IMG/VR virus record: IMGVR_UViG_3300045988_070061 | Location: 1-58,686 of that record | DNA: 58,686 bases | Direction: 5' to 3' (one strand) | DNA from: a virus | Shown: piece after piece, positions 1 through 58,686 of the stretch | Numbering within the stretch: the first letter of the stretch is position 1 | How the letters are laid out: every line of letters starts with the position of its first letter | Translations under genes and position numbers: made by a program | Notes under the pieces: generated by a model | The model's input: the letters and a program-made list of their open reading frames with translations, nothing else | Told to the model about the DNA's origin: nothing | Database searches by the model: none

Positions 1-55
1 TATCCACGATACATGGATTTGTAGCGTGGTGTTATGAAAGTATGTTGGTTTTCAA
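1..55. repeat. Terminal direct repeat, copy 1 (circular assembly overlap)
   Basis: 55 nt identical to 58632-58686. Confidence 0.95.
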
Positions 56-744
56 CAGGAATAAGCAGTTTTGTAGCGTGTTATTTAGCAAAGGATGTAG
101 ACGAGATTATATATACTCATGTACCGAATCAGCATCCAGACAGCTTAAGATTCTTGCATGATTGCGAGAGAGTACTTGGAAGAGAGATAACAATCCTACA
201 GTCAGACGAATACGAGAGTGTGGATGATGTTATTGAAAAGAGAAGATGCATCAACACCCCATATGGCGCACCGTGTACTGAATGGATGAAAAAGAGAGTG
301 AGAATGAAATGGGAGCGAGAGCACCCGGAACATCACATCTATGTGTGGGGATATGACGTAAATGAGCGGAACAGAGCAGACAGGGTTTGCAAAGCTTTGA
401 GCGATTACGATCACGAATTCCCACTTATAGAAAACAGACTGACGAAAGAAGAAGCGCACGGAATAGCATATCAGCTTGGTGTTCCAAGACCTATCATGTA
501 CGACATGGGATATCCGAACAATAACTGCATCGGCTGTGTAAAAGGCGGTATGGGATACTGGAATAAAATTCGGGTAGATTTTCCAGAAGTATTTGAGCGC
601 AGGGCGAAGCAAGAACGTGAGATAGGGCATAGCTGCATAAATGGTGTATTCCTGGATGAACTTGATCCAAACAGAGGAAATATCAATACAGAAGTCATGG
701 AAGATTGCACGATAGCGTGTCAGCTTCTGACTTGGAACAAATAA
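34..744 (+). CDS. PAPS-reductase-like / PP-loop ATPase family protein
   Basis: 236 aa. N-terminal PP-loop-like WFSTGISS (SGGxDS variant) and C-terminal CIGC, recalling phage PAPS reductase family proteins. Confidence 0.55.
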   Translation: MKVCWFSTGISSFVACYLAKDVDEIIYTHVPNQHPDSLRFLHDCERVLGREITILQSDEYESVDDVIEKRRCINTPYGAPCTEWMKKRVRMKWEREHPEHHIYVWGYDVNERNRADRVCKALSDYDHEFPLIENRLTKEEAHGIAYQLGVPRPIMYDMGYPNNNCIGCVKGGMGYWNKIRVDFPEVFERRAKQEREIGHSCINGVFLDELDPNRGNINTEVMEDCTIACQLLTWNK

Positions 745-820
745 CAGTACCTTGACAATTGAATATTGATGGTTGGAATGGTATAATTTCCGTATCAAAT
801 GTACAGGAGGAAATGCAGTT

Positions 821-1189
821 ATGGATTATATTGATAAACTTTTTAAACAGCATCCTTTTATTTATTACATACATGGTAAGTATTATGCATTTGGAGTTAA
901 TACTTGTGCAGAGTGTGATAAGCGAAGCGTTCTTCTTGAGGATAGATACAGGGAATATGAAGATGGGACAAAAAGGAATCTGGAAGAAAGTACAGCATGG
1001 GAAATTTTCCACAAACTTTCCGTTGAAGCAACATATTTCAAGGAAACAGATGAATCCCTAAGAGTGAAAGAGAAATTTGCTGAACTGAATTTTAGCGAAG
1101 AAGATAAACGTGAGTTGAGCAATCAGGTTAAAAGATATGTGGATTACTGGGGAAAATATAATTTGAGTCAATTCTATAACGAAAGATAG
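821..1189 (+). CDS. Hypothetical protein
   Basis: ORF 773-1189. AGGAGG at 804-809 favours ATG 821. One CxxC pair. Confidence 0.5.
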   Translation: MDYIDKLFKQHPFIYYIHGKYYAFGVNTCAECDKRSVLLEDRYREYEDGTKRNLEESTAWEIFHKLSVEATYFKETDESLRVKEKFAELNFSEEDKRELSNQVKRYVDYWGKYNLSQFYNER

Positions 1190-1196
1190 AAAAGCT

Positions 1197-1232
1197 TACC
1201 AACCATCAATATTCGGTGGTTGGTATTTTTTT
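1197..1232 (+). terminator. Rho-independent terminator
   Basis: 9-bp stem TACCAACCA/TGGTTGGTA followed by T7. Confidence 0.6.
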
Positions 1233-1261
1233 ACGCATTTTTAAGGAGAAAGGAACGAATT

Positions 1262-2002
1262 ATGAGTACATTTGAAGAAAGAATAGCGAAAGCAGTAACA
1301 GAGAAATTTAATGACGGAACAGTTGAAGAGCTTGTGTCTGATGCCGTGACCAAAGCACTGAAAAGCAGTATTGAAGATCAGTTCAACTGGAAAGGTGAAG
1401 CAAAGAAGATTATAGATGAGAAAGTAAAAGAAGTAATAACACCGGTAATCGAAAGAGTAAATCTGGACGAATATACAGTGAAACTCGATGCAGTTCTCAC
1501 GGAAATTATTAACAGCACAAATCTGATTGACAACAAAGAAATCTTAGGAAACTTCAAGAGTCTTATGACAGAGCCGGATAAAGATACAATCAGCTTAAAA
1601 GAAGTGTTCGAAAAATACAAGGAATATGTCAGCGAGAGCATTGATACATCCGAACTTGAAGTCTACACAGATGATGAACCGAGATATCAGAATGTGACAG
1701 CAGAAGTAACTGTTGATACAAGAAATAGAATATTTGGAGGAAGATTTTGCGATTTGGTTTTCAAATGCGAGGAGGATGAGAAACTGACAAAAGAAATCCA
1801 TTTGTATGAATCAAGACTGCATGGCATATTCCGCATTACATCATTTAGAGGTGAAATTGATCTTAATTCATTAAGATATGTAGATAAGTTTGACATTTTC
1901 ATGATGAGATTAGACAGGGCGTTCTGTGATATCACGGATGTTATGGATATGTATGATGATGATATCGAGGTTGAAGCAGAACCAGAAGTATCCTGGAGCT
2001 GA
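1262..2002 (+). CDS. Hypothetical acidic protein
   Basis: ORF 1220-2002. AAGGAGA RBS and the upstream terminator favour ATG 1262. Confidence 0.55.
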   Translation: MSTFEERIAKAVTEKFNDGTVEELVSDAVTKALKSSIEDQFNWKGEAKKIIDEKVKEVITPVIERVNLDEYTVKLDAVLTEIINSTNLIDNKEILGNFKSLMTEPDKDTISLKEVFEKYKEYVSESIDTSELEVYTDDEPRYQNVTAEVTVDTRNRIFGGRFCDLVFKCEEDEKLTKEIHLYESRLHGIFRITSFRGEIDLNSLRYVDKFDIFMMRLDRAFCDITDVMDMYDDDIEVEAEPEVSWS

Positions 2003-2018
2003 CGGAAAGAGAACGAAG

Positions 2019-2177
2019 ATGGGATGTAAATTAAAATGCATTGTAGACCCAGACATCCATAAATATTGCCTGGAATGTGAGAAGTACGAAGAATGCACTA
2101 TTCTGTGTGATGATTTAGACCAATATGAATACATGGAAGAATGCCCGGATTATGTAAAGGAGGATGAAGATGAGTAG
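2019..2177 (+). CDS. Small Cys-rich acidic protein (52 aa)
   Basis: In-frame ATG of ORF 1926-2177, just after the previous stop. Several Cys pairs. Confidence 0.35.
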   Translation: MGCKLKCIVDPDIHKYCLECEKYEECTILCDDLDQYEYMEECPDYVKEDEDE

Positions 2178-2337
2178 AATCGGAATAGGAGCAAATGTCA
2201 CACAGCCAGATGCAAAATGTATGAGCTGTAAATATTGGAAACAAGCAGAAAAAGCAAGATTTGGTTTTGGACGAGGTGGGTACTGCTCAACCGGATATTG
2301 CAAGAAAGATTTTCGGAAGAGAGGTAAGAAAAAATGA
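2170..2337 (+). CDS. Small basic Cys-rich protein (55 aa)
   Basis: ATG 2170. Its stop overlaps the next ATG as ATGA at 2334. Below the ORF-track cutoff. Confidence 0.4.
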   Translation: MSRIGIGANVTQPDAKCMSCKYWKQAEKARFGFGRGGYCSTGYCKKDFRKRGKKK

Positions 2338-2624
2338 GAATCATTAGTCAAGATGGATGCTACGATATCCCTTATGAATCAATAATACTTCAAAGACTTG
2401 GAACATCTATATTTGGTGTGACAACGGGATTGCAGGAATCAATTACAATCGCACGATATCGCAAAGAAGAGAAAGCTGAAAAGGCTATGGAAATGTGCAG
2501 AGAGAAATATCTTTCCAGAATGGAATTAGATGGTGGCTATGACATTGTGAACAAATGCTATGTACAACCTAATTACTGTGTATTGCCTAAGGTATTTCAG
2601 TTTCCAAAAGAAGAGGAGGTGTAA
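2334..2624 (+). CDS. Hypothetical protein
   Basis: 96-aa ORF in the operon, start coupled to the upstream stop. Confidence 0.55.
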   Translation: MRIISQDGCYDIPYESIILQRLGTSIFGVTTGLQESITIARYRKEEKAEKAMEMCREKYLSRMELDGGYDIVNKCYVQPNYCVLPKVFQFPKEEEV

Positions 2625-2626
2625 GC

Positions 2627-3034
2627 ATGAATAATCAACAGGCAATAGATAGATTGGTAAAACATCTCGAATATGGTTGGTCAGAACCGACAGTAGAAGC
2701 AATTGATATGGGAATACATGCACTGAAAGAAAGTCGATGGATTCCATGTAGTGAGAAGTTGCCGGAGAATAAAGAGATGAAATATAGTGAAAGATTAAAG
2801 CCGTGTCCATTCTGCGGTAAGAAAGCAGAATTTAGAACAAATACAACTGGAACGAACGGTGAAAATTTCAAGTATCGGTTTAACATTAGATGCAGAAATT
2901 GTGGAATGAATTCATCACATATCTATGATGTGGAGATAACTTTCAGAAATGGCGATTTCGTAATAATCGAAGATGGAAGAGATAAGGCCGTTGAGGAATG
3001 GAACAGTAGGGTAGAAGATGGGAAGACTGATTGA
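2627..3034 (+). CDS. Lar-family restriction-alleviation-like zinc-ribbon protein
   Basis: CPFCG...CRNCG ribbon followed by AVEEWNSR, the pattern I associate with the Lar family. Confidence 0.5.
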   Translation: MNNQQAIDRLVKHLEYGWSEPTVEAIDMGIHALKESRWIPCSEKLPENKEMKYSERLKPCPFCGKKAEFRTNTTGTNGENFKYRFNIRCRNCGMNSSHIYDVEITFRNGDFVIIEDGRDKAVEEWNSRVEDGKTD

Positions 3035-3166
3035 TGCGGACAAGCTTATAAGAAGAATGAGAAAGAGCTTGGTTATTGGGAAAATAAAGTTGTAGTCATT
3101 GGCAATATTTACGACAGTCCAAAACTGTTAGAAGATAAGGAGAATAAACATGGCGAAGATATTTAA
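3018..3166 (+). pseudogene. Degenerate, frame-broken remnant with a YopX-like C-terminus
   Basis: Frame A reads MGRLIDADKL... and stops at 3095. Frame B has no start and reads ...WENKVVVIGNIYDSPKLLEDKE, the conserved IGNIY-x-NPELLE-type end of YopX-family phage proteins. Confidence 0.3.
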
Positions 3167-3608
3167 AGTAAGTGGATACATAGTGGATGTTGATGGGGAT
3201 TTTGATGTGAGTGAAGTCGTTGCAGAAATTAGCTCCGGCTTGGATGGAATGATAAATCAGCATATCCATGTAGAAGAATCAGATATTGGAGAATGGGACG
3301 ATGAAAGTCCATTGAATTATGACAACTGTGACCTTGCAGATTGTGAGAAATACTTCAAGAGAAAAGTTCCAGTAGAAACCGATAGAAAAGTAGAAATTGG
3401 GAAGACTTACAGGCATTTCAAGGGACATACTGTTAAGGTAATTGCAATTAGTCAGGACACAGAAGCACCTGGACAGTTTTATGTAGTGTATGAATGTGAG
3501 GACGGAGCTATCTGGAACCGACCTTACGGAATGTTCGTGAGCGAGGTTGACCATGTGAAATATCCAGATGTGAAACAGAAGCATAGATTTGAGTTAGTGG
3601 AGGGTTAA
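3150..3608 (+). CDS. DUF1653-like domain protein
   Basis: C-terminal YRHFKGHTVKV...TEAPGQFYVVYE...WNRPYGMF matches the DUF1653 signature as I recall it. Confidence 0.55.
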   Translation: MAKIFKVSGYIVDVDGDFDVSEVVAEISSGLDGMINQHIHVEESDIGEWDDESPLNYDNCDLADCEKYFKRKVPVETDRKVEIGKTYRHFKGHTVKVIAISQDTEAPGQFYVVYECEDGAIWNRPYGMFVSEVDHVKYPDVKQKHRFELVEG

Positions 3609-3610
3609 CG

Positions 3611-3907
3611 ATGAAGAAATACATATACACTGCAATTGCAGTGGTTTGTGGGGCTTTGAATGCGAATATGATGTGCTTACCATCTCACAATATGGTAATT
3701 GATGTTATCGGCGTATTTGCTTTGTTTGGGGCAGTTATATTCGTGGCATTATTCACTTGTGCAACAGAGGAAGAAGCTTATGAGAAAGCCATATATGAAT
3801 ATATTGATAAGACCACCATGGAAATTTTACGCCTTAGAGTGAAGAATAAATCCCTGGAACAATGCTTAAAAGAAAGAAAAGAGGATGAGAACGATGAATG
3901 CAAATAA
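3611..3907 (+). CDS. Small membrane protein (2 TM)
   Basis: 98 aa with two hydrophobic helices followed by a charged tail. Confidence 0.5.
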   Translation: MKKYIYTAIAVVCGALNANMMCLPSHNMVIDVIGVFALFGAVIFVALFTCATEEEAYEKAIYEYIDKTTMEILRLRVKNKSLEQCLKERKEDENDECK

Positions 3908-4301
3908 ATACCAGAAATTAGCAATGAGAACCAATGACGGAAAAGCAAGCGACAGACTGATCGGGAAGATACAGGAATATGACATGAAGTTTTCCAGTGA
4001 ACAGAGCAATAAGGAGAGTGTTGATATCGGCGGAATCTTCAATGCGTGCCTGGGAATGTCCGGCGAAGTTGGTGAATTTAATGATATGATTAAGAAGTGG
4101 GTATTCCATGAGAAAGAACTGGACATGGAACACGCAAAGAAAGAAGCCGGTGATATCCTTTGGTACGTAGTAATGCTGTGTGAATCGTTTGGTTGGAATA
4201 TGGAAGAGATCATGCAGATGAATGTAGACAAGCTGAAAGCAAGATATCCAGAGGGATTCGACGTGGAAAGAGCCAATAATAGAGCGGAAGGAGATGTGTA
4301 A
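3894..4301 (+). CDS. MazG-like nucleotide pyrophosphohydrolase
   Basis: GEVGEFND...EAGDILWYV... four-helix MazG motifs. AGGA lies 9 nt before ATG 3894. Confidence 0.7.
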   Translation: MNANKYQKLAMRTNDGKASDRLIGKIQEYDMKFSSEQSNKESVDIGGIFNACLGMSGEVGEFNDMIKKWVFHEKELDMEHAKKEAGDILWYVVMLCESFGWNMEEIMQMNVDKLKARYPEGFDVERANNRAEGDV

Positions 4302-4602
4302 AGTGAGCAATATCAGACCAGAACATTACAAAAACTGTAGCCTTGAATGCTGGGACGCCATGAAGTTAGTTCTTGGAACAGATGGGTTCATTTCATTCTG
4401 TCTTGGAAATGCATTTAAGTATCTTTGGAGACATGAGTATAAAAACGGAGAAGAAGATATCCTAAAAGCCGGTATATATCTTGGACGTGCCCGGAAATAT
4501 ATCAACGATGACAGTTATCTCGATACAAAAGGACCAGTGAAACAGCTTACTGAATTGTATCAAGAGAAATTGAAAGAATACGAAATTTCTACAGAATCTT
4601 AA
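4294..4602 (+). CDS. DUF3310-like protein
   Basis: HY...ECWD...LGNAFKYLWRHEYKNGEEDILKA pattern typical of DUF3310. Confidence 0.55.
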   Translation: MCKVSNIRPEHYKNCSLECWDAMKLVLGTDGFISFCLGNAFKYLWRHEYKNGEEDILKAGIYLGRARKYINDDSYLDTKGPVKQLTELYQEKLKEYEISTES

Positions 4603-4689
4603 GAGTTCGCGTTTTTAGAGGAAATTTTCAGCTCCGAAAAATTCGCCAAAAAAAGATCACACCCCAAAAATAAAATAGGGTAAAAATCT

Positions 4690-4726
4690 GGACGCCGGAA
4701 TTTCATTCAATTCTGACGTCCTTTTT
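4690..4726 (+). terminator. Putative terminator ending the early rightward operon
   Basis: GGACG...CGTCC stem with an inner GAA/TTC helix, then T5. Confidence 0.4.
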
Positions 4727-4946
4727 CTGATAATTGATATATGATTGTGCCTTGCTGCTATATGCCTGTAAACGTCTGTGATGCGATTTGAGACGTTATA
4801 ATCTATTAACTTGGCAACTTATAGACTAACGATTAAAATGCTTTAAAACAACTATAATTGACTCCATGATAACACGCTTGTGTGTGCCTGTAAATAGGTT
4901 GCGTGGATATTCCCGGCATGGTATCATATTCACGGAGGTAAAGCAC

Positions 4947-5378
4947 ATGAAAAAGAAACCATTATGCAAGCAGTTTGCAAAAGATGTCTGTGACATACTA
5001 CATATAGATGCGCCCAAAATTGAATTCGTATCATCTGACCAGATGCGCACCGATACGCAAATAGCAGCATTGATTCCGGGTGCAATTCTGATCAGAAACG
5101 ATGTTGATATTTCGCCGGATCTTTTTCTTGCCCTGGCGCACGAACTCCGGCACGCTTACCAGATCGCAAACGGTGCAAACCTGGAAGAGTACCAGACAAG
5201 CGACAAAATGACCGTAGAAGAATACAACTTGCAACCATTGGAAGTAGACGCAAATGCTTTTGCTTTGCTTGCCATGTCGTCAATGTTCGGGATTATGCCA
5301 CAATTTCAAAATCTGTCGGATTCGGTACGGGAATCCATAAAAAGCCGTGCGGATCAGATAAAAGCAGAACTTGAATAA
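4947..5378 (+). CDS. Putative zinc metallopeptidase (HExxH)
   Basis: GGAGGT RBS before ATG 4947. LALAHELRHAYQ motif. Confidence 0.5.
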   Translation: MKKKPLCKQFAKDVCDILHIDAPKIEFVSSDQMRTDTQIAALIPGAILIRNDVDISPDLFLALAHELRHAYQIANGANLEEYQTSDKMTVEEYNLQPLEVDANAFALLAMSSMFGIMPQFQNLSDSVRESIKSRADQIKAELE

Positions 5379-5386
5379 ACACTAAT

Positions 5387-5419
5387 AGCCCACGACCTTT
5401 AGCGGTGTGGGCTTGTTTG
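5387..5419. terminator. Bidirectional hairpin between convergent genes
   Basis: AGCCCAC/GTGGGCT stem between the 4947-5378 (+) and 5423-5743 (-) genes. Confidence 0.5.
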
Positions 5420-5422
5420 ATA

Positions 5423-5743
5423 TCAACATACTATTTCATTTACAATTCTGTTGATCCGGCTTTCCATTTCGTCAAATGTGCAAATTTCATTTTCTGAAAA
5501 CGGCGGGCAAATGGCGAAATCATCAAATTCTTTTCTTTCAGCGTCCCATTCTCCGCCAGTTCCGAAATATAAATCCCCGTCGGAAGCTATTAACAGGTTA
5601 TCAATTTTCATTTGCGATTCAACCAGTTTTTTCACGTAGACGGTTAATTTTTCGTCATTCGGAAGTGTATAGTTGCCCTTTCTGCGGTCAATTTTCCAGA
5701 TGCTCCGCAATTTAATTATTTTTTTGAAGTCGTCCCTTTTCAT
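5423..5743 (-). CDS. Hypothetical protein
   Basis: 106-aa ORF, last gene of the minus-strand operon. Confidence 0.5.
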   Translation of the reverse strand: MKRDDFKKIIKLRSIWKIDRRKGNYTLPNDEKLTVYVKKLVESQMKIDNLLIASDGDLYFGTGGEWDAERKEFDDFAICPPFSENEICTFDEMESRINRIVNEIVC

Positions 5744-5769
5744 ATGGCTTTTCCCTTTCTCTTTTTATA

Positions 5770-5964
5770 TTATTTTAACTGTTTTCTTAACTTTTCGACT
5801 GCTTGTGCCGTCTCTTTCCAGAAAGAAATATTCTTTTCGGCAGTCGGCGTCTTGCCTTTCATGCTTTCCCATAATTCCAATTCTTCGGAAATCCGGCCAG
5901 AAGTCAGTTCTAAATATGTGTCTATCTGTCCGTCTTCATAATCTGTTAATATTACATGCTTCAT
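5770..5964 (-). CDS. Hypothetical protein (64 aa)
   Basis: GAGAGGTGA RBS favours the internal ATG (MKHVILTDY...). Confidence 0.45.
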   Translation of the reverse strand: MKHVILTDYEDGQIDTYLELTSGRISEELELWESMKGKTPTAEKNISFWKETAQAVEKLRKQLK

Positions 5965-5975
5965 GATATCACCTC

Positions 5976-6206
5976 TCAATCTACGTAGTCGTACAGGTCA
6001 AATGATTTATCTATTTCCGGCAGACCATCATCAAAATCATACTGACAGCCGATCACGTCTACTGTATAACCGGAATTAGTTAATAGTTCGTATGGTTCGC
6101 CGTTATCGTATTCTTTTAGCTGCTTTTCAATAACCTTGTCCGGTGCATCGGTGCGGATGATTTCATATTCTTCGGTCATGCCGAAATATATCTTGATTGT
6201 GCGCAT
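5976..6206 (-). CDS. Small highly acidic protein
   Basis: 76 aa, D/E-rich C-terminus (DFDDGLPEIDKSFDLYDYVD). Confidence 0.5.
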   Translation of the reverse strand: MRTIKIYFGMTEEYEIIRTDAPDKVIEKQLKEYDNGEPYELLTNSGYTVDVIGCQYDFDDGLPEIDKSFDLYDYVD

Positions 6207-6218
6207 GGTGCTACCTCT

Positions 6219-6422
6219 CTAATTTAATGATTTTTCTATCTTTTCCGCTAAATGCGGGAACGCTTCTGTGATTTCTTGAATACTATCGGCGTAATAATCG
6301 CCGACTATTTCCCCGAAAATATAAATATTTCCAGTGTAAAAGCATCCAAGATCATTAAAATAAATATCTAATCTTGTAGACTGTTCCTTCTTGTCTTCAT
6401 ACCACATATCAATATTAATCAT
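6219..6422 (-). CDS. Small acidic protein
   Basis: 67-aa ORF with an AAAGGGG RBS. Confidence 0.5.
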   Translation of the reverse strand: MINIDMWYEDKKEQSTRLDIYFNDLGCFYTGNIYIFGEIVGDYYADSIQEITEAFPHLAEKIEKSLN

Positions 6423-6446
6423 ATTAAAAACCCCTTTCTTTAATTT

Positions 6447-6492
6447 TTATAAAACCGCTCCGGGGCAATGCTCCCCGGTACGCTGTCAGCGG
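6447..6492 (-). terminator. Compound hairpin terminator inside the minus-strand island
   Basis: CCGGGG/CCCCGG inner stem and CCGCT/AGCGG outer stem, followed by TTTT on the minus strand. Confidence 0.55.
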
Positions 6493-6494
6493 TG

Positions 6495-7034
6495 TTAGTA
6501 TTCCCAAGAACGTTTTGCTATGTCTTTTTCAAAAATAGTGTTCTTCTTTTCCTTTCGGAGCTGTTCAAAATCTTCTATAGCTTTCCGGCGATCCTTCCCG
6601 GCGTATTTGATCGACTTTGTTAATTCTTCGTGCCCGTCTGTCAGATTTACAGAATAGAAAAGAATGAAATAATAAACTTTGTCTTGATATCTCTTTTCCC
6701 TGTATAGCTTTATTTTCTGCTTTGTTGGTGCTGTCTTGATAAAGTTATATCTTTCTGTTAGTGCGTTCTCGTATGCTTTCAGCTGCAATATAACCCTTTC
6801 AAGTTGCCCAATGTCTTTTTGTGCCTTGTCGAAATAGTGCAATATATCTTTTTCGGTGTGCAACTTCTCCGGGTGCTGCTCGTAAATTCTTATCGTTTTC
6901 TCGCTCATTTCCTTGGTATAACTTCCGTAGCGTGTAAACAATTCTTTTAAAAGATTTTCTGATTTTTCAAGATCGCAAGTGTCCATATTAGGACACCCGC
7001 AACACGGTATTTTTTTAATACAGATATTGTTCAT
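6495..7034 (-). CDS. Hypothetical protein with a Cys-rich N-terminus
   Basis: 179 aa, CIKKIPCCGCPNMDTC, then coiled-coil-like sequence. Confidence 0.55.
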   Translation of the reverse strand: MNNICIKKIPCCGCPNMDTCDLEKSENLLKELFTRYGSYTKEMSEKTIRIYEQHPEKLHTEKDILHYFDKAQKDIGQLERVILQLKAYENALTERYNFIKTAPTKQKIKLYREKRYQDKVYYFILFYSVNLTDGHEELTKSIKYAGKDRRKAIEDFEQLRKEKKNTIFEKDIAKRSWEY

Positions 7035-8050
7035 GCTGTTTTTTCTCCTTTCAGTATTTCGGTTGGGTCAACTCGGAAAATAAATGCGTGTCTAAACTTG
7101 CTATAATATCCGCCGCGGTCTTTCATTGCTTTATTTTCTGCAAGATATTGATCTCTTGTGAGTGTCTCATTAATTCTTACAAGCCATAATTTGGAACCGT
7201 CTCTTGTGTCTTCTCCATGTGTGATCTTGTAGCTGATGCCGTTCGTCTTTGCTTCGATCTGCTCCGGCTGCGGCTGTTCTTCTTTTTTACCGGATGTCCT
7301 AACGCTGGCTTTCTTATTCTTGATTCTTGCCGTTTTCGGTACAATCTTAACGCTTGCGCCGTTATCCCGGCAGCATCCGAAGTAATAGAAATCAACGTGA
7401 AAATAATCGATCATCCCGTCGCAATCTTCGTAATTGTAAGAGTGCACAAATGCGTCAACGTCTTCAATAACTGCGCTTGTAACATCATTCAAAATAAATC
7501 TATAGGAATTAGTTGACTCTTCAATAATTTTCTTTTTCTCGTCTGCTGATGCATTCAGGAAATCGCACTTTTTTTCACCGTCCCAATAGTACAGACGATT
7601 TGCAATTTCTGAAAAATCATCATCTGAAAGCTCGTTAAATGGTTTGTAAATCTCTATCGGGCTTTCTTTTAATTCAACATGCAATTCCTGGCACATTGAA
7701 GCATAAGAAGTGCGAACACTAAATTTGTAAGTTGGGTATTTCTCCTTTACGTATGCGCGGACGATCTGAGCGACTTCTTTTAGTGATCTGTTCCAATCAT
7801 GATTACTTCCTTCCCATCCGAACATTGTATAGAACTGGCTCCGTGTGCTGTCTGCGGTTTCCTTGATCTCTTCGCCTGTCTCAACTTCCTTTTTATTCTT
7901 CCAGACTGCGAAGAGTGCGTCATATTGCACGTTAATTTCTTTCATGACCTCAAGATCTCCGCCGTTATCCGGGTGATTCTCTTTTAATAATTTTTTATAC
8001 TGATTTTTAAGATCGTCATAAGATTTTACAGATTTGAAATATTTTGCCAT
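7031..8050 (-). CDS. J-domain (DnaJ-like) protein with an unknown C-terminal region
   Basis: N-terminus YDDLKNQYKKLLKENHPDNGGDLEVMKEINVQYDAL carries the HPD tripeptide in J-domain helix II-III context. Its stop overlaps the next ATG (ATGA). Confidence 0.7.
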   Translation of the reverse strand: MAKYFKSVKSYDDLKNQYKKLLKENHPDNGGDLEVMKEINVQYDALFAVWKNKKEVETGEEIKETADSTRSQFYTMFGWEGSNHDWNRSLKEVAQIVRAYVKEKYPTYKFSVRTSYASMCQELHVELKESPIEIYKPFNELSDDDFSEIANRLYYWDGEKKCDFLNASADEKKKIIEESTNSYRFILNDVTSAVIEDVDAFVHSYNYEDCDGMIDYFHVDFYYFGCCRDNGASVKIVPKTARIKNKKASVRTSGKKEEQPQPEQIEAKTNGISYKITHGEDTRDGSKLWLVRINETLTRDQYLAENKAMKDRGGYYSKFRHAFIFRVDPTEILKGEKTA

Positions 8051-8146
8051 TTTCTTTTACCTTTGTTCCTGTTATAATGGAACTGCCTTTCTTAATATTA
8101 TTTTTTGATTGGTGCCGTTGGTTGCTTTGGTAGAGTGTCAACGGCT

Positions 8147-8284
8147 TTATTTGTATGTTTCTGTTTCTCCGTCCCATGTAATAGAACATGGACGGTCTGG
8201 TTTCGCTGAGTGAATCATATATGATCTTGTCGCCCAACTTGTCAACTCTGCTGTAATTAATACAGCGATAATAATTTTCTTCAT
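8147..8284 (-). CDS. Small hydrophobic-N-terminus protein (45 aa)
   Basis: AGGAGGT RBS 8 nt before the ATG (complement of 8282-8284). Below the ORF-track cutoff. Confidence 0.4.
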   Translation of the reverse strand: MKKIIIAVLITAELTSWATRSYMIHSAKPDRPCSITWDGETETYK

Positions 8285-8412
8285 ATTGTTTTACCTCCTG
8301 ATCTACGAACTAGAATTTTTCAATTAATCGGATCGCTTGCCGTATGTCCTCATTGGATTGAGTGGTTCCGGTTGTCCGGTTGTTTGTTTCTTTTGTTCGT
8401 TGCTATGGTTAT

Positions 8413-8441
8413 ATAATACATGAAAAATGATGTAATTGCAA
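8413..8441 (-). promoter_or_regulatory. Leftward promoter of the minus-strand island
   Basis: On the minus strand, TTGCAA-17 nt-TATTAT. The spacer is occupied by a TACAT...ATGTA operator copy. Confidence 0.45.
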
Positions 8442-8468
8442 TTGACATAATGCATGAAATATCATGTA
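8417..8468. promoter_or_regulatory. Operator copies TACATGAAAAATGATGTA and GCATGAAATATCATGTA
   Basis: Inverted-repeat motif TACATGAAA-N4-5-ATGTA. The same motif recurs at 8810-8861. Confidence 0.55.
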
Positions 8469-8513
8469 GTAAATAATACAGTAATTGTGCGTTTTACACT
8501 AAAAAACATGTAA

Positions 8514-8542
8514 TTGACTTTACAATAAAAATCATGTATAAT
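8514..8542 (+). promoter_or_regulatory. Rightward sigma-70-type promoter
   Basis: TTGACT-17 nt-TATAAT, 28 nt upstream of the HTH gene. Confidence 0.6.
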
Positions 8543-8570
8543 TTAATCAAAATAATGGAGGTGTAGAAAA

Positions 8571-8786
8571 ATGATAGCTTATAAAATAGATGTGCTGGAA
8601 ACATTGAAAGATGCCGGATATAATACAACCAGATTAAGGAAAGAAAAGCTTTTAAATGAAAGCGCAATACAGTATTTAAGGGACGGGAAACCAGTTGGAG
8701 CTAAGGCATTAAATAACATATGTATGTTGCTGGATATGCAACCGGGGAACATTATCAAATATGTAGAAGAAGAAAACACGAAATAA
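8571..8786 (+). CDS. Small HTH (XRE/Cro-like) regulator
   Basis: 71 aa, GYNTTRLRKEKLLNESAIQYLRDGK... helix-turn-helix pattern, flanked by operator-bearing promoters. Confidence 0.6.
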   Translation: MIAYKIDVLETLKDAGYNTTRLRKEKLLNESAIQYLRDGKPVGAKALNNICMLLDMQPGNIIKYVEEENTK

Positions 8787-8809
8787 AATGTAAATAGGAT
8801 AAAACAAAG

Positions 8810-8861
8810 TACATGAAAAAAGATGTAAAAAGCTATTGACAATTACATGAAATATAATGTA
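8810..8861. promoter_or_regulatory. Operator copies TACATGAAAAAAGATGTA and TACATGAAATATAATGTA
   Basis: Two 18-nt copies of the motif seen at 8417-8468. The second lies in the promoter spacer. Confidence 0.55.
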
Positions 8862-8865
8862 TAAT
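8836..8865 (+). promoter_or_regulatory. Rightward sigma-70-type promoter
   Basis: TTGACA-18 nt-TATAAT. Confidence 0.6.
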
Positions 8866-8914
8866 AATGCTTGTAAGGAACAGAAAAAATAGATTCAAGA
8901 GAGGAGAATAGAAA

Positions 8915-9157
8915 ATGAAAATAGAGGAACTTAGAAAAAGTCTTGTAGAAGCAGGATTCTACAAAAAAGAAGACATCGAGAAAATTTGCAGACTCGAAGC
9001 TGCATACATGGATGAATGCGAGGAGATCGCAGATCAGTGTGAGTTGGAAGGTTATCCAGCAAACGGCAGTAACTACGATCTCAGATGTTCGGAAGCTCGT
9101 AAATATTATGATGAACAATTGGAGTTAATTGATTCAAAGTATGAGGAGGAAGAATGA
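8915..9157 (+). CDS. Hypothetical acidic protein
   Basis: 80-aa ORF with a GAGAGGAG RBS. Confidence 0.55.
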   Translation: MKIEELRKSLVEAGFYKKEDIEKICRLEAAYMDECEEIADQCELEGYPANGSNYDLRCSEARKYYDEQLELIDSKYEEEE

Positions 9158-9537
9158 CAATCGAAGAAATTAGAAATCTGATCGGTGAAGCGGAATATGC
9201 TTACATCGGAATCAGAGCAGACGACAGGGATTACCAGATCGGTGAAGTGATGGATAACTCGCATCAGCTCTTTCAGGATCCCCAGTATACAGACTTTGAA
9301 TGCACAGAGTTGTTATATCCATACATTTCAGACGGTCCTTATGCCGGATTCTACGACGGTGGAGAACTTGACGGCACATGTGCACTTGAAGTATCTGAGA
9401 ACAACATTGAAGAGAAGCTTGAAGCTGTGAGAAATTACGGAGAAAAAATCTACTTAATCGGTGGGAACTCAATGGAATACGGAAATGACGTTGACGAAAT
9501 CATTATCAGAGATGCAGAAGTTATTGCAGTATTGTAA
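9154..9537 (+). CDS. Hypothetical acidic protein
   Basis: 127-aa ORF with an ATGA overlap to the upstream gene. Confidence 0.55.
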   Translation: MTIEEIRNLIGEAEYAYIGIRADDRDYQIGEVMDNSHQLFQDPQYTDFECTELLYPYISDGPYAGFYDGGELDGTCALEVSENNIEEKLEAVRNYGEKIYLIGGNSMEYGNDVDEIIIRDAEVIAVL

Positions 9538-9593
9538 TAAAAAAATGAGAAAGTATGGAAGATATAAACGAAATTACAAAAAAACAGGAGGAA

Positions 9594-10022
9594 ATGAAGA
9601 TGAAAAAATATGATTTAGTAAAAAGAACGGCAGAAATTAAGTATAAAGATAGAAAAGAAATTGAAGAAGGATGCACGGCTTTTGACGATTCGCCGGAATA
9701 TATAAAAACATTCGATACACTAGAGGAAGCGAAAAAGGAACTTGCAAAACGTAAAACAGATGTTAGCAAATTTTCTTACCACGGAATGACATTCTACAAG
9801 GTTGAAGAGTATGTAATTGAAGAAAATGAATTTGAATATGACGAAGACGAAAACAAATTTGTGCAGACAGATTTTATTGACACGTTAGAAAGCACAGAGA
9901 TGAAAATTGAAGTCGTTGAAATACCTAGCCATGAAACAATAGCGATCTGCTCAAGCCTGGAAGAAGCGGAAGAAGCGGAAGACAATTACGATGGCGAAAA
10001 CGAAACACGCATAATGATTTAA
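9594..10022 (+). CDS. Hypothetical very acidic protein
   Basis: ORF 9555-10022. CAGGAGGA favours ATG 9594. Confidence 0.5.
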   Translation: MKMKKYDLVKRTAEIKYKDRKEIEEGCTAFDDSPEYIKTFDTLEEAKKELAKRKTDVSKFSYHGMTFYKVEEYVIEENEFEYDEDENKFVQTDFIDTLESTEMKIEVVEIPSHETIAICSSLEEAEEAEDNYDGENETRIMI

Positions 10023-10057
10023 TAAAGCATTTTAGACAGTCCTGCAGGACTGCTCAG

Positions 10058-10135
10058 ATTACGTTTAAGGGCAAAAACTATTATCTTGGAAGATATGACG
10101 ATATAGAAGACGCAGCCAGCAACGATAAACCATAA
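10058..10135 (+). pseudogene. Remnant of an AP2-type DNA-binding domain (decayed HNH/AP2 homing-endonuclease-like gene)
   Basis: The startless frame reads ITFKGKNYYLGRYDDIEDAASNDKP*, the Kxx-YLGxF/Y-x-x-EEAA core of phage AP2 domains. Confidence 0.35.
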
Positions 10136-10188
10136 CGCAAGGCGTACCGCATTAGCGGAATAAAAATATATTTGCGGAGGTAGCAAGA

Positions 10189-10542
10189 ATGGAAATTAGC
10201 AAAAATCCAGAAAGAGAAGAATTAAAAAGAAGCGTACAAATGTTCATGTTTGGCGTAGAAAAAAGAGTGCGAAGTGGTTATAAAATTGCTCTTTTTGAGC
10301 ACACACAATACGACAAGGAAAATGATAAACATGTCTTTGTCGGTCTTGAGCTTCGATTGATCGAGGCTGATTATAGTGGTGGAGATTATACAGAAATCTG
10401 CAATGTAAATACGCTCGACCGCATTCGCTATGATATTGACGGCGAATATTATGACCGTGCAGATATCGAAAAAATGATCATTGACAAAGTCTATAAATTA
10501 CTGGGAGAATATGCGGAGTATGCCAAGAATAAGAGAATGTAG
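10189..10542 (+). CDS. Hypothetical protein
   Basis: 117-aa ORF with a GCGGAGGT RBS. Confidence 0.55.
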   Translation: MEISKNPEREELKRSVQMFMFGVEKRVRSGYKIALFEHTQYDKENDKHVFVGLELRLIEADYSGGDYTEICNVNTLDRIRYDIDGEYYDRADIEKMIIDKVYKLLGEYAEYAKNKRM

Positions 10543-10822
10543 CATTTGTGGTCGTGAATTTCTGTCTGTAAATGGCGTCCAAGTATGCAGCGAAGAGTGC
10601 AGACAGGCGCGGAAGAAGCGACAGGACAGTTTCGGGAATTTCCGGCGTTACAACAAGCTATCTAATACACCAATAGATAAAGTGTGTCCTGTGTGCGGTA
10701 ATAATTTCCAAGGATTACGGGAGATATATTGCAGTCCAGAATGTAGCAGAAGAGCTAGAGAAAGAGCGGTCAAAGAAAATTCTAAACAATATTATCAGGA
10801 TCACAAGAAAGACAGTCAATAA
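10511..10822 (+). CDS. Double zinc-ribbon basic protein
   Basis: Two CxxC...C(S)xEC units (CSICG...CSEEC and CPVCG...CSPEC). The start is uncertain (10511 or 10520). Confidence 0.45.
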   Translation: MRSMPRIRECSICGREFLSVNGVQVCSEECRQARKKRQDSFGNFRRYNKLSNTPIDKVCPVCGNNFQGLREIYCSPECSRRARERAVKENSKQYYQDHKKDSQ

Positions 10823-10836
10823 TGGCTGTCTTTTTC
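10810..10836 (+). terminator. Rho-independent terminator
   Basis: 8-bp stem AGACAGTC/GGCTGTCT plus T5, overlapping the stop codon. Confidence 0.6.
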
Positions 10837-10866
10837 TGTGCCTGGATTCCAATAATTCATAAAATG

Positions 10867-10910
10867 TAACGTTACATATAACGCAACAACTAACGCAAAA
10901 TCTAACGTTA
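10867..10910. repeat. Four TAACG(T/C)(T/A)A boxes phased exactly 12 bp apart
   Basis: Boxes start at 10867, 10879, 10891 and 10903. The outer two are palindromic TAACGTTA, and the first sits in the 12-bp palindrome TGTAACGTTACA. Confidence 0.7.
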
Positions 10911-10917
10911 ATTGCTC

Positions 10918-10959
10918 TATATCTTATATCTTATTCTATAATCTATATTATAATAATAC
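10918..10959. repeat. Degenerate heptad tandem repeat (TATATCT x2, then variants) in a very AT-rich tract
   Basis: TATATCT TATATCT TATTCTA TAATCTA TATTATA ATAATAC. Confidence 0.55.
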
Positions 10960-11053
10960 AGTATATTATAAGCCTATACAGTAGAGGTATATATTTAATA
11001 ATTATAGTTATATATAATATATACAAGGGCGAAATATATTTTTAAATTTAATA

Positions 11054-11089
11054 TTGACATATGGGTGTAAAGAGGTTAATATATTAACC
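11054..11089 (+). promoter_or_regulatory. Candidate late promoter overlapped by a 16-bp perfect palindrome
   Basis: TTGACA-17 nt-TAATAT. The palindrome GGTTAATATATTAACC (11074-11089) covers the -10. Confidence 0.45.
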
Positions 11090-11152
11090 AGACAAAGCGA
11101 ATAGGCAGTATATAGCCAGATTATAATATATACAACTCTTGGTAGTCTTATC

Positions 11153-11205
11153 AGACCGTGACCCGTTGCAAAACGTAACTTGCAATTGGTGGCGGTCTTT
11201 TTTTA
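11153..11205 (+). terminator. Long hairpin plus U-tract in the leader of the packaging operon
   Basis: AGACCG/CGGTCT outer stem and TTGCAA/TTGCAA inner stem, followed by T7-8. It lies between the candidate promoter and TerS. Confidence 0.55.
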
Positions 11206-11232
11206 TTTATATTTTAGTGTTTGGAGGTGAAC

Positions 11233-11835
11233 ATGATGAAAGATAATACAGTAACTACAGTAGATGGAGTTGAAGTATATACAAGTCAAATAACAGAGAT
11301 AGCAGATAGATATATAGCTGATCTGGAAGATATAGACAGTATATACACCTATGAAGTATTTACAGATCTATTGTTATATATTTCTGACAATATGACACCT
11401 CTTGATAACTACAATGATATTACGGTATTAGATAATCTATTTAATATATACAAGAGATTATGTAGTAAGTATAGAGTATTACCAACATTATATGATTTTA
11501 GCATGATGATTAATATAGATCCTAGCACTATAACTAGATGGATGAATGGAGAAACAAGGGGCGGGCTAACCTCTGAACACTGCAAGACGGCTAAAAAATG
11601 GAAACAGTATTGTGCTGGTAGATTAGCGTCGAATTTGAGTAACTCTAAGGGCACGGATGCCAACAAGATATTCATTGCCAAGGCTGCTTACGGCATGGCA
11701 GAAACGAAAGCAGTAGAGCAAGAGCAGATCACCGGAGCTACAAAGACGGTCAAACAGATAGCAAAGGAAATTGGAGCGGACGAGTTGCCAGACTTTGGAG
11801 ATCAGGAAGACGATGCAGACGCATTTGATTTCTAA
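11233..11835 (+). CDS. terS: Terminase small subunit (putative)
   Basis: GGAGG RBS. An HTH-like STITRWMNG, and a C-terminal ...ANKIFIAKAAYGMAE resembling the FLLKN-x-G-type motif of small terminases. Confidence 0.55.
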   Translation: MMKDNTVTTVDGVEVYTSQITEIADRYIADLEDIDSIYTYEVFTDLLLYISDNMTPLDNYNDITVLDNLFNIYKRLCSKYRVLPTLYDFSMMINIDPSTITRWMNGETRGGLTSEHCKTAKKWKQYCAGRLASNLSNSKGTDANKIFIAKAAYGMAETKAVEQEQITGATKTVKQIAKEIGADELPDFGDQEDDADAFDF

Positions 11836-12133
11836 ACAATTCGATAAATAATCAGATAACTTATTGAATTGTACAGAATGACATGATTACATCAAAATAT
11901 CAATACTGATTAGTATAAAATCATACACTGAAAGAGATATATCTATTTAACAAACAGTCATTTGTTGTATAGATACATATGTTCGATTGAATGGTAGCAG
12001 ATTTGATGCGTTTATATGGTACCTGGGGCGGGGGTCTACAGAGAAAAGGACCCGGGGTACTTCTAACCCCCAAAAATAACGACCAAAAACAAAAAGGACC
12101 TTTATCAACAACACCTATCAGGAGGAATTCTTA

Positions 12134-12328
12134 ATGAACGATATTTTGGATGCACTCAAGTTTGTGAAACCAACATACTTAGTCAAAACAGACAAGGATA
12201 TATATCGCATACAGGCCAGTACCTGTTCAATCGATACTGATTTGAAAATCATTTGCTTTTACGATAAAGGATCTGTACAGGCTATGTTTCGTGTGGATGA
12301 TGTAAAAACTTTTTATAAAATCATCTGA
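12134..12328 (+). CDS. Hypothetical protein
   Basis: 64-aa ORF with a CAGGAGGA RBS. Confidence 0.5.
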   Translation: MNDILDALKFVKPTYLVKTDKDIYRIQASTCSIDTDLKIICFYDKGSVQAMFRVDDVKTFYKII

Positions 12329-12341
12329 TGGAGGGAGAGAT

Positions 12342-12566
12342 ATGTTGATCAAAATCACAGCAATGCTCATTGTTTTGACAATAGCATTTACAATAACCGG
12401 AAAAGCCTATTGTAAATCGCTGAATGATACTCACAAATTATTATTTAGCATCGGTCATTTTACAAAAGGCGAACAGATATTTCTCTTCATCGTGGCTGCC
12501 ATTTACTTTTCGACTTTCCTGTCGGTAATTGCAACAGCATTCTACATGATTTTCAAATTCTTGTAG
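12342..12566 (+). CDS. Small membrane protein (2 TM)
   Basis: 74 aa with two hydrophobic helices. Confidence 0.5.
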   Translation: MLIKITAMLIVLTIAFTITGKAYCKSLNDTHKLLFSIGHFTKGEQIFLFIVAAIYFSTFLSVIATAFYMIFKFL

Positions 12567-12585
12567 ATCCTTAGGAGGTTTAGTG

Positions 12586-12876
12586 ATGGGTGAAAAAGAT
12601 ACTGGAACGCGGACGTTATACATGATGGACTCTAACGGACAAAAATATGAATTGGGCGGACTTCAGGAACAAGACAATAGAATACTTATTCACGGTGACT
12701 CTGATGAATATTTGAAAAATGCATCTAGTAGTGGTTCGTTTACCTGTGAAATTAATATTGAAAATCTGAAACACATATTTGGAACATTGGGTGAATTACT
12801 TGCCAAAGTAACTCAAAACAATAACTGGCGAAAACTTCACGGTTTGCCAATGAGGAGAAGAAAATGGTTAAGATAA
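12586..12876 (+). CDS. Hypothetical protein
   Basis: AGGAGG lies 7 nt before ATG 12586. Basic C-terminus NNWRKLHGLPMRRRK. Confidence 0.5.
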   Translation: MGEKDTGTRTLYMMDSNGQKYELGGLQEQDNRILIHGDSDEYLKNASSSGSFTCEINIENLKHIFGTLGELLAKVTQNNNWRKLHGLPMRRRKWLR

Positions 12877-13019
12877 TTTGTTTTATTGGAAATTTGATAT
12901 TACTTTGTATCTGTGCAGCTATGCTTTATCAGTTCATTCGCAATAAAGAACCGAAGTTCTCATGCTTCATGGCTGGATACATGTTGTTGATGGCAATTGT
13001 TAACTGTTTACGCATATAA
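12864..13019 (+). CDS. Small membrane protein (51 aa, 2 TM)
   Basis: GAGGAG RBS, ATG 12864. Below the ORF-track cutoff. Confidence 0.4.
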   Translation: MVKIICFIGNLILLCICAAMLYQFIRNKEPKFSCFMAGYMLLMAIVNCLRI

Positions 13020-13039
13020 CAGGTGGTGGTGAAAGATAA

Positions 13040-13186
13040 ATGTTTGTAATATTCGTTGGCGCATTAGCCGTATTTTTGATAATTGGAATGCTTTTGGCTT
13101 GGGTAGGAAATAAAGTTCTACTTGCAATCCTTAAAGATAATGCAAAAGCAGAAAAAGAAATTGAAGAAAGGAAAAAGGACGAATGA
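13040..13186 (+). CDS. Small membrane-anchored protein (48 aa)
   Basis: One TM helix plus a K/E-rich tail. Its stop overlaps the SPFH gene ATG (ATGA). Confidence 0.4.
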   Translation: MFVIFVGALAVFLIIGMLLAWVGNKVLLAILKDNAKAEKEIEERKKDE

Positions 13187-14043
13187 AGAAAGTCATAGTA
13201 ACAGTTGTTGCGATAGCAGCAGTTATTGGAGCGGTCTTTACTGTAAAATCCTGTAAGTTGATTAAAACCGGGCAAACCGGAATCGTCTACACATACAGAG
13301 ATGGAGTCCAGGATCAGACGCTTTCACCGGGATTAAATTTTGTCGGGCCAATGAAAAAAGTAAAACAGTTCTCGACAAGTAATGAAATTCTGGTAATGTC
13401 AAAAGACAAGAGAGAGGGTAGCAAAAAAAACGAAGCTTTTAAAGTGGCAACTTCTGATGATGCAAGTATTGCAGTAAGTTTTCAGATGTCATACCGTTAC
13501 AACCCAGACACGCTTGTTGATACATACAAGAAGTTCAAGGGGATGGACGGTGACGAGATTGTAGAAAGCCGTGTGAAACCGGTTTTGAAATCAAAAATCT
13601 CAGAAATTACAACGGATTATTCAATGATGGATATCTATTCTGGAAATCGTTCAAAGCTAAACACAGAGCTGACGAAATACCTCAACAAAGAATTTTCTAA
13701 GAAATATGGCATTGAAGTGCTGGATGCATCAATCATTGATGTTCACCCAGACAGCAAGCTTAAGAAAGCGATTGACAATCGTGTGACAGCTTTACAAGAG
13801 AAGCAGCAAGCAGAAGCCGAACAGCAGAAGATTAAGGTACAGACAGAGACTAAAAAGATTAAAGCAGAAGCGGACGCTCAGATTAAGATCACGGAGGCTC
13901 AGGCAGAAGCTGAATCAAACAGAGTTATATCTGAATCGTTATCTCAGAACCTTATTGATTTCACGACAGCTAAGGCTCGATTGAAACATGGATGGATCAC
14001 ATCTCAGGGTGTAAGCACAGTTGTGAAAGACGCCGGAAATTAA
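13183..14043 (+). CDS. SPFH/Band-7 (prohibitin/HflC-like) domain membrane protein
   Basis: N-terminal TM helix, then GIVYTY...LSPGLNFVGP...VATSDDASIAVSFQMSYRY SPFH core, then an A/E/Q-rich coiled coil. Confidence 0.65.
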   Translation: MKKVIVTVVAIAAVIGAVFTVKSCKLIKTGQTGIVYTYRDGVQDQTLSPGLNFVGPMKKVKQFSTSNEILVMSKDKREGSKKNEAFKVATSDDASIAVSFQMSYRYNPDTLVDTYKKFKGMDGDEIVESRVKPVLKSKISEITTDYSMMDIYSGNRSKLNTELTKYLNKEFSKKYGIEVLDASIIDVHPDSKLKKAIDNRVTALQEKQQAEAEQQKIKVQTETKKIKAEADAQIKITEAQAEAESNRVISESLSQNLIDFTTAKARLKHGWITSQGVSTVVKDAGN

Positions 14044-14123
14044 GAATGTGTCAGTAAAGACGATAAAATCTAGTGCAACGCATGGCACGAAAAATATTAT
14101 TGCTAACCGTCAGAGGGCGGTTT

Positions 14124-14230
14124 CGGATAGTGACCGAGAGGAAAGGTTGTGGCAAAACTCAGCAACAAGGGATGGTAGCTCGCTGAAATGCGAGGGACTG
14201 AGTTCGCGGGTTCGAATCCCGCCTATCCGA
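14124..14230 (+). ncRNA. Oversized tRNA-like RNA (about 107 nt)
   Basis: Perfect 7-bp acceptor CGGATAG/CTATCCG, class-II-like D arm ACCGAGAGGAAAGGT and T arm GCGGG-TTCGAAT-CCCGC. The central 58 nt lack any 5-bp/7-nt anticodon arm. Instead there is a 6-bp helix ACTCAG/CTGAGT enclosing the hairpin CTCGC-TGAAAT-GCGAG. Confidence 0.45.
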
Positions 14231-14378
14231 TGTGGTGAAACTCAACTCAGTATCTTTGCGGAGAACTGGCAGTGACAGGCTGTAGCCGAACGTGAGCGCA
14301 GTAGTGGGTATACACATGAAAAATCACGGAACCTGTTTTATGGGAGATGACAGTTCAGCAAAAACGCACCTCCGGCAT

Positions 14379-14459
14379 TGGTGGATATGCAAGTGGACAA
14401 AGCAAGCTGACTGTAAATCAGTTCCTTCGGGTTCGTGAGTTCGTATCTCACTCCACCAA
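14379..14459 (+). tRNA. tRNA-Tyr(GTA), class II
   Basis: Hand fold: acceptor TGGTGGA/TCCACCA, anticodon arm GCTGA-CTGTAAA-TCAGT, 12-nt variable arm, T arm GTGAG-TTCGTAT-CTCAC. Confidence 0.85.
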
Positions 14460-14544
14460 TTCTCCGAGCGTAGCATTGGAGAACTCCTTCCTTGAGTAGA
14501 TACATACGCTTCTTGATATATGGCGGTATATTGAGAAGCACTCA

Positions 14545-14627
14545 GCCGTATTGACAGAATGGTAATGTAGCCGGTTGCTAGCCGGTCAGTCGGAAACGAC
14601 TTGGAGGTTCGAATCCTTCATACGGCG
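14545..14627 (+). tRNA. tRNA-Ser(GCT), class II
   Basis: Acceptor GCCGTAT/ATACGGC, anticodon arm GCCGG-TTGCTAG-CCGGT, variable hairpin GTCG-GAAA-CGAC, T arm GGAGG-TTCGAAT-CCTTC. Confidence 0.85.
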
Positions 14628-14632
14628 GTTAT

Positions 14633-14781
14633 GCTATCATAGCTCAATTGGTAGAGCAGTTACAGATATTGAGGTGGTAAAGCGGTGCAACCACACACCA
14701 GTTTGGTTAAAAGAGATCCGGGGAATGCGCCACCCGGCAATATCGTGCAACAGGTTCCCGGTTCGATTCCGGGCGGTAGCT
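14633..14781 (+). ncRNA. Oversized tRNA-like RNA (about 149 nt) with an ~83-nt structured insertion in the anticodon arm
   Basis: Acceptor GCTATCA/CGGTAGC (6 of 7 pairs), canonical D arm GCTC-AATTGGTA-GAGC and T arm CCCGG-TTCGATT-CCGGG. The anticodon stem GTTAC/GCAAC is extended by a 7-bp helix GATATTG/CAATATC that leads to three hairpins. Confidence 0.45.
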
Positions 14782-15561
14782 TTAGAAAACATGATTAACT
14801 CAGTGCAGATGGATTTTTCAGTCTTGCTGAGATGCAATGGTAATGAGATAGGTTTGGTTCGGGATACTGGATCGGCTGATTCTTTTTGGCAGAAGTGATT
14901 CTGTTGGAGAAGATGAACATCATCAACAATGCCTTGCAGTGTATCATCATAGAGAAGTCAATAGCAGAATCCTTGTGGTCGGCGAATAATAGACGTCTGC
15001 AGTGCAGAAATAATCCAGTGATGTGAGTGGTGTGAGAGACTACGGACTAACTGGAAATTCTCAATAAGCTGATTTGCCTTGAATCTGAGAAATCGGAGTA
15101 TAACACAAGAGGTTCGTTAAAGTAGCGGTATGGCAAGTTCTTGAATAAGATATTGGAAATCAAAATATGATTGATGTGTCCAAAAGAAAAATCTGAAAGA
15201 ACCGTGAAATTTATGGGTATCAATCCCATGCGTGCTTAGACAGTGGTAGGAAGCCAAGAGTCGCTATCGAAAGCTCAGACCTATCATCACAGTGGCAGAA
15301 TATGACTTTTACTGTGATGAATAAGAGGAAACTCTAATCATGTTTTTCTTATTCTTATCATTAAAAGCCGGAAATTTGCAACGTCTTCCGGTAAATGAAG
15401 TGTTTTAGTTGCGGTATCACTTCAAAAAAGTATGTAGCAATAAAATATTGTAGTATAGCACTCAATGTTATTAAATATTGTTTTTTCAACAAAAAGAACC
15501 GTAACAGAGGTGGCAATATGGGAACACCAATACTCACCGTATAACTATTGCCATCTGCTAA
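14782..15561 (+). ncRNA. 780-nt ORF-free segment flanked by tRNAs: candidate large structured ncRNA (ROOL/GOLLD class), unverified
   Basis: No credible ORF on either strand in an otherwise gene-dense genome. Several strong local helices, for example the 10-bp TCATCACAGT/ACTGTGATGA (15284-15320), CCGGAA/TTCCGG (15368-15390) and GGCAATA/TATTGCC (15512-15552). The strand is assumed from the neighbouring tRNAs. Confidence 0.3.
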
Positions 15562-15633
15562 CGGAACGTAGCTCAGTGGTAGAGCAGTGGTCTTTTAAGC
15601 CATGTGTCGGAGGTTCGATACCTCCCGTTCCGA
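15562..15633 (+). tRNA. tRNA-Lys(TTT)
   Basis: Acceptor CGGAACG/CGTTCCG, D arm GCTC-AGTGGTA-GAGC, anticodon loop CTTTTAA, T arm GGAGG-TTCGATA-CCTCC. Confidence 0.85.
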
Positions 15634-15638
15634 TTTAA

Positions 15639-15710
15639 TGACATATAGCTCAATGGCAGAGCATCCGGCCGTTAACCGGAGGGTTGCCGGTTCAAGTCCG
15701 GCTATGTCAG
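15639..15710 (+). tRNA. tRNA-Asn(GTT)
   Basis: Acceptor TGACATA/TATGTCA, anticodon arm TCCGG-CCGTTAA-CCGGA (unusual C at position 33), T arm GCCGG-TTCAAGT-CCGGC, followed by T7. Confidence 0.75.
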
Positions 15711-15737
15711 TTTTTTTATTGAAAGGAGAAATGAACA

Positions 15738-16253
15738 ATGACATTTAAAGAAGCATTTGAAGCAATGAAACATGGAGCAAAAGTAAAACTTCCGGGATGG
15801 AACGGTTACTGGTGTTGGGATGACGAAAAACAGACGATTATGATTCATTGTAGACCTAAAGATTCTGATGCAGGACAGGGAGAAGTCCTTGATATCCGTG
15901 AAACGCAGAGAGTGGAATATACTTTCATGCACACACAGAGAGATGATTGGATGATTGCTGATGAAGAGAATTGCGGTGTTCTCGGTGGTCAGTCAACATT
16001 TGGATTTGGAGATGCTGTCCGTTATCTAAAAAGAGGACTTAAGGTGGCTCGTAAAGGTTGGAATGGCAAGAAGCAGTACATTCAGCTTGCTACTGGTATT
16101 TCTTACAAGACAGCGGACGGAGAAATTGTAAACTGTGAACATGATGCTATTGGAAATATGGCGATTGCATTTGTTGGAACATCGGGAGTACAGATGGGAT
16201 GGCTCGCAAGTCAGGCAGATATGCTTGCTGATGATTGGGTGTTTGCAGAGTAG
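15738..16253 (+). CDS. Tandem DUF2829 (Tad2-like) protein, candidate anti-Thoeris / signal-nucleotide sponge
   Basis: Two repeats of the DUF2829 pattern: FKEAFEAMKHGAKVKLPGWNG...DDWMIAD and FGDAVRYLKRGLKVARKGWNGK...WLASQADMLADDWVF. Confidence 0.6.
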   Translation: MTFKEAFEAMKHGAKVKLPGWNGYWCWDDEKQTIMIHCRPKDSDAGQGEVLDIRETQRVEYTFMHTQRDDWMIADEENCGVLGGQSTFGFGDAVRYLKRGLKVARKGWNGKKQYIQLATGISYKTADGEIVNCEHDAIGNMAIAFVGTSGVQMGWLASQADMLADDWVFAE

Positions 16254-16263
16254 GAGAGAAATC

Positions 16264-16650
16264 ATGAAGAAACTGTTTATCAGTGCTCCGATGAACGGGC
16301 GTACAAAAGAAAATATACAAAAATCTTTTAAGCAGCTGAAGGATATTGCAGAAGCAATGTTTGGAGAAGAGTTAGAAGTCATTGATACATGGATTTCAGA
16401 AGAACCTGGTAGCGGTACTAAAAATCCCGCAGTGTGGTATCTTGGAAAATCCATTGAGCTGCTTTCAAAAGCGGATTATTTCATTGGTATTTCTTACTGT
16501 GGAAGATTTAATGGGTGTAATGCAGAGCTTGAAATTGCGAGGGCTTATGGAATCAGAAGTGCAATAGTTTCAATGTTTGAAATTGATTGCTTCAAGGATG
16601 TTGTAGAAGTGATTCGTAACAGTGCTGATGTTAAAATTACGGAGAACTAG
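16264..16650 (+). CDS. DUF4406 / nucleoside 2-deoxyribosyltransferase-like protein
   Basis: MKKLFISAPMNGRT...LLSKADYFIGISYCGRFNGCNAELEIARAYGI pattern. GGAGAGA RBS before ATG 16264. Confidence 0.45.
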   Translation: MKKLFISAPMNGRTKENIQKSFKQLKDIAEAMFGEELEVIDTWISEEPGSGTKNPAVWYLGKSIELLSKADYFIGISYCGRFNGCNAELEIARAYGIRSAIVSMFEIDCFKDVVEVIRNSADVKITEN

Positions 16651-16654
16651 TACG

Positions 16655-16813
16655 ATGATCGTTAATGGTTGGTATTACTGTCCGGCTGGTCATAAGACTG
16701 GACAGCGGATAGAGAAAAATTCCAATATTGAAAATACGCCGATTTGGTGTAAGCACTGTAAGAAAGCGTATTATCCAGTGATTAAGGATGGGAAGATAAA
16801 TGAGAAAAAGTAA
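16655..16813 (+). CDS. Cysteine-rich KTR-type zinc-ribbon protein
   Basis: YYCPAGHKTGQ...PIWCKHCKK pattern, 52 aa. Confidence 0.5.
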   Translation: MIVNGWYYCPAGHKTGQRIEKNSNIENTPIWCKHCKKAYYPVIKDGKINEKK

Positions 16814-17063
16814 AATAATCATATGTGCCATTATGGTAGCGATGGTAAGCATTTTCCTTGTTGCTTGCAGCGGTCACGGAGAGAGTTCGGCACAATCAAA
16901 AACTGGAACAAAAACACTTAACGGGAGTTATGTATACGAGTGGATTGACAAAGATACTGGTGTGCATTATTGGATATACAGTGAAACCAGTGGTTATGCT
17001 GGACATGGAGGTATAACACCAAGATTGAATGCAGACGGAAGCGTAATGGTAACAGTTGAATAA
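16800..17063 (+). CDS. Lipoprotein (DUF6440-like)
   Basis: Signal peptide with lipobox LVAC-S. C-terminal GVHYWIYSETSGYAGHGGITPRLNADGS. Confidence 0.55.
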   Translation: MRKSKIIICAIMVAMVSIFLVACSGHGESSAQSKTGTKTLNGSYVYEWIDKDTGVHYWIYSETSGYAGHGGITPRLNADGSVMVTVE

Positions 17064-17064
17064 T

Positions 17065-17092
17065 TAAGAGCCAGAGCCTAAGAGCCAGAGCC
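17065..17092. repeat. Perfect 14-nt tandem duplication TAAGAGCCAGAGCC x2
   Basis: 17065-17078 is identical to 17079-17092. The second copy feeds the terminator stem. Confidence 0.8.
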
Positions 17093-17130
17093 GATATTTG
17101 TGAGAAATTGCAGATATTGGCTCTTTTTTT
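17089..17130 (+). terminator. Strong Rho-independent terminator
   Basis: 12-bp stem (AGCCGATATTTG / CAGATATTGGCT, including G-U pairs) followed by T7. Confidence 0.7.
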
Positions 17131-17151
17131 GATTTACAAGGAGGTGAGCAG

Positions 17152-18810
17152 ATGAATTTTACTGAATACAAGCGAATAGCCAATGCATTGAAGATGCAAC
17201 CATCAAATAAATACAGCACATGGGATAATATCATGCAGTTATGCTTGAATATGTATGAAGACAACCATGATTATCTAAAATATTGTCTTAAGCTCTCGAA
17301 AGCTGTGAAATTATCTGCTCAGAGACTACTTCTGCAGAACCTGGATGTTCGGTTCGAAGACCTCTACTGGCAAGCAGTAAAATTTGAAGCACCACATTTA
17401 TTTGACAGTTATCTGCTCTATCTTGAGCGAAAGCGATTAGAACAGGATCGTTTTTATTCTCCAAAAAGAAAGCAACTGAATAAGCATGGATTGATTCAAT
17501 CCCTACAGGACATGGAAGATGATAAATTGGATATTCTTTCAATTTCCATGCCACCTGGTACGCAGAAGACTACTCTTGAAAAGTTTTTCTGTTCATGGAT
17601 AATCGGAAGACACCCGGATGATTTCAGTTTGTTTTTCTCACACAGTGGAGATATTACCAGAATGTTCTATGACGGGGTAATGGATATCACAACGAACTCA
17701 GATGAATATTGCTGGCAAGAGATTTTCCCAGACGTGAAATTTCATAGCACAAATGCCAAGAGAGAAACCATCAACTTCAACAAATACAAACCGTTCTCAA
17801 ATATCCAGTGTACATCTGTAGGAAGTAAGAATGCCGGTAAGGTCCGTGCGAACCGATATCTGTACTGTGACGACCTTATTGGTGGTATCGAAGAAGCACT
17901 GAATAAAAATATTCTGGACAAGTTATGGAGAATCTACGGTACTGACGCTAAACAGCGAAAAATGGACGGCTGTAAGGAAATCCACATTGCTACCAGATGG
18001 TCCGTACATGATGTAATTGGACGATTGATTGATATCTACGAGGGAAATGATAAGGCTCGATTTATTGCTATTCCAGACATAGATCCTGTTACCGGAGAAT
18101 CGAATTTCGACTATAAATACAACGGATTCAGTGTTGATTTCTTCCACGATCAGGAACTTACGATGGACGAAATCTCTTATAAATGCCTGTACAAGAATGA
18201 GCCTATCGAGCGTGAAGGACTTCTGTATACGGATGAAGAGCTTCGAAGATTCATTACGCTGCCACTTGGAGAACCGGATGCAATTCTTGGAATATGCGAT
18301 ACGAAGAATACCGGTACAGACTCCATGTTCTTACCGTGCCTGTTGAAGTATGGCAATGATTATTATCTTACGGCTTGTGTCTGTGATGATAATACAGATT
18401 ACGGCGTTCAATACGAACGGACCTCAGATTTAATAGTAGACAACAAGATGCAACAGTGCCAATTCGAAAGCAATAACGGTGGTGATCGTGTTGCGTTGGA
18501 AGTAAGTAAACTTGTAGAAGCAAAAGGTGGTGTGTGCAATATCACATCGAAATATACGGAATCGAACAAGGAAACGAAGATCATAGTAAATGCTGATTGG
18601 GTTAAGAAACACGTCCTGTTTAAGGCAAGAACAGAGTATCAGCCAAAGAGTGATTACGGAAAGATGATGGGATTCTTGCTGAGTTATTCAGTTCGTGGAA
18701 AGAACCCACATGATGATGTACCGGATGGATTGGCCAGCTTTGCATTATTCGTACAGAATCTTATTGGTGCAACGGTAACAACATATAGCAGAGCAGCACT
18801 TGGAATTTAA
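17152..18810 (+). CDS. terL: Terminase large subunit
   Basis: 552 aa with an AAGGAGGTG RBS. Walker-A-like MPPGTQKTT and Walker-B-like RYLYCDDL. Positioned immediately before the portal region. Confidence 0.75.
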   Translation: MNFTEYKRIANALKMQPSNKYSTWDNIMQLCLNMYEDNHDYLKYCLKLSKAVKLSAQRLLLQNLDVRFEDLYWQAVKFEAPHLFDSYLLYLERKRLEQDRFYSPKRKQLNKHGLIQSLQDMEDDKLDILSISMPPGTQKTTLEKFFCSWIIGRHPDDFSLFFSHSGDITRMFYDGVMDITTNSDEYCWQEIFPDVKFHSTNAKRETINFNKYKPFSNIQCTSVGSKNAGKVRANRYLYCDDLIGGIEEALNKNILDKLWRIYGTDAKQRKMDGCKEIHIATRWSVHDVIGRLIDIYEGNDKARFIAIPDIDPVTGESNFDYKYNGFSVDFFHDQELTMDEISYKCLYKNEPIEREGLLYTDEELRRFITLPLGEPDAILGICDTKNTGTDSMFLPCLLKYGNDYYLTACVCDDNTDYGVQYERTSDLIVDNKMQQCQFESNNGGDRVALEVSKLVEAKGGVCNITSKYTESNKETKIIVNADWVKKHVLFKARTEYQPKSDYGKMMGFLLSYSVRGKNPHDDVPDGLASFALFVQNLIGATVTTYSRAALGI

Positions 18811-18824
18811 GGAGGATGATTGAG

Positions 18825-19259
18825 ATGAAGCTTACAAGAAAAGATATTGCAAACTATAAATTATTAAAGGTCCTCCTTGAAAGGGACCAGAGAAAACTTG
18901 ACCGGTATATTGCAAAACAGCCATCTACATATTCCGGCAAGGTATACGGATCCAATCCAAATTTTCCATATGAGCCACGTGGGTTCACGGTCGGTGGTTG
19001 CACGGATACTGAAATTCATCAAAGGAAAGAATGGGACTTAAAATGCCGTGAAATGGAAGTTAAGATTCAAGATGATATCCGCAGACTGAATGAATTGGAA
19101 GTAGCGATTGATACAGTGATTGCGAATGCAAAAGATATTGAAGACAAGATGATTCTAGAATACACGAAAGACGGGATGTCTCAGCAACAGATAGCCATGA
19201 AAGTTGGATTAGATAGATCGGTTGTGTCAAAAAGGATAAAAAAATACGTTTCTGCCTAA
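18825..19259 (+). CDS. Sigma-70 region-4-like / ArpU-RinA-type transcriptional regulator
   Basis: C-terminal HTH GMSQQQIAMKVGLDRSVVSKRIKKY. GGAGG lies 9 nt before ATG 18825. Confidence 0.5.
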   Translation: MKLTRKDIANYKLLKVLLERDQRKLDRYIAKQPSTYSGKVYGSNPNFPYEPRGFTVGGCTDTEIHQRKEWDLKCREMEVKIQDDIRRLNELEVAIDTVIANAKDIEDKMILEYTKDGMSQQQIAMKVGLDRSVVSKRIKKYVSA

Positions 19260-19393
19260 ATTTGCACAAAATGCACATTTTACAGTAGTAAAATTATAAT
19301 CGAAGAAATTGTAATTCGTTCATTATTAAGAGGAAAAGAGCTTTGCGCGGTACCGTCACGTGAGGTTCTTTTTTTATGCAGAGGTGGAACTAA

Positions 19394-20920
19394 GTGGAGT
19401 TATTTGGAAGAAAACAGATTTTTACAGACGAACTGAATATAGATGCGACAAATATACTTCCTGTACTTAGTGAAGCTTATACAATCCATGAAATGAACAG
19501 GAGCGAAATTCAGTATCTTTTTGAATACGCAAGAGGCAAACAGCCAATTCTGAAAAGAGAAAAGGAAGTCCGGCCAGAAATCAATGAGCGAATCGTTGAT
19601 AACATGGCATCTGAAATTCTTGAATTCAAATTGGGATATGAATTCGGCTCGCCAATTACATATGTACAACGTGCAAGAAAAGATATGAAGAGTGCCGGAT
19701 TTTTCAAAAGAGCTATCCAGAAGATATTCGGCAGTAAAGAATCACAGATTGAAGATATGCGTATTGCTGCTATTAATGAAATGCTGACAGAAGAGAGCAA
19801 ATCATCAAAGGATCTGCAATTGGCAAAAGATGTAAAGACTTGCGGTGTCGGATACAGGTTGATATTGCCGAAACGTTTCAAAACTGGAAGTTCGGTATTC
19901 GATTTATTGGTTCTGAATCCTATGAATACATTCGTTGTATATAGCAATGATGCCTATAGGGAGCCGGTTCTTGGAGTAACCTATTTTCCGAGAAGTGATG
20001 GCTCTATTCTTTTTGGATGCTATGCGAAAAATCAGTATTTTGAAATTGAAAGAGGTGTATCCTCCGGTTCTTATTATCAGGACTTTAAAGTATTGCCGAA
20101 TGTTTTAGGGAAAGTCCCGATTATAGAATATATCAATGATTTTGACCGTATGGGGTGCTTTGAAAAGGCAATCCCATTGATGGATGCACTGAATACTACA
20201 GATTCGGATAGAGTAAATGACATTGCACAACATGTTCAAAACTTGTTGTGGGGTGACAACATTGAAATTGACGATGAACAGTACAAACAGATGCGCCAGG
20301 ATGGAATGATTGTTACTAAATCACCGACCGGAAGAACGGCAACATTGAAATATTTAGAGTGCGCGCTTGACCAATCTGGTAATCAGTTATTAGTTGATTA
20401 CATAAAACAGCAAATTCTTGATATATGCAGTGTTCCAAGTCGTTCGGAATTGTCTGGTGGTAGTACAGGAAGTGCCACGAATATGTCAACTGGTTGGATG
20501 GCAGCAGAAACAGATGCAAAAGCTAAGGAGCAGATCTGGACAGCATCTGAAAGAAGAGAAACAGCTGTTATTTTGAGCATTATCAAAAATAGTGATGAAG
20601 TTGATGGTGATATTTCCGAACTCAGCTTAGCTGATTTAGATATTAAGTTCTCAAGGTCACGTACATACGACTTGGCTACGAAATGTAATTCACTTGCAAC
20701 ATTAATTCATATTGGAATTGACCCGTTAAGGGCGATCGAGACGGTCGGATTATTCACGGATCCGCAACAGGTAGCACTTGATTCTGCAGAAAGAATCGAC
20801 AAAGTGTTATTCCCGAACGACACTCCGGCAGACAAGACGGATGAGCCAAACGATGATCCATACAAAAAGAGACAGCCAGATATAACAGATCAGCCGTCTC
20901 AAAAATCAGTTTCAGATTGA
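19394..20920 (+). CDS. Portal protein
   Basis: 508 aa, in the position between terminase and scaffold/capsid. GTG start after GAGGTGG. Confidence 0.7.
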   Translation: MELFGRKQIFTDELNIDATNILPVLSEAYTIHEMNRSEIQYLFEYARGKQPILKREKEVRPEINERIVDNMASEILEFKLGYEFGSPITYVQRARKDMKSAGFFKRAIQKIFGSKESQIEDMRIAAINEMLTEESKSSKDLQLAKDVKTCGVGYRLILPKRFKTGSSVFDLLVLNPMNTFVVYSNDAYREPVLGVTYFPRSDGSILFGCYAKNQYFEIERGVSSGSYYQDFKVLPNVLGKVPIIEYINDFDRMGCFEKAIPLMDALNTTDSDRVNDIAQHVQNLLWGDNIEIDDEQYKQMRQDGMIVTKSPTGRTATLKYLECALDQSGNQLLVDYIKQQILDICSVPSRSELSGGSTGSATNMSTGWMAAETDAKAKEQIWTASERRETAVILSIIKNSDEVDGDISELSLADLDIKFSRSRTYDLATKCNSLATLIHIGIDPLRAIETVGLFTDPQQVALDSAERIDKVLFPNDTPADKTDEPNDDPYKKRQPDITDQPSQKSVSD

Positions 20921-20926
20921 TAAATT

Positions 20927-20957
20927 AGCATCTCACCTTATGGTGGGGTGCTTTTTA
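20927..20957 (+). terminator. Rho-independent terminator after the portal gene
   Basis: 11-bp stem AGCATCTCACC/GGTGGGGTGCT (2 G-U pairs), loop TTAT, T5. Confidence 0.6.
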
Positions 20958-21071
20958 TATACATAGCAGGGAAGCTATTCAAAAAACGCAAGAGACAAGA
21001 CAAGTCTTAAAAACGGAACATTAAGAAAATTAATCGAGAGGGAACTCGTATAAAACGCAGGAGGTAAGAAA

Positions 21072-21644
21072 ATGGCAGACTTAAAAGATTTGCTCGGCGA
21101 TGCTTATAAAGAAGATATGACTTTTGATGAAGTTAATGCGGCGTTAGCCGAAAAAGACTTGGTTGACAAAAGTCAGTTTGAAGGATTTGTCCCTAAATCA
21201 CTTCTGGAAAAAGCAAATTCCGAAGCAGCTGATTACAAGAAAAAGTGGAAAGCAGCAAGTTCCGAACAGGAGCGAAAGGCTATTGAAGAAGCTGAGCAGA
21301 AAGCTCAGGCAGAAGAGGAGTTAAAAAGCCTTCGCCGTGAAAACAAAGTTTCGAAGTACGAGAAACAGTATCTTGCTCAGAAATACGATCCTAAGGACGC
21401 ATTCGACATTGCCGAAGCTCTTTACGATGGAGATATGGATACAGTATTCAAAATCCAGCAGAAGCATGATGATGAAGTGCGCAAAAGCATTAAAGCAGAA
21501 ATCATGAAGGATATGCCAGCACCTCCGTCAGGCAACCAGAAAACAGTAGATTACAGTAAACAAATTGCGGAAGCTCAGGAAAGAGGAGATATGGTCATGG
21601 TAGCATCTCTCATTCGTCAGCAGGCAGAAGCTAACGCAAAATAG
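21072..21644 (+). CDS. Scaffolding protein
   Basis: 190 aa, charged and coiled-coil-rich, immediately upstream of the capsid gene. Confidence 0.65.
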   Translation: MADLKDLLGDAYKEDMTFDEVNAALAEKDLVDKSQFEGFVPKSLLEKANSEAADYKKKWKAASSEQERKAIEEAEQKAQAEEELKSLRRENKVSKYEKQYLAQKYDPKDAFDIAEALYDGDMDTVFKIQQKHDDEVRKSIKAEIMKDMPAPPSGNQKTVDYSKQIAEAQERGDMVMVASLIRQQAEANAK

Positions 21645-21661
21645 AAAAGGAGATTTAAAAA

Positions 21662-22948
21662 ATGGCAGACACATTTGCAATGAGTGGAAACACTCCTAAT
21701 TTTAGCGGTATGCTTTTTAACAAAGGTAATACCAAGACACCATTTTCGACAATGATTGGTGCGCACAGAAAATTTACAAATCACACAGAATTCGTAACAG
21801 GACAGGAATATGAGACAGCGGAAGGATCTCAGCCAAATATTTCGGAAGCTGAATCATTGACAGCGCCGGATGCATCTGTTCTGAAAAGAGATCAGAAGAC
21901 AAATGTTACTCAGATTTTCCAGGAAAGCGTTGGAATTTCTTACGGAAAGATGTCTAACATGGGAACTCTTTCAGGAATTAATGTTGCAGGACAGCAGGCT
22001 AATCCAGTTAGTGAAGAAGATTTCCAGATTGCTGCTAAAATGGCTAAAATCGGGCAGGACATTGAGTACACATTCCTTAACGGAAAATATCAGAAGTCAA
22101 CAGGTGACAATGTTCCGAATAAATCAAGAGGTCTCCTTACTGCAATTGAATCAAATATCGTTGATGCAGATGGAAAGATGCTTTCGTTTATGCTACTGTG
22201 CGAAGCTATGAAGTGCATTGATGATTCTAACGGAGATACAACAAACCTTGTAGTAGGGCTTGATTCTACCGGAAGATTACAGCTGAATGCCGATGCAGCA
22301 GCTAACGGATTAACAATCGTGAGTGCCGGAAGAGATATCAATGGTATTGCAGTGGATCAGGTACTTACACCGCTTGGAACTGTATATCTTAAGACTCTGA
22401 AATATCTTCCAACGGGAACAGTTGCATTGTTTGACCCATCTATCATGGCACCGGTTGAACAGATTGTACCGAAAAAAGGAAACTTCTTCCTTGAAGAACT
22501 TGCAAAAGTCGGTGCAGGAACAAAGAAACAGATCTTCGGACAGATTGGTCTTGATCACGGCCCAGAATGGTATTCAGCAAAGATTACTAATCTGAGCATG
22601 AGAACACCACACGATGAAGATATGGCAAGACGCTATGTACAGGTAAGTGCCAGTGCGCCGGCTGAACTTGGAACGCTCACAGTACAGTCAGCAGCTGGAA
22701 CAGCTGTGGGAGCAACAAAACTGACTGTAACACCTGCACTCACTTCCGGAAATTCTTATAAATATAAAGTGTCCGATGAAGAGACTAAAGTTGAAGCTGG
22801 ACAGAATGTTCGTGTTTGGAAGTCTTGGGACGGTAAGTCAGATATCGTAGCAGAGAGTGGAAAACATATCATCGTTGCTGAATGCGACAAGAACTATGAG
22901 GTTTTAAAGGCCGGAAGTACAACGGTAACTGCAAAAGCCGAAGGTTAA
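21662..22948 (+). CDS. Major capsid protein with a C-terminal Ig-like extension
   Basis: 428 aa in the expected position. The C-terminal ~90 aa are beta-rich (LTVQSAAGTAVGATKLTVTP...), like Ig-like decoration domains. Confidence 0.7.
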   Translation: MADTFAMSGNTPNFSGMLFNKGNTKTPFSTMIGAHRKFTNHTEFVTGQEYETAEGSQPNISEAESLTAPDASVLKRDQKTNVTQIFQESVGISYGKMSNMGTLSGINVAGQQANPVSEEDFQIAAKMAKIGQDIEYTFLNGKYQKSTGDNVPNKSRGLLTAIESNIVDADGKMLSFMLLCEAMKCIDDSNGDTTNLVVGLDSTGRLQLNADAAANGLTIVSAGRDINGIAVDQVLTPLGTVYLKTLKYLPTGTVALFDPSIMAPVEQIVPKKGNFFLEELAKVGAGTKKQIFGQIGLDHGPEWYSAKITNLSMRTPHDEDMARRYVQVSASAPAELGTLTVQSAAGTAVGATKLTVTPALTSGNSYKYKVSDEETKVEAGQNVRVWKSWDGKSDIVAESGKHIIVAECDKNYEVLKAGSTTVTAKAEG

Positions 22949-22962
22949 GGAGTAAATGATCG

Positions 22963-23307
22963 ATGGAAGAGCTTATAGATAGTATATTTTCCGATTTGAA
23001 AACTGAATTGAATTCAGAGCTGACAGGAGAAAACGATCAAGCTCTTCTGTTGGTTAAGGTGAGAAATGCTGTGGATGACGTTGAATGTGCAAGAAATTAT
23101 CAAGGTCATCACACAGATGAATTCAAAGAAAAGGATCTGAAAAAAATGAAACCAATAATTAAGCGTCTCGCTTTATATGATTGGAATACCATTGGAGCAG
23201 AAGGACATTCGAGCTATTCCGATAGTGGTATTTCAAGAACTTTCGTAAGCAGAGATGATATCTTGAGTCAGGTAATTCCTTTTGCAACAGTGTTATCGGC
23301 TCAGTAA
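22963..23307 (+). CDS. Head-tail connector (gp6-like) protein
   Basis: 114 aa. Size, position and helical N-terminus are typical of head-tail connector proteins. Confidence 0.5.
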   Translation: MEELIDSIFSDLKTELNSELTGENDQALLLVKVRNAVDDVECARNYQGHHTDEFKEKDLKKMKPIIKRLALYDWNTIGAEGHSSYSDSGISRTFVSRDDILSQVIPFATVLSAQ

Positions 23308-23432
23308 GGCGGTGATCCAATTATCTCCCGGCAACAGGGTAAAGTTGTAAGAAGATTGTGCGTGACCAAAGCGGTGATTCTGCCGGAATGGTCGCAGGGA
23401 AATATGTGCAATGATGGTGGAGGGATAGCACA

Positions 23433-23813
23433 TTGAGAAACTTAAAGAAAAATGAAACAAAATTATGGTATTCGAATTACGGAAAAGGGAATCCGATACT
23501 GGATGAAAACGGTGATGAGACGGGAGATTATGACAGTGGTTATGGTTCTCCTGTTTCTTTTTTCGCTACTTTATCGGCAAACAAAGGAAATGCCTATGCC
23601 GATGTATTTGGAACGAATTTGGACTACACCAGAACGCTATCAACAGTTCAGAAACTTCCTATAACAGAAGAATCTCTTATTTGGAAGTCTGAGCCGATTC
23701 TGAATGCAGATGGTACGGTCGATAAAGAATCAGCTGATTATACCGTAGCCGGTATAGCAGATGGATTAAACGAATTGGTAGTTGCCCTGAAAGCGAGGAA
23801 GAAAAATGCCTAG
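23433..23813 (+). CDS. Neck / head-closure protein (putative)
   Basis: 126-aa ORF with a TTG start in the neck module. Confidence 0.4.
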   Translation: MRNLKKNETKLWYSNYGKGNPILDENGDETGDYDSGYGSPVSFFATLSANKGNAYADVFGTNLDYTRTLSTVQKLPITEESLIWKSEPILNADGTVDKESADYTVAGIADGLNELVVALKARKKNA

Positions 23814-24312
23814 ATACAAAGTGGGATTATCCGCTAGAGAATTTCGTGAGTTGGCAGATCAGATACATGATTATCGAATGGATCTGCAAGAAAAATGTGA
23901 GGAATTCACGCGGCGTCTTGCTGAGGAAGGTGTTGCGATTGCAAAAGCAAATATCTTAAGCGAAGAAGCAATCTATACCGGCGAACTGCTTAATAGCATG
24001 GATATTGAGCCGGGCGACATTGTATCTAACGGCGCATCGTATTACATTTATACGGCGTGCCCGTGGGCGAAATTCGTTGAATTTGGTACCGGTATTGTTG
24101 GATCCGAAAATTCTCATCCAGATACTTCAATTGTTGGATGGAAATATGATACAAACAACCATGGTGAAAAAGGATGGCATTATTTCAAGGATGGCGCATG
24201 GCATTGGACACAAGGTATGCCGTCAAGACCATTCATGTACAATACTGCTTCTGAATTGCGAAGCATGAATACTATAGCCGATATAGCAAGGGAGGTGTTT
24301 GGAAGTGATTGA
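23806..24312 (+). CDS. HK97 gp10-like tail-completion protein
   Basis: FVEFGTGIVG motif and position. Confidence 0.55.
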   Translation: MPRYKVGLSAREFRELADQIHDYRMDLQEKCEEFTRRLAEEGVAIAKANILSEEAIYTGELLNSMDIEPGDIVSNGASYYIYTACPWAKFVEFGTGIVGSENSHPDTSIVGWKYDTNNHGEKGWHYFKDGAWHWTQGMPSRPFMYNTASELRSMNTIADIAREVFGSD

Positions 24313-24721
24313 CGCATCGAATAGAGTTTTGACTAACATAAAAACATATGTGGCAGAAACTTGTAAGAATGTATCTAATTATTCCAGTAAAGCACCGCCA
24401 GAATTCCCGGCAGTGTCGGTTGTTCAAATTGATAATCCAGATGCATGTATGGATTTGGAGAATAACGAAAATGCCGTAACTTCTGTGATTGAAATTCAGT
24501 GTTATTCCAATAAAAGCAACACGGAAACAAGGAATATCATAAATCAATGTTGTGATGCAATGCGAATGATGGGATATCGCCGTACATACGGTCCGAAGCC
24601 TGTCACAAATGCATCAGACACAAGTATCTATCGTACAGTGGCAAGGTTTACAAGACTTGTCTCAGCGGTAGATGAAATAGAGAAATTTGAAACTAAGGGA
24701 GCGCAAAGCTCCCTGTTTTAA
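24305..24721 (+). CDS. Tail terminator-like protein (putative)
   Basis: GGAGG lies 9 nt before GTG 24305. Located directly before the major tail protein. Confidence 0.4.
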   Translation: MIDASNRVLTNIKTYVAETCKNVSNYSSKAPPEFPAVSVVQIDNPDACMDLENNENAVTSVIEIQCYSNKSNTETRNIINQCCDAMRMMGYRRTYGPKPVTNASDTSIYRTVARFTRLVSAVDEIEKFETKGAQSSLF

Positions 24722-24796
24722 TATGTAATTTTACCGGATGCCATTAGGAGGCATTCGCTGACCGCATTAGTTAAGCGGTAGAAAGGTAGGTATATT

Positions 24797-25231
24797 ATGG
24801 CTGACGCAGCAAAGGCACTTAGTACTATTAATACTGTTCTTAAAGCCGGTGATCAAGGCTCTACAGTAGCAAAAATTTGTAAAATAAAATCGTATCCAGA
24901 CCTCGGAGGAACACCGGAAAAAATTTCCGTGACCGATCTTGAAGACACGGACGAAACATCTGTACCGGGAGTAAGATCTGCTGACGACATGCAGTTCAAA
25001 GCGAACTACACAAAGGAAAATTATGCAGCAGTTAAAAAAGTGGCTGGCAAACGGCAGATTTTTCAGCTAGATTTTGGAGCAGACGGAGCAGACGGGCAGT
25101 TTTCATGGTCCGGTGTTTTATCAGTGACAGTTAATGGTGCAGAAGCAAATGCAGCGAGAGAAATGACTATGACTATAGTACGTGATTCAGAAATCAAAGA
25201 CAGTGATGCAGCGACAGCGTTCCCTGGTTAA
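24797..25231 (+). CDS. Major tail protein
   Basis: 144 aa, located before the chaperone pair and tape measure. Confidence 0.65.
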   Translation: MADAAKALSTINTVLKAGDQGSTVAKICKIKSYPDLGGTPEKISVTDLEDTDETSVPGVRSADDMQFKANYTKENYAAVKKVAGKRQIFQLDFGADGADGQFSWSGVLSVTVNGAEANAAREMTMTIVRDSEIKDSDAATAFPG

Positions 25232-25239
25232 AAAATAAA

Positions 25240-25294
25240 ACATCCTCCCGAATATTATGGTATAATAAATCTATACTTTAAGAAGGGAGGATGT
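25240..25294 (+). promoter_or_regulatory. 10-bp hairpin whose 3' arm contains the RBS of the TM2 gene, with an extended -10 promoter in its loop
   Basis: ACATCCTCCC (25240-25249) pairs with GGGAGGATGT (25285-25294). TGGTATAAT lies at 25258-25266. Confidence 0.5.
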
Positions 25295-25298
25295 TGAA

Positions 25299-25607
25299 AT
25301 GTCAACACAGGTTACAAACGCAAGTCCTAAAAAAAAATCAACTTGTATTAAATTAAGTATCATTCCATTTATTGCAGCGATTTTAGGAATAATCGCTGGA
25401 AATCTTAACAATGACACATTAATACTCATATACGGAGTATTGTCATTGTGTTCAGGAGCGTGTAATTTTTACGTAGGGAAGTTTAAAAAAGGAATTATTT
25501 TTTCTTTGACATGTGGAGGCTTTTTGATTGGTGCAATAATTGATATATTCCACTTAAAGATAACTGGCACATTCAAAGATTCAAATGGGTATCCAGTAAT
25601 TTATTAA
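25299..25607 (+). CDS. TM2-domain membrane protein (moron)
   Basis: 102 aa with an ...FYVGKFKKGIIFSLTCGGFLIGAIIDIF... TM2-like pattern. An A9 run lies at 25329-25337 in codons 11-13. Confidence 0.55.
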   Translation: MSTQVTNASPKKKSTCIKLSIIPFIAAILGIIAGNLNNDTLILIYGVLSLCSGACNFYVGKFKKGIIFSLTCGGFLIGAIIDIFHLKITGTFKDSNGYPVIY

Positions 25608-25626
25608 AAAAATCAAAGAAATTTTG

Positions 25627-25656
25627 GAGTCATGCATTTTTGCATGGCTCTTTTTT
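25627..25656 (+). terminator. Rho-independent terminator closing the TM2 cassette
   Basis: 10-bp stem GAGTCATGCA/TGCATGGCTC, loop TTTT, T6. Confidence 0.65.
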
Positions 25657-25672
25657 GTAGGAGGATTTAAAA

Positions 25673-26011
25673 ATGGTAAAAGTAAAAATCAATGGTAAGA
25701 CATACAACGTTAAGGAAATGACGTTCAAAGAATATACGAAAATGGAAGAGCAAGGTTTTTCTATCATCGAAGCCTTTAGAAAAAAACAGCTGACGCTTAT
25801 CGCTATGGGTTTTGTGTGCGCTGTAGTTGACTGCGATCGTGATGAAGCGGAAAATCTTGTGACGCAGCATATCCTCGGCGGTGGAAACATCATTGATATT
25901 ACAGATGCATTCGGAAAGGCAATTTCTGAATCGGATTTTTTCCAGAAGATGCTGGGAGTAGCTCAGGAGAAGAAAACAAAAGTAGAAAAAGAAACTTCGC
26001 CGGAAGAGTAA
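25673..26011 (+). CDS. Tail assembly chaperone (gpG-like)
   Basis: 112 aa, immediately upstream of the tape measure. Confidence 0.65.
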   Translation: MVKVKINGKTYNVKEMTFKEYTKMEEQGFSIIEAFRKKQLTLIAMGFVCAVVDCDRDEAENLVTQHILGGGNIIDITDAFGKAISESDFFQKMLGVAQEKKTKVEKETSPEE

Positions 26012-26391
26012 TTATTCCTATCAGTTTTACACAATTTACGCATGATTACTGGTTGCCAATAGCGGCAAGATGCGGAATAAGTTATAGAGAGTTTTGGGAT
26101 ATGACACCCAAAACTCTTTTAATTTATAAACACCAAAAAGAGTTGGAAGAGGCACGGGAAACCGAGTTGACAGATGTATCTGCATGGATGACTGGTGCTT
26201 ATATTTCAAAAGCAATTAGCTGCTTCCTTAGTAATGATGAAACATATCCAGAAAAGAATGTGTTTTTTAATGCTGACCAATTCGAACTTACAGATGATGA
26301 TATCGAAGAAATCATTTCGGAAAACACGCAAATTGCGGCAGCAAATTTTTCAGAATGGGCAAAGGTGGCAAATGAATCCAAAGGTAGGTGA
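25673..26391 (+). CDS. Tail assembly chaperone frameshift fusion (gpGT-like, about 239 aa)
   Basis: A -1 slip at 25936-25942 joins residues 1-90 to the 25942-26391 frame (ORF-track entry 26053-26391). Confidence 0.5.
25936..25942 (+). promoter_or_regulatory. -1 programmed frameshift slippery heptamer T TTT TTC
   Basis: In the zero frame as gaT TTT TTC. The -1 frame is open from 25930 to 26391. Confidence 0.6.
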
Positions 26392-26399
26392 GAGCAATA

Positions 26400-29300
26400 A
26401 TGCCAGATGAAATTGACAGACTTGAGATAGCCATTGAAACAGAATCAAATCGAGCAAACAGATCACTTTCAGGAATGGAAAGAAGATTAAATCGAATCGC
26501 AGATAGTCTTGAAAAAGTTGTTGCTCTTGCATCCGGCATCGGAGAAATTGGAGAGTTTGATTTAAGTGGGTTTGATAAATTCACAAGTGCTATTGACAAT
26601 GCAATTAAAAAGAAGAACGACTTAGACAAAAAAGAAATCAAAGTTCGGACGAATCGTTCAGACTTGAAATACACAGAGAAATCATTGGATTCTATCTATA
26701 AAAAATACAGCAATGCGGGATTGAATCTTGATGTTTCCGGTATGGATGTATCGGAGCTTGAAAAAGGATTGAAAAACTCAGAAGCTACTGCAGCGAGATT
26801 GAAGGATAGATTAAACAAAAAAATTGCAATTGAAGGGACTGATCACCTAGGGAAGACCTTTGAAAGCATAATTTACGATATCCAGAAAGCTACCAATGAA
26901 GCGAATGTATATAAAAAAGCAATTGATGGGTTATCAGTAGAGCAGCCATCGTTTACGATTGAAAGAGATGGGAATGTTGTCAGCGAATTAAATCAAGAAA
27001 AACTTAGTATGGAATCTCTCGGTGAAAATGCAGAGAAAGTTTCCGATTCTATTGAAGATGTTTCTAATGAAATATCTAACATAGATAAAGGTGGGAATAT
27101 ATCAAAAATTTCTAGTAAATTTGATTATTTGAAAAATAAAGTTGGCGAAATAAAGAGCGGTCTTACAAAGGGCGGATTCGGAAATTATACAAAAAATTTC
27201 ATGGAAATGTTAAAGTTGCCAGAAACGGGAACTTCAACTCAAGGGGGAAAATTCAATAATATTCCACCTATGAAAGAAAATGGAGATTACGACACAGAAG
27301 CCATTCAAGAATACGTTGACTCTTTTGGAAAGGCAAATGCTGCGGCAAATAATTTTTCAGATCAAATAAAAGCCTTAAAAAAGGAACTTGAAGGTTTAAA
27401 AGGGCAAGGACTTGGTGAGGGTGACGAAGAATATGATGCAGTAGCGCAGAAACTTGCTGTAGTAACAGAACGGCGGAAAGAATACAACCGTTCAATGAAA
27501 GAAAAAGCAAAAAGCATTATAGCAAAAGAAGAAATCTCGAAGTTGCAGATAGCTGGAACTGCGTTAAAAGCACTTATTAAAAATGCCGGGAAATTGGGAT
27601 TGTCATTTGCAAAATTGTCGATCAGTGGGCTTTCGAAACTTCCGCAGATTGCTAAAGCGTCTGCAAATGCTTTTAAAGTATTAGGATCTGTGATTTCTAA
27701 GGCAAAGGACAAGCTCGGATTATTGCAGAAAGATTCCAATAAAGGAATGTCGTGGAAGAAAATGATTGGCTCTTCCATTTTATTTTCCACTGTTTTTGGA
27801 GCAATCAGCCAGATAAAAGAAGCGATTAAAGCCGGTTCTGATAATCTGGTTCAATATAGCTCTGCATACAACAAGAGCATATCAGGCATGGTTACTTCTT
27901 TATTATATCTAAAAAATGCGTGGGCCGCTGCTTTCGCACCAATTGTCAATGTAGTTGCACCGTATATATCGAAATTTCTTGATATGCTTGCCGGGGCATT
28001 AAATGCAGTTGGACAGTTCATGGGCTCATTGACTGGAAAGTCAAAAGTCGTACAAGCTAAAAAAGCATGGTTTGATTATGGGAAAAGCTTAGAATCAACA
28101 GGGAATAGTGCTTCAAAAACAGGAGATAAACTTAAAAAAGCAAAAAAAGATGCTAAGGATTTAACCAATTATACTCTTGGAATAGATGAATTACACGTTA
28201 TCCAACCAAGTAGTGATTCTGCAAATCAAGATTCTGGATCGGAAAAGTATACAGGCCCGTCCCCATCAGAAATGTTCGAAACATCATCTATTGATAAAAA
28301 TGTGTCTGATTTTGCAAAGAAAGTAAAGGATGCATGGAAAAAGGCTGACTTTACAGAAATCGGATCAATTCTCGGGACAAAATTAAAAAACTCTTTGGAT
28401 GGAATTGATTGGAACCCCATACAAGAAACTGCAGAAAAAATCGGAAAATCTTTTGGAACATTCATAAACGGATTCGTTGAAGTTGATGGACTTGGGGAGT
28501 CGATTGGAAATACTATCGGCGAAGCTTTCAATACCGGACTGGATTTGGCAAATTCGTTTTTAGATAACACAAAATGGGATGAAGTCGGAAAATTTATTGG
28601 TGATGGCGCAAATGGTGCCGTGAACACAGTTAACTGGACTGGAATAGGACATTTTATAGCACAAAAATGGAACGCTATTTTCGCAACAATAGGCGAAGCA
28701 GCCAGGACTTTTGATTGGAGTAATTTTGGCAAGAGCTTATCAGATAGTCTGAATCAATTTATTAGTGATTTCAATTGGTCTGAAAATGGAGCTAGGCTTG
28801 GAGACCTCGTAAAAGGAGTACTTGATACATTAATACAATTTCTTGAAAACACTAATTGGCAAGAACTTGGAAATGGAATTGCCGATTTTATTGGCTCTAT
28901 TGATTGGTCTGGAATTTTAACGAGATTGGCCGAAGGAATTGGTGCAGCACTTGGAGGACTCGCAGCGTTGTTGTGGGGTCTGATAGAAGATGCATGGAAA
29001 ACGGCTGTCAATTGGTGGAAAGATACTGCCTTTGAAGATGGTCATTTCACTATAGAAGGACTCTTTAAAGGAATTGCCGATGCATTAAGCAATGTAGGTG
29101 CATGGATAATAAATCATATATTCACACCATTTATTACAGGTTTCAAAGAAGCGTTTGGTATTCATTCCCCGTCAACTATCATGGCTGAACAGGGTGGCTA
29201 TATTATGGCCGGACTATATAATGGAGTTGTTTCTAATCTCGCAAAAGTACTTAAATTCTTTGGAGAATTAAAAGACCAGATTGTTGACAAATTCTCCGAC

Positions 29301-30836
29301 GTAGGGGAATGGTTTGGTGATAAATTTGGGGCAGCAAGAAAAGCCGTAACTGATAAATTCTCTGACATTGGCACATGGTTTGGCAGAAGAAAAGCTGACA
29401 TTCAGAATGCGCAGTCAAGCGTGTCAACCTGGTTCAGCACTAAATATCAGAGCGCAAGAGGATATGTGAACTCAGCATTTTCTAATGTTGGCAAATGGTT
29501 CGGTGGACGTAAATCTGATATTCAGAACAACATGAAATCTGTATCTGGATGGTTCAAGAGTACATTCCAGACTGCTTACAAAGGCGTAACAGATTCATTC
29601 GGAAAGATTGGAGATTTCTTCAAGGGTATTGGAAAGAAAATCAAAAAACCTATCATCGGGGCAATGAAAGCTATCCTCAATGGTGTCAACTGGGTATATG
29701 AAAAACTCGGTGGTGGAAAGAATCATTTCGATGTATCCAAACTGGACAAATACGCTAGCGGTACAAATGGTGTATCACATGATACTGTCGGTATCGTGAA
29801 CGATCAAGCCGGTAGCACCTATCGTGAAATGGTACAATTCCCGAACGGAAAGACAATCATTCCAAAGGGACGTAATGTCATGTTACCAATGCCAAAAGGT
29901 ACGAAAGTTCTTCCGGCAGACCAGACCGCTTCATTAATGAATATGCCACATTTCAAAAAAGGAATCGGAGATTTCTTTGGTGGCGCATGGGCGAAATTCA
30001 AAGACTTCACAGGAAATATTGCTGATTATATCAGTAATCCTAAGAAGTTGGTGCAAATGGCAATTGATAAGTTCACGGACTTTTCAAGCTATCTGGAACC
30101 GGGATTGTCAATGGCAAAAAATGCGGTTAGAGGTACTGTAGGAATTGCTACGAAGTTCATAAAAGACAAGCTGAAAGGCTTTGGTGGAAGTGGTGTTAAT
30201 TACAAACCATCTGCCGGTGTGGAGCAGTGGCGTGCTACTGCAAAGAAAGCACTGGAATTGACAAACCAGTTTACAGAAGCGAATTTGAATCGCTTGCTTA
30301 TGCAGATGAAGTCAGAATCCGGCGGTAATCCGAATGCAATTAACAACTGGGACATTAATGCAAAGATGGGTATTCCGTCCAAAGGCTTAATGCAAGTTAT
30401 TGACCCTACATTCCGTGCATACGCTATGAAAGGGTTCGACAAAAACATCTATGACCCAATGTCAAATATCTTAGCAGCCATCAGATATACGCTGGCTCGA
30501 TATGGCAGTCTCGAAAGAGGATGGAAAGGTCATGGATATGCAAACGGCGGTTTCCCGAAAGTCGGAGAAATGTTCTATGCAAGAGAGAGCGGCCCTGAAC
30601 TTGTTGGAAAGATTGGAAACCGTTCAGCAGTAGTTAATAATCAGCAGATTGTTGATTCGGTAAGTAACGGAGTTTCAAGAGCGAATGATGAAACCAATTC
30701 ACTCTTAAGAACAATCATTGAATACCAGGAGTTACTTCTTAAGAAAGAAACAAGCGTAAATATGGATGGAAAAAGAATGGATAAGCAGATATCAAAAGCG
30801 CGTAGGAATACGGGCTTTTCTTTTTCGCCAACGTAG
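26400..30836 (+). CDS. Tape measure protein with a C-terminal lytic transglycosylase (SLT) domain
   Basis: About 1478 aa, helical and repeat-rich. MKSESGGNPNAINNWDINAKMGIPSKGLMQV matches the SLT catalytic region. Confidence 0.8.
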   Translation: MPDEIDRLEIAIETESNRANRSLSGMERRLNRIADSLEKVVALASGIGEIGEFDLSGFDKFTSAIDNAIKKKNDLDKKEIKVRTNRSDLKYTEKSLDSIYKKYSNAGLNLDVSGMDVSELEKGLKNSEATAARLKDRLNKKIAIEGTDHLGKTFESIIYDIQKATNEANVYKKAIDGLSVEQPSFTIERDGNVVSELNQEKLSMESLGENAEKVSDSIEDVSNEISNIDKGGNISKISSKFDYLKNKVGEIKSGLTKGGFGNYTKNFMEMLKLPETGTSTQGGKFNNIPPMKENGDYDTEAIQEYVDSFGKANAAANNFSDQIKALKKELEGLKGQGLGEGDEEYDAVAQKLAVVTERRKEYNRSMKEKAKSIIAKEEISKLQIAGTALKALIKNAGKLGLSFAKLSISGLSKLPQIAKASANAFKVLGSVISKAKDKLGLLQKDSNKGMSWKKMIGSSILFSTVFGAISQIKEAIKAGSDNLVQYSSAYNKSISGMVTSLLYLKNAWAAAFAPIVNVVAPYISKFLDMLAGALNAVGQFMGSLTGKSKVVQAKKAWFDYGKSLESTGNSASKTGDKLKKAKKDAKDLTNYTLGIDELHVIQPSSDSANQDSGSEKYTGPSPSEMFETSSIDKNVSDFAKKVKDAWKKADFTEIGSILGTKLKNSLDGIDWNPIQETAEKIGKSFGTFINGFVEVDGLGESIGNTIGEAFNTGLDLANSFLDNTKWDEVGKFIGDGANGAVNTVNWTGIGHFIAQKWNAIFATIGEAARTFDWSNFGKSLSDSLNQFISDFNWSENGARLGDLVKGVLDTLIQFLENTNWQELGNGIADFIGSIDWSGILTRLAEGIGAALGGLAALLWGLIEDAWKTAVNWWKDTAFEDGHFTIEGLFKGIADALSNVGAWIINHIFTPFITGFKEAFGIHSPSTIMAEQGGYIMAGLYNGVVSNLAKVLKFFGELKDQIVDKFSDVGEWFGDKFGAARKAVTDKFSDIGTWFGRRKADIQNAQSSVSTWFSTKYQSARGYVNSAFSNVGKWFGGRKSDIQNNMKSVSGWFKSTFQTAYKGVTDSFGKIGDFFKGIGKKIKKPIIGAMKAILNGVNWVYEKLGGGKNHFDVSKLDKYASGTNGVSHDTVGIVNDQAGSTYREMVQFPNGKTIIPKGRNVMLPMPKGTKVLPADQTASLMNMPHFKKGIGDFFGGAWAKFKDFTGNIADYISNPKKLVQMAIDKFTDFSSYLEPGLSMAKNAVRGTVGIATKFIKDKLKGFGGSGVNYKPSAGVEQWRATAKKALELTNQFTEANLNRLLMQMKSESGGNPNAINNWDINAKMGIPSKGLMQVIDPTFRAYAMKGFDKNIYDPMSNILAAIRYTLARYGSLERGWKGHGYANGGFPKVGEMFYARESGPELVGKIGNRSAVVNNQQIVDSVSNGVSRANDETNSLLRTIIEYQELLLKKETSVNMDGKRMDKQISKARRNTGFSFSPT

Positions 30837-30848
30837 GAGGTGTAGGAA

Positions 30849-31238
30849 ATGGCAGCAAGGCATATATCCAATTTCATAATGGTAAATGGCAAGCCGTTTC
30901 CGGCACCGAAACGCTACCCAAATATGGTAGTGACAACGGCGGTAAATGCTGCCAGAAATGCCAATAACAAAATCGTCGGTCAGAAAATCGGTAGAGACAA
31001 TTATAAGATTGACAACTTGGAATGGCCATATCTGGATGCGGAAACATGGTCAAGTATGCTAAAAGAATTCAAAAAATATTTTGTGACTGTAAGATTTTGG
31101 GATATGGTCGAAAATAACTGGATTACCTTAACCATGTATCCGGGAGATAGAACAGCAGACGTATTCAAATATGACAAAACTGGAAGACCAGTGGCGTACA
31201 TAAATTGCAAAGTCAACATTATTGATACGGGGTGGTAG
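30849..31238 (+). CDS. Distal-tail-like protein (DUF6711-like)
   Basis: 129 aa directly after the tape measure. The MVNGKPFPAPKRY...LEWPYLDAETWS pattern recalls DUF6711. Confidence 0.4.
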   Translation: MAARHISNFIMVNGKPFPAPKRYPNMVVTTAVNAARNANNKIVGQKIGRDNYKIDNLEWPYLDAETWSSMLKEFKKYFVTVRFWDMVENNWITLTMYPGDRTADVFKYDKTGRPVAYINCKVNIIDTGW

Positions 31239-31241
31239 TTA

Positions 31242-33491
31242 ATGTATCAGACATCACAAGAATATAAAGAATCCATGAAACGACCAGTCCGCAATCAGTC
31301 CTACATGAAAATTCAGCTTGGATTGATTAACCAAGAGGCTCAGCAGACAGCGGGACTTTCTGACACCAATAAATATAATGACTTCTCAGATGCAGAATCC
31401 ATATTCAATCAACACACTGTAAGACGGTACGCAACTTATGAGAGCAATTTCTGGAAAGCAAATGGCATTAGCTTTTTCTTGCCAGAGAAGAAATCAGATT
31501 ATCGAAAAGACGGGATTACTTCAACGAATTTGTTTGAAGAAAGTTTTCATGTGAAGTTTGTATTCGGTTGCGGAAAATCCGACATCAAAGGACTGACTAT
31601 TAAATTTGGTAGAAATTATCCTACAAAATTTACGATCGTTACTGATAATGCTACGTCTTTTGAATATGAGAATACAGAAGAGCTTTTTAAGTCCGATGAT
31701 GTGTTTGAGAATACGGAATCAATTGAATTAGTTATTACGGAAATGAATGTACCGAATGCGAGGGTGCGAATTGATTACATTATATTTGGACTCGGCTTGG
31801 AATATGACGATGAATGGATATCAGAAGCAAGTAGCAATACAACTCTATCAGCAATCAACGAAGATTTGCCGGAATCCGAATTTAAGGTAACGCTGTGCAA
31901 TGACAACCAATTATTTAACGTAGACAATCCATCATCTGATATTAATTTCTTAGAAAGTGGTCAAAAAGTTAATGTCATGATGGGATATATGCTGGACGAT
32001 GGGAATATTGAATGGATAAAAATGCATTCGCTGTATGTATCAGAATGGAGTGCTGATGATTCATCCGCTACCATTACAGCTGTAGACATCTTGAAATATT
32101 TGGATGAAAAATATTATAAAGGTATCTACTATGAGGATGGAATATCCCTGTACGATTTGGCCGTATTAGTTCTCACAGATGCCGGATTAAACGAAGACGA
32201 ATATTATATTGATTCATACATGAAAAAGGTATATGTTCATAACCCACTGCCAAATGTGACACACAAAGAAGCATTGCAGATTATAGCAAATGCCGGTCGC
32301 TGCATTATGGATTATGACAGAAATGGAAAGATAAGGATTCGTGTAGCATTCAAGCCAACATACGATACGACATCAAACGGAGAAACTTATTTTTCAAATG
32401 CACCAACAATTGACAACTTAACTGAGAAAAATCAGTATGCAACGTGCGAACAGAACTTCTGGAAAGCGGACGGGGAAAAACTATTCGTACCAACCGATCA
32501 TCATCAAGACACCGGATATATAAGTGCTTCAATATCAGATGAAAACGGGAGGTTCGATGTAAATCCTATGCTTACAAGGACGCTAGAAGCAAAATACAAA
32601 GCATATGGGATCATGATTAATTTCTCTGGGAATCTTCCAAAGAAAATAGTAATCCGTACATATGCGGATGATGTGTTAAACAATACATTAACTATCACAT
32701 CCGGAATCGAACAGGCTACAGAAATTAACTATGATTTTCCGGAATATGATCGTTTGGAAATTGAATTCCCTGAAACCGAACCAAATAGCAGAATCCATAT
32801 TGATTATTTATCGCTCGGTGCTGAAACAAGTTATTCGTTGGAATATGATGATTTGTATTCTACCCCTGTCGGAACTCAGCTTGAAAAAATCAAGAATGTA
32901 AAGGTTTCACGATCGCTATATTCAAAATCTGCGACAAAGGAAGATTTGACATCTGAGACTATCACTTATTCCGGCGAGAACCAGATATATTATCTGAATG
33001 ACCCGTGTTATGGATATTCCGTAGCTATAAGCAATGCGAAAAGTGGCCAGAGCGCAAAGATAGTATCGTCCGGTACTTATTATGTTGAAGTTGCTTTTTC
33101 TGGTGTAAAAACAGGGGAAAATATAGAGGTGGCCATAACAGGATATAAGTATAATGTGGCTACGTCTTATTACAGTCAACCAGTTCACAACCGTGGAACA
33201 GAAAAAGAGTGGAAGAATCCGCTAATATCTTTTGATGATCACTGCCAAGAGGTCGCTAAGTGGCTTGCTGATTATTTTGCGTCAGGCATTGAATATGAGC
33301 TTGATTACCGCGGTGAACCAGCTATTGATTGTGGTGATGTTATCGGGCAAGAAAACAAATACGACCCCGACTTAAAAACGATAGTAGAACAATCGCAGAT
33401 TACATTCAAATCTGGACTGCTTGGCGGTGGATTAAGAACTAGGAGGAAAGAGTATGTGGCAAGAACCAAAAACCGATTGGTCAGCCGATGA
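31242..33491 (+). CDS. Tail tip / baseplate hub protein (Tal-like)
   Basis: 749-aa ORF in the Tal position. Confidence 0.5.
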   Translation: MYQTSQEYKESMKRPVRNQSYMKIQLGLINQEAQQTAGLSDTNKYNDFSDAESIFNQHTVRRYATYESNFWKANGISFFLPEKKSDYRKDGITSTNLFEESFHVKFVFGCGKSDIKGLTIKFGRNYPTKFTIVTDNATSFEYENTEELFKSDDVFENTESIELVITEMNVPNARVRIDYIIFGLGLEYDDEWISEASSNTTLSAINEDLPESEFKVTLCNDNQLFNVDNPSSDINFLESGQKVNVMMGYMLDDGNIEWIKMHSLYVSEWSADDSSATITAVDILKYLDEKYYKGIYYEDGISLYDLAVLVLTDAGLNEDEYYIDSYMKKVYVHNPLPNVTHKEALQIIANAGRCIMDYDRNGKIRIRVAFKPTYDTTSNGETYFSNAPTIDNLTEKNQYATCEQNFWKADGEKLFVPTDHHQDTGYISASISDENGRFDVNPMLTRTLEAKYKAYGIMINFSGNLPKKIVIRTYADDVLNNTLTITSGIEQATEINYDFPEYDRLEIEFPETEPNSRIHIDYLSLGAETSYSLEYDDLYSTPVGTQLEKIKNVKVSRSLYSKSATKEDLTSETITYSGENQIYYLNDPCYGYSVAISNAKSGQSAKIVSSGTYYVEVAFSGVKTGENIEVAITGYKYNVATSYYSQPVHNRGTEKEWKNPLISFDDHCQEVAKWLADYFASGIEYELDYRGEPAIDCGDVIGQENKYDPDLKTIVEQSQITFKSGLLGGGLRTRRKEYVARTKNRLVSR

Positions 33492-33858
33492 TTACATAAA
33501 TATCGCAGATTATAATCGTATTATCGGGAACATTGCTTATCTGCATGATTTACAGCAAGAGTTATATAAACCTGTTCCATATACGGAATTAGCAGAAAAG
33601 ACGGTAAGTGATTATCCGTATGCATGGGAATTTAATGCCATCGAAAGTTTTTTGAATGCATTAAGCGATAATACATTTCCTTTTGCGAATTATGAACGTG
33701 GGTACTGGATAGACAATGGGCCCACGCCAACGTATGATGATTTGAATCGAATAGAAAGTGCTTGTCTCGCTTTCTATAAAGGATATAACCGGCAGAAACT
33801 TACACAGCAGAAATTACCTATCACTTTTGGGGTAAATCAATCTGCTATAAAATGTTAG
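33454..33858 (+). CDS. Tail fibre-associated protein
   Basis: AGGAGGA RBS. N-terminal WQEPKTDWSADDYINIADYNRIIGNIAYL motif common in Firmicute phage fibre proteins. Confidence 0.45.
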   Translation: MWQEPKTDWSADDYINIADYNRIIGNIAYLHDLQQELYKPVPYTELAEKTVSDYPYAWEFNAIESFLNALSDNTFPFANYERGYWIDNGPTPTYDDLNRIESACLAFYKGYNRQKLTQQKLPITFGVNQSAIKC

Positions 33859-33870
33859 GAGGAAAACAAC

Positions 33871-34473
33871 ATGGCATACACACCATTATCCACTGATTTT
33901 AAAGACCAAATACTTTCTGATGTTAATGCTCAGAGGAAGTATAAACAGACTGTAAATGAAGACGGTACAGTGTCTCTGCGAGATATGACGGCATACGATC
34001 AGGAAGGTAGTACATATTCTGCAAAGGACATTAATGAGGAACGAAAAGCAATAAATGATATCTACGCAAACAAAGTAGTTAGTCTGGATGAGGCAAGTCT
34101 TGTTACAGAACCAGGATTCTTCTGTGATGCACTGGTAATCAATGAAATAAATAAGAGTTTGACAGATAAAATAAATACAGTTAAAAATATAAACAAGAAC
34201 ATAACTAAGATGATAGGCGGATCAAAAGTTGTAACCGCAAAAGCCGGCACATCTGTACAGGTATTTACTAATTCTGAGATAAATAAAGCGCTTGGCGTAA
34301 CTAACTCTTCTAATGCAAACACAGTGGTATTAATGACTAACGGCGATGGTCTTGCTCAAAAAGTGCATGTAGAAGGCAGTACCTACTTAAACAGCGCATG
34401 GCATGCAACGTTTAATCAGAATGCTTCTGCTGGTAGCATTAGAATAAATTATGTAATATTCTATTTTGGATAA
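33871..34473 (+). CDS. Tail fibre / receptor-binding candidate
   Basis: 200-aa ORF, beta-rich C-terminus. Confidence 0.4.
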   Translation: MAYTPLSTDFKDQILSDVNAQRKYKQTVNEDGTVSLRDMTAYDQEGSTYSAKDINEERKAINDIYANKVVSLDEASLVTEPGFFCDALVINEINKSLTDKINTVKNINKNITKMIGGSKVVTAKAGTSVQVFTNSEINKALGVTNSSNANTVVLMTNGDGLAQKVHVEGSTYLNSAWHATFNQNASAGSIRINYVIFYFG

Positions 34474-34512
34474 TTAGTTATAATTCTGCGACACAGACAA
34501 AAAGGAGAAAAT

Positions 34513-35193
34513 ATGAATATATTATTTTTAAATCAATCAGAAACGGTTACAGCAACTGTAAAGAAATTAAGTGTACACCTTATCGAGATAACCGGGACAG
34601 AACCAAATACATCCGGTTTTCACCTACTGAATAATGCTGGTAATGTATTTGGAAAATATGATGGGTTCACAACATTATACCGTGAACTGGAAGATGGATT
34701 TATTCTTTCTGACGATGGAAGTGTATATGTTGAACCGATTGAACCGGAACCAGAGCCAGAACCGGAAATCAGTCTTGATGAAGTGAAAGAAGCTAAGGTC
34801 GCAGAGATGAACGACATACAGCAGAAGCTCATAGCACAGGGAGTTGATGTTACTCTGTCTGATGGCAGTAAAGAACATTTCTCATTGACTGAGCGTGACC
34901 AGACTAGCCTTGTTGGGTTACAGGCACAGGTCGCAATCGGAGCTGAGAATATTCCTTGGCATACTTCCGATGAAGATGAACACTGCAAATTCTACAGCAA
35001 TGCAGATATGGCAAAAATCACTTCGTCTGCACTATCCTATGTGACATGGCACGTGACTTATTTCCGTGACCTCCGCATTTTCATTCGTTCTCTGGAAAGC
35101 AAAGAAGAGGTTGAACAAGTTACCTACGGAATGAATATTCCAGAAGCATATCAGTCTGAGCCACTGAAAGCAATGTTGGCTCAGAAATCATGA
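34513..35193 (+). CDS. DUF4376-domain protein (copy 1)
   Basis: ...HFSLTERDQTSLVGLQAQV...YSNADMAKITSSALSYVTWHVTYFRDL... Paralogous to 38408-39058. Confidence 0.55.
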   Translation: MNILFLNQSETVTATVKKLSVHLIEITGTEPNTSGFHLLNNAGNVFGKYDGFTTLYRELEDGFILSDDGSVYVEPIEPEPEPEPEISLDEVKEAKVAEMNDIQQKLIAQGVDVTLSDGSKEHFSLTERDQTSLVGLQAQVAIGAENIPWHTSDEDEHCKFYSNADMAKITSSALSYVTWHVTYFRDLRIFIRSLESKEEVEQVTYGMNIPEAYQSEPLKAMLAQKS

Positions 35194-35600
35194 AGAAGTT
35201 AAGACCGCTGATTCTGTTTGGGATTGGTGGCCTGATTTACGTGCTGATAGAGCTAATAGCAAGAGGACGTAGCCATTGGTCGATGTTCATCGTTGGTGGT
35301 TTGGCGTTCTTCCTTATTGGTTGTATCAACGAAAAATGCCGGAAGATGCCACTGGTAAGGCAGATGTTGATCGGTGCGATTGTGATTACTACATTGGAAT
35401 TTGTATGTGGTTGCATCGTGAATCTATGGCTCGGTTGGAATGTATGGGATTACAGCAATATGCCGTTCAATTTACTTGGTCAGATATGCTTACCATTTAC
35501 CGTAATATGGTTTTTCTTATCGGCAGTGGCGGTTGTCTTGGATGATTGGATAAGACATATATTGTGGGGCGAAGATATACCACATTACAAATGGAGGTAG
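35190..35600 (+). CDS. Polytopic membrane protein (CmpB / putative ABC-transporter type IV-like, 4 TM)
   Basis: 136 aa with four hydrophobic helices, WNVWDYSNMPFNLLGQICL motif, ATGA-coupled to the upstream gene. Confidence 0.5.
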   Translation: MKKLRPLILFGIGGLIYVLIELIARGRSHWSMFIVGGLAFFLIGCINEKCRKMPLVRQMLIGAIVITTLEFVCGCIVNLWLGWNVWDYSNMPFNLLGQICLPFTVIWFFLSAVAVVLDDWIRHILWGEDIPHYKWR

Positions 35601-35603
35601 CGC

Positions 35604-35936
35604 ATGAGAGTATTAAATTTTTGCGTTGATGAACAGAAAATTTCAAAAATGCCCGGATGCGATTTTAGCAATATCGCAAGAGGTAGCTCAGATTACCTCA
35701 AGGTGCATCTATCCGTATCCGATGGTTGGAGCGGATGCGCAAAGGTCGCTGAGTTCTATGATATGTTAGGGCAGCTACGTGAATCTGTTCCCGTAATCAA
35801 TAACGCCTGTACAGTTCCGGCAGTAGTAACCGGCGGTATATTGTGGGGAATCCGTATCGTAGGAGCAAAAGGGAACTACAGAATAACAACAAATAAGTTG
35901 GAGGTGATGCAATCGCGACAACAGAAGAAGCATTAG
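35604..35936 (+). CDS. Tail-tip protein, BppU-N-like (tentative)
   Basis: 110-aa beta-rich ORF with a GGAGGT RBS. Confidence 0.35.
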   Translation: MRVLNFCVDEQKISKMPGCDFSNIARGSSDYLKVHLSVSDGWSGCAKVAEFYDMLGQLRESVPVINNACTVPAVVTGGILWGIRIVGAKGNYRITTNKLEVMQSRQQKKH

Positions 35937-35944
35937 CAGCAGCG

Positions 35945-36907
35945 GTGGTCGAACCGGTCAACGACATTTTTGAAATCGACCCGGAAACCCGTGTGATTAC
36001 AGTCCCGGCATCCGAAAAGCTGTTCGGTGTAGCAAATGATGGGAACTCCGAAAGGAAGCATTTTCGATGTCCAAAAATCGTAGGGGATAACATCGACCTG
36101 TCTACGATGCACCTGTACATCAATTACCAGAATGCCAACGGGCAGAAGTATCCTTATCTGGTAGAGGACATACGGACAGATGGCGACTATATTACATTTT
36201 CGTGGCTGATCGGCCCAGATGTGGTTGCATATAAGGGACAGATTAAGTACATCGTATGCGCCAAAAAGGGAGATGGAACAATTCCGGAATGGAATACCAC
36301 CCTTGCAGAAGGTACTGTACTGGAAGGTCTGGAAGCTACAGATGAGGTGGTGAAACGAAATCCGGATATCATCGAACAGATCTTGACAAGACTTGATAAC
36401 GTAACAGAAATCCCACAGGAAAAGGTAACAGAAGCGGTATCTACCTATATGGAAGCGAATCCAATTAATGTGCCGAAAAACTTATCTGACCTAAAAGAAG
36501 ATGCGGAACACCGTACCGTTACAGATAAAGAGAAACAGTCGTGGAATAACCGACAAGCACTAACAATCACATATGGCGGTAAAACTCACGTCTATGATGG
36601 CAGTGAAGCCATTGCCATCACCATAGAAACAGGCGGTATAGAGCGTATCGAAAAACTTGCTACAGACACCACAGTAACCTTAGAGCCTAACAAACTCTAT
36701 GTATTCCCGGAAATGACATCATTAACCTACACCATCGGAGAGGGAACGGGAGAGATCCATTTTATTTTTAAAAGCGGTGCAACAGCAACAAGAGTAGTGC
36801 ATCCAGCCGGTGTAAATATCGGGAGCTTTACGGTAGATGCTAACAAAATCTATGAGGTGTCGATTCTTGAGGGCTTGCTGACGAGCCAGAATTGGAGCGT
36901 GAGCTGA
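35945..36907 (+). CDS. Baseplate upper-protein-like adaptor (tentative)
   Basis: 320 aa with a GTG start. The N-terminal pattern (VPASEKLFGVANDGNSERKHFRCPKIVGDNIDLS...) recalls BppU-N-type domains. Confidence 0.4.
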   Translation: MVEPVNDIFEIDPETRVITVPASEKLFGVANDGNSERKHFRCPKIVGDNIDLSTMHLYINYQNANGQKYPYLVEDIRTDGDYITFSWLIGPDVVAYKGQIKYIVCAKKGDGTIPEWNTTLAEGTVLEGLEATDEVVKRNPDIIEQILTRLDNVTEIPQEKVTEAVSTYMEANPINVPKNLSDLKEDAEHRTVTDKEKQSWNNRQALTITYGGKTHVYDGSEAIAITIETGGIERIEKLATDTTVTLEPNKLYVFPEMTSLTYTIGEGTGEIHFIFKSGATATRVVHPAGVNIGSFTVDANKIYEVSILEGLLTSQNWSVS

Positions 36908-37386
36908 TGAAACGTAGAAGAATATTAGGGAGTGAGGCAGAAAGTATGATAAATGAAGAGTTTGAATTATTAGGCGAAATTGATGTGTCAAATTTTGCAT
37001 TTGTAAATTCTGTTATGTTTGAAAAGACCTGTGACTGCTCAGAACTGTTGTTGATATGGACAGATATGGAAAATTCGACTAATACAGATTCTGCGGTTAT
37101 GGTAAAGATTAATGATATTGCGGCAGATTGTGGAGCACCTAGAACATCTAAGAAAGGAAGCAAAAAGAACGGATATACATTATATAAATGTTTGAACGGG
37201 TGCGGAACAATATCAGTATCTCATACCGGAGCTGGTAGCAAAACAATGTATAGTGGCAATGCAGGGAATGTTATGATTCCTTACAATTTGATGCCGATTG
37301 CGGAGAAATTTAGGAAAATAAAAATCTACAACGGTGGAACACAATATTATGCAACATCTGGCACTATAAAAGTTTACGGGAGGTAA
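36907..37386 (+). CDS. Small tail-tip paralog 1 (MKRRRILGSEAE...), no repeat tract
   Basis: Its ATG overlaps the upstream stop (TGATG). 159 aa. The N-terminal RRRxL motif is shared with the next two genes. Confidence 0.55.
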   Translation: MKRRRILGSEAESMINEEFELLGEIDVSNFAFVNSVMFEKTCDCSELLLIWTDMENSTNTDSAVMVKINDIAADCGAPRTSKKGSKKNGYTLYKCLNGCGTISVSHTGAGSKTMYSGNAGNVMIPYNLMPIAEKFRKIKIYNGGTQYYATSGTIKVYGR

Positions 37387-37392
37387 GTTGAC

Positions 37393-37521
37393 ATGAAATA
37401 CAGAATAACACACAATCTTGTCAGTCAGTCAGTCAGTCAGTCAGTCAGTCAGTCAGTCAGTCAGTCAGTCGATGATACTGTAGCTGATTCACTCTTGTCA
37501 AGAACGGCGGTGACGATATGA
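37393..37521 (+). CDS. 42-codon leader ORF containing the (GTCA)n tract
   Basis: GGGAGG lies 9 nt upstream of ATG 37393. The TGA at 37519-37521 overlaps ATG 37518 (ATGA). Confidence 0.4.
   Translation: MKYRITHNLVSQSVSQSVSQSVSQSVDDTVADSLLSRTAVTI
37420..37470. repeat. Perfect tetranucleotide repeat (GTCA)12 + GTC
   Basis: 51 nt counted directly. Confidence 0.95.
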
Positions 37522-37976
37522 GCCGCCGGAGAATGATGCTTATGAATGGACAGGAGGAGAATGAGATGAAAGAATGGAAAACATTAGATACCGTTGTTCT
37601 GAAAGAAGATGCGAAAACTATTACAGTCAAAATTCCAGATGCAAATGAAATAACAGTACTATTCTGGGGGAGAGAGAACAACGGTGATGATAGCATTAGT
37701 GGCACAGGAGTGGGGTCTGATGGACTAAGAATAAATGATAAAGGAGTATCAAATTATCCATTGACATATCTGAGGAAAGCAGGAAGTGAATATTATACAA
37801 AGATTACAGCGGAAATTATAAATGGATTTTTGGATGGAACAATATCAAAAAAAGGAAATAATGAACTTGTAGGATTTCAAAATCTTTTGACGAATGTAGA
37901 ATCCATAAAAGAAATATCGCTCGTTACGAACAATTTATTCAAAACAGGCAGTAAAGTAACGGTATTATATCGTTAG
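37518..37976 (+). CDS. Small tail-tip paralog 2 (MSRRRMMLMNGQEENE...)
   Basis: 152-aa ORF with a weak SD of its own, start coupled to the leader ORF. Confidence 0.55.
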   Translation: MSRRRMMLMNGQEENEMKEWKTLDTVVLKEDAKTITVKIPDANEITVLFWGRENNGDDSISGTGVGSDGLRINDKGVSNYPLTYLRKAGSEYYTKITAEIINGFLDGTISKKGNNELVGFQNLLTNVESIKEISLVTNNLFKTGSKVTVLYR

Positions 37977-37995
37977 ATAAGGAGTTGATGTTAAA

Positions 37996-38403
37996 ATGCT
38001 GACAGCACAGCACAGCACAGCACAGCACAGCTTAAGGCGTAGGTTGCTTAATGCACAAGAAGAAACAAACGAATGGCTATATGAAGCTTACCTAACCGAT
38101 ACTGGAGAGTGGTACGGCAAGCGGTGTCCGGCTATTGTATTCAGTGTAAAACAAGGAGAACAGTATTATATCGAATGGAGCAATGTTAGAACACAGAATA
38201 AATACATCTATGATATGCGTAGATGCGGTGGAGCGTACTTGACCTATGTTCCAAATCAGATTGCAGAATCTGGAAGCATTGAGATTGTTATTCCATCAGA
38301 CGGCACACTGTATGTCGGATGTGGTTTCAATAATAAATTTTCTCACGGTGATATCGGTGCTGCTAGCTTCGATGGAGATTATATTCGAATAAGAAAGGAG
38401 TGA
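37996..38403 (+). CDS. Small tail-tip paralog 3 (ML[TAQHS]2LRRRLLNAQEETNE...)
   Basis: 135-aa ORF. The pentanucleotide tract occupies codons 3-12. Confidence 0.55.
   Translation: MLTAQHSTAQHSLRRRLLNAQEETNEWLYEAYLTDTGEWYGKRCPAIVFSVKQGEQYYIEWSNVRTQNKYIYDMRRCGGAYLTYVPNQIAESGSIEIVIPSDGTLYVGCGFNNKFSHGDIGAASFDGDYIRIRKE
38002..38031. repeat. Perfect pentanucleotide repeat (ACAGC)6
   Basis: 30 nt counted directly, inside the 5' end of the 37996-38403 CDS. Confidence 0.95.
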
Positions 38404-38407
38404 TTAA

Positions 38408-39058
38408 ATGCACGCAAAATTACAAAACGGGTGTATTCGGAGTGCACCCAAAACCATTACTTTGGATGGAAAAACAATCAACAATCCGCTCCAGGAAGAA
38501 CTGGAACAGTTAGGATATAAACAGGTGGTGTACACAGATATGCCTGCTGAGGTGACGGATGGCAAGCACTGGGAATCGGAGTGGACGGAGGAAGAGAATG
38601 CGATTAGGCAGGTGTGGACACTGGTAGACGATTACGACTTAGAGCAAATCAGAACTCTTAAGAAAAGTGAAATTTCAGATGCTTGCGAACAGACAATTTA
38701 TAATGGAATTGATGTTGAAATGTCTACAGGAACACAACACTTCTCTCTCACCGAAAAAGATCAGATCAATATATTCGGATTACAAGCAACTATTGAATCC
38801 GGTGAAACACAGATTGAATATCACAGTGATGGCAATCCTTGTATATACTATAGTGTTGAAGATATTCAGAAACTAATTGCTGCTGCAATGGGATTCGTAA
38901 AATATAATACTACATATTGCAATAGCTTAAATGTATGGATTAGCAAAGAAACGAATGCGCAGACAATTAGTGAAATGTATTATGGAATGGAAATTCCAGA
39001 AGAACATCAATCAGAAGTTCTTAAGAACTATATTAGAATTAAAACAAAAGATTTGTAA
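38408..39058 (+). CDS. DUF4376-domain protein (copy 2)
   Basis: ...QHFSLTEKDQINIFGLQATIESGE...YSVEDIQKLIAAAMGFVKYNTTYCNSL... Paralog of 34513-35193. Confidence 0.55.
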   Translation: MHAKLQNGCIRSAPKTITLDGKTINNPLQEELEQLGYKQVVYTDMPAEVTDGKHWESEWTEEENAIRQVWTLVDDYDLEQIRTLKKSEISDACEQTIYNGIDVEMSTGTQHFSLTEKDQINIFGLQATIESGETQIEYHSDGNPCIYYSVEDIQKLIAAAMGFVKYNTTYCNSLNVWISKETNAQTISEMYYGMEIPEEHQSEVLKNYIRIKTKDL

Positions 39059-39182
39059 AAGATGGCGGTATTTTTTACTGCTGTCTTTTTTATTATATAA
39101 ACAGATGGAGGAAACATATGGATATCAGAGCGGGCCCGCAAGGTCTTTTTTATACATATTTTGAGAAAGAGAGACGGAAACA

Positions 39183-39485
39183 GTGAAAGAGTTTTTGATA
39201 AATACTTATACGATAGTTCTTCCTATAGCACTGGGATATATTGTCTGGCTGTTAAAAAATCAGAAAAGAGACAGGGATGCCAACAGCAAAGGAACGATGC
39301 TTTTACTTCGTGTACAGTTGATTGAATATCATAGCAAGTATATGCAGATGGGTGATATCCCGTCTTATGCTTATGAAAATTTCTGCGAGATGTACGAAGC
39401 ATATCATGCGCTCGGTGGAAATGGAATGATAACTAAAATGATGCATGAAATTGAAGAATTGCATTTAAAAAAGAAAGGTGATTAA
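39183..39485 (+). CDS. Membrane-anchored protein of the lysis cassette
   Basis: 100 aa with a GTG start and an N-terminal TM helix, directly upstream of the holin. Confidence 0.4.
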   Translation: MKEFLINTYTIVLPIALGYIVWLLKNQKRDRDANSKGTMLLLRVQLIEYHSKYMQMGDIPSYAYENFCEMYEAYHALGGNGMITKMMHEIEELHLKKKGD

Positions 39486-39487
39486 CT

Positions 39488-39781
39488 ATGGAACAGATTA
39501 TGAATTATGTAAAACCGGAACTGGTAGTAGTGGCAGTTGTACTGTACTTTGTTGGAATGGGGCTGAAACAGTCACAGGCCGTGACAGATAAATATATTCC
39601 GTTGGTTCTTGGAATCATTGGAATTGTGATTTGTGGAATCTACGTGATTGCAACCTGTAGCCTGTCTGGTATGCAGAATATTGCAATGGCGGTATTTACA
39701 GCAGTGGTACAGGGCGTGCTTGTAGCCGGATTAAGTACATATGTGAATCAGATTTTTAAACAGCTTAATAAAGAAGAATAA
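39488..39781 (+). CDS. Holin
   Basis: 97 aa. The pattern VKPELVVVAVVLYFVGMGLKQS...DKYIPLVLGIIGIV...GVLVAGLSTYVNQIFKQ is typical of Firmicute phage holins. Confidence 0.75.
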   Translation: MEQIMNYVKPELVVVAVVLYFVGMGLKQSQAVTDKYIPLVLGIIGIVICGIYVIATCSLSGMQNIAMAVFTAVVQGVLVAGLSTYVNQIFKQLNKEE

Positions 39782-39830
39782 GAGGGTGAGAAATCATCCT
39801 CTTTTTTAATAGATGAAAGGAGAACTCATT

Positions 39831-40889
39831 ATGGGATGGACAGAATATGAGAAGAAATTAAAGGAATGGTACGGATATAGCGAAGCAAAGAACCAGGATG
39901 ATATTATCATCGACATTTACAACAAACAGCGTCCGGCTGGTTCCTACAAAATGACACATACAGACCCTTGGTGCCATGCAACAGTATCAGCAGCAGCTTA
40001 CGCTTCTGGAAATGCCGGTAAGGTACCAAATACCTGTTATTGTCCGACAGGTATTAATATATGGAAAAAGTGGGGCAAATGGGTAGGACGTTACACTAAT
40101 GCGTACAACCCACAGCCGGGATACATCATCTATTATGACTGGAATAAAGACCTGATTTCCGACCATGTTGGAACCATTATTGCACGAAACGGAAACATTT
40201 TGACAGTTAGAGAGGGAAATCGAAATGATATGCTCTGTGACCGTCAGATTAACGCAAATTCACCGTTGATTATTGGATATGGTATTCCAGACTGGGGTGG
40301 AGCAACAAAAGCACCTGTAGTGACAGTTCCGACACATGAGGAAACTAAACGTACATGGTTACAGATTGGAGATGCCGGAGCAGAAGTCAAGGATGTACAG
40401 AACAAGCTTATTGCTATAGGTTATTCATTACCTTCCGGTGCAGACGGGAAATACGGAAAAGAAACCTATACGGCTGTTAAGAAGTTCCAGCATAATGTAA
40501 ACATCAAAGAGGATGGTCTGGCCGGTGAAGTAACACGTGCAAAATTGAACAATGCTTACAACACACGATCAGCTGCGAAAGCAAATAATTCATGGGTTGC
40601 TAGATTACAGGCTGCCTGCAATGCACAGGGATTCTCAAATCAGAGAGTTGATGGAATTGCCGGACCGAATACATTAGCTGGCTGCCCGACATTAGGAACT
40701 GCTTCAAAAGGTTCTATCACAAAGCTTGCACAGGAACGTCTCAATGCACTTGGCTACAATTGCGGATCCGCAGACGGCAAAAACGGGCCAAAAACTCAAA
40801 AAGGAATTAAAGCATTCCAGAAAGCAAAAGGTCTTCCAGCGAACGGAATCGTCGATAGAAAGACGTGGAAAGCATTACTCGGGCTGTAA
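39831..40889 (+). CDS. Endolysin: CHAP-like amidase/peptidase plus peptidoglycan-binding repeats
   Basis: PWCHATVS...DHVGTII catalytic Cys/His context. Three PG_binding_1-like repeats (e.g. DGKNGPKTQKGIKAFQKAKGLPANGIVDRKTWKAL). Confidence 0.75.
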   Translation: MGWTEYEKKLKEWYGYSEAKNQDDIIIDIYNKQRPAGSYKMTHTDPWCHATVSAAAYASGNAGKVPNTCYCPTGINIWKKWGKWVGRYTNAYNPQPGYIIYYDWNKDLISDHVGTIIARNGNILTVREGNRNDMLCDRQINANSPLIIGYGIPDWGGATKAPVVTVPTHEETKRTWLQIGDAGAEVKDVQNKLIAIGYSLPSGADGKYGKETYTAVKKFQHNVNIKEDGLAGEVTRAKLNNAYNTRSAAKANNSWVARLQAACNAQGFSNQRVDGIAGPNTLAGCPTLGTASKGSITKLAQERLNALGYNCGSADGKNGPKTQKGIKAFQKAKGLPANGIVDRKTWKALLGL

Positions 40890-40925
40890 GATTTAACAAT
40901 AAAATACTTTAGTCTATTATATAAT

Positions 40926-40948
40926 CCTTGTAAAATATAATTACAAGG
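40926..40948. promoter_or_regulatory. Palindromic operator CCTTGTAA-N7-TTACAAGG
   Basis: 8-bp inverted repeat just upstream of the 40959 HTH gene. Confidence 0.45.
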
Positions 40949-40958
40949 ATGTGATCAT

Positions 40959-41159
40959 ATGGAAGAATTCGCAAAGAAGATAAGAAAATTAAGAATGAGT
41001 AGAACCATGTCTCAAAAAGATCTCGCAGATCTGCTTAACGTTGACCGAACTACGGTTGCTGGATGGGAGACAAAAGATCGTATGCCAGATGTGTTTCTGC
41101 TTGTCAGAATAGCAGATATATTTGATACAACCTTGGATGAATTGGTAGGGAGAGAATAA
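40959..41159 (+). CDS. XRE-family HTH protein
   Basis: KIRKLRMSRTMSQKDLADLLNVDRTTVAGWE helix-turn-helix. Confidence 0.7.
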   Translation: MEEFAKKIRKLRMSRTMSQKDLADLLNVDRTTVAGWETKDRMPDVFLLVRIADIFDTTLDELVGRE

Positions 41160-41164
41160 AAGCA

Positions 41165-41193
41165 TTGAAAAATGTCCTATACTAAAGTATAAT
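41165..41193 (+). promoter_or_regulatory. Promoter of the MiaB-like fragment
   Basis: TTGAAA-17 nt-TATAAT. Confidence 0.55.
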
Positions 41194-41227
41194 ATTATAA
41201 CATTATTGTTGGAAAGGACATTGAAAA

Positions 41228-41440
41228 ATGCTTAATAATTCAAATGAAGAATTCGAAAAAAAGTTAGAACAAATTGACATAAACAAAGAACCGCCGGCGG
41301 ATGATACCGAAAGACAGTATTATTTTATCAAAAAAGCAAGAAAATATGTAAAGGAAGAGTCTGAAAAATTGGGGCGCCCCCTTTTCTTTGCTACCGTAAC
41401 CTTTGGTTGTCAGATGAACCCGGTAATAGAGAATTATTAA
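41228..41440 (+). CDS. miaB: 5' fragment of a MiaB-family methylthiotransferase gene (first ~64 codons, ending right after the TFGCQMN motif)
   Basis: ...RQYYFIKKARKYV...GRPLFFATVTFGCQMN, then unrelated PVIENY*. TFGCQMN is the first Cys motif of the UPF0004 domain of MiaB/RimO-type enzymes. Confidence 0.55.
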   Translation: MLNNSNEEFEKKLEQIDINKEPPADDTERQYYFIKKARKYVKEESEKLGRPLFFATVTFGCQMNPVIENY

Positions 41441-41500
41441 GCATTTATATTGAACATACAAAAGCCCCGAAAGCATTGATTTTCCGGGGCTTTTTTGCTA
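41405..41500. other. Predicted attP region
   Basis: The gene fragment diverges from the MiaB pattern at ~41420, and the serine integrase gene ends at 41498. The crossover core is not identified. Confidence 0.35.
41462..41497. terminator. Bidirectional terminator
   Basis: AGCCCCG/CGGGGCT stem flanked by A-run and T-run, between convergent genes. Confidence 0.6.
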
Positions 41501-43216
41501 TCTGTATAATAATGTGTGGGTTAATCCATTCTTGAAAACAATCTCTGTAATATGCCTGTCCATAACTGTGATATGGTCAATAATGGAGTTCATAAGTGTT
41601 TTCATTGCTTCTTCATCCATCATTGCGAGTTCGGAATACTCTATATTCCCACCACTGTTAATTTTGTGCGAGATAAGGAATTGAGATGCGGACTTAATGA
41701 ATGCTGCCTGATCAACATTTTCTGAGATAGAAGATGAGTCTAGGCTCTTAATGCTATTTCCCAATTTCACCTTATCAACCTCTAATTTTGTTTTCATTTC
41801 AAGAAATTCTTTTTCGTCCATTGCATCATCATCGAAGAGGTATGCCTTTTTCAATCGCTCCAAAGCACGATCTGTTTTTTGGAGTTTTTCTTGCAGCTCT
41901 TTTTTCTTTTCCGCTGTATCAGTATTTTTACCATCTTTACTAACTGGTTTACCAGATAAAGTTTCTGTACCGGAACGACCATATAGCAAATCAATTGTAT
42001 CCTGTAAGCTTGATTCAGATATTCCGGCCACGTCTGTGAAATCAATATGAGAGAGTATAACTCTTTCCAATGATTCAGTATCTTTGATGAATCTCCTACT
42101 TTTAGATGCATCAATAATAGCTGCTATATAATTTATCATGAACGGACCAATCTTTACATCGCTGACATTCAAGTTATCGCAATGTTTTTTCTGGTACTTG
42201 CCGGTGCAAGCGTAAGATGATGGTCTGAATCCATTTCCTCTACGCCCATCTTTGGATGTTACTTGATAGTTTGAGCCACATTTTCCACAAACTATTAATC
42301 CGGCAAATACATTACATCTTTTTCGTATCGGGTGGAAAGCAGAAGTATTTCTCTTTTTGCAATTCATATCCATCCTACGGTTGACTTCATTCCATATTTC
42401 GGGATCAACCAAAGGTGGAAATACGCCATCCATATAGATAACTTCTTCATCAGATTTTCTTTTGCCTCTTGCACTTTCCCTATAGTTGTAGCGATAGTCG
42501 CCTTTATTGATCGGATTCCGCAGAAAATCAGCAACAGTCTTAGATGTCCATTCGCCACCTCGCTTGGTCGGAATGTTATGAGAGTTATTATAATCCCGGA
42601 TAGTAACAGATGAACCACCGTCCAAATACATCTGGTACATGGCTTTAGCATAAGGAGCTTCTTTCTTGGAATGTACGGGGCGTTTATTTTCTTCGTCCCA
42701 GTCCCAACCGTAAGGAACTCTTGCGCCATTCCATTGTCCGCTTTGCGCTCTGCCTATCATTACGTCTGTAACACGCTCAGACGTCAATTTACGCTCTAAT
42801 TCGGCGAACACCAGTATAATCTTAAGCATAGCTTCCCCCATTGCGCTAGATGTATCAAATTGCTCGTTCAGCGAGATGAATGTAACATCATTGCGCTTGA
42901 AATTATCATACATAATAGAAAAATCTACCAAGTTACGTGAGATACGATCTATTTTATATACGATCACATGAGACACAAGTCCGGCTTTTACCTTTTCCAT
43001 CATTCGCTCAAATGCCGGACGTTTGGTGTTCTTGCCAGATTTACCTGCATCCTCAAATATTTCAATTCGTTTTTTATCAATGTGTAGCACGTGTTCGCAA
43101 TATGCTTTCAATTCCTTTTTCTGGAATGGAAGAGAGTCTTTGTCGACCTGATATCCTGTTGATACACGGACATACAGTGCCACTATTTTTTCTTTCTGAT
43201 TCGTCATTTTATTCAT
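41498..43216 (-). CDS. Large serine recombinase (integrase)
   Basis: 572 aa. VALYVRVSTGYQ catalytic-serine motif, resolvase domain, recombinase domain, CGKCGSNY zinc ribbon, coiled coil. Confidence 0.9.
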   Translation of the reverse strand: MNKMTNQKEKIVALYVRVSTGYQVDKDSLPFQKKELKAYCEHVLHIDKKRIEIFEDAGKSGKNTKRPAFERMMEKVKAGLVSHVIVYKIDRISRNLVDFSIMYDNFKRNDVTFISLNEQFDTSSAMGEAMLKIILVFAELERKLTSERVTDVMIGRAQSGQWNGARVPYGWDWDEENKRPVHSKKEAPYAKAMYQMYLDGGSSVTIRDYNNSHNIPTKRGGEWTSKTVADFLRNPINKGDYRYNYRESARGKRKSDEEVIYMDGVFPPLVDPEIWNEVNRRMDMNCKKRNTSAFHPIRKRCNVFAGLIVCGKCGSNYQVTSKDGRRGNGFRPSSYACTGKYQKKHCDNLNVSDVKIGPFMINYIAAIIDASKSRRFIKDTESLERVILSHIDFTDVAGISESSLQDTIDLLYGRSGTETLSGKPVSKDGKNTDTAEKKKELQEKLQKTDRALERLKKAYLFDDDAMDEKEFLEMKTKLEVDKVKLGNSIKSLDSSSISENVDQAAFIKSASQFLISHKINSGGNIEYSELAMMDEEAMKTLMNSIIDHITVMDRHITEIVFKNGLTHTLLYR

Positions 43217-43342
43217 CCTCCTTAAAATTAAGTATAAAAATAACAGCCAGCAAAGAACAAACGTTCCGCTTGCGTGACTGCCTTATGGATGATATACTGT
43301 CATTGAAACATCTTGACATTATCCCCCATAAGGTGATGTCAG

Positions 43343-43376
43343 AATCCCGGTGCCGTGATACACACCGGGATTTTTT
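43343..43376. terminator. 10-bp hairpin with a T-run
   Basis: AATCCCGGTG/CACCGGGATT followed by T6 on the + strand, between the lipoprotein and integrase genes. Confidence 0.4.
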
Positions 43377-43378
43377 AT

Positions 43379-44041
43379 TTATTGTAAATTTATTTCTTGC
43401 TGTTGAGCGATTAACTGAGTAACATTGTCGTTATCAATATCTACATCATCAGAATTATCAGCGCGGAATTTAACTGGTGATGTGTCATCTTGTAATTCAA
43501 ATGGAATTCCAACATTTATAGTTGCGCCAGAAAGAACTTCTTTGTAGTAATTGTTATATGATTCATCATCATCTATAGCAGACGCCCAGTCTGTCTTTTC
43601 AAGTTGAATCCCGTTTTGATATGCAACAAATGAATAATGGTCTAAAAATGTGCAGTCACGATCATTGATATTCGTAAAATCAAAATACACTAATAATATT
43701 TTCTTTCCAGAAGAATCTGTATCGTCTACAACCTTACTTCCGGTATATTTAAAGCTTGTTGTATTAGAAGTTATATCAATTTTTTCTACTTTATCATATC
43801 CATCTTCGATATTATCATTTCCATGTTTTTTAACCCATTCTTCCTGTGACAAATTTTCATCATCATCGGAAGATGCATCTTTCTTAGCATTGGTAACGGC
43901 TTTTTTGCCTGATTTCTTTTTTGAACTGGATTGCGCTGTTTGCTTGGTGCTGGATTCTTTCTTTTGAGAAGTATTTCCACACGCAACGGTTGAAATGGAT
44001 AATATGCACGCTAACAGTGCTACAACAAATTTCTTTTTCAT
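43379..44041 (-). CDS. Lipoprotein (DUF5067/DUF4352-like), candidate superinfection-exclusion factor
   Basis: Lipobox STVAC-G, S/K-rich linker, beta-rich domain KKILLVYFDFTNINDRDCTF...AYQNGIQLE. Confidence 0.55.
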   Translation of the reverse strand: MKKKFVVALLACILSISTVACGNTSQKKESSTKQTAQSSSKKKSGKKAVTNAKKDASSDDDENLSQEEWVKKHGNDNIEDGYDKVEKIDITSNTTSFKYTGSKVVDDTDSSGKKILLVYFDFTNINDRDCTFLDHYSFVAYQNGIQLEKTDWASAIDDDESYNNYYKEVLSGATINVGIPFELQDDTSPVKFRADNSDDVDIDNDNVTQLIAQQQEINLQ

Positions 44042-44070
44042 AATTTCCTCCTCAATTTTTTACAATAAAA

Positions 44071-44433
44071 TCACCATTTAGATAGTTCTTTATATTGCTC
44101 ATAGTTATCTTGCTCATCTTGCTCACGCAATTCTGCATTTCTTTTCAAAGCATTACGTTCAATTTCTTCCCACTTTTTTCTTTCGCTAATTTTCTTTTCA
44201 CGCAAAATTTGTTTTTGCTCAGCCATTTGCTTGGCTCTTTTCTTTGCTTCCTCTTGTTCAATTAATCGTCTTTTCTTCTCTTTATTCAAGCGGTTAACAT
44301 CGGATATAAAATCGCATATTTTGTAAATAATGAAAATAATTATAGCAGGAGGAAATGCTAGAACTACAAGTCCCATAATTATAAATGATGTAATCATAGA
44401 TAAAACCTCTTGTACGCTATATAGCTTTTGCAA
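44071..44433 (-). CDS. Membrane-anchored coiled-coil protein
   Basis: N-terminal TM helix, K/E/R-rich helix. The start may be the internal ATG at 44397. Confidence 0.45.
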   Translation of the reverse strand: MQKLYSVQEVLSMITSFIIMGLVVLAFPPAIIIFIIYKICDFISDVNRLNKEKKRRLIEQEEAKKRAKQMAEQKQILREKKISERKKWEEIERNALKRNAELREQDEQDNYEQYKELSKW

Positions 44434-44710
44434 TTCGCAGTTTGTTTAAATCTGGAAATAATTCACTTGCTATTTCAAGATAGTCGTTCATATGATTTCT
44501 CATTTCTATTTTCTGAACATCTTCTTCATCAAAATCATTTCCGAGAATATGTCTCATTTCATGCAAGAACACTTCATGCTGTTTTTCGTAGTTCAATGAT
44601 GCATCTATGAATATTGTATAAGAATCATCAGCGTTGTGTTTGACGCATCCTGGAATGCCATATGACTTATCTAGCATTACCACGTTTATATAATATCCTT
44701 TGTAGTACAA
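44417..44710 (-). CDS. ImmA/IrrE-family metallopeptidase
   Basis: HEVFLHEMRHILGNDF (HExxH), directly downstream of the repressor. Confidence 0.7.
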   Translation of the reverse strand: MYYKGYYINVVMLDKSYGIPGCVKHNADDSYTIFIDASLNYEKQHEVFLHEMRHILGNDFDEEDVQKIEMRNHMNDYLEIASELFPDLNKLRIAKAI

Positions 44711-45082
44711 TCATTCCTCACCTTCCTCAATTTTGCGCAATTCAGCGAGCTTCTTGGCAAAATCAACCAGTCTTTCTTTATCAACGGTGTTGTATACATC
44801 AAAGAGAATCTTGTCGTTGTTGTAGATTTCCTGTGCTGTCCGAGCTGTTTCTTCATCAATGTAGTAGCCTTTATTGGAGGTTTCTTCGATTGGTTCTTCG
44901 CCTGTAAAGTATTCAACGCTAACCCCAAAGTAATCAGCTATCTTTTGAAGCTTTTCCCTCTTAGGAGTGTATTTCCCTTGCTTCCAGCTCGTGAGAGTGG
45001 CTGTTGTAACGCCTGTTTCTTTTGCAACTCTGTATGCAGTCACATTGTTTTTCTTTAGTAGTTCTTCAAATTTTTCATACAT
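44711..45082 (-). CDS. CI-like XRE-family repressor
   Basis: N-terminal HTH VTAYRVAKETGVTTATLTSWKQGK, divergent from the Cro-like gene. Confidence 0.8.
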   Translation of the reverse strand: MYEKFEELLKKNNVTAYRVAKETGVTTATLTSWKQGKYTPKREKLQKIADYFGVSVEYFTGEEPIEETSNKGYYIDEETARTAQEIYNNDKILFDVYNTVDKERLVDFAKKLAELRKIEEGEE

Positions 45083-45105
45083 AGCTTTTCCTTTCTTAAA
45101 GCAAA

Positions 45106-45180
45106 CTTAGAAAACTATGCTATTATATGTTGACAAGCTTAGAAAACTATGCTAACATACAGACATAGCTTAGAAAACTA
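45106..45180. promoter_or_regulatory. Three direct operator copies CTTAGAAAACTA(TGCTA) spaced 32 and 31 bp
   Basis: Copies start at 45106, 45138 and 45169. Confidence 0.65.
45130..45158 (+). promoter_or_regulatory. Rightward early promoter (PR-like)
   Basis: TTGACA-17 nt-TAACAT, with the spacer filled by the second operator copy. Confidence 0.55.
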
Positions 45181-45201
45181 AGTTAGAACAATATAAGGTT
45201 T

Positions 45202-45263
45202 CTTAGATAACTTAGATGGTACTTTGATTATATAAGGAACCTTAGATAGTGTCAATATCTAAG
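45202..45263. promoter_or_regulatory. Second operator family CTTAGAT(A/G), including the palindrome CTTAGATA-N7-TATCTAAG
   Basis: Copies at 45202, 45211 and 45241, and inverted at 45256-45263 next to the cro RBS. Confidence 0.55.
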
Positions 45264-45274
45264 GAGGTGTAATA

Positions 45275-45463
45275 GTGTACGAAAAATTCCAATTATTATT
45301 GGACAAAACGAACAAAACGCCATATCAAGTGTCGAAAGATACTGGAATTTCCACGGCAACATTATCTAACTGGAAAAACGGCGCATATGTTCCAAAGGTA
45401 GACAAGCTGATGATTCTTGCGAAATACTTCGATGTTTCGATTGAGTATTTCCTGGAAGAGTAG
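45275..45463 (+). CDS. Cro-like XRE-family regulator
   Basis: 62 aa with a GTG start after AAGGAGGTG. The HTH TPYQVSKDTGISTATLSNWKNG is paralogous to the repressor N-terminus. Confidence 0.75.
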   Translation: MYEKFQLLLDKTNKTPYQVSKDTGISTATLSNWKNGAYVPKVDKLMILAKYFDVSIEYFLEE

Positions 45464-45474
45464 AAAGGAGAACA

Positions 45475-46215
45475 ATGAACGAATTACAAATTTTTAATTC
45501 AGAAGAGTTCGGTGATATCCGAACAGTAACTATTGAGAATGAACCTTGGTTTGTTGGAAAAGATGTGGCAGAAGCACTTGGATATTCCAACGCAAGTAAA
45601 GCTGTTTCGACTCATGTTGGAGAAGAAGATAGGATTTTAAAAGTCCTTGAAGCAGATTCCCAAAATGGGAATGTGGTGAAAACTCAGACAGCACTTATCA
45701 ACGAATCCGGCTTATACGCATTAATCTTCGGAAGTAAGTTGGAATCCGCTAAGAGATTCAAACACTGGGTTACATCCGAAGTTCTTCCGGCAATCAGAAA
45801 GACTGGTGCTTATCAGAAGCCAATGACAACCGACCAGAAGATTCAGTTACTTGCTCAAGGCAATGTAGAGCTGACAGAGAAAATTGACAAGGTAGATAAG
45901 GACTTGCAGGAGTTTAAGGCAGACATGCCCTTGTTAGCACTGGAATGCCAGAGAATCACAAGAGCGAAGAATCAGAAAGTAGTTCCGCTGATGGGCGGAA
46001 AGGATGCACCGGCATACAAGAATAAAAGTCTGATGCACAAAGTATACAGCGATGTGGATGCACAGCTCAGAAGAGAATTCGGTGTGAATACTTATAAGGC
46101 AATTAAGCGGAGCCAATGCGATTTGGCAGTTGAGATTATTAAAAAATACGAATTGCCAAGATGTCTGAGAGAGGAAATTGAGGATGAAAATTCTCAGATG
46201 TGCTTTGCGGTGTAG
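45475..46215 (+). CDS. Antirepressor (Bro-N domain)
   Basis: LQIFNSEEFGDIRTVTIENEPWFVGKDVAEALGY Bro-N signature. Confidence 0.75.
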   Translation: MNELQIFNSEEFGDIRTVTIENEPWFVGKDVAEALGYSNASKAVSTHVGEEDRILKVLEADSQNGNVVKTQTALINESGLYALIFGSKLESAKRFKHWVTSEVLPAIRKTGAYQKPMTTDQKIQLLAQGNVELTEKIDKVDKDLQEFKADMPLLALECQRITRAKNQKVVPLMGGKDAPAYKNKSLMHKVYSDVDAQLRREFGVNTYKAIKRSQCDLAVEIIKKYELPRCLREEIEDENSQMCFAV

Positions 46216-46227
46216 GAGGAAAACATT

Positions 46228-46377
46228 ATGGACGAAAAGAGAAAATTAATCGAAGAAGAGCTTAGAAAACTTGGAATCAATACGATTGATGAACTCAACG
46301 AAGCCATCAAAAAAGAGAAACTGGATGTAACTCTGATGGTCGCTCCGATTCCGAATAAAAAGGCAGCAACATGTTAG
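46228..46377 (+). CDS. Small protein (49 aa)
   Basis: AGGAGGA RBS. Below the ORF-track cutoff. Confidence 0.4.
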   Translation: MDEKRKLIEEELRKLGINTIDELNEAIKKEKLDVTLMVAPIPNKKAATC

Positions 46378-46385
46378 GAGATCAT

Positions 46386-46511
46386 ATGAAAGAAATCTTC
46401 AAAAAAATCCTGTTTTGGGTGGCGATTGCAATATTGTTCGAGATAGTATGGATCGCAATTCTGCTGGTCTACTGCCGAATGGGCGGACCACTAGATATTG
46501 TGTGGAAATAA
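46386..46511 (+). CDS. Small membrane protein (41 aa)
   Basis: One TM helix, ATG 46386. Confidence 0.35.
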   Translation: MKEIFKKILFWVAIAILFEIVWIAILLVYCRMGGPLDIVWK

Positions 46512-46594
46512 AAATCGCACCCATAGAGAGTGGCATCTCATACAGGTGCAAATGTAAAAATAAATGACAATTAAATAATAGCATAGGAGGCGTC

Positions 46595-46774
46595 ATGAAA
46601 CAACCTAAAAAGTTAACATTGAGCCAGAAAAAGCTTCTGGTGAATCTCGGGCTGCCCCCGAAAGAATGGATGAACCTGTTCGAAGATGATTTGTACTTAC
46701 ATATCGTCAAAAAGGATAGTTCAGATAGAAAAATTATAAGCAAAACAGACATGGTGGTGGTTCAAAGTGCCTGA
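46595..46774 (+). CDS. DUF6906-like small protein (59 aa)
   Basis: TAGGAGG RBS. KKLTLSQKKLLVNLGLPPKEWMNLFEDDLYLHIV pattern. Confidence 0.5.
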   Translation: MKQPKKLTLSQKKLLVNLGLPPKEWMNLFEDDLYLHIVKKDSSDRKIISKTDMVVVQSA

Positions 46775-46955
46775 ATCAATTTCAAAATATGATGATTGGA
46801 AAACCAGTTTACCAGATGAACCAGAGCCAATAGCATTTTGCGATTCTTGCGGCGCCGAATTGTATGAGGGTGATTACTTATACACGATTAATGGTGAAAA
46901 GTTATGCGAGGATTGTTTGAATGATGAATACAGGAGGGTATTAAGTGATGAATGA
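46767..46955 (+). CDS. Small zinc-ribbon protein
   Basis: CDSCG...CEDC. Confidence 0.5.
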   Translation: MPESISKYDDWKTSLPDEPEPIAFCDSCGAELYEGDYLYTINGEKLCEDCLNDEYRRVLSDE

Positions 46956-47133
46956 AACTGAGAATGTAAATATCCCATTTAGTCATTTTTGGGAAATAGT
47001 TACGGATTCTGCAGAGCTCTATGCCTTAAGAGAGCATTTAAAAATATTAATGAGTTCTAATACATCTGGACTTTTATACAAAGAAGAAGTTGCAAAAATT
47101 TGCGGCATTGATTTAAAGGAGTTGAATGAATAA
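46945..47133 (+). CDS. Hypothetical protein
   Basis: 62-aa ORF. Start is GTG 46945 or ATG 46948. Confidence 0.45.
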   Translation: MMNETENVNIPFSHFWEIVTDSAELYALREHLKILMSSNTSGLLYKEEVAKICGIDLKELNE

Positions 47134-47975
47134 TGGCAGGAGTATCAATCCCACAAAGCGAATATAGGGCGCATCCAGCCATTTCTTCTACAGATATAAA
47201 GAGGATGGCTCAAAGCATGGCCCATTTTAAATATTTTTTGGACAACCCAGAAGACAAAGATACGCCAGCTCTGCAGTTCGGACGGGCGTACCACAAATAC
47301 TGCCTTGAACCATATGATTTTTCCAATGAGTTCGTTGTTGCGCCAAACATTGATAAACGAACGAAAAAAGGAAAAGAAGAGTATGCAAAATTCCTAAGCG
47401 AAGCAGAGGGCAAGGAAGTGATATCTCAAGAAACAATGGATACATTAGAGTCCATGAGGACGGCACTGTACGCCACACCGTTTGTGAAGAAATTAATTTA
47501 CGGAAAACATGAAGAAAGTTTTTTCTGGAAAGATGAAGAAACAGGCATTGAGTGTAAATGCAGACCGGATAGCTACGGAGAGATTAGCGGGCAGCCTATA
47601 TGTGTTGACTTGAAGACTTGCCAGTGCGCTGAGACAGAAAAGTTCATGAGAGATGCAATCAAACTCAATTATGACATTCAAGCAGCGCATTATTGTGACG
47701 GACTTAAAGCTAATACAGGCAAAGAGTTCTTGTTCGTTTTCATAGCACAGGAAAAGAAACCGCCGTATCTCTGTAATGTTTTACAGGCTGACGAATTCTT
47801 TATGAAATCTGGAAAAGACGTAAGAAATTCTCTCTTAGAGACATATTGCGAATGCGTAAAGAAAAATGAGTACCCGGGGTATATGGGATTCAGAGATGAT
47901 GTGCAAATCAGTAGTCTCGGCATTCCAGAGTGGTTGAAAAAGGCGTATGGATACGAAGAAAGCGAGGTTGAGTAA
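47133..47975 (+). CDS. PD-(D/E)XK recombination exonuclease (RecE/YqaJ-like role)
   Basis: 280 aa. ...CRPD...ICVDLKTCQ... D/E-x-K core. Upstream of the RecT-like gene. Confidence 0.6.
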   Translation: MAGVSIPQSEYRAHPAISSTDIKRMAQSMAHFKYFLDNPEDKDTPALQFGRAYHKYCLEPYDFSNEFVVAPNIDKRTKKGKEEYAKFLSEAEGKEVISQETMDTLESMRTALYATPFVKKLIYGKHEESFFWKDEETGIECKCRPDSYGEISGQPICVDLKTCQCAETEKFMRDAIKLNYDIQAAHYCDGLKANTGKEFLFVFIAQEKKPPYLCNVLQADEFFMKSGKDVRNSLLETYCECVKKNEYPGYMGFRDDVQISSLGIPEWLKKAYGYEESEVE

Positions 47976-48691
47976 TGGAAGATAAAAAAGAAGCAACACA
48001 GGAAGAAAAGAAAGAAGTGGCAACCAAAAATGAACACGTAAACATGGTGGCAGACTTTGAGCATGGCATCTACGGAAGCTCCGACAGCTTCAAAATGGCA
48101 TATCAGATGGCCAAAGCATTAAGCCAGTCCACAATAGTTCCGGCACATTTCCAGAGAAATGAAGCAAACTGCCTAGTTGCAATCTCTCAGGCGCAGAAAC
48201 TGGATATAGATCCGTTCACTGTTATGCAGAATATGTACATGATTCAAGGAAAAATTAGTTGGAGTTCCAGTTTTCTGATTGCAATGATTAATGCATCTGG
48301 AAAGTATGACATGGAATTACAGTTTGATGAAGAAGAAAAAGATGGCAAACCGTATTCGTGCAAATGCTGGACTGAAAAAGACGGCCGGAAAGTTGATGGC
48401 GTTAAGGTGACTATGGATATGGCTGATGATGAGGGGTGGACTAAGAAAAACGGAAGTAAATGGAAGACACTTCCAGCACTTATGCTCCGGTATAGATCGG
48501 CAAGCTTTTTCGCAAAGTTGAATTGCCCGGAATTAACAAACGGGTTCTATACCAAAGAGGAATTGATTGATAATGATTTTTCTGAAAAGAAGACAGAAAA
48601 ACAGGCAAATCTAAACGATTTGTTAAAAGAGGATGATTCCGACTCTATAGATGTGGACGCCGTAATTATAGAAAATGCGGAGGAAGAGTAA
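47975..48691 (+). CDS. recT: RecT-family single-strand annealing protein
   Basis: LDIDPFTVMQNMYMIQGKISW...LMLRYRSASFFAK pattern and synteny with the exonuclease. Confidence 0.55.
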   Translation: MEDKKEATQEEKKEVATKNEHVNMVADFEHGIYGSSDSFKMAYQMAKALSQSTIVPAHFQRNEANCLVAISQAQKLDIDPFTVMQNMYMIQGKISWSSSFLIAMINASGKYDMELQFDEEEKDGKPYSCKCWTEKDGRKVDGVKVTMDMADDEGWTKKNGSKWKTLPALMLRYRSASFFAKLNCPELTNGFYTKEELIDNDFSEKKTEKQANLNDLLKEDDSDSIDVDAVIIENAEEE

Positions 48692-49092
48692 TGCAATATC
48701 ACGTTACTGTAAAAGGTTTTAAGAGCGGTCTGAATGAATTACTTGCTGGAAGAACATATGACCACCGTACTAAAAAGTACAGAAATCCGGTTAAAAACAG
48801 AAACGATGCTCTCTGTGCAAAGTACATAAAATCCAGTAAAGAATTACGTGGAGTGAAAATTGACAAACCGATTATCATCCACTATGCATTCTATTGCGAA
48901 AACAAGATGCATGACCGAATGAATATTGCATCGGCATTCATCAAATCGTTTGAAGATGCTCTGCAGAAATGCAAAGTAATAAAAAATGATGGATTTGATG
49001 ATGTGTTGACACCTACTTTGTATTTTGAAGTAGATAAGGAAAATCCACGTGTAGAAGTAGTAATTGAAGAAAAAGAAAGTGAGGATAAATAA
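48691..49092 (+). CDS. rusA: RusA-family Holliday junction resolvase
   Basis: 133 aa, HDRMNIASAFIKSFEDALQKCKVIKNDGFDD acidic catalytic pattern. Confidence 0.65.
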   Translation: MQYHVTVKGFKSGLNELLAGRTYDHRTKKYRNPVKNRNDALCAKYIKSSKELRGVKIDKPIIIHYAFYCENKMHDRMNIASAFIKSFEDALQKCKVIKNDGFDDVLTPTLYFEVDKENPRVEVVIEEKESEDK

Positions 49093-49093
49093 G

Positions 49094-49423
49094 ATGATTA
49101 AAACAGATAAAGGAAATGTACATATTGAAGGACTTAGCATTGAGATTATGGCAGATTTTAGAGTTATTTGCCGTGTTTTGAGAAAGAATTTTGTCGAAAA
49201 TTTCGGAGAAGAAGACGGGAACAAAATTTTCAATGCATTACTTATTGAAGATTCAGAAGAATCAAGTTCAAACGTTGCCAAAGTTATTTTTGAATCTATC
49301 GATGAAGAGCCGGATAAAGAGAAAGCGGTTGAGGAAGAGAAATCTGATGAAAAAGAGCCGACAACAGGTAATCCACTGTTAGATGCGATATTGACGGCTG
49401 TGTTCGGTGGAGGTGCTAAGTAA
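49094..49423 (+). CDS. Hypothetical acidic protein
   Basis: In-frame ATG 49094 right after the rusA stop. Confidence 0.5.
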   Translation: MIKTDKGNVHIEGLSIEIMADFRVICRVLRKNFVENFGEEDGNKIFNALLIEDSEESSSNVAKVIFESIDEEPDKEKAVEEEKSDEKEPTTGNPLLDAILTAVFGGGAK

Positions 49424-49626
49424 TGTACATAAAAGCGAAATATCTTAAGAATGACATTCCATCTGGCAGTGCATATACATTTGAATCCGATGTTCCTGTA
49501 AAAATCGGGGACAAGGTTTCTATCGGCAAAGCACAGGCGATTGTAGCGGTCGTAAACGTACCGGAAGAGGAAGTTGTCGGATACAAGGACAAGATCAAAA
49601 AAGTACAGAAAGTAGAGGATGACTAA
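49423..49626 (+). CDS. Hypothetical protein
   Basis: 67-aa ORF with stop-start overlap. Confidence 0.5.
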   Translation: MYIKAKYLKNDIPSGSAYTFESDVPVKIGDKVSIGKAQAIVAVVNVPEEEVVGYKDKIKKVQKVEDD

Positions 49627-49820
49627 TGAATAGATTTGAGAAGATGCATGGTAAACCTGGTGCAAAATATGGAATCTACAACAAACAGGCTAAGAAATTC
49701 CAGTTTGGAATATGTGAAGATACTCCGATGCTCGCAGAAGCAAGATTGTGGCAGAAAATCGGGGATGATGCAAGAAAATGGCGATTCACGACAAAGAGAT
49801 TGCCAGACAAGGAGATATAA
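49626..49820 (+). CDS. Hypothetical protein
   Basis: 64-aa ORF with stop-start overlap. Confidence 0.5.
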   Translation: MNRFEKMHGKPGAKYGIYNKQAKKFQFGICEDTPMLAEARLWQKIGDDARKWRFTTKRLPDKEI

Positions 49821-49822
49821 TC

Positions 49823-50248
49823 ATGAATAAAGTAATTTTAATGGGCAGATTGACAAGAGACGCAGAAATTAGAAGTTCACAGGGAGGAACCCCTACAACG
49901 ATTGCCAGATACACACTGGCTGTAGATAGGAGATTCAAAAGAGACGGAGATCAGACAGCAGACTTTATTAATTGTATTGCTTTTGGGAAAAGCGCTGAAT
50001 TTGCTGAGAAATATTTCCATAAGGGAACAAAAGTTGTTGTAACCGGACGTATTCAGACAGGTTCTTATACCAATAAAGACGGACAGAAAGTTTACACAAC
50101 AGATGTTGTTGTAGAAGATCAGGAATTTGCTGAAAGCAAGGCAACAAGCCAGCAGAATCAGCAGTCGAATAATAGTGTCCCGGCAACAGACAGTGACGGA
50201 TTCATGAATATCCCGGATGGCATTGACGAGGAGATGCCATTTTCTTAA
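49823..50248 (+). CDS. ssb: Single-stranded DNA-binding protein
   Basis: MNKVILMGRLTRDAEIR... OB fold and an acidic tail DGIDEEMPF. AAGGAGA RBS. Confidence 0.9.
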   Translation: MNKVILMGRLTRDAEIRSSQGGTPTTIARYTLAVDRRFKRDGDQTADFINCIAFGKSAEFAEKYFHKGTKVVVTGRIQTGSYTNKDGQKVYTTDVVVEDQEFAESKATSQQNQQSNNSVPATDSDGFMNIPDGIDEEMPFS

Positions 50249-50255
50249 GAGGTGA

Positions 50256-50645
50256 TTGTGCTTGAAAACGAAACCGAAGAAGTGCTGCTATCCAGATTGT
50301 TTTAATTGCCCGTATGTGGATTGTCGATGGGATTGTGCAAACCCATCGCAGTACGCATATATACATTCAGAAGCTGGGAAAGCGGCGCAAGAGCGATATA
50401 ACAAATCCGAAAAAGGTAAAGAACGTGATAAACGAAGAGCAAAAAAAAGAATTGAATCCGGAAAGAATGCAGAAATGTGTAGGAAATATTATGCAAGAAA
50501 TAGGGAGAAAATTCTTGATGCGAAAAAGTGTAAACGCAATGAAAAATTGCGTATTTTAAAGGAAAAGCGAAGAGAATATGATCGCCAACGATATCTAAAA
50601 AGAAAGGAGGCGAAGCAAAGTGCAGAAAGAAAAGAAGCCGTCTGA
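50256..50645 (+). CDS. Cys-rich N-terminus / highly basic protein
   Basis: 129 aa with a TTG start, CCYPDCFNCPYVDC, then a K/R-rich helix. Confidence 0.45.
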   Translation: MCLKTKPKKCCYPDCFNCPYVDCRWDCANPSQYAYIHSEAGKAAQERYNKSEKGKERDKRRAKKRIESGKNAEMCRKYYARNREKILDAKKCKRNEKLRILKEKRREYDRQRYLKRKEAKQSAERKEAV

Positions 50646-51009
50646 AATCATACAAGAATTTCTTGAGTTCTTAAAATACTGCGATAAAGAGTATAAAGAT
50701 TGCGTAACACAGGTATACAAGTACGACAAAATGAATCAGGATTATCTGCATGATATTGAATTTGCTCATGACTATGATGAACGATGCAAGTTGGCCACAC
50801 AGATACACAAACAGAGAAATGACAGACGAGCGATGAAAGATAGAGTTGAATTTGTCGAAAAAGTAGCTAAATTCTGTGCGGACAGGCAGAATAAGCAGTT
50901 CATTGACAGGCTTAAAAGCCTATTGGAGCAACAGGAAAGAGCTGAACAGTATGTACTTAGCGAACGCCATTATAACAGGAGAGGTGAGATAGCCAATGAT
51001 ACTAATTAG
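50620..51009 (+). CDS. Hypothetical protein
   Basis: GGAGG lies 9 nt before GTG 50620. Confidence 0.5.
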   Translation: MQKEKKPSEIIQEFLEFLKYCDKEYKDCVTQVYKYDKMNQDYLHDIEFAHDYDERCKLATQIHKQRNDRRAMKDRVEFVEKVAKFCADRQNKQFIDRLKSLLEQQERAEQYVLSERHYNRRGEIANDTN

Positions 51010-51640
51010 TGATAAGGGACAGCAGAAAGGCAAGCACACCACCAAAGAGATTTACTGGCAGAAACAGGGGATAGAGGTGTTGACCATGCCTCTTCCCTGT
51101 GGAGATTACATAATCGCGAATGAACGAGTTATGGATGTAATCAACCGGAAGAATGAACGTGGTGTTCCAGTAAAGAAGATGGATTTTCTTGGAACATACA
51201 ATGTAACGGTTGATACCAAAAAAGATATTCAGGAGCTTGTCGGTGATATTTGTGGAAAGCAACACGCAAGATTCCGCGATGAATGTATATTGGCTCAGAA
51301 TAACGGCATTAAGTTGTATGTGTTGGTACAGAATGCCGGTGGATTGATTAAAGGAACAAAAGATATATATAATCCGACAATCCGAACGCTGGATGAGCTT
51401 CATAAATGGAAAAATCCGAGACTTTTTGTGATGAAGCGTACAAGTGATGTGATTGGTCATTACAAGAGCGGAAAACCAATATACAGGCGCACACAAAGGT
51501 ATCCGGCAGCAACCAGGGGCGAAACGCTCATGAAAGCTTGCAAGACTATGCAGAAGAAATATGGAGTTGAGTTCATTTTTTGCAGTAACTCTGAACAGGG
51601 AACGAAAGTTATTGAACTGCTTCAACAGGAGGTTAGGTAG
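50996..51640 (+). CDS. ERCC4/Mus81-type nuclease-like protein (tentative)
   Basis: PCGDYII ... VDTKKDIQELVGDI ... resembles the GDY...ERK-x3-D motifs. Confidence 0.4.
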   Translation: MILISDKGQQKGKHTTKEIYWQKQGIEVLTMPLPCGDYIIANERVMDVINRKNERGVPVKKMDFLGTYNVTVDTKKDIQELVGDICGKQHARFRDECILAQNNGIKLYVLVQNAGGLIKGTKDIYNPTIRTLDELHKWKNPRLFVMKRTSDVIGHYKSGKPIYRRTQRYPAATRGETLMKACKTMQKKYGVEFIFCSNSEQGTKVIELLQQEVR

Positions 51641-52408
51641 ATGGAACATTCTTTTAATATAGATATAGCAGCAGAATATGGCATCGAATGTGCAATTTTA
51701 CTTAAGCATCTTTATTTTTGGATTAAGAAAAATGAAGCGAATGATGAAAATTTCTTTGACGGAAGATACTGGACATACAACAGCGTGAAAGCCTTTTCGG
51801 TATTGTTTCCGTATATGACTGAAAGAAAAGTCAGATACACTTTGGAGAAAATGGAAGAACATGGATTGATTGTGGTCGGCAATTATAACAAGTCTCAGTA
51901 CGATAGAACCAAGTGGTATGCACTGACGGATTTGGCTTATTCGATTTTACAAAAAGGAAATTTCCATTTGACAAAAACGGCAAATGGAAAAGACGCTAAC
52001 GGCGAACCTATACCAGATATAAACACATATATAAATACAGATAATATATTAGATTCTAAAGAATCTAATTGTCAGACAGAGGTCAGACGATGCTTAGATG
52101 CATGGAACGAATTGGAAGAATACGGCATAAAAGCAGTGTCTAAAGTAAGCAACACATCTCAACGGTATCAACGATTAGTGGCAAGAATCAAGGAATATGG
52201 TATAGAGGATGTCTTAAAAGCCATAGAGAAAATTAAAGGCAGCAGTTTTCTACAGGGAAAATCGAATAGTAGACGAGCGTGGGTTGTTACTTTTGATTGG
52301 TTCGTGCTGCCGAATAATTTTCCAAAGGTATTGGATGGGAATTATGACGATGTGAAGAGTGATGGACCACATGAGACAAAAAAGCTGGAAGAAGACGGGT
52401 GGCAGTAA
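51641..52408 (+). CDS. Replisome organiser / replication initiator
   Basis: N-terminal winged-helix-like region (AILLKHLYFWIKKNE...). The C-terminal SFLQGKSNSRRAWVVTFDWFV is typical of the conserved phage C-terminal domain of such proteins. Confidence 0.55.
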   Translation: MEHSFNIDIAAEYGIECAILLKHLYFWIKKNEANDENFFDGRYWTYNSVKAFSVLFPYMTERKVRYTLEKMEEHGLIVVGNYNKSQYDRTKWYALTDLAYSILQKGNFHLTKTANGKDANGEPIPDINTYINTDNILDSKESNCQTEVRRCLDAWNELEEYGIKAVSKVSNTSQRYQRLVARIKEYGIEDVLKAIEKIKGSSFLQGKSNSRRAWVVTFDWFVLPNNFPKVLDGNYDDVKSDGPHETKKLEEDGWQ

Positions 52409-54433
52409 ATGATTAATGAAAACGAGATCAGAAGGACATTATCTCTATTAAAGCCGGACGGCCATTTGTTCGAAGTGCGGGTTATATATAATTCTAAAGC
52501 CGTGTATAGCGGATATTTTAAATCTGCAGACGATCTGATGGCAGCATTGAGCAGAGATATCCGAGATTATGCCAACTGCAATATTTACATCACTCTAAAT
52601 TATTTGAATGATGAGTGCTATTCCAGAAGCCAACGGAACAGATTTATGTCGAAAGGATTGGCTACAACCAGTGATAAGGATGTCCTGGGATATGAATGGA
52701 TATTCATTGATGTGGATCCGCACCGGACTACTGCGGTATCTTCCAGTGATGATCAGGTCGAAAAAGCTAAAGTTATTGGAAACAAGGTATATGCATTTAT
52801 GAAAAACCTTGGATTCTATGATCCGATATGTGGGTTCAGTGGAAATGGCGTTCATTTGCTATATCGAGTAAAAATTAAAAATTCGGAAGAGAATGTTAAG
52901 CTGATTGACAATTGCTTAAAAGTATTGGATATGTTCTTTTCGACAGATGACGTACAAATTGACTTGAAAAATTTTAACCCAGCAAGAGTTTGCAAGCTCT
53001 ACGGGACGAAAGCACAGAAAGGATCTGACACCAAAGAACGTCCACACCGAATGAGCCGGATAATCAGTGCACCAGATGAAGTGAGAATAAATGACATCCA
53101 ATACATAGAAAAGCTGGCCGGAATGTTACCAAAAGAAGAAAAACCACAAAGGTATAACAGTTATCAGCCGACACATTTTGACTTGGATGAATGGTTAGAT
53201 GAACATGGATTGAGATATCGGAAATCATCTTATTCTGGTGGAGTTAAATATATATTGGATGAATGCCCGTTTGATAGCAACCACAAAGGAAAGGATGCAT
53301 GCATATTTCGGGCAGCCAGTGGAGCTATTGGATTTCATTGTTTTCACAATTCATGTGCCGATAAGACTTGGAGAGATGTAAGACTTAAGTATGAGCCGGA
53401 CGCTTACGAAAAGAAGCAACAGGAATACAGCGATAGGATTTACGCTAAACCGAAGAAGAAACCGGAATATAAGCCAATACAAGAAAAAGAGGGCGAACCG
53501 GTATTTCTGACAGCGAAAGACATTCTGAATATGCCACGACCACCGGAGAGATTCGTAAAAACTGGAATTAGTGATATCGATCAGAGAATGAGAGGACTGA
53601 AAACAGGATATACATCTGTTCTGTCTGGCTTAAGAGCTTCTGGAAAATCGAGCGTAATTTCAGAAATCTGCCTGGATTGCGTTGAATCTGAGAGCAAAGT
53701 AACGGTTTACTCCGGAGAGTTATCGCCACAGAACTTCATGAGATGGATGGATTTGCAGGCAGCAGGAAAAGCTTATGCAGAGCCAACACAGTTTGATGGT
53801 TACTACAATGTGGCTAAAGAGAACCAAGAGAAGATTGCCGAATGGTTAGCCAAAAATTTTACATTGTACAACAATAAGTATGGGAATAACTTCTTGGCTG
53901 TGAAAGAACAGTTGGAGCGGAAAATCGAAGCAGATAAGCCAGATTTACTGATACTTGATAATTTAATGGCTTTCGATATTAGAAGCCTTTCAGAGAACAA
54001 ATTTGAAGCTCAGACAGCATTTACGTGGTCCTTACATGAGATGGCCCAGAAATATGACATACACATCATATTTGTAGCGCATCCGAGAAAGGCAATGGGA
54101 TTCCTAAGACTGGATGATATATCAGGAACAGCAGATATCGGGAATGCAGTGGACAATGCATTTATTATCCATCGTGTGAATAACGATTTTGTCCGACTTA
54201 CAAAGCAGATGTTCGGATGGAAAGATGATGATCCGTTATATAGTGCTGACAACGTGATTGAAATAGCAAAAGACCGTGACGGTGGACTGCAAGACTACTT
54301 TATCCCATTGTACTACGAAAAGGAAAGTAAGCGATTAAAAAACAGTTTTACTGAGAACAAAATCTACAGTTGGAATAAACAGAATGATGGATTCAAGTCT
54401 ATTGATCAGATGGAAATTCCATTCGATATGTAG
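52409..54433 (+). CDS. Bifunctional primase-polymerase / DnaB-RecA-like helicase
   Basis: 674 aa. IFIDVDPHR and GNGVHLLY (AEP prim-pol), the CPFDSNHKGKDAC...FHCFHNSC zinc motif, and Walker A GLRASGKSS. Confidence 0.7.
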   Translation: MINENEIRRTLSLLKPDGHLFEVRVIYNSKAVYSGYFKSADDLMAALSRDIRDYANCNIYITLNYLNDECYSRSQRNRFMSKGLATTSDKDVLGYEWIFIDVDPHRTTAVSSSDDQVEKAKVIGNKVYAFMKNLGFYDPICGFSGNGVHLLYRVKIKNSEENVKLIDNCLKVLDMFFSTDDVQIDLKNFNPARVCKLYGTKAQKGSDTKERPHRMSRIISAPDEVRINDIQYIEKLAGMLPKEEKPQRYNSYQPTHFDLDEWLDEHGLRYRKSSYSGGVKYILDECPFDSNHKGKDACIFRAASGAIGFHCFHNSCADKTWRDVRLKYEPDAYEKKQQEYSDRIYAKPKKKPEYKPIQEKEGEPVFLTAKDILNMPRPPERFVKTGISDIDQRMRGLKTGYTSVLSGLRASGKSSVISEICLDCVESESKVTVYSGELSPQNFMRWMDLQAAGKAYAEPTQFDGYYNVAKENQEKIAEWLAKNFTLYNNKYGNNFLAVKEQLERKIEADKPDLLILDNLMAFDIRSLSENKFEAQTAFTWSLHEMAQKYDIHIIFVAHPRKAMGFLRLDDISGTADIGNAVDNAFIIHRVNNDFVRLTKQMFGWKDDDPLYSADNVIEIAKDRDGGLQDYFIPLYYEKESKRLKNSFTENKIYSWNKQNDGFKSIDQMEIPFDM

Positions 54434-54444
54434 AGGTGAGCAGC

Positions 54445-54681
54445 ATGACAGATGAAGATTTGAAAAAGCTCTATTATCCGATAGCTGAATGTTGGAAGCT
54501 GATTAGAACATATCGTGAATGCACCGGTACTGATAAAGAAGCGGATGTATTATTGGCAAAGTTGCAACAGATATTTGAAAAATCTGGCAAAACTGAATTC
54601 GCAAAGCGGGTAGTTTTTGCTACCGGTGAAGAAATTGACAGAATCATGATGGAGAACAAGAAGAATGAAGAGAAGATCTGA
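54445..54681 (+). CDS. Hypothetical protein
   Basis: GAGGTG RBS before ATG 54445. Confidence 0.5.
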   Translation: MTDEDLKKLYYPIAECWKLIRTYRECTGTDKEADVLLAKLQQIFEKSGKTEFAKRVVFATGEEIDRIMMENKKNEEKI

Positions 54682-54850
54682 GTTACGGCGTGCACCGGAT
54701 GAAATTGACAATATGCTCGAGAGCCATTATGCGACTCTGGAAAAAGACAAGCCATCGGAACAGACCATTGAGGATTTTAAACGGAAACCACATTATGCGG
54801 ATCCGTATGAATATTGGAAAAAGAAACAGGGGGAAAGTAAAAATGAGTAA
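54665..54850 (+). CDS. Hypothetical protein
   Basis: 61-aa ORF. Confidence 0.45.
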   Translation: MKRRSELRRAPDEIDNMLESHYATLEKDKPSEQTIEDFKRKPHYADPYEYWKKKQGESKNE

Positions 54851-55454
54851 AAGTAATGTATTGGAATTAGCTAGAAAATTAGTAGCAGCTATCGAGAAAG
54901 AAGAACAGAAAAACAAAGTGATGCTGAAAGATATCCCGGTTGGTGGGAAATTTGATACAGGAATCGGAAGATTCATTGTACTGGAACAGAAAGAAGATTC
55001 AACGGCGGTTATTACGGAAGAACTGTACAGAGAAAAAGTTAAATATGACAATGATAGTAATAAATATTTTGAGTCTAAACTGTCTGATCTTTTCGAAAAA
55101 GAAATCTATCCAGAATTTGAGAGGGAATTTGGAACAGGAAGATTTTGCGATGCCCCGGCAAGCCTTACCACAGTAGATATGCAGAACAAAAATTCTATCT
55201 TACACGCCCGGGTAAGACCGCTGACTTTTGATGAAGCACGCAAGTACAATGAATTGTTAGTAAATAAGAATCTGCCAGATTGGTACTGGACTTGCACACC
55301 TTGGAGTACGAAAGAAAGAGGATGGGAGTATTCAGTAGCGGTTCTTTCGCCGTCCGGTGGCATCATCGTCAATTACTGCAACTGCAGTTACGGTGTTCGC
55401 CCATTTTGTATCTTAAAATCTAATATCTTTGTATCCAAAGTTGAGGAGGAATAA
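54843..55454 (+). CDS. DUF6273-like protein (paralog A)
   Basis: C-terminal WYWTCTPWS...VAVLSPSGGIIVNYCNCSYGVRPFCIL. ATG 54843 overlaps the upstream stop. Confidence 0.5.
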   Translation: MSKSNVLELARKLVAAIEKEEQKNKVMLKDIPVGGKFDTGIGRFIVLEQKEDSTAVITEELYREKVKYDNDSNKYFESKLSDLFEKEIYPEFEREFGTGRFCDAPASLTTVDMQNKNSILHARVRPLTFDEARKYNELLVNKNLPDWYWTCTPWSTKERGWEYSVAVLSPSGGIIVNYCNCSYGVRPFCILKSNIFVSKVEEE

Positions 55455-55457
55455 ATC

Positions 55458-56057
55458 ATGATGACGTTAAAAGAATTCGGAGAAAACCTTAAAAATCTTA
55501 ATGAAGCTTATGAGCGATTAAGAAAGAAATATCAGAAGCCAGAAATCGGAAAGACAATTGAAGTTGCCGGTATTAAGTGGATGGTGCTGGACAAGTTTGA
55601 AAAAGGATACTTGGTAATTTCGGATGAATTTTACGGGAAAAGTAGAGAATTTGATACAGACTGCAACAATTGGGATTCCAGCGATTTGAGACGGGAACTT
55701 AATACGGAACTCCGTAGAAAAATTGAAGAAGCAGTGGGAGAAGGAGGACTTCTCAAATTCACACGGGACTTATTATCAATGGATGGACAGACAGAGTATG
55801 GTTCGTGTGAAGACTACGTATCTATTATTTCTGTAGACGAATACAGGAAGTATAGAAAGCTTCTTCCAAATACAGGTGAATGGTGGTGGACGCTTACGCC
55901 AGATAGCACAAAATGCAATGATGATACAAGTTATATTCGGGTTGTTTCGCCGTCCGGTAACATCTTCATCAATCGCTACGGCGGCAGTTGCGGTGTTCGC
56001 CCATTTTGTATCTTTTCCTCTTCGATCTTTGAATCTTGTGAGGAAGATGATAATTAA
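55458..56057 (+). CDS. DUF6273-like protein (paralog B)
   Basis: C-terminal WWWTLTPDS...RVVSPSGNIFINRYGGSCGVRPFCIF. Confidence 0.5.
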   Translation: MMTLKEFGENLKNLNEAYERLRKKYQKPEIGKTIEVAGIKWMVLDKFEKGYLVISDEFYGKSREFDTDCNNWDSSDLRRELNTELRRKIEEAVGEGGLLKFTRDLLSMDGQTEYGSCEDYVSIISVDEYRKYRKLLPNTGEWWWTLTPDSTKCNDDTSYIRVVSPSGNIFINRYGGSCGVRPFCIFSSSIFESCEEDDN

Positions 56058-56458
56058 TGGCAGAGAATGATCTGAAAGTAATTCAAAAGGCGAAGGAACT
56101 GGCTACACATACATTGAAAGTGACTAGCAATGCCAACCGATATCCCAAAAAATATAGATTTTCACTTGTTGATAAAATGCAGAATAAGTCAATGGAAATC
56201 TATGAAATGCTCTTTGAAGCAAATAGAACGGATATCAAGAATTATAAAAGAGATCGACTTGAAATGCAGACGAAAGCAATTACGTATTGTGATGAACTAC
56301 TTTTCTACATAGAGATGTCCTATGAGCTGAATATCATCAGTGAAAAGAGCGTGGAATATTGGTCAAAGTTGGTATCTGATGTAAAACATATGGCTATTGC
56401 ATGGATAGAAGCGGATGGCACGTTGGAACTTACAACGGTATTGTTAGAAATTAAATAA
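56057..56458 (+). CDS. Four-helix-bundle protein (23S rRNA intervening-sequence protein family)
   Basis: 133 aa. ...KAKELATHTLKVTSNANRYPKKYRFSLVDKMQNKSMEIYEML... typical of this family. Confidence 0.55.
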   Translation: MAENDLKVIQKAKELATHTLKVTSNANRYPKKYRFSLVDKMQNKSMEIYEMLFEANRTDIKNYKRDRLEMQTKAITYCDELLFYIEMSYELNIISEKSVEYWSKLVSDVKHMAIAWIEADGTLELTTVLLEIK

Positions 56459-56517
56459 ATTACAGAAAGGAGACGGAGCTCCGGCCGGGCAAAGATATAT
56501 CGGCTCCTTTCGAGAAG

Positions 56518-57552
56518 ATGTATATACAAGAAGATGACATGAAACTAAATGACTGGCAGTTCGCACAAAGAAAATACCTGCCATACGAAACGAAACTACG
56601 GCTCACAGAAACCCGTATAAGAGAATGGCATTACAACTGGGCGGGGCAAGTGTATTTAAGCTATTCTGCCGGACTTGATAGCACGGCGCTATTACATATG
56701 ATCCGAAAAATATTAGGAAATGATGTCCCGGCTGTCTTTTCTAACACAGGTTTAGAATTCCCTGAAATCGTGAGATTCGCAAGAAAAGCACCGGGAGTGT
56801 TTGAAGAAATCTATCCGAGAGATAAAAACGGCAAAAGGATCACTTTTAAACAAATTGTGGATCAGCACGGTTTCCCGCTGATTTCGAAAGAAACGGCAAT
56901 GAAAATTGAAAAGTTGAGACACGGGAAGTTGAGTGAGAGGTATCGCAATTATTTGCTGAATGGTGATGAACGAGGGAAATTTGGTATGCTCCCTAAAAAG
57001 TGGAGATTTTTGCTTGATGTTGAATTCGATACATCTCAGAAATGTTGCGACAAGATGAAAAAGAAGCCGTTTAAGGAATATGAAAAGATGACTGGAAGAA
57101 AGCCATATATAGGCACAACACAGGATGAGGGATTCATGCGAGCGCATCTATACGCAAGCACAGGTTGTAATGTGTATGACGGGAATAAAATCAAGTCGCA
57201 GCCATTAGGATTCTGGAACAGACAGGATGTATTAAGATACGTGGTCGAAAATGATGTAGAAATATGCTCTGTGTACGGAGATATTAAGCAAGACCAGCAA
57301 GGTAACTATTATACGACAGGGGAACAACGGACAGGATGTATGTTCTGTGGATTTGGAGCGCACCTGGAAGAAGAGCCAAACAGATTCCAGAGAATGTCCG
57401 TAAAACATCCGAAATGTTATGAAATCTGCATGAACCTTGAAAGCAACGGGGTGAAGTATAAAGATGCGTTAGAAACGTGCGGAATTGGTACAGAAACATG
57501 GGAGAAGATGGGACAAATGGATATATTTGATTTTATTGGAGGTATGCAGTGA
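56518..57552 (+). CDS. PAPS-reductase family protein (PP-loop ATPase) with a C-terminal Cys cluster
   Basis: VYLSYSAGLDSTALLHM PP-loop and a C-terminal RTGCMFCGFG. The start is uncertain (56518 or 56539). Confidence 0.65.
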   Translation: MYIQEDDMKLNDWQFAQRKYLPYETKLRLTETRIREWHYNWAGQVYLSYSAGLDSTALLHMIRKILGNDVPAVFSNTGLEFPEIVRFARKAPGVFEEIYPRDKNGKRITFKQIVDQHGFPLISKETAMKIEKLRHGKLSERYRNYLLNGDERGKFGMLPKKWRFLLDVEFDTSQKCCDKMKKKPFKEYEKMTGRKPYIGTTQDEGFMRAHLYASTGCNVYDGNKIKSQPLGFWNRQDVLRYVVENDVEICSVYGDIKQDQQGNYYTTGEQRTGCMFCGFGAHLEEEPNRFQRMSVKHPKCYEICMNLESNGVKYKDALETCGIGTETWEKMGQMDIFDFIGGMQ

Positions 57553-58055
57553 GCGTAAATAAAGACAAGAAAATACTTGATGTAACGTGCGGATCACGAA
57601 CGATCTGGTTTAACAAAGAGCATCCGGCAGCAGTATATTGCGATATCCGAGAAGAAGAGTTGACCGGAATTTGGAAAAGTGGAGACGGACAGTCAGAGAG
57701 GACATGCATCGTGAAGCCGGATATACAATGCGACTTCACAGATCTTCCGTTTGAAGATGAATCGTTTTCCTTGGTTGTCTTTGATCCACCACATCTGAGA
57801 TATGCCGGAAAAACTGGCTGGTTGGCTAAGAAATACGGAAGATTGGACGAACACTGGCCAGAAATGCTACATGATGGATTCCGGGAATGTATGAGAGTTC
57901 TGAAAGAAGATGGAGTGTTGATCTTTAAATGGGCGGAAACGGATATTCAGGCGCAGAAAGTTTGGAAAGCCATAGGTCAGAAACCATTATTCGGACATCA
58001 TAGCGGAAAGAGATCGGGGACGTTTTGGGGATGTTATATGAAAGGGCAAGAATAG
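57549..58055 (+). CDS. Small SAM-dependent methyltransferase (probable DNA N6A/N4C type)
   Basis: ILDVTCGS (motif I) and VVFDPPHL (motif IV). Confidence 0.6.
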   Translation: MSVNKDKKILDVTCGSRTIWFNKEHPAAVYCDIREEELTGIWKSGDGQSERTCIVKPDIQCDFTDLPFEDESFSLVVFDPPHLRYAGKTGWLAKKYGRLDEHWPEMLHDGFRECMRVLKEDGVLIFKWAETDIQAQKVWKAIGQKPLFGHHSGKRSGTFWGCYMKGQE

Positions 58056-58062
58056 AAGTGAG

Positions 58063-58464
58063 GTGATGAAATTGTACATTGAATTAAAAGAGATAGACAA
58101 AGACACATTGAAAGTCGGGGATGTGGTAGGAGTTATGAGAACCGTCCAAGCCGGATGGAGATGTGGCTTCCGTCACGCTCTAATTACTCCGGCAAAAATC
58201 ATCAGAATTACTCCGAAGCGAACAAAGTTTGTGACAGATAAGTTCGGAGATCACGACAGGTATGAAACGTTTTACGAATGTAATTTCAACGCTGAAAAAG
58301 AAAATGAATTGGCAGAAAAATTCGTGCAGCTTAAGAAAAGTTTATGGGATATTGAAATATTCCGAAAAGGCGGATTGACAAGAATCAGTGATGAAGATTT
58401 GCCAGAAGTAGCGGAACACATGAAAGCAATTACAGAGATTTTGAAGAAGTATAGAAAGGAATAA
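58063..58464 (+). CDS. Hypothetical protein
   Basis: 133-aa ORF. Confidence 0.5.
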   Translation: MMKLYIELKEIDKDTLKVGDVVGVMRTVQAGWRCGFRHALITPAKIIRITPKRTKFVTDKFGDHDRYETFYECNFNAEKENELAEKFVQLKKSLWDIEIFRKGGLTRISDEDLPEVAEHMKAITEILKKYRKE

Positions 58465-58469
58465 CGAAT

Positions 58470-58494
58470 CCTCGGTAAACCGAGGTTGTGATTT
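58470..58494 (+). terminator. Putative terminator
   Basis: CCTCGG-TAAA-CCGAGG hairpin followed by a T-rich stretch. Confidence 0.4.
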
Positions 58495-58631
58495 AAAGGT
58501 GTGAAAGAAATTACATAAAGGGAACAATAGTTGCGTTGGCGATTCGATAAGGTGGAATTTGAAGTAGCGCACATATAGCATATTTGACTTATGTGAGTTT
58601 CAGACTGCCGGCATGGGAAGCCTATGTTCCT

Positions 58632-58686
58632 TATCCACGATACATGGATTTGTAGCGTGGTGTTATGAAAGTATGTTGGTTTTCAA
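58632..58686. repeat. Terminal direct repeat, copy 2
   Basis: Identical to nt 1-55. Confidence 0.95.

What the first reader, a model, noticed from the sequence alone, without database searches (positions are those of the whole stretch)
14782..15561. 780-nt ORF-free segment embedded in a phage tRNA array: candidate large structured RNA (ROOL/GOLLD class)
Seen in the sequence:
- The 1.7 kb from 14044 to 15737 has no credible ORF on either strand, in a genome that is otherwise tightly packed.
- The 780-nt core is bounded by tRNA-like or tRNA genes on both sides.
- It contains several strong helices: the 10-bp TCATCACAGT/ACTGTGATGA at 15284-15320, CCGGAA/TTCCGG at 15368-15390, ATGGG/CCCAT at 15213-15229 and GGCAATA/TATTGCC at 15512-15552.

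Established: the very large ornate RNAs GOLLD and ROOL occur mostly in Firmicute prophages, typically next to or interleaved with tRNA genes.

Inference: this is either such an RNA or a new one of similar kind. I cannot score a covariance model by eye.
Basis: partly seen in the sequence, partly recalled or inferred. Interest (0 to 1): 0.7.

Follow-up and report, generated by a model that had tools for sequence, protein, structure and literature searches.

The report
ROOL cage RNA plus pseudoknot tail
The gene-free stretch is a clear copy of ROOL, a large phage RNA already known to self-assemble into a hollow cage, followed by a second, smaller folded RNA that matches no catalogued family; both lie between tRNA genes of a gut Lachnospiraceae phage.

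Summary
Window 14775-15355 (+) matches the Rfam ROOL model end to end (351 bits against a threshold of 99; E 2e-80). On 95 homologous phage loci the family fold is supported by compensatory changes. ROOL is a known class: a homo-oligomeric RNA nanocage of unknown function, typical of phage tRNA arrays. This copy is therefore a new member, not a new kind.

The 780-nt segment is not one family. Its last ~180 nt (15382-15561) form a separate element. It has two covarying hairpins and two invariant boxes (UUUUAGYUGCGG and AAAGAACCGUARCAG) that pair as a pseudoknot. No Rfam family matches it. It follows ROOL in 74 of 119 related loci, and in about 13 loci it occurs without ROOL. A tRNA or tRNA-like gene nearly always follows it (88 of 93 instances).

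Just upstream of ROOL, the "tRNA-like" boundary is a tRNA-Arg body whose anticodon loop is replaced by a complete skipping-rope RNA.

No ORF in the segment is conserved. The host is Lachnospiraceae (Dorea).

Likely mechanism (inferred): the array is transcribed as one precursor, tRNA-processing enzymes release a ROOL-plus-tail RNA, and ROOL assembles into a cage.

The parts
14633..14781 (+). tRNA-shaped scaffold derived from tRNA-Arg(ACG). Its 7-nt anticodon loop is replaced by a complete skipping-rope RNA (14664-14745). It abuts the ROOL 5' end.
   Evidence: The Rfam tRNA model matches full length (36.8 bits, GA 29) with an 87-nt insert. Skipping-rope (RF02924) scores 63.7 bits (GA 36.7). The 3' half is 100% identical to the tRNA-Arg(ACG) of L082. 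The anticodon stem GUUGC/GCAAC is intact in L058.
14775..15355 (+). ROOL RNA (RF03087), full length. The block conserved across about 120 phage loci runs from 14786/7 to 15344/5, which is the outer helix P1.
   Evidence: cmscan gives 351.2 bits, E 1.8e-80, model positions 1-574 of 574.
15131..15199 (+). ROOL variable A/U-rich linker, closed by GCGGU (15125-29) pairing with ACCGU (15201-05). In solved ROOL cages the equivalent linker is disordered and faces the cage interior.
   Evidence: This region is hypervariable in sequence and length (alignment A1 columns ~385-470). The closing helix is 83% paired overall, with five of its six pairs at 98-100% (helix 21). The interior location is taken from PMC12286853.
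15367..15392 (+). Extra hairpin GCCGGAA/UUCCGGU with loop AUUUGCAACGUC, lying between ROOL and the tail. It is found only in the closest relatives.
   Evidence: It appears in the MFE fold. L094 has CCAGGT/ACCTGG with loop ATTGCAACGC, so the stem is compensated. With only two stem variants the support is weak.
15382..15561 (+). Two-box pseudoknot 'tail' element. H1 is 15397-15402/15418-15423. Box 1 is UUUUAGUUGCGG, with pseudoknot strand 15408-15414. A variable A/U-rich middle follows. Box 2 is AAAGAACCGUAACAG, with pseudoknot strand 15499-15505. H3 is 15508-15518/15546-15556. GCUAA is 15557-15561.
   Evidence: My own covariance model R1 scores it 103 bits, E 2e-19. Covariation on 60 distinct sequences: all 12 pairs of H1 and H3 show double changes, and the pseudoknot is 99.8% paired. 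No Rfam family matches.
15562..15633 (+). tRNA-Lys(UUU). Its 5' end is the predicted RNase P site that would set the 3' end of the ROOL+tail RNA.
   Evidence: ARAGORN and Rfam tRNA at 69.3 bits. Relatives keep the same tRNA body but carry a different anticodon arm (Ile-UAU).
15639..15710 (+). tRNA-Asn(GUU), the last unit of the array. The Tad2-like gene starts at 15738.
14071..14122 (+). Array-head element (module A). It is a conserved 52-nt block ending in the hairpin AACCGUC/GGCGGUU, and it always lies directly 5' of the first tRNA or tRNA-like unit. It is probably a promoter and/or 5' leader.
   Evidence: It is found in 63 loci. Sequence upstream of ~14070 is not conserved. No convincing sigma-70 match was found.
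14123..14627 (+). Upstream part of the same RNA island: tRNA-like tL1 (14123-14232), conserved module B (14235-14374), tRNA-Tyr (14378-14460) and tRNA-Ser (14545-14627).

Best explanation
The segment holds two non-coding RNA modules of a phage tRNA array, on the + strand.

Module 1 (14775-15355) is a genuine ROOL RNA. Module 2 (about 15382-15561) is a separate, conserved H-type pseudoknot element that frequently trails ROOL.

Shown here:
- ROOL family membership.
- Covariation support for the ROOL fold.
- Covariation support for the tail fold.
- Tight bracketing of ROOL by tRNA-shaped units in related loci.

Inferred mechanism:
- The whole 1.7-kb island (module A to tRNA-Asn) is transcribed as one precursor.
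- RNase Z-type cleavage at the 3' end of the tRNA-shaped scaffold (14781) and RNase P cleavage at the 5' end of tRNA-Lys (15562) release a ~780-nt RNA made of ROOL plus tail.
- The ROOL core folds and self-assembles into a homo-oligomeric cage, as solved for other ROOLs (an octamer or a hexamer). Its variable linker (15131-15199) would face the interior.

The biological role of ROOL is unknown in the literature. The tail forms a compact pseudoknot whose invariant nucleotides lie in and around the pseudoknot core. My best guess for its role is a protein- or RNA-recognition module, or an end-protecting module that travels with ROOL or with the following tRNA.
For: ROOL identity:
- Full-length Rfam match: 351.2 bits, GA 99.1, E 1.8e-80.
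- The homology block in about 120 phage loci starts and ends exactly at the outer helix (14786/7-15344/5).
- The Rfam structure projected on 95 sequences gives 63 of 153 pairs with double changes, against 42.5 +/- 2.6 in shuffles and 19-27 in slid controls. Many helices are 99-100% paired.
- A hypervariable linker sits at the expected place.
- The context is a phage with tRNAs.

Processing model:
- In 71 of 119 loci a called tRNA ends within 12 nt of the ROOL 5' end. Most of the rest have an uncalled tRNA-like unit abutting ROOL.
- Downstream, 37 of 119 loci have a tRNA within 40 nt, and 74 of 119 have the tail followed by a tRNA.

Tail element:
- Invariant boxes are flanked by at least 10 different H1 stem sequences and at least 10 different H3 stem sequences.
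- 95.5% of cells are paired, against 74.1% in shuffles and 22-58% in slid controls.
- All 6 pairs of H1 and all 6 pairs of H3 show double changes.
- The pseudoknot is 99.8% paired, with C:G in 42 sequences, U:A in 17 and one exception.
- The MFE fold of the window copy uses the box1:box2 helix.
- There is exactly one copy per locus.

Cage assembly and the interior linker are taken from PMC12286853 and PMC12990946.
Against: - There are no expression or end-mapping data for this phage, so co-transcription and RNase P/Z processing are inferred from gene order only.
- No convincing sigma-70 promoter or intrinsic terminator was found.
- Cage formation and stoichiometry were not tested for this sequence. 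This subfamily lacks one small hairpin of the Rfam model (positions ~455-463).
- The projected structure is poorly paired in some helices (1, 11, 12, 23, 26, 28). At least part of this is register shift from my projection.
- The tail pseudoknot rests on one covarying position, which could reflect few evolutionary events.
- The fold of the tail is only modestly more stable than shuffles (z = -2.4).
- The tail also occurs without ROOL in about 13 loci. This argues against an obligatory physical or functional link to ROOL.
Confidence: 0.85

Rival explanations
1. The tail is not a separate element. It is a lineage-specific 3' domain of ROOL, so the 780 nt form one functional RNA, and the tail decorates or regulates the cage.
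For: The tail lies directly 3' of a full ROOL in 72 of 93 instances, with no tRNA or other obvious processing site between them. The tail shares the 10-mer AAAGAACCGU and the 7-mer GCGGUAU with the two strands of ROOL's linker-closing helix.
Against: About 13 loci keep an intact tail with no ROOL by Rfam, either between two ordinary tRNAs or after a 30-nt ROOL remnant. 37 of 119 ROOL loci have no tail. The ROOL-tail similarity is not significant as a local alignment: 357 of 1000 shuffles score as well. The literature describes ROOL as ending at P1 (PMC12286853, PMC12990946).
Confidence: 0.25
2. The 15356-15561 stretch is only a 5' leader or processing signal of the downstream tRNA. For example, H3 could protect an end against exonucleases, or the structure could aid RNase P. 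It would have no function of its own.
For: A tRNA or tRNA-like gene lies within ~110 nt of box 2 in 88 of the 93 instances, usually straight after GCUAA. This holds whatever lies upstream. H3 sits right at the predicted RNase P-generated 3' end.
Against: Ordinary tRNA leaders in the same arrays are a few nt long and not conserved. Two invariant 12-15-nt boxes that form a pseudoknot are far more than end protection needs. The downstream tRNA identity varies (Ile, Gln, Lys, Asn, Thr, Ala and non-decoding tRNA-like units), so the element is not tied to one tRNA.
Confidence: 0.2
3. The region, or part of it, encodes one or more small proteins.
For: ORFs of 46-60 aa exist on both strands inside 14782-15561.
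Against: None keeps its frame across relatives. Within the ROOL-overlapping ORFs, the linker differs between homologues by indels of many different lengths. The substitution pattern is base-pair-compensating rather than codon-like. The ROOL covariance model explains 581 nt at E 1e-80.
Confidence: 0.02
4. The conservation reflects a DNA-level element (a packaging site, replication origin, attachment site or promoter cluster) rather than RNAs.
For: The island lies between an accessory-gene block and the packaging and head genes. Module A may well be a promoter.
Against: The elements are strand-specific and co-oriented with the tRNAs. G:U-tolerant compensatory changes are seen in many helices. 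Full-length matches to two RNA families, ROOL and skipping-rope, are present.
Confidence: 0.02

Closest known systems
ROOL RNA (Rfam RF03087; Weinberg et al. 2017, PMC5737381; cryo-EM in Kretsch et al. 2025, PMC12286853)
   Same: The covariance-model match is full length. The multi-junction fold is supported by covariation. A variable A/U-rich linker sits at the expected position. The length is ~580 nt. The context is a phage or prophage inside a tRNA array.
   Different: Nothing essential differs. This gut Lachnospiraceae-phage subfamily lacks one small hairpin of the model (positions ~455-463). In this window the outer helix is shorter (about 13 bp). In most loci a conserved tail element follows, and I did not find this tail described for ROOL.
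GOLLD RNA (RF01998)
   Same: It has the same ecological niche: a large ornate RNA in phage tRNA arrays that also forms a nanocage.
   Different: There is no match to the GOLLD model at any threshold used. Its sequence and fold are unrelated.
skipping-rope RNA (RF02924; Weinberg et al. 2017)
   Same: 14664-14745 matches the full 80-position model well above threshold.
   Different: Published examples are described as free-standing small RNAs followed by intrinsic terminators (PMC5737381). Here the motif replaces the anticodon loop of a tRNA-Arg body and has no terminator. A free-standing copy is seen in another phage (L212).
Engineered 'tRNA scaffold' for recombinant RNA expression (Ponchon and Dardel 2007; cited from my own knowledge, not checked here)
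   Same: An RNA of interest is inserted in place of the anticodon loop of a tRNA, so that the cell's tRNA-processing enzymes could trim and stabilise it.
   Different: This one is natural, phage-encoded and confined to one lineage (six contigs). Whether it is processed like a tRNA has not been tested.
H-type pseudoknot modules placed directly 5' of a tRNA-like structure (for example the upstream pseudoknot domain of tobamovirus 3' ends; analogy from my own knowledge)
   Same: A hairpin loop pairs with a downstream strand. A U-rich loop 1 and an A-rich loop 3 flank the pseudoknot. The element sits immediately 5' of a tRNA-shaped unit.
   Different: There is no sequence relationship. The host is bacterial and the phage has a DNA genome. 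The element is followed by a real tRNA gene. The resemblance is architectural only, and membership is not claimed.

Membership tests
ROOL (RF03087) | Covariance-model score at or above the curated gathering score, over the whole model | tested here: met
   351.2 bits against 99.1. Model positions 1-574 of 574, not truncated, E 1.8e-80.
ROOL (RF03087) | Conserved multi-junction secondary structure supported by compensatory changes | tested here: met
   The Rfam structure was projected on 95 homologues. 63 of 153 pairs show double changes, against 42.5 +/- 2.6 in shuffles and 19-27 in slid controls. Twelve helices are at least 98% paired. A few helices are poorly paired, and at least part of this comes from register error in my projection.
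ROOL (RF03087) | Variable, unconserved linker inside an otherwise conserved RNA | tested here: met
   Window 15131-15199. Alignment A1 columns ~385-470 differ in sequence and in length between homologues.
ROOL (RF03087) | The three pseudoknots or tertiary pairings of the published consensus (one of them is now known to be an intermolecular kissing loop) | not tested
   Infernal models and the structure line printed by cmscan carry no pseudoknots. I had no numbered published structure from which to map them.
ROOL (RF03087) | Genomic context: phage or prophage, next to or within tRNA genes | tested here: met
   Portal, capsid, tape-measure and serine-recombinase genes are present. Four tRNAs plus two tRNA-like units lie on the same strand. 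The same arrangement is seen in about 120 related loci.
ROOL (RF03087) | Self-assembly into a homo-oligomeric cage (hexamer or octamer) | not testable with these tools
   This needs mass photometry or cryo-EM of the transcript. The property is known for the env-120, E. faecalis and L. salivarius ROOLs (PMC12286853, PMC12990946).
GOLLD (RF01998) | Covariance-model match | tested here: not met
   There is no GOLLD match in the whole window at gathering threshold, nor in 13950-15800 at E up to 1.
skipping-rope (RF02924) | Covariance-model score at or above the gathering score over the whole model | tested here: met
   63.7 bits against 36.7, model positions 1-80 of 80, at 14664-14745.
skipping-rope (RF02924) | Followed by a Rho-independent terminator, as described for the family | tested here: not met
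   The motif is followed by the 3' half of a tRNA (variable region, T arm, acceptor strand). No terminator-like site is reported there.
tRNA (RF00005), for the unit at 14633-14781 | Cloverleaf with a 7-nt anticodon loop able to decode | tested here: not met
   The acceptor, D and T arms match (36.8 bits, GA 29). The anticodon loop is replaced by 87 nt, and ARAGORN does not call it. It is tRNA-shaped but is not a decoding tRNA.
Any Rfam 15 family, for the tail at 15382-15561 | Covariance-model match at a permissive threshold | tested here: not met
   The best matches have E 1.4-9.6 and score 4.6-19.1 bits against gathering scores of 55-108. All are implausible families (plastid UTR, microRNA, lncRNA). 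One search shows the same.

The most novel reading that the evidence does not exclude
It is an H-type pseudoknot with two invariant boxes and two freely covarying hairpins, embedded in the tRNA arrays of gut Clostridia phages. It would be the habitual 3' companion of ROOL, so that the RNA released by tRNA processing is ROOL plus tail. Because its two boxes repeat the sequences of ROOL's own linker-closing helix (GCGGUAU ... AAAGAACCGU), it might dock on, cap or be carried by the ROOL cage. That would give the first handle on what the cage interacts with.
Probability: 0.5. Interest if true: 0.6.

Novelty: new member of a known kind. Interest (0 to 1): 0.4.

Why it matters
ROOL is one of very few natural RNAs known to build a closed cage without protein, and its function is still unknown. 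Another copy adds little by itself. The comparative picture obtained here gives three concrete leads for people who study ROOL.

1. ROOL is cut out of tRNA arrays with near-nucleotide precision: a tRNA-shaped unit abuts its 5' end in almost every locus examined. This predicts how its ends are made.

2. In about 60% of gut-phage ROOL loci a conserved pseudoknot element follows ROOL before the next tRNA. The native RNA may therefore be longer than the constructs used for structure work.

3. The same island carries other unusual RNAs: a skipping-rope motif grafted into a tRNA body, and tRNA-like units with 6-nt loops. It sits next to an anti-Thoeris (Tad2-like) gene. This fits the idea, unproven, that the island serves counter-defence.

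Tried and rejected
- **GenBank phage search.** A search with the whole 1.7-kb island (blastn, distant mode) matched only the tRNAs. There is no close cultured relative.
- **Promoter and terminator scan.** Matches were no more frequent than in shuffles, and both 'terminators' lie inside ROOL helices.
- **Coding potential.** Rejected.
- **Supplement of the discovery paper.** It is not held, so the published gene associations of skipping-rope could not be checked.
- **Tail as a partial duplication of ROOL's linker domain.** Only a 10-mer and a 7-mer are shared, and the local-alignment score is reached by 357 of 1000 shuffles. I keep this as a weak lead, not a finding.
- **Module B (14235-14374) as a structured RNA.** It is 91-96% conserved in 16 loci, but its fold is no more stable than shuffles (z = +1.0) and the RNAalifold consensus is weak (-28 kcal/mol, no compensatory changes checked). 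It remains unexplained.
- **Module A as a sigma-54 promoter.** TGGCACG and TTGCT are present, but the GG-to-GC distance is 18 nt rather than 12. Rejected by reading the sequence.
- **tRNA-embedded skipping-rope as a general arrangement.** Rejected. It is confined to one lineage of six contigs, and another phage has a free-standing copy.
- **Box 2 alone as a search pattern.** The two-box patterns were used instead.
- **Pedobacter genome hit to the two-box pattern (L207).** I treated it as chance. It has no tRNA nearby, and it was never searched with model R1.
Full report
**1. What is at the coordinates**

The window is a temperate siphophage genome or prophage. It encodes an SPP1-type portal, an SU10-type major capsid protein, a tape-measure protein with a transglycosylase domain, a large serine recombinase and a DnaB-like helicase. 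Its nearest bacterial-genome relative is a prophage in an uncultured Dorea sp. MAG, with a portal protein 95% identical. More distant relatives lie in other Lachnospiraceae MAGs.

Between a Band_7/SPFH gene (ending at 14043) and a two-domain Tad2-like anti-Thoeris gene (starting at 15738) lies a 1.7-kb stretch with no credible ORF. ARAGORN finds four tRNAs there, all on the + strand: Tyr 14378-14460, Ser 14545-14627, Lys 15562-15633 and Asn 15639-15710.

A scan of the whole window against Rfam 15 at curated thresholds adds two families. ROOL (RF03087) lies at 14775-15355 on the + strand, with 351.2 bits against a gathering score of 99.1, E 1.8e-80, and model positions 1-574 of 574. Skipping-rope (RF02924) lies at 14664-14745, with 63.7 bits against 36.7. 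GOLLD and all other large-RNA models are silent, even at E up to 1 on the sub-region.

**2.

All are confirmed (details are in the observation check).

- ATGGG/CCCAT is a consensus ROOL hairpin.
- In the Rfam alignment the two strands of the 10-bp TCATCACAGT/ACTGTGATGA helix pair with different partners: 15284-91 with 15231-47, and 15312-19 with 14945-52. In most homologues the 3' strand reads ACCATGAT, which no longer matches the 5' strand well.
- The other two helices lie beyond the ROOL 3' end.

**3. ROOL is real and typical**

I used a conserved ROOL core as a DNA pattern and fetched 114 IMG/VR loci. More loci were added later.

BLAST shows that in about 70 of them the similarity to the window (82-87% identity) begins at 14786/7 and ends at 15344/5. 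These positions are the two strands of the outer helix. Only five close relatives also align in the flanks.

I aligned 95 distinct ROOL sequences (alignment A1) and projected onto them the consensus structure from the cmscan alignment. The results were as follows:
- 77.7% of cells are paired, against 72.6% in shuffles and 32-52% in slid controls.
- 63 of 153 pairs show changes on both sides, against 42.5 +/- 2.6 in shuffles and 19-27 when slid.
- A dozen helices are 98-100% paired with several pair types each.
- Helices that look poor (1, 11, 12, 23, 26, 28) are at least partly register errors from my projection. For example, sliding by -1 pairs 51.6% of cells.

The long hairpin loop at 15131-15199 is hypervariable in length and sequence (A1 columns ~385-470). 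This corresponds to the 'linker' that is disordered and faces the interior in the solved ROOL cage (PMC12286853).

No ORF inside the segment is conserved.

**4. What is known about ROOL**

ROOL was described in 2017 as a ~581-nt ornate RNA found in prophages and near tRNAs (PMC5737381). In 2025 it was shown by cryo-EM to form RNA-only cages. The env-120 and E. faecalis ROOLs form D4 octamers, and the L. salivarius ROOL forms a hexamer. These assemblies are stable down to ~10 nM (PMC12286853, PMC12990946).

No function is established. Ideas in those papers include encapsulation of tRNAs or other cargo. The ROOL part of the finding is therefore a new member of a known family.

**5. How ROOL sits in its array**

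In 119 related loci with enough flank, a called tRNA ends within 12 nt of the ROOL 5' end in 71. In most of the remaining 46 the gap ends in a tRNA-shaped unit that ARAGORN does not call. These units have an acceptor stem, a D arm and a GGTTCGA T loop, but an odd or expanded anticodon arm.

Downstream, 37 loci have a tRNA within 40 nt, and 74 have the tail element followed by a tRNA.

This near-universal bracketing is the basis for my inference that RNase Z and RNase P define the ends of the RNA. That step is inferred, not shown. The simple promoter and terminator scan gave nothing above background.

A conserved 52-nt block (14071-14122) always lies immediately 5' of the first unit of such arrays. 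Sequence upstream of it is not conserved. It is my candidate for the promoter or 5' leader.

**6. The last ~200 nt are a second element**

The 'spacers' between ROOL and the next tRNA differ greatly in sequence and length (118-220 nt), but they share a common plan:
- Hairpin H1 has a variable stem and the loop UUUUAG[C/U]UGCGG[A/U][G/A]U.
- An A/U-rich variable middle follows, often with a small hairpin.
- Then comes the box AAAGAACCGUA[G/A]CAG.
- Hairpin H3 has a variable stem.
- GCUAA follows, and then the tRNA.

G[C/U]UGCGG in the H1 loop is complementary to CCGUA[G/A]C, which gives an H-type pseudoknot.

On the MAFFT alignment A2 (41 sequences), 95.2% of cells pair, against 78.8% in shuffles.

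I built a covariance model, R1, without the pseudoknot. It finds exactly one copy per positive locus, 86 in all, of which 60 are distinct. The window copy lies at 15382-15561, with 103 bits and E 2e-19.

On the model-based alignment A3:
- All six H1 pairs and all six H3 pairs show double changes.
- H3 is 99.7% paired.
- The pseudoknot, which was not part of the model, is 99.8% paired. Its one variable pair is C:G in 42 sequences, U:A in 17 and mismatched in 1. The mismatched copy lies in a disrupted locus.
- At least ten different stem sequences occur for each hairpin.

RNAfold on the window copy chooses the box1:box2 helix in its minimum-energy fold (-44.9 kcal/mol, z = -2.4). No Rfam family comes near.

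Caveats apply. A3 is fitted to H1 and H3. The sequences are related. The pseudoknot rests on a single covarying position.

**7. Is the tail part of ROOL?**

Of 93 two-box instances among the fetched loci, 72 lie directly after a full ROOL. About 13 have no ROOL.

Twelve such loci were scanned with Rfam. They contain only tRNAs. Their arrangements are of two kinds:
- In L124, L166, L173, L188 and L219 the tail lies between two ordinary tRNAs.
- In L122, L134, L145 and L194 it follows a 30-nt remnant of the ROOL 3' strand. This looks like ROOL deletion with the tail retained.

Conversely, 37 of 119 ROOL loci have no tail. I therefore treat the tail as a separate module that usually travels with ROOL.

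The tail's two boxes share GCGGUAU and AAAGAACCGU with the two strands of ROOL's linker-closing helix. As an alignment this is not significant: 357 of 1000 shuffles score as well. It remains a lead only.

Exact two-box matches in IMG/VR number 76 at box gaps of 30-91 nt, essentially all from gut-type samples. In species-representative genomes the hits are:
- a Dorea MAG;
- a Lachnoclostridium MAG;
- a Ruminococcaceae MAG;
- one Pedobacter hit that I treat as chance.

**8. The upstream boundary**

The Rfam tRNA model matches 14633-14781 full length, but with 87 nt in place of the anticodon stem-loop. The insert is the complete skipping-rope motif.

Relatives show an intact 5-bp anticodon stem (GUUGC/GCAAC in L058), so only the 7-nt loop has been replaced. 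The body is the array's tRNA-Arg(ACG): its 3' half is 100% identical to that tRNA in L082.

This chimera occurs only in one lineage (the window, L038, L058, L094, L198 and L213), always directly 5' of ROOL. Another phage has a free-standing skipping-rope. In the Dorea prophage the same position holds an ordinary tRNA-Lys.

It looks like a natural version of the engineered 'tRNA scaffold'. The comparison comes from my own knowledge.

**9. Verdict**

As such it is a known kind and, on its own, of modest interest.

The added value lies in three points:
- the demonstration that the segment is composite;
- the covariation-supported tail element, which I could not find in Rfam or in the papers read;
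- the picture of ROOL as a unit excised from tRNA arrays.

These raise the score somewhat. Function remains unknown throughout.

Noticed in passing
window 14633-14781 (skipping-rope at 14664-14745): A complete skipping-rope RNA replaces the anticodon loop of a tRNA-Arg(ACG) body, like a natural 'tRNA scaffold'. It occurs only in one phage lineage (six contigs), always directly 5' of ROOL. ARAGORN does not call it.
   Followed up: yes
window 14123-14232: This is a tRNA-like unit (tL1). It has the acceptor UCGGAUAG/CUAUCCGA, the T arm GCGGG-UUCGAAU-CCCGC and a 5-bp arm with a 6-nt loop (UGAAAU), plus about 45 extra nt on the 5' side. ARAGORN does not call it. Rfam gives only weak hits (YrlA at 22.9 bits, and a tmRNA T arm). 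It is nearly identical in five loci, so there is no covariation to use.
   Followed up: partly
window 14235-14374: Module B is 140 nt of non-coding sequence, 91-96% identical in 16 loci, and always directly 5' of tRNA-Tyr. It has no Rfam match, its fold is no more stable than shuffles (z = +1.0), and no ORF explains it. It remains unexplained.
   Followed up: partly
window 14071-14122: Module A is a conserved 52-nt block found at the head of tRNA arrays in 63 loci. It ends in the hairpin AACCGUC/GGCGGUU, and the sequence upstream of it is not conserved. It contains TGGCACG...TTGCT at a spacing that does not fit sigma-54. It is a candidate array promoter or 5' leader.
   Followed up: partly
window 15562-15633 and homologues (for example L038, L208, L009): The tRNA after the tail keeps its acceptor, D and T arms but swaps the whole anticodon arm between relatives. 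It is Lys-UUU in the window, L094 and L180, and Ile-UAU in L038, L208 and many others. Related arrays carry at the same position tRNA-like genes with 6-nt GCAAGA or GCGAGA loops, which ARAGORN reports as 'tRNA-???'.
   Followed up: partly
window 15738-16253: The gene immediately after the RNA island encodes a protein with two Tad2-like (anti-Thoeris, PF11195) domains. A Band_7/SPFH protein is encoded immediately before the island (13183-14043). The RNA island therefore sits in what looks like an accessory or counter-defence block, upstream of the packaging genes.
   Followed up: no
loci such as L014, L042, L057 and L092, about 145 nt upstream of ROOL: In many related loci the unit abutting ROOL is an uncalled tRNA-like gene with a 4-bp anticodon-type stem and a ~17-nt loop (UUCUACCCCUACCCAAG). 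It is preceded by a terminator-like hairpin (UCUCCG.../CGGAGA followed by A and U runs).
   Followed up: no
L122, L134, L145, L194 (IMG/VR): These loci keep only the last ~30 nt of ROOL (93.5% identical to window 15315-15345), followed by an intact tail and a tRNA-Gln. This looks like deletion of ROOL with retention of the tail.
   Followed up: partly

What the first reader, a model, noticed from the sequence alone, without database searches (positions are those of the whole stretch)
37393..37521. Perfect (GTCA)12.75 tract inside a leader ORF that is stop-start coupled to a tail-tip gene: candidate slipped-strand expression switch in a phage
Seen in the sequence:
- There are 51 nt of uninterrupted GTCA (=AGTC) repeats at 37420-37470.
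- They lie in a 42-codon ORF with ATG 37393 and GGGAGG 9 nt upstream.
- In the present repeat count this ORF ends at TGA 37519-37521, overlapping ATG 37518 of the next gene (ATGA).
- The downstream gene has only a weak Shine-Dalgarno sequence of its own.
- Adding one unit moves leader termination to TGA 37485. Removing one moves it to TAG 37481. Both are 31-37 nt upstream, which breaks the coupling.
- The downstream frame cannot be fused to the leader, because there is an in-frame TGA at 37485.

Established: tetranucleotide tracts of this unit and length are classical contingency loci in bacteria, for example AGTC in Haemophilus mod genes.

Inference: translation of the 152-aa tail-tip protein is switched or tuned by repeat length. 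The known phage tail-diversification routes are invertases and DGRs, and I am not aware of an SSR-based one.
Basis: partly seen in the sequence, partly recalled or inferred. Interest (0 to 1): 0.82.

Follow-up and report, generated by a model that had tools for sequence, protein, structure and literature searches.

The report
Repeat-driven switches for phage fibre tips
A gut phage carries hypervariable 4- and 5-base repeats just upstream of small tail-fibre tip genes, so gaining or losing one repeat unit probably turns each tip protein on or off.

Summary
(GTCA)12.75 lies at 37420-37470 inside a 42-codon leader ORF whose stop overlaps ATG 37518 of a 152-aa gene.

The tract is hypermutable. Eleven contigs encoding the identical 152-aa protein carry 4.75 to 15.75 units. 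Four of them have flanks identical to the window.

It is one of a family of switches. The next gene (37996) has (ACAGC)6 in frame, and at least 59 related junctions in gut phages use GTCA, ACAG or ACAGC.

In the leader type, two reading frames stop right after the repeat. The third always ends on the start codon of the downstream gene.

A conserved two-helix RNA structure buries that start codon and a strong internal ribosome-binding site. It shows compensatory changes between sequence classes.

The controlled proteins share an N-terminal RRR motif. gp152 matches the C-terminal tip domain of a collagen-like tail fibre; the other bodies are unrelated in sequence.

Best reading: slipped-strand phase variation of fibre-tip modules, acting through leader-ORF translational coupling. 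The effect on expression is inferred, not shown.

Repeat-based variation of phage receptor-binding genes is already known for polyG tracts. I therefore rate this a new variant, not a new kind.

The parts
35945..36907 (+). 320-aa fibre base protein. Its N-terminal ~155 aa form the anchor domain shared with long tail proteins of other phages.
   Evidence: 49% identity to the N-terminus of the collagen-like fibre P0018. tblastn hits to the N-terminus of FP_oengus gp64 'tail protein' and a 661-aa Dulem virus 36 protein.
36907..37386 (+). gp159, first tip-type gene (MKRRRIL...). It has no SSR. Its ATG overlaps the stop of the 320-aa gene (TGATG).
   Evidence: Sequence read; N-terminal RRR motif shared with gp152.
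37378..37383 (+). Shine-Dalgarno GGGAGG of the leader ORF, 9 nt before ATG 37393.
   Evidence: A GGAGG-type SD is present before the leader ATG in the related loci.
37393..37521 (+). Leader ORF (42 codons at the present repeat count). Its stop TGA 37519-37521 overlaps ATG 37518.
   Evidence: Public gene calls record leaders of 38, 42 and 46 aa on contigs with other repeat counts.
37420..37470 (+). (GTCA)12.75, the hypermutable tract that sets the leader reading frame.
   Evidence: TRF. 19-63 nt on contigs encoding the identical gp152. 16-84 nt across 37 distinct junctions.
37473..37487 (+). Stops for the two uncoupled frames: TGA 37473 and TGA 37485 (reached by +1 or -2 units), TAG 37481 (reached by -1 or +2 units).
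   Evidence: Simulation. The pattern of two early stops plus one overlapping stop holds in 41 of 42 type-A junctions.
37488..37499 (+). 5' arm of the outer RNA helix (UUC-a-CUCUUGUC). It is an anti-SD that pairs with 37549-37559.
   Evidence: MFE and centroid folds, z = -3.46, 0 of 200 shuffles as stable. Covariation CG:9/GC:5 and AU:8/CG:4, 87.9% of cells paired against 31-50% with slid partners.
37505..37528 (+). Inner GC hairpin: CGGCGGU 37505-37511 pairs with GCCGCCG 37522-37528. ATG1 37518 and the leader stop sit in its loop.
   Evidence: 5-6 of 6 arm pairs in all 31 distinct junctions. Arms differ between classes (CGGCGG/CCGCCG against UGCCGU/ACGGCG).
37518..37976 (+). gp152, a fibre-tip module. 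The N-terminal adaptor MSRRRMMLMNGQEENEMK is predicted disordered. An all-beta sandwich follows from about residue 20.
   Evidence: AF2 pLDDT 79.7. 36% identity to the C-terminal domain of the collagen-like fibre P0018. BFVD hits to larger uncharacterised siphovirus proteins and to collagen-repeat/Stf-repeat proteins.
37549..37568 (+). 3' arm of the outer helix (GACAGGAGGAG), which contains the strong internal SD GGAGGAG 37553-37559, plus the in-frame ATG2 at 37566.
   Evidence: SD plus ATG or GTG is conserved in type-A junctions and absent from in-frame (type-B) junctions.
37996..38403 (+). gp135, second SSR-controlled tip-type gene. ATG-CTG-(ACAGC)6 is fused in frame to LRRRLLNAQEETNEW.
   Evidence: One unit more or less truncates the ORF to 13-14 aa. 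Homologues carry variable TAQHS repeat numbers at the N-terminus.
38002..38031 (+). (ACAGC)6, an in-ORF contingency tract.
   Evidence: TRF. 30, 30, 90 and at least 60 nt on contigs whose sampled GTCA/gp152 flanks (37120-37976) are identical to the window. 24-75 nt across relatives.
37388..37416 (+). Promoter-like TTGACA-17-CACAAT ending 3 nt before the SSR. Role unexplained.
   Evidence: 34 of 39 junctions score at least 10/12, against 1.25% of background windows.
37472..37501 (-). Promoter-like TTGACA-18-TATCAT on the minus strand, facing into the SSR. Its -35 box is the conserved TGTCAA motif. Role unexplained.
   Evidence: 11-12/12 in class A1, varying only at -10 positions 3 and 4.

Best explanation
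The GTCA tract is a slipped-strand contingency locus carried by a temperate siphovirus-type phage of gut Clostridia. It changes by whole units during replication, and each change shifts the reading frame of a short leader ORF that has a strong Shine-Dalgarno.

**Coupled frame (one in three; the state in this window).** Ribosomes read about 50 nt past the repeat. They pass through an anti-SD segment and the 5' arm of a GC hairpin, and terminate at TGA 37519, on top of ATG 37518. This opens a two-helix RNA lock and allows termination-reinitiation at ATG1. It may also allow initiation at the unmasked internal SD and ATG2 (37566).

**Other two frames.** Ribosomes stop at TGA 37473 or TAG 37481, upstream of the lock. 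The lock stays closed and gp152 is made poorly or not at all.

**What gp152 is.** It is a detachable tail-fibre tip, a lectin-like beta sandwich with a short RRR-containing N-terminal adaptor. It is one of three tip-type genes that follow the fibre-base gene.
- gp159 is coupled to the base gene and has no repeat.
- gp152 is switched by GTCA through the leader.
- gp135 is switched by an in-frame ACAGC tract.

Independent switching would give phage populations with mixed fibre-tip repertoires, a bet-hedging of adsorption specificity.

**Shown:** the anatomy, hypermutability, the conserved frame architecture, the conserved RNA fold, and the fibre-tip homology of gp152.
**Inferred:** the direction and size of the expression change, the use of ATG1 versus ATG2, virion incorporation, and receptor binding.
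For: **1. Hypermutability**
- The identical gp152 protein is found with 19, 27, 31, 39, 47, 51, 51, 55, 55, 55 and 63 nt of GTCA.
- The window, L120, L121 and L126 have no mismatch in 806 flanking nt, yet carry 51, 19, 63 and 55 nt.
- L004 and L005 differ over 8456 bp by 2 mismatches plus both SSRs, and their predicted states are reciprocal.
- 17 SSR copies are cut by contig ends.

**2. Frame architecture**
- 41 of 42 distinct leader-type junctions have two early stops and a third-frame stop at +1 (ATGA) or +4 (ATGTTGA, ATGTTAA, ATGCTAA) of the downstream ATG.
- The leader ATG varies in position (offset 5, 8 or 11) but always keeps the same frame.

**3. Sibling in-frame junctions**
- The same kinds of repeat are fused directly to L-RRR-LL, with immediate stops in the other two frames.
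- Predicted proteins carry variable numbers of the repeat-encoded peptide.

**4. RNA lock**
- The same two-helix MFE fold appears in 10 of 10 representative junctions, z = -2.9 to -5.3.
- 31 of 31 junctions keep both helices.
- Compensatory changes and a coordinated 2-nt insertion in both outer arms distinguish the two classes.
- In constrained folding, only the present-frame ribosome opens the hairpin around ATG1.

**5. ATG1 is a real start**
- RRRMM is kept through synonymous codon changes, and also in genes without the hairpin.

**6. Tip identity**
- The gp152 fold occurs as the C-terminal domain of longer proteins. One is P0018, which has the window's fibre-base N-domain, then collagen repeats, then a gp152-like domain.

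**7. No other diversification system was found in the window**
- No reverse transcriptase or small invertase among the 30 larger ORFs scanned, and no long inverted repeats across 33800-39200.
Against: - No expression data exist; everything is in silico.
- The strong internal SD and ATG2 at 37566 could support translation of a slightly shorter gp152 whatever the repeat phase.
- In equilibrium folding, SD2 exposure differs only modestly between ribosome positions (P unpaired 0.16-0.54).
- The coupled frame is found in 20 of 42 distinct junctions. That is not significantly different from the neutral one third (p = 0.07).
- The structural covariation rests essentially on two sequence classes, so it reflects few independent events.
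- Near-consensus promoter-like boxes on both strands flank the SSR and are not explained by this model.
- The tip and receptor-binding role rests on homology to a fibre C-terminal domain and on weak lectin-like fold matches (PDB TM 0.3-0.4).
- The gp135 model is poor (pLDDT 56.6).
Confidence: 0.62

Rival explanations
1. The repeat is hypervariable but functionally silent for gp152. The gene is translated from its own signals (SD2 and ATG2 at 37566, or ATG1) whatever the leader frame. The leader and SSR would then be a tolerated microsatellite in an intergenic spacer.
For: - GGAGGAG with 6-nt spacing to ATG 37566 is a textbook initiation site, conserved in type-A junctions.
- ON:OFF among assemblies is close to what drift would give.
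- SD2 exposure in equilibrium folds is not strongly frame-dependent.
Against: - Drift does not explain why 41 of 42 junctions keep two immediate stops plus a third-frame stop exactly on the start codon, across diverged sequences.
- It does not explain why the leader keeps an SD and a fixed frame.
- SD2 is paired to a conserved, covarying anti-SD.
- Homologous genes place the same repeats in frame, where the phase must matter.
Confidence: 0.15
2. The tract acts at the DNA or transcription level. It lies between two convergent sigma-A-type promoters: a plus-strand one with its -10 box 3 nt upstream of the repeat, and a minus-strand one with its -35 box in TGTCAA. Tract length would tune transcriptional interference or antisense RNA, not the reading frame.
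For: - The two best promoter-like matches in 35500-39800 flank the SSR (10/12 and 11/12).
- 34 of 39 junctions score at least 10/12 upstream, against 1.25% of background windows.
- The class A1 minus-strand -10 box varies only at its least-constrained positions.
- TGTCAAG is conserved although it is read in different frames in the two classes.
Against: - The total number of promoter-like hits in the region is not above shuffled expectation (10 against 13.8).
- A plus-strand start site inside the SSR would remove the start codon of the in-frame (type-B) genes.
- The window's own second cassette has lost the -35/-10 spacing yet keeps an intact in-frame ORF.
- A length-based mechanism does not explain the frame-specific stop architecture.
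Confidence: 0.1
3. The repeats and their conserved flanks (the leader, and the RRR adaptor with the lock) serve mainly as homology junctions for swapping tip cassettes between phages. Frame effects would be incidental.
For: - The identical gp152 gene sits behind different upstream genes, with 176-192 of 300 upstream nt differing, and the break lies at the leader/SSR.
- Hybrid junctions exist, such as GTCA or ACAG tracts running into CAGCACAGC-TTAAGG.
- The same body family occurs behind different repeat units, and at least 17 body families share one adaptor.
Against: - Recombination does not need perfect, long, stop-free tracts, leader SDs or frame-specific stops.
- Copy number varies between otherwise identical haplotypes with no cassette exchange.
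- This role is compatible with the switch model rather than an alternative to it.
Confidence: 0.1
4. The tract and its length differences are assembly or sequencing artefacts.
For: 17 SSR copies lie at contig ends, so assemblers struggle with them.
Against: Perfect tracts with intact unique flanks occur at the same position in dozens of independent assemblies from different projects and assemblers, including contigs longer than 100 kb.
Confidence: 0.01

Closest known systems
Hypermutable polyG tracts in receptor-binding protein genes of Campylobacter Fletchervirus phages (Sorensen et al. 2021, Cell Rep 35:109214; cited)
   Same: - Phage-encoded simple-sequence repeats.
- They sit in genes for host recognition.
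- They generate subpopulations with different receptor-binding repertoires.
   Different: - Those are 7-11 nt homopolymers inside the ORF.
- Here the tracts are 16-90 nt tetra- and pentanucleotide arrays.
- They control small detachable tip genes.
- One type acts from a separate leader ORF through stop-start coupling and an RNA lock.
- Several cassettes per genome are switched independently.
Tetranucleotide contingency loci of Haemophilus influenzae and Neisseria (mod AGTC/AGCC, lic1 CAAT, hgp CCAA); from established knowledge
   Same: - Same repeat class. AGTC is a rotation of GTCA.
- Similar tract lengths.
- Three-phase ON/OFF logic through slipped-strand mispairing.
   Different: - Those are bacterial chromosomal genes with the tract inside the coding region.
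- Here the carrier is a temperate phage.
- At 37420 the tract is in an upstream leader ORF that cannot fuse to the gene.
Homopolymer contingency loci in T2/T4 and other coliphages (Gomez, Barrick, Waters, bioRxiv 10.1101/2025.10.21.683753)
   Same: The concept of phage contingency loci as bet-hedging.
   Different: - Those are repeats of 6 nt or more scattered through many genes.
- They are reported as under-represented in tail-fibre genes.
- Here the arrays are long and dedicated, placed at the 5' junction of fibre-tip cassettes.
Invertible tail-fibre segments (Mu Gin/G segment, P1 Cin) and diversity-generating retroelements (BPP-1 Mtd); from established knowledge, cited
   Same: Programmed, reversible diversification of the distal tail-fibre specificity within one phage lineage.
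   Different: - None of the 30 larger window ORFs scanned against Pfam is an invertase or a reverse transcriptase.
- No long inverted repeats lie across the fibre/tip region 33800-39200.
- Variation here is by repeat-unit slippage that toggles translation.
Translational coupling through RNA structure opened by an upstream ribosome (for example MS2 coat/replicase and lysis genes, or ermC-type leader control); from established knowledge
   Same: - The downstream start and SD are sequestered in a helix whose 5' arm lies in an upstream ORF.
- The stop and start overlap.
   Different: Here a hypermutable repeat decides, heritably and stochastically, whether the upstream ribosome reaches the lock. 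In those systems the decision is made by physiology or by a drug.

Membership tests
SSR contingency locus (slipped-strand phase variation) | Long perfect tandem array of a 1-9 nt unit | tested here: met
   (GTCA)12.75 with 100% matches, and (ACAGC)6.
SSR contingency locus (slipped-strand phase variation) | The tract is placed so that whole-unit changes alter a reading frame or promoter | tested here: met
   Simulated changes of 1-3 units cycle the leader stop between 37519, 37473 and 37481, and truncate gp135.
SSR contingency locus (slipped-strand phase variation) | Copy number is polymorphic among otherwise (near-)identical genomes | tested here: met
   19-63 nt with the identical gp152 protein, and four contigs with zero flank mismatches. 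L004 and L005 differ by 2 SNPs over 8.4 kb plus both SSRs.
SSR contingency locus (slipped-strand phase variation) | High-frequency, reversible switching within a clonal population | not testable with these tools
   No read-level data are available. Contig breaks at 17 SSR copies are only suggestive.
SSR contingency locus (slipped-strand phase variation) | A measurable ON/OFF phenotype | not testable with these tools
   Needs reporters, proteomics or adsorption assays.
Translational coupling by termination-reinitiation | Overlap or close proximity of the upstream stop and the downstream start | tested here: met
   ATGA at 37518-37521. The stop lies at +1 or +4 in 41 of 42 related junctions.
Translational coupling by termination-reinitiation | The downstream initiation site is weak or occluded on its own | tested here: met
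   ATG1 sits in the loop of a 7-bp GC hairpin nested in an anti-SD:SD helix. z = -3.46 for the window and -2.9 to -5.3 for relatives, with covariation.
Translational coupling by termination-reinitiation | Downstream expression depends on upstream translation | not testable with these tools
   Needs leader-ATG and stop-codon mutants.
Phage tail-fibre distal (receptor-binding) module | Homology to, or a shared fold with, a fibre C-terminal domain | tested here: met
   gp152 residues 18-151 are 36% identical to the C-terminal domain of P0018, which carries collagen repeats and tail-fibre PHROG hits. BFVD matches reach TMq 0.64.
Phage tail-fibre distal (receptor-binding) module | Genomic position in the tail-fibre block next to the fibre shaft or base gene | tested here: met
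   The gene lies after the tape measure and the 320-aa fibre-base gene, and before the holin and endolysin.
Phage tail-fibre distal (receptor-binding) module | Presence in virions and binding to a host receptor | not testable with these tools
   No proteomic or binding data. The PDB fold matches to lectin or CBM domains are weak.
Diversity-generating retroelement or invertase shufflon | Reverse transcriptase with TR/VR pair, or a small invertase with inverted-repeat crossover sites | tested here: not met
   No RVT or invertase Pfam hit among the 30 larger window ORFs scanned; the smaller ORFs were not scanned. The only recombinase is a 572-aa large serine recombinase at 41498-43216. No long inverted repeats lie in 33800-39200.
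Known RNA family (Rfam) | Match to a curated covariance model | tested here: not met
   No hit with E of 1 or less in 36800-38500.

The most novel reading that the evidence does not exclude
Temperate gut-Clostridia phages may carry a dedicated combinatorial phase-variation system.
- It would draw on a library of at least 17 unrelated small tip-type modules, of which only gp152 has direct fibre-tip homology. All share one N-terminal docking adaptor.
- Each module would be toggled independently by its own tetra- or pentanucleotide tract.
- One switch type would be a previously undescribed riboregulatory design: a hypermutable leader ORF decides whether ribosomes reach and open a conserved anti-SD and hairpin lock over the tip gene's start sites.
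- The same repeat strategy also reaches a PAPS-reductase-family gene in related phages. That would give these phages a small 'phasome' like that of Haemophilus or Campylobacter.
Probability: 0.45. Interest if true: 0.88.

Novelty: new variant of a known kind. Interest (0 to 1): 0.8.

Why it matters
**For phage biology.** Phage host-range plasticity is usually ascribed to invertases, DGRs or ordinary mutation. The only documented SSR route uses polyG tracts in Campylobacter phages. This would add a widespread, easily recognised switch in uncultured gut phages, and it is directly testable: one can count repeat alleles in reads and correlate them with hosts.

**For phase variation generally.** It offers a new regulatory design, in which an SSR in a leader ORF gates a translational lock.

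**For metagenomics and annotation.**
- It explains why assemblies of these phages break at the fibre region.
- It explains why gene callers disagree on the starts of these genes.
- It warns that a single consensus genome misrepresents the tip repertoire of a phage population.

**For phage therapy and microbiome engineering.** Such phages would escape receptor-loss resistance at high frequency.

Tried and rejected
- **Leader-gene fusion in another phase.** Rejected. The downstream frame is closed by TGA 37473 and 37485 here, and by early stops in 41 of 42 relatives.
- **ATG 37566 as the only true start, with 37518 spurious.** Rejected as the sole reading. RRRMM is conserved through synonymous changes, and also in genes lacking the hairpin.
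- **SSR as the -35/-10 spacer of one promoter.** Rejected. TTGACA and any downstream -10 box would be more than 75 nt apart.
- **DGR or invertase.** None found.
- **Known RNA family.** None found.
- **MAFFT plus RNAalifold on full junctions.** This recovered only the invariant helix core because the arms were misaligned. I replaced it with anchor-extracted arms.
- **DNA-level and gp152 protein searches of GenBank phages.** No match.
- **Pfam and PHROG on gp152, gp135 and gp159.** Nothing found.
- **PDB fold search.** Only weak lectin-like hits, not used for assignment.
- **gp135 structure.** Too poor to search with.
- **Host identification.** The genome-collection scan gave only three MAG hits: Lachnospiraceae, Oscillospiraceae and Eubacteriales. 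The host is unresolved beyond gut Clostridia.
- **Enrichment of the coupled frame over one third.** Not significant.
Full report
**1. The observation**

- TRF finds a perfect period-4 array at 37420-37470: 12.8 copies, 100% matches.
- The array lies in a 42-codon ORF, 37393-37521. GGGAGG (37378-37383) ends 9 nt before its ATG.
- The ORF's TGA (37519-37521) overlaps ATG 37518 of a 152-aa ORF as ATGA.

Simulating unit changes gives the following:

| Unit change | Leader stop |
|---|---|
| 0, +3 or -3 | TGA 37519 (overlaps ATG 37518) |
| +1 or -2 | TGA 37473 |
| -1 or +2 | TAG 37481 |

That is a second stop in the same frame. No phase can fuse the leader to the gene.

- A strong internal initiation site lies in frame in gp152: GGAGGAG 37553-37559, then ATG 37566.
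- A second perfect tract, (ACAGC)6 at 38002-38031, lies immediately after the ATG (37996) of the next ORF.

These two tracts are the only SSRs of 4 or more copies in the whole window.

**2. Context**

The window is a temperate siphovirus-like phage. It encodes:
- an SPP1-type portal, an SU10-type capsid protein and a 1482-aa tape measure;
- a large serine recombinase at 41498-43216 on the minus strand;
- a CHAP/PG-binding endolysin.

Its only relatives among cultured or GenBank phages are distant. They include Faecalibacterium phage FP_oengus and the Enterocloster phages.

The SSRs lie in the tail-fibre block, between the tape measure and the lysis genes.

**3. Hypermutability**

*Relatives in IMG/VR.* Related contigs carry the same tract at the same place with 5.25-17.25 units. 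They also carry ACAG or ACAGC tracts at the neighbouring gene.

*Contigs encoding the identical protein.* This is the decisive test. Looking up contigs that encode exactly the window's 152-aa protein gave ten more assemblies from different samples. Their GTCA tracts are 19, 27, 31, 39, 47, 51, 55, 55, 55 and 63 nt.

Three of them (L120, L121, L126) have no mismatch to the window in 300 nt upstream and 506 nt downstream. They nevertheless carry 19, 63 and 55 nt against the window's 51. Their ACAGC tracts are 30, 90 and at least 60 nt against the window's 30.

*L004 and L005.* These come from different metagenomes. They differ over 8456 bp by two substitutions and the lengths of both SSRs, and their predicted states are reciprocal.

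*Other signs.* Seventeen SSR copies are truncated by contig ends. Seven flank haplotypes occur with more than one tract length. Five type-A flank haplotypes are seen in both ON and OFF states.

**4. A family of switches with two architectures**

Across about 130 fetched loci I found 59 distinct complete junctions. Every one lies just upstream of a protein whose N-terminus reads RRR-[ILM][LM]...QEE..EW.

*Type A (the finding).*
- Order of elements: an SD and leader ATG, then (GTCA)n or (ACAG)n, then stops in two frames within a few codons.
- The third frame stays open for 40-55 nt. It ends at +1 (ATGA) or +4 (ATGTTGA, ATGTTAA, ATGCTAA) of the protein's own ATG.
- 41 of 42 junctions show exactly this pattern, although the sequences fall into two diverged classes.

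*Type B (the window's gp135).*
- The leader ATG and the repeat are fused in frame to L-RRR-LL.
- TTAAGGCGTAGG supplies stops at +1 and +8 in the other two frames.
- 17 of 18 junctions fit this pattern.

*Further points.*
- Database proteins of the gp135 family have N-termini with different numbers of the repeat-encoded TAQHS peptide. Some have a GTCA-encoded VSQS leader, and some start directly at M-x-RRR.
- The leader ATG sits at offset 5, 8 or 11 from a fixed point 32 nt before the repeat, so it is always in the same frame.
- All three repeat units are stop-free on the coding strand.

In type B the phase necessarily decides whether the protein is made. Type A leaders are homologous to type B leaders. 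The repeat's purpose is therefore most simply the same in both.

**5. The RNA lock in type A**

Folding the region between the early stops and ATG2 gives the same two nested helices in every junction tested.

*In the window:*
- The outer helix pairs 37488-37499 (UUC-a-CUCUUGUC) with 37549-37559 (GACAGGAGGAG). The 3' arm includes the whole internal SD.
- The inner hairpin pairs CGGCGGU 37505-37511 with GCCGCCG 37522-37528. ATG1 and the leader stop sit in its loop.

*Statistics and conservation:*
- Ten representative junctions have z-scores of -2.9 to -5.3. Between 0 and 2 of 200 dinucleotide shuffles fold as well.
- All 31 distinct junctions keep 8-10 contiguous outer pairs and 5-6 of 6 inner pairs.
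- The two sequence classes differ by compensatory changes. The outer helix is CCUGUC/GACAGG in one class and CCUGUGUC/G(A/G)CACAGG in the other, a coordinated 2-nt insertion in both arms. The inner helix is CGGCGG/CCGCCG in one and UGCCGU/ACGGCG in the other.

*Formal count on anchor-extracted outer arms:*

| Measure | Observed | Control |
|---|---|---|
| Cells paired | 87.9% | 31-50% with slid partners |
| Pairs changed on both sides | 2 (CG:9/GC:5 and AU:8/CG:4) | - |
| Covariation score | 0.200 | 0.069 in shuffles (0 of 500 reach it) |

The caveat is that only two classes exist, so the independent events are few.

MAFFT with RNAalifold on the raw junctions recovered only the invariant core. 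No Rfam family matches.

*Constrained folding:*
- A ribosome terminating at 37473 leaves both helices intact. One terminating at 37481 leaves the inner hairpin intact but disrupts the outer helix.
- Only the present-frame ribosome opens the hairpin around ATG1.
- Exposure of SD2 differs only modestly at equilibrium. Unmasking of ATG2 is therefore a kinetic inference.

**6. Which start codon**

ATG 37518 is a real start. RRRMM is kept between classes through synonymous codon changes. The same motif occurs in gp135, and also in gp159, where it is encoded by CGT AGA AGA with no hairpin.

gp159 starts at ATG 36907, which overlaps the stop of the 320-aa gene as TGATG. It therefore uses the same stop-start design without an SSR.

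The internal SD and ATG2 are conserved in type A and absent from type B. They may yield a shorter isoform lacking the adaptor.

**7. What the controlled proteins are**

*Direct family searches.* Pfam and PHROGs give nothing for gp152, gp135 or gp159.

*Structure of gp152.* AlphaFold2 predicts a disordered N-terminal ~20 residues followed by an all-beta sandwich (pLDDT 79.7).

*Remote homologues.* An exhaustive HMMER search shows this domain at the C-terminus of longer proteins. P0018 (438 aa) is the informative case:
- Its N-terminus is 49% identical to the N-terminal 155 aa of the window's 320-aa protein.
- Collagen triple-helix repeats with tail-fibre PHROG hits follow.
- Its C-terminal domain is 36% identical to gp152 residues 18-151 and starts at the conserved EW.

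*Supporting observations.*
- The same N-domain heads the 693-aa FP_oengus 'tail protein' and a 661-aa protein of Dulem virus 36.
- BFVD fold matches are to larger uncharacterised siphovirus proteins. They also include collagen-repeat, lambda-Stf-repeat and ConA-like proteins, with TMq up to 0.64.
- PDB matches to lectin or CBM domains are weak.
- The gp135 model is all-beta but of low confidence.
- gp159, gp152 and gp135 share only the adaptor.
- Across relatives, at least 17 unrelated body families of 95-177 aa sit behind the same adaptor and switch.

I conclude that gp152 is a detachable tail-fibre tip module. By shared adaptor and position, its neighbours probably are too. Virion incorporation and receptor binding remain untested.

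**8. Mechanism proposed**

1. Slippage changes the tract by whole units.
2. In one phase of three, leader-translating ribosomes traverse the anti-SD and hairpin and terminate on ATG1. This permits reinitiation and transiently exposes SD2.
3. In the other two phases they stop upstream of the lock, and the gene stays poorly translated.

In the window both switched genes are in the permissive phase.

Among distinct junctions the permissive phase is seen in 20 of 42 type A and 5 of 17 type B. Neither differs significantly from one third. That fits stochastic switching but does not prove function.

**9. Rivals**

- *Silent microsatellite, with gp152 translated from SD2/ATG2.* Not excluded, but it does not explain the frame-specific architecture or the covarying anti-SD.
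- *A transcriptional role.* This is raised by an unexpected finding. Near-consensus promoter-like boxes flank the SSR on both strands, facing inward.
  - On the plus strand, TTGACA-17-CACAAT ends 3 nt before the tract.
  - On the minus strand, TTGACA-18-TATCAT uses the conserved TGTCAA as its -35 box.
  - 34 of 39 junctions score at least 10/12 upstream, against 1.25% of background windows.
  - A start site inside the SSR would be unproductive for type-B genes. The window's second cassette has lost the spacing. I leave this unexplained.
- *Recombination junction.* Supported as an additional role. The identical gp152 gene sits behind different upstream genes, with the break at the leader/SSR, and hybrid junctions exist.
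- *Artefact.* Excluded by the many independent assemblies.

**10. Comparison and novelty**

What is already known:
- SSR contingency loci are classical in bacteria. AGTC in Haemophilus mod is a rotation of the same unit (established knowledge).
- In phages, SSR variation of receptor-binding genes is known for polyG tracts in Campylobacter Fletchervirus phages (Sorensen 2021, cited).
- Homopolymer contingency loci were recently described in T2/T4, where they are reported as under-represented in tail-fibre genes.

Seven full-text searches found no description of tetra- or pentanucleotide switches in phage fibre genes, or of an SSR-bearing leader ORF gating a translational lock.

I therefore rate it a new variant of a known kind. 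It is well supported as a hypermutable, architecture-conserved switch. The expression and phenotype steps remain to be shown.

Noticed in passing
window 37996-38403 (SSR at 38002-38031): A second contingency tract, (ACAGC)6, lies in frame at codons 3-12 of the next gene (gp135). One unit more or less truncates the ORF to 13-14 aa. It is 30-90 nt on contigs whose GTCA/gp152 flanks (37120-37976) match the window exactly.
   Followed up: yes
window 37388-37416 (+) and 37501-37472 (-): Convergent, near-consensus sigma-70/sigma-A promoter-like boxes flank the GTCA tract and face into it. Both are conserved across relatives. The minus-strand -35 box is the conserved TGTCAA motif, which is read in different frames in the two junction classes, so it is conserved at the nucleotide level. 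Its function is unknown.
   Followed up: partly
L101, L102 (4560-5810), L105, L106, L110, L111: In other IMG/VR phages an (ACAG)n tract with the same 5' flank (TTAAAATCCTA) lies inside a PAPS-reductase-family ORF (PF01507). It is in frame in L102 and truncating in L101 and L105. The window's PAPS_reduct ORF (56518-57552) has no SSR. Repeat switches in this phage group are therefore not confined to fibre genes.
   Followed up: partly
window 36905-36909: The stop of the 320-aa fibre-base gene overlaps the start of gp159 (TGATG). gp159 carries the same RRR adaptor, plus an internal SD-like GGGAGTGAGG followed by ATG (M14). This mirrors the internal start in gp152.
   Followed up: partly
window 37553-37568: A strong internal SD (GGAGGAG) and in-frame ATG2 lie 16 codons into gp152. 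They could produce an adaptor-less isoform. Public gene callers place the start of gp152 homologues at several different ATGs.
   Followed up: partly
L122, L127, L129 versus window 37120-37420: The identical gp152 gene and lock sit behind a different upstream gene (176 aa instead of 159 aa; 192 of 300 nt differ). The leader/SSR is therefore also a mosaic recombination boundary.
   Followed up: partly
window 35190-35600: A 136-aa membrane protein (PF06541, ABC_trans_CmpB-like; phrog_20274) is embedded between two fibre modules. It is conserved at the same place in the related prophage L055.
   Followed up: no
window 34513-35193 and 38408-39058: Two paralogous DUF4376 proteins (226 and 216 aa) have similar C-termini (direct repeat D2). 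Each closes one fibre module.
   Followed up: no
window 21662-22948: The SU10-type major capsid protein carries a C-terminal S-layer SbsC-like domain (PF18316). It may be a decoration domain.
   Followed up: no
L052 5563-5643; L053 4638-4653; L054 667-682: A rumen Lachnospiraceae MAG contig ends inside a (GTCA) tract of at least 20 units behind a different leader (MKRRIIL). Two other MAGs have only (GTCA)4 in an unrelated context.
   Followed up: no
window 37528-37550 and 37556-37578: An imperfect 23-nt direct repeat (74% identical, GGAGAATGA...GAATGGA) suggests that the ATG1-proximal and ATG2-proximal segments arose by a local duplication.
   Followed up: no

What the first reader, a model, noticed from the sequence alone, without database searches (positions are those of the whole stretch)
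37996..38403. (ACAGC)6 pentanucleotide tract in codons 3-12 of the adjacent paralog: an in-frame ON/OFF contingency design
Seen in the sequence:
- There are six perfect ACAGC units at 38002-38031, immediately after the ATG at 37996, encoding (TAQHS)2.
- The tract sits between the initiator Met and the RRRLL motif that the paralogs share at their extreme N-terminus. It therefore looks like an insertion whose only obvious role is frame control.
- A 5-nt unit keeps the frame only when the copy number is a multiple of 3, so gaining or losing one unit frameshifts the 135-aa ORF.

Established: pentameric coding repeats at the 5' end drive phase variation of Neisseria opa genes.

Inference: this gene is independently phase-variable. 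Together with the neighbouring tetranucleotide switch, this gives up to four virion states.
Basis: partly seen in the sequence, partly recalled or inferred. Interest (0 to 1): 0.8.

Follow-up and report, generated by a model that had tools for sequence, protein, structure and literature searches.

The report
Repeat-tract on/off switch in phage tail gene
A run of six ACAGC units just after the start codon of a small gene in the tail region of a human-gut temperate phage gains and loses units in otherwise identical genomes, putting the gene in or out of frame; this extends repeat-driven "bet-hedging" switches, known from bacterial pathogens and single-base runs in a few phages, to 4-5-base repeats in gut phages.

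Summary
(ACAGC)6 lies at 38002-38031, directly after ATG CTG at 37996 and before the conserved LRRR motif of a 135-aa ORF. It and the neighbouring (GTCA)12.75 are the only 4-6-nt tracts of at least 3 copies in the 58.7-kb window, and no shuffle reproduced it.

About 45 related loci carry a repeat tract at this position. The pure ACAGC tracts have 3, 4, 5, 6, 7, 8, 9, 10, 11 or 15 units. The start codon is in frame only when the unit number is a multiple of 3. Both other frames stop within 4 codons after the tract.

A prophage contig (L064) matches window 36517-39903 with 0 mismatches in 3355 aligned bases. It differs only in having 7 ACAGC units (OFF) and 8 fewer GTCA units. Three further pairs with identical coding sequence are ON versus OFF. 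The downstream ORF is intact in every OFF allele, and dN/dS is about 0.2 in ON and OFF alleles alike. Other relatives carry (ACAG)n or (GTCA)n at the same spot, or no tract at all (MLRRR...).

The protein has a disordered N-terminus and a beta-sandwich with no significant structural match. It sits in a tail operon and is probably an exchangeable distal tail or receptor-binding module, but that is inferred. Switching rate, expression and virion location were not tested.

The parts
37979..37984 (+). Shine-Dalgarno-like AAGGAG, 11 nt upstream of the leader ATG
   Evidence: Read directly from the sequence. The same AAGGAGTTGAT context is conserved in relatives.
37996..38001 (+). Leader start, ATG CTG (M L). 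It is the only in-frame ATG upstream of the RRR motif.
   Evidence: The in-frame open stretch begins at 37981 and holds a single ATG, 36 nt before the TTA codon.
38002..38031 (+). (ACAGC)6 hypermutable pentanucleotide tract, encoding (TAQHS)2 in the ON frame
   Evidence: Copy number is 3-15 in relatives. An otherwise identical genome, L064, has 7 units.
38033..38035 (+). TAA stop, read when the unit number is 1 mod 3 (for example 4, 7 or 10 units)
   Evidence: Read from the sequence. Leader ORFs of 9-24 aa end here in L032, L033, L039, L041, L049 and L064.
38040..38042 (+). TAG stop, read when the unit number is 2 mod 3 (for example 5, 8 or 11 units)
   Evidence: Read from the sequence. Leader ORFs end here in L003, L004, L006, L013, L031, L045 and L050.
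38032..38043 (+). TTA AGG CGT AGG, encoding the L-RRR motif shared by all paralogues. It is the first part of the conserved N-terminal segment.
   Evidence: R14 and R15 are invariant and R16 nearly invariant among 50 homologues. The motif is present in 51 distinct N-terminal (34-residue) sequences listed, from 70 distinct slot proteins collected.
38044..38046 (+). In-frame TTG. It is a possible internal or restart codon in OFF alleles, and it is the start that gene callers chose in OFF genomes.
   Evidence: More than 20 protein clusters begin MLN[AT]QEE.... L064's gene was called from this codon. No evidence shows that it is used.
37996..38403 (+). Phase-variable gene (slot 3): 135 aa, with a disordered N-terminus and a beta-sandwich domain
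   Evidence: The AlphaFold2 model has pLDDT 70.6. 159 homologues were found, none with a Pfam domain on record among the 120 listed. dN/dS is about 0.2.
37518..37976 (+). Paralogue in slot 2 (152 aa, MSRRR...)
37393..37521 (+). Leader ORF of slot 2. It contains (GTCA)12.75 at 37420-37470, and its TGA overlaps the slot-2 ATG (ATATGA).
   Evidence: Otherwise identical genomes have 4.75 units (L062, L064, L065); L066, checked only at its tract contexts, shows at least 6.75 at a contig end.
36907..37386 (+). Paralogue in slot 1 (159 aa, MKRRR...). It has no repeat tract, and its start overlaps the stop of the upstream gene (TGATG).
35945..36907 (+). Upstream 320-aa tail protein with a conserved C-terminus (..LEGLLTSQNWSVS). 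It is the presumed docking partner of the paralogues.
   Evidence: The N-terminal domain is 37% identical to the N-terminus of the Faecalibacterium phage FP_oengus gp64 'tail protein'. The AlphaFold2 model is poor. A match to TP901-1 BppU is weak, E 0.056.
38408..39058 (+). Downstream gene with a DUF4376 domain, in a PHROG family annotated 'tail fiber protein'. It closes the operon.
   Evidence: A terminator-like hairpin lies at 39057-39089.

Best explanation
The (ACAGC)6 tract is a hypermutable simple-sequence repeat, that is, a contingency locus. It sits in the first codons of one of three tandem paralogous genes in the late tail operon of a temperate siphovirus-type phage from the human gut. 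The host is probably a Lachnospiraceae such as Dorea.

Proposed mechanism:
- Slipped-strand mispairing during replication adds or removes 5-nt units.
- The unit length is not divisible by 3 and the only start codon lies upstream of the tract. Ribosomes therefore reach the conserved LRRR motif and the beta-sandwich body only when the unit number is a multiple of 3 (ON: 3, 6, 9, 15).
- In the other two frames, ribosomes stop at TAA (38033) or TAG (38040) right after the tract (OFF).
- The window carries the ON allele.
- A phage or prophage population therefore always contains ON and OFF subpopulations for this protein, independently of the neighbouring GTCA tract.

Shown here:
- the tract and its frame logic
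- unit-step length changes in otherwise identical genomes
- coexistence of ON and OFF alleles with an intact, purifying-selected ORF
- replaceability of the tract by other 4-nt repeats, or by none

Inferred:
- The mechanism of change is slippage.
- Switching is frequent and reversible within a clone.
- The protein is an exchangeable distal-tail or receptor-binding module that docks through its conserved RRR-containing N-terminal segment onto the upstream 320-aa tail protein, so that switching alters adsorption or host range.
For: Tract and frame logic:
- The tract and frame are confirmed.
- After removing duplicates, 26 pure pentanucleotide alleles remain, 12 ON and 14 OFF. ON occurs exactly when the unit number is a multiple of 3. 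Among tracts of at least 4 units, 6 are ON and 14 OFF.
- Both OFF frames terminate within 4 codons of the tract.

Change in near-identical backgrounds:
- L064 equals the window over 3355 nt with 0 mismatches, except for +1 ACAGC unit and -8 GTCA units.
- L065 equals the window with 0 mismatches and has 6 units.
- L019 (3 units, ON) and L049 (4 units, OFF) have identical 500-nt flanks on both sides and identical coding sequence.
- L038 (9, ON) and L041 (7, OFF), and L051 (6, ON) and L052 (8, OFF), have identical coding sequence.
- L003 (11 units) and L032 (7 units) have flanks 100% and 99.8% identical.

OFF alleles are not decaying:
- The downstream ORF is intact (123-130 aa) in all OFF loci.
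- Median dN/dS is 0.21 for ON-ON, 0.21 for OFF-OFF and 0.19 for ON-OFF pairs.

Selection appears to act on repetitiveness, not on the encoded peptide:
- Relatives carry (ACAG)4-10 or (GTCA)10 fused to (ACAGC)1-2 at the same position, encoding TDRQ or SQSV instead of TAQHS.
- 17 loci (not de-duplicated) have no tract at all.

Assembly behaviour:
- 13 of 65 related contigs end at one of the tracts.

Context:
- The gene has no promoter-like site of its own, and a terminator appears only after 39058.
- It is flanked by a tail-protein homologue and a DUF4376 'tail fiber' gene.
- A conserved N-terminal motif is followed by at least 7 unrelated C-terminal bodies across slots.
- Phages carry one to three slots.
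Against: - No read-level data were available, so within-population heterogeneity, switching rate and reversibility are not shown.
- Expression and virion location are untested.
- The protein has no significant sequence or fold match to any known receptor-binding protein.
- L049 is a one-slot phage whose only copy is OFF. The protein is therefore either dispensable or that genome is defective.
- An ON share of about one third among longer tracts is what neutral drift of tract length would also give.
- An in-frame TTG (38044), one nucleotide after the TAG stop and 8 nt after the TAA stop, could allow restart and a truncated product in OFF alleles.
Confidence: 0.8

Rival explanations
1. The tract is a real mutational hot spot with no adaptive role. 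It is a tolerated microsatellite in a dispensable accessory gene, and its ON/OFF states drift neutrally.
For: About one third of alleles with at least 4 units are ON (6 of 20), as expected with no frame preference. The one-slot phage L049 has its only copy OFF.
Against: - The only two 4-6-nt tracts in 58.7 kb sit at the 5' ends of adjacent paralogues.
- The same position is occupied by three different repeat units in diverged lineages.
- The ORF is under purifying selection whether ON or OFF.
- Stop codons lie immediately after the tract in both OFF frames.
- A dispensable gene with a neutral hot spot should accumulate further lesions. None was seen in about 20 OFF alleles.
Confidence: 0.08
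2. The tract does not switch the protein off. In the other two frames the short leader ORF ends at TAA or TAG, and ribosomes restart at the in-frame TTG (38044). The tract would then toggle between a full-length isoform and an isoform lacking the leader and RRR.
For: The TTG lies 1 nt after the TAG stop and 8 nt after the TAA stop, with AAGG 6 nt upstream. The block TTAAGGCGTAGGTTGCTT is nearly identical at the nucleotide level in all tract-bearing loci (one locus has CGC for CGT). Gene callers pick this start. The neighbouring slot 2 appears to use stop/start overlap.
Against: RRR is invariant across all slot proteins even though it is encoded by different codons, so it is conserved at the protein level. 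A product lacking it is probably not equivalent. TTG with a 4-nt AAGG is a weak start. Nucleotide identity of the block can be explained by recent spread of the leader cassette through recombination.
Confidence: 0.1
3. The switch is real, but the protein is not a virion part. It would be a prophage-expressed accessory ('moron') protein, for example for superinfection exclusion or host-surface modification, whose phase variation benefits the lysogen.
For: There is no homology or significant fold match to known tail or receptor-binding proteins. The position just upstream of the lysis genes is a common moron site (own knowledge). Several variants come from prophage-bearing contigs of 200-312 kb. 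L049 has its only copy OFF.
Against: - There is no promoter-like site near the gene, and only a 19-nt gap separates it from the upstream gene.
- Slot 1 overlaps the stop of a tail-protein homologue.
- A gene in a PHROG family annotated 'tail fiber protein' follows before the terminator.
- A conserved N-terminal segment with swapped C-terminal bodies is the layout of modular tail proteins.
- There is no signal peptide or membrane segment, and no PADLOC hit.
Confidence: 0.15
4. The length differences are assembly or sequencing artefacts.
For: Many contigs break at the tracts. Tracts of 55-75 nt could be mis-sized by short-read assemblers.
Against: - Differences are whole 5-nt units in independent assemblies from several pipelines and repositories: IMG/VR, ENA and Logan.
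- The decisive 6- versus 7-unit pair involves 30-35-nt tracts in contigs named k141_*, suggesting MEGAHIT with a final k-mer of 141 (inferred from the name), so the tracts would be far shorter than the k-mer.
- Illumina accuracy at pentanucleotide repeats is reported to be similar to that at non-repetitive sequence (PMC4235727).
- Identical alleles recur in different samples, for example 6 units in WIN, L062/L065 and L066.
Confidence: 0.02

Closest known systems
Neisseria opa genes: (CTCTT)n pentanucleotide coding repeats in the signal-peptide region (own knowledge; Opa phase variation is listed in PMC11868660)
   Same: A 5-nt coding repeat lies near the 5' end. Translation is ON only in one of three frames. 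Several paralogues switch independently, giving combinatorial surface states.
   Different: opa is a bacterial outer-membrane adhesin, not a phage gene. Its repeat lies inside a signal peptide. Here the repeat lies between the initiator Met and a conserved RRR-containing N-terminal segment. The proteins are not homologous.
Streptococcus pyogenes scl2 (sclB): pentanucleotide (CAAAA/AACAA) coding repeats immediately after the start codon (PMC3022705)
   Same: The organism is Gram-positive. The pentanucleotide tract directly follows the start codon. Out-of-frame alleles terminate early.
   Different: scl2 is a chromosomal bacterial adhesin present as a single gene. Premature termination occurs much further downstream (residue 89), whereas here both OFF frames stop within 4 codons.
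Campylobacter Fletchervirus phages: hypermutable polyG tracts in receptor-binding genes (Sorensen et al. 2021, Cell Rep 35:109214, cited in PMC12823448 and PMC10877375)
   Same: Phage-encoded simple-sequence repeats create subpopulations that differ in tail or receptor-binding proteins, as bet-hedging against variable hosts.
   Different: Those tracts are homopolymeric G runs in lytic myoviruses of a Gram-negative host. Here the repeats are 4-nt and 5-nt units at the extreme 5' end of tandem paralogues in a temperate phage of gut Firmicutes. Receptor binding is not demonstrated here.
Contingency loci of coliphages T2 and T4 (Gomez, Barrick and Waters 2025, bioRxiv 10.1101/2025.10.21.683753)
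   Same: Reversible frameshifts at phage simple-sequence repeats give phenotypic heterogeneity.
   Different: That survey counted repeats of at least 6 bases in genes such as agt and rIIA. [quoted passage not shown] Here long heteropolymeric tracts are concentrated in the tail module.
Haemophilus influenzae tetranucleotide contingency loci (PMC4235727)
   Same: The tracts are far longer than composition predicts. They are heteropolymeric 4-nt units inside the 5' part of reading frames, and tract length is polymorphic between strains.
   Different: They are bacterial genes for surface modification and restriction-modification, in a Gram-negative pathogen.
Invertible tail-fibre segments of phages Mu and P1, and diversity-generating retroelements (Mu inversion, van de Putte et al. 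1980, and diversity-generating retroelements, as cited in PMC12823448; P1 from own knowledge)
   Same: The likely biological outcome is the same: a phage population carrying alternative distal tail modules.
   Different: The mechanisms are site-specific inversion or mutagenic retrohoming, not repeat slippage. No invertase or reverse transcriptase was seen next to this locus; the only recombinase identified is the serine-recombinase integrase at 41498-43216.
Lactococcal phage TP901-1 and Tuc2009 baseplates, BppU with BppL or BppA (PDB 4v96 and 5e7t; architecture from own knowledge)
   Same: A tail protein of about 300 aa is followed by small (135-165 aa) beta-sandwich proteins. 4v96 chains of 294-295 residues (BppU by own knowledge) were the only near full-length structural alignments for the upstream protein (239 and 237 columns).
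   Different: The matches are not significant: E 0.056 from a model with pLDDT 52, and Foldseek probability 0.16 for the small protein. No sequence homology was found.

Membership tests
SSR-mediated phase-variable (contingency) locus | A perfect simple-sequence repeat much longer than base composition predicts | tested here: met
   6 perfect units; 0 of 100 shuffles gave a match. The longest 4-6-nt tract in 200 random sequences had 3-4 copies.
SSR-mediated phase-variable (contingency) locus | The unit length is not divisible by 3, and the tract lies inside the reading frame downstream of the only start codon, so unit changes shift the frame | tested here: met
   The 5-nt unit occupies codons 3-12. 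There is a single in-frame ATG upstream. Both other frames stop at 38033 or 38040.
SSR-mediated phase-variable (contingency) locus | Tract length differs by whole units between otherwise identical or near-identical genomes | tested here: met
   L064 has 7 units against 6 in the window, with 0 mismatches in 3355 nt. Further pairs are L019/L049, L003/L032, L038/L041 and L051/L052.
SSR-mediated phase-variable (contingency) locus | Both ON and OFF alleles occur, and the downstream ORF stays intact and under purifying selection, so OFF is not pseudogene decay | tested here: met
   12 ON and 14 OFF distinct alleles were found. All ORFs are intact at 123-130 aa. dN/dS is about 0.2 in all classes.
SSR-mediated phase-variable (contingency) locus | High-frequency, reversible switching within a clonal population | not testable with these tools
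   No reads or cultures were available. Indirect hints only: 13 of 65 contigs end at a tract, and consecutively numbered ENA assemblies ERZ27271579 and ERZ27271580 (relationship between the samples not known) carry 7 and 6 units.
SSR-mediated phase-variable (contingency) locus | Tract length controls the amount of protein made | not testable with these tools
   This needs reporter fusions or proteomics. A possible TTG restart at 38044 is unresolved.
Phage distal tail or receptor-binding protein | Encoded in the tail module, between tail genes and the lysis cassette, and co-transcribed with them | tested here: met
   A tail-protein homologue lies upstream. A gene in a PHROG 'tail fiber' family with a DUF4376 domain lies downstream. 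Holin and endolysin genes follow. A terminator-like hairpin lies just after 39058 (39057-39089), and no promoter-like site lies near the gene.
Phage distal tail or receptor-binding protein | A conserved N-terminal attachment segment joined to a variable C-terminal domain | tested here: met
   The motif x-RRR-[TILM][LM]..E.E..E[WY] is shared, followed by at least 7 unrelated C-terminal bodies. The same body occurs in slot 1, 2 or 3 in different phages.
Phage distal tail or receptor-binding protein | Sequence or fold homology to a characterised receptor-binding or carbohydrate-binding domain | tested here: inconclusive
   - No Pfam, PHROG, NCBIfam or PDB sequence hit was found.
- The best Foldseek matches have E 0.008-0.05 and TM at most 0.43, to carbohydrate-binding-module, lectin, cupin and PPC-type beta-sandwiches.
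- The profile weakly matches repeated beta-sandwich domains of large adhesin-like proteins with SpaA, PPC or SUEL-lectin domains.
Phage distal tail or receptor-binding protein | Present in virions and required for adsorption to a host | not testable with these tools
   No cultured relative exists. tblastn against 50,697 phage records found no match.

The most novel reading that the evidence does not exclude
A widespread group of temperate human-gut phages, probably infecting Lachnospiraceae, carries a 'switchboard' of one to three tandem alternative distal-tail modules behind a common N-terminal adaptor. The extra slots are gated by hypermutable 4-nt and 5-nt repeats (GTCA, ACAG, ACAGC). In one slot the repeat is fused in frame. 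In the other it sits in a leader ORF that appears to set translational coupling. This would be the first heteropolymeric simple-sequence-repeat contingency system described in phages. It would give each burst or lysogen population a mixture of tail configurations as host-range bet-hedging.
Probability: 0.5. Interest if true: 0.8.

Novelty: new variant of a known kind. Interest (0 to 1): 0.72.

Why it matters
Repeat-driven phase variation is a textbook strategy of bacterial pathogens. In phages, the searches here turned up reports only for single-base runs: polyG in Campylobacter phages and homopolymers in T-even phages. [quoted passage not shown]

Here a family of abundant, uncultured gut phages concentrates long 4-nt and 5-nt repeats exactly at the start of alternative tail-module genes. 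Natural ON and OFF alleles occur in otherwise identical genomes.

If the proteins are receptor-binding modules, three things follow:
- Gut temperate phages hedge host range by slippage rather than by inversion or retroelements.
- The many apparent frameshifts, truncated gene calls and contig breaks at these loci in metagenomes are explained.
- Existing metagenomic reads offer a simple, countable marker (tract length) for following phage-host dynamics.

It also matters for annotation. More than 20 protein clusters in public databases are OFF alleles called from a spurious internal TTG.

Tried and rejected
- DNA search against 50,697 GenBank phage records: no match for the 3.2-kb region around the finding. 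tblastn with the protein also found nothing.
- First scan of one genome per GTDB species with the protein: nothing. The second scan, with the upstream protein, found only a 44%-identical relative in Ca. Mediterraneibacter without tracts. The host therefore rests on one protein from a MAG labelled 'Dorea sp.'.
- Pfam, PHROGs, NCBIfam, PADLOC and PDB sequence searches of the three paralogues: no significant family. The Tad3 and DUF5448 hits at E 0.09 were rejected as noise.
- Foldseek of the AlphaFold2 model against PDB and BFVD: no hit with E below 0.001.
- Test of the upstream 320-aa protein as BppU-like: the AlphaFold2 model was too poor (pLDDT 52) and Foldseek matched TP901-1 BppU only at E 0.056. 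This is left as a lead, not a finding.
- Exact look-up of the serine recombinase, intended to reach the bacterial flank of the 312-kb contig: not on record.
- A transcriptional role for the tract, such as a promoter spacer: rejected. The tract lies inside the ORF, 19 nt separate it from the upstream gene, and promoter-like sites in the region are no more frequent than in shuffles.
- The idea that the (TAQHS)n peptide length itself is the selected trait: rejected. 14 of 20 longer alleles are out of frame, and other lineages encode TDRQ or SQSV, or nothing, at this position.
- Literature searches for 4-nt or 5-nt repeat switches in phage or prophage tail genes found none.
Full report
**1. Observation**

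The window reads ATG(37996) CTG (ACAGC)6 TTA AGG CGT AGG TTG CTT, which translates as M L (TAQHS)2 L R R R L L. The ORF 37996..38403 encodes 135 aa. Tandem Repeats Finder reports 38002-38031, period 5, 6.0 copies, 100% matches. An AAGGAG sequence lies 11 nt before the ATG.

The pattern occurs once in the window and in none of 100 dinucleotide-preserving shuffles. In 200 random sequences of the same first-order composition, the longest 4-6-nt tract had 3 copies (4 copies once). The window has exactly two longer ones, (GTCA)12 at 37420 and (ACAGC)6, at the 5' ends of adjacent paralogues.

The three paralogues (36907-37386, 37518-37976, 37996-38403) share M-x-RRR followed by an acidic E..E[WF] stretch. 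Otherwise they are 17-27% identical.

**2. Relatives**

- An exact-flank pattern scan of IMG/VR found a relative with (ACAGC)4ACAGT, that is 25 nt. Its ATG frame runs into TAG.
- Protein-guided scans gave 29 IMG/VR loci and 25 human-gut metagenome loci, 64-97% identical at the protein level.
- Exact-protein look-ups added 11 more loci.
- The tract is hypervariable: pure ACAGC tracts have 3, 4, 5, 6, 7, 8, 9, 10, 11 or 15 units.
- After removing duplicates there are 26 distinct pure-pentanucleotide alleles, 12 ON and 14 OFF. ON occurs exactly when the unit number is a multiple of 3. For tracts of at least 4 units the split is 6 ON and 14 OFF.
- Both OFF frames stop at once, at T-TAA (38033) or TT-AAG-GCG-TAG (38040).
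- In the protein database the family has 159 members. Their N-termini carry (TAQHS)1-4, (TDRQ)n or (SQSV)n. More than 20 clusters begin at the internal TTG (MLNTQEE...), which is how gene callers treat OFF alleles.

**3. Hypermutability in identical backgrounds**

L064 is a 312-kb contig from ENA ERZ27271579, that is, a prophage within bacterial sequence. It aligns to window 36517-39903 over 3355 bases with 0 mismatches. The only differences are one extra ACAGC unit (7 units, OFF) and 32 fewer bases in the GTCA tract.

L065 and L062 (ERZ27271580) and L066 have 6 units; L065 and L062 show 0 and 1 mismatches to the window (L066 was not aligned). Their GTCA tracts have 4.75 units, and L066 at least 6.75 at a contig end, against 12.75 in the window.

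Further pairs:

| Pair | Units and state | Similarity |
|---|---|---|
| L019 / L049 | 3 (ON) / 4 (OFF) | identical 500-nt flanks and identical coding sequence |
| L038 / L041 | 9 (ON) / 7 (OFF) | identical coding sequence |
| L051 / L052 | 6 (ON) / 8 (OFF) | identical coding sequence |
| L003 / L032 | 11 / 7 | flanks 100% and 99.8% identical |
| L020 / L035 | (ACAG)9 / (ACAG)7 | identical flanks |

The tract therefore changes on a timescale over which kilobases of flank collect no substitutions. It also changes independently of the GTCA tract.

Thirteen of 65 related contigs end at one of the tracts. This fits within-sample heterogeneity but does not prove it. Contig breaks in phase-variable genes are a known effect (PMC4235727).

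**4. OFF alleles are not decaying genes**

Every OFF locus keeps an intact downstream ORF of 123-130 aa. Median pairwise dN/dS is 0.21 for ON-ON, 0.21 for OFF-OFF and 0.19 for ON-OFF pairs.

**5. The repetitiveness is conserved, not the peptide**

At the same position other lineages carry different repeats:
- (ACAG)4-10 followed by (ACAGC)1-2: L005, L020, L035, L036, L042, L044
- (GTCA)10 followed by (ACAGC)2: L011, L012
- an interrupted tract: L043

17 loci (not de-duplicated) have no tract and start directly with ATG TTA AGA CGG AGA (MLRRR), overlapping the stop of the upstream gene.

L005 and L006 have identical coding sequence behind different leader and repeat types. The window's upstream flank is 99.6-99.8% identical to L031 and to L008/L009, while the downstream flank is only about 90% identical. 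The leader and tract are therefore also a recombination joint.

**6. What the gene is**

The window is a temperate phage:
- SPP1-type portal and SU10-type capsid protein
- a 1482-aa ORF (26388-30836) upstream of the tail genes, likely the tape-measure protein (not checked against any family)
- holin
- CHAP endolysin with peptidoglycan-binding domains
- large serine recombinase

The locus architecture recurs in relatives:
1. a 314-444-aa gene ending ..LEGLLTSQNWSVS
2. slot 1: M[EK]RRR, no repeat, stop/start overlap with the upstream gene
3. slot 2: a (GTCA)n leader ORF followed by M[NS]RRR
4. slot 3: an (ACAGC)n leader fused to LRRR
5. a DUF4376 gene in a PHROG family annotated 'tail fiber protein'
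6. a terminator-like hairpin (39057-39089)
7. holin and endolysin

Phages carry one, two or three slots. The body of this gene can be the sole, constitutive copy in one-slot phages.

The N-terminal domain of the upstream gene is 37% identical to the N-terminus of the 693-aa 'tail protein' gp64 of Faecalibacterium phage FP_oengus. Its AlphaFold2 model was poor (pLDDT 52). It showed a beta domain, helices and a second beta domain. Foldseek matched TP901-1 BppU only at E 0.056.

The AlphaFold2 model of the 135-aa protein has pLDDT 70.6. It shows a low-confidence N-terminal region (residues 1-24, and patchily up to residue 42) and an eight-strand beta-sandwich. There is no significant structural neighbour. 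The best matches, with TM at most 0.43, are carbohydrate-binding-module, lectin, cupin and PPC-type sandwiches. A profile search of 1.84 billion representatives found only the family itself plus weak multi-copy matches in large adhesin-like proteins with SpaA, PPC or SUEL-lectin domains.

Across slots, the N-terminal motif x-RRR-[TILM][LM]..E.E..E[WY] is followed by at least 7 unrelated bodies.

My reading is that these are exchangeable distal tail modules that dock through the shared N-terminal segment. This is inferred, not shown. L049, a one-slot phage with its only copy OFF, argues that the protein may be dispensable.

**7. Mechanism**

The best explanation is slipped-strand mispairing at the pentanucleotide tract, which toggles translation of the full-length protein. 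Shown: the frame logic, unit-step changes in identical genomes, and ON/OFF coexistence with a maintained ORF. Inferred: the rate and reversibility of switching, and the consequence for the virion.

The main mechanistic caveat is the in-frame TTG at 38044. It lies 1 nt after the TAG stop and 8 nt after the TAA stop, and has a weak AAGG 6 nt upstream. A restart there would give an RRR-less product in OFF alleles.

It lies in a separate leader ORF. That ORF's stop either overlaps the paralogue's own ATG (+1 or +4: window, L009, L038, L044, L006, L023, L051) or falls 37-45 nt upstream (L003, L004, L005, L013, L031, L041, L045, L056, L062, L064, L065). So 'four states' is plausible but rests on an untested coupling effect.

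**8. Comparison with known systems**

In design this is a classical translational repeat switch. The closest parallels are Neisseria opa (pentanucleotide repeat, multiple paralogues) and S. pyogenes scl2 (pentanucleotide repeat immediately after the start codon, Gram-positive; PMC3022705).

In phages, hypermutable repeats have been reported as:
- polyG tracts in Campylobacter phages (Sorensen 2021, cited)
- homopolymer runs in T2 and T4 (bioRxiv 10.1101/2025.10.21.683753). [quoted passage not shown]

Five full-text searches found no report of 4-nt or 5-nt repeat switches in phage tail modules.

I therefore class it as a new variant of a known kind. The mechanism is known. The carrier (temperate gut phage), the repeat type, the multi-slot layout and the family-wide conservation are new as far as I could check.

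**9. Verdict**

- Virion location, expression control and switching rate remain to be tested.
- Interest: 0.72.

Noticed in passing
window 37393-37521 (GTCA tract 37420-37470): The GTCA tract is not inside paralogue 2. It lies in a 42-codon leader ORF whose TGA overlaps the paralogue's ATG (ATATGA). In relatives the leader stop is either +1/+4 relative to that ATG or 37-45 nt upstream, depending on unit number. This looks like a translational-coupling switch rather than a frameshift of the gene. Otherwise identical genomes carry 4.75 or 12.75 units; L066 shows at least 6.75 at a contig end.
   Followed up: partly
L005, L020, L035, L036, L042, L044 (about 2955-3000); L011, L012 (2948-3000): The same gene is preceded in other lineages by (ACAG)4-10 or (GTCA)10 fused to (ACAGC)1-2. 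Three different repeat units therefore occupy one position. L005 and L006 have identical coding sequence behind different repeat types.
   Followed up: partly
window 37500-38500 compared with L031, L008, L009 and L004: There is a mosaic joint at the tract. The 500 nt upstream are 97.8-99.8% identical to these relatives, but the 500 nt downstream only 90-95%. This suggests that the leader or tract is a recombination breakpoint for swapping C-terminal bodies.
   Followed up: partly
L002, L008, L010, L017, L032, L034, L040, L047, L058, L059, L061, L063, L066 (locus ends): 13 of 65 related contigs terminate within 30 nt of one of the repeat tracts. This fits assembly-graph breaks caused by mixed tract lengths within samples.
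   Followed up: partly
L049 (2981-3000) compared with L019: A one-slot phage whose only copy of the gene has 4 units (OFF) is otherwise identical to L019 (3 units, ON). The protein may be dispensable, or this prophage may be temporarily defective.
   Followed up: no
window 34513-35193 and 38408-39058: Two paralogous genes with a DUF4376 domain, in a PHROG family annotated 'tail fiber protein', bracket the locus. Between them, a 136-aa membrane protein (35190-35600, PF06541 CmpB-like, phrog_20274) sits inside the tail module, which is unusual.
   Followed up: no
window 21662-22948: The major capsid protein (SU10 type) carries a C-terminal S-layer SbsC-like domain (PF18316, E 4e-14). This could be a capsid-surface decoration.
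   Followed up: no
window 37388-37416: A promoter-like site, TTGACA-17 nt-CACAAT (10 of 12 matches), ends 3 nt before the GTCA tract. The TTGACATGAA context is conserved in relatives. The number of such sites in the region is not above chance.
   Followed up: no
window 45102-45180: A 32-nt tandem repeat of 2.5 copies with 83% matches lies in the early or regulatory region downstream of the integrase. It could be iterons or operator repeats.
   Followed up: no
P0024, P0039, P0047, P0049, P0053, P0059, P0070, P0095 and others: More than 20 public protein clusters of this family begin MLN[AT]QEE... at an internal TTG. They are OFF alleles mis-annotated as shorter proteins.
   Followed up: partly
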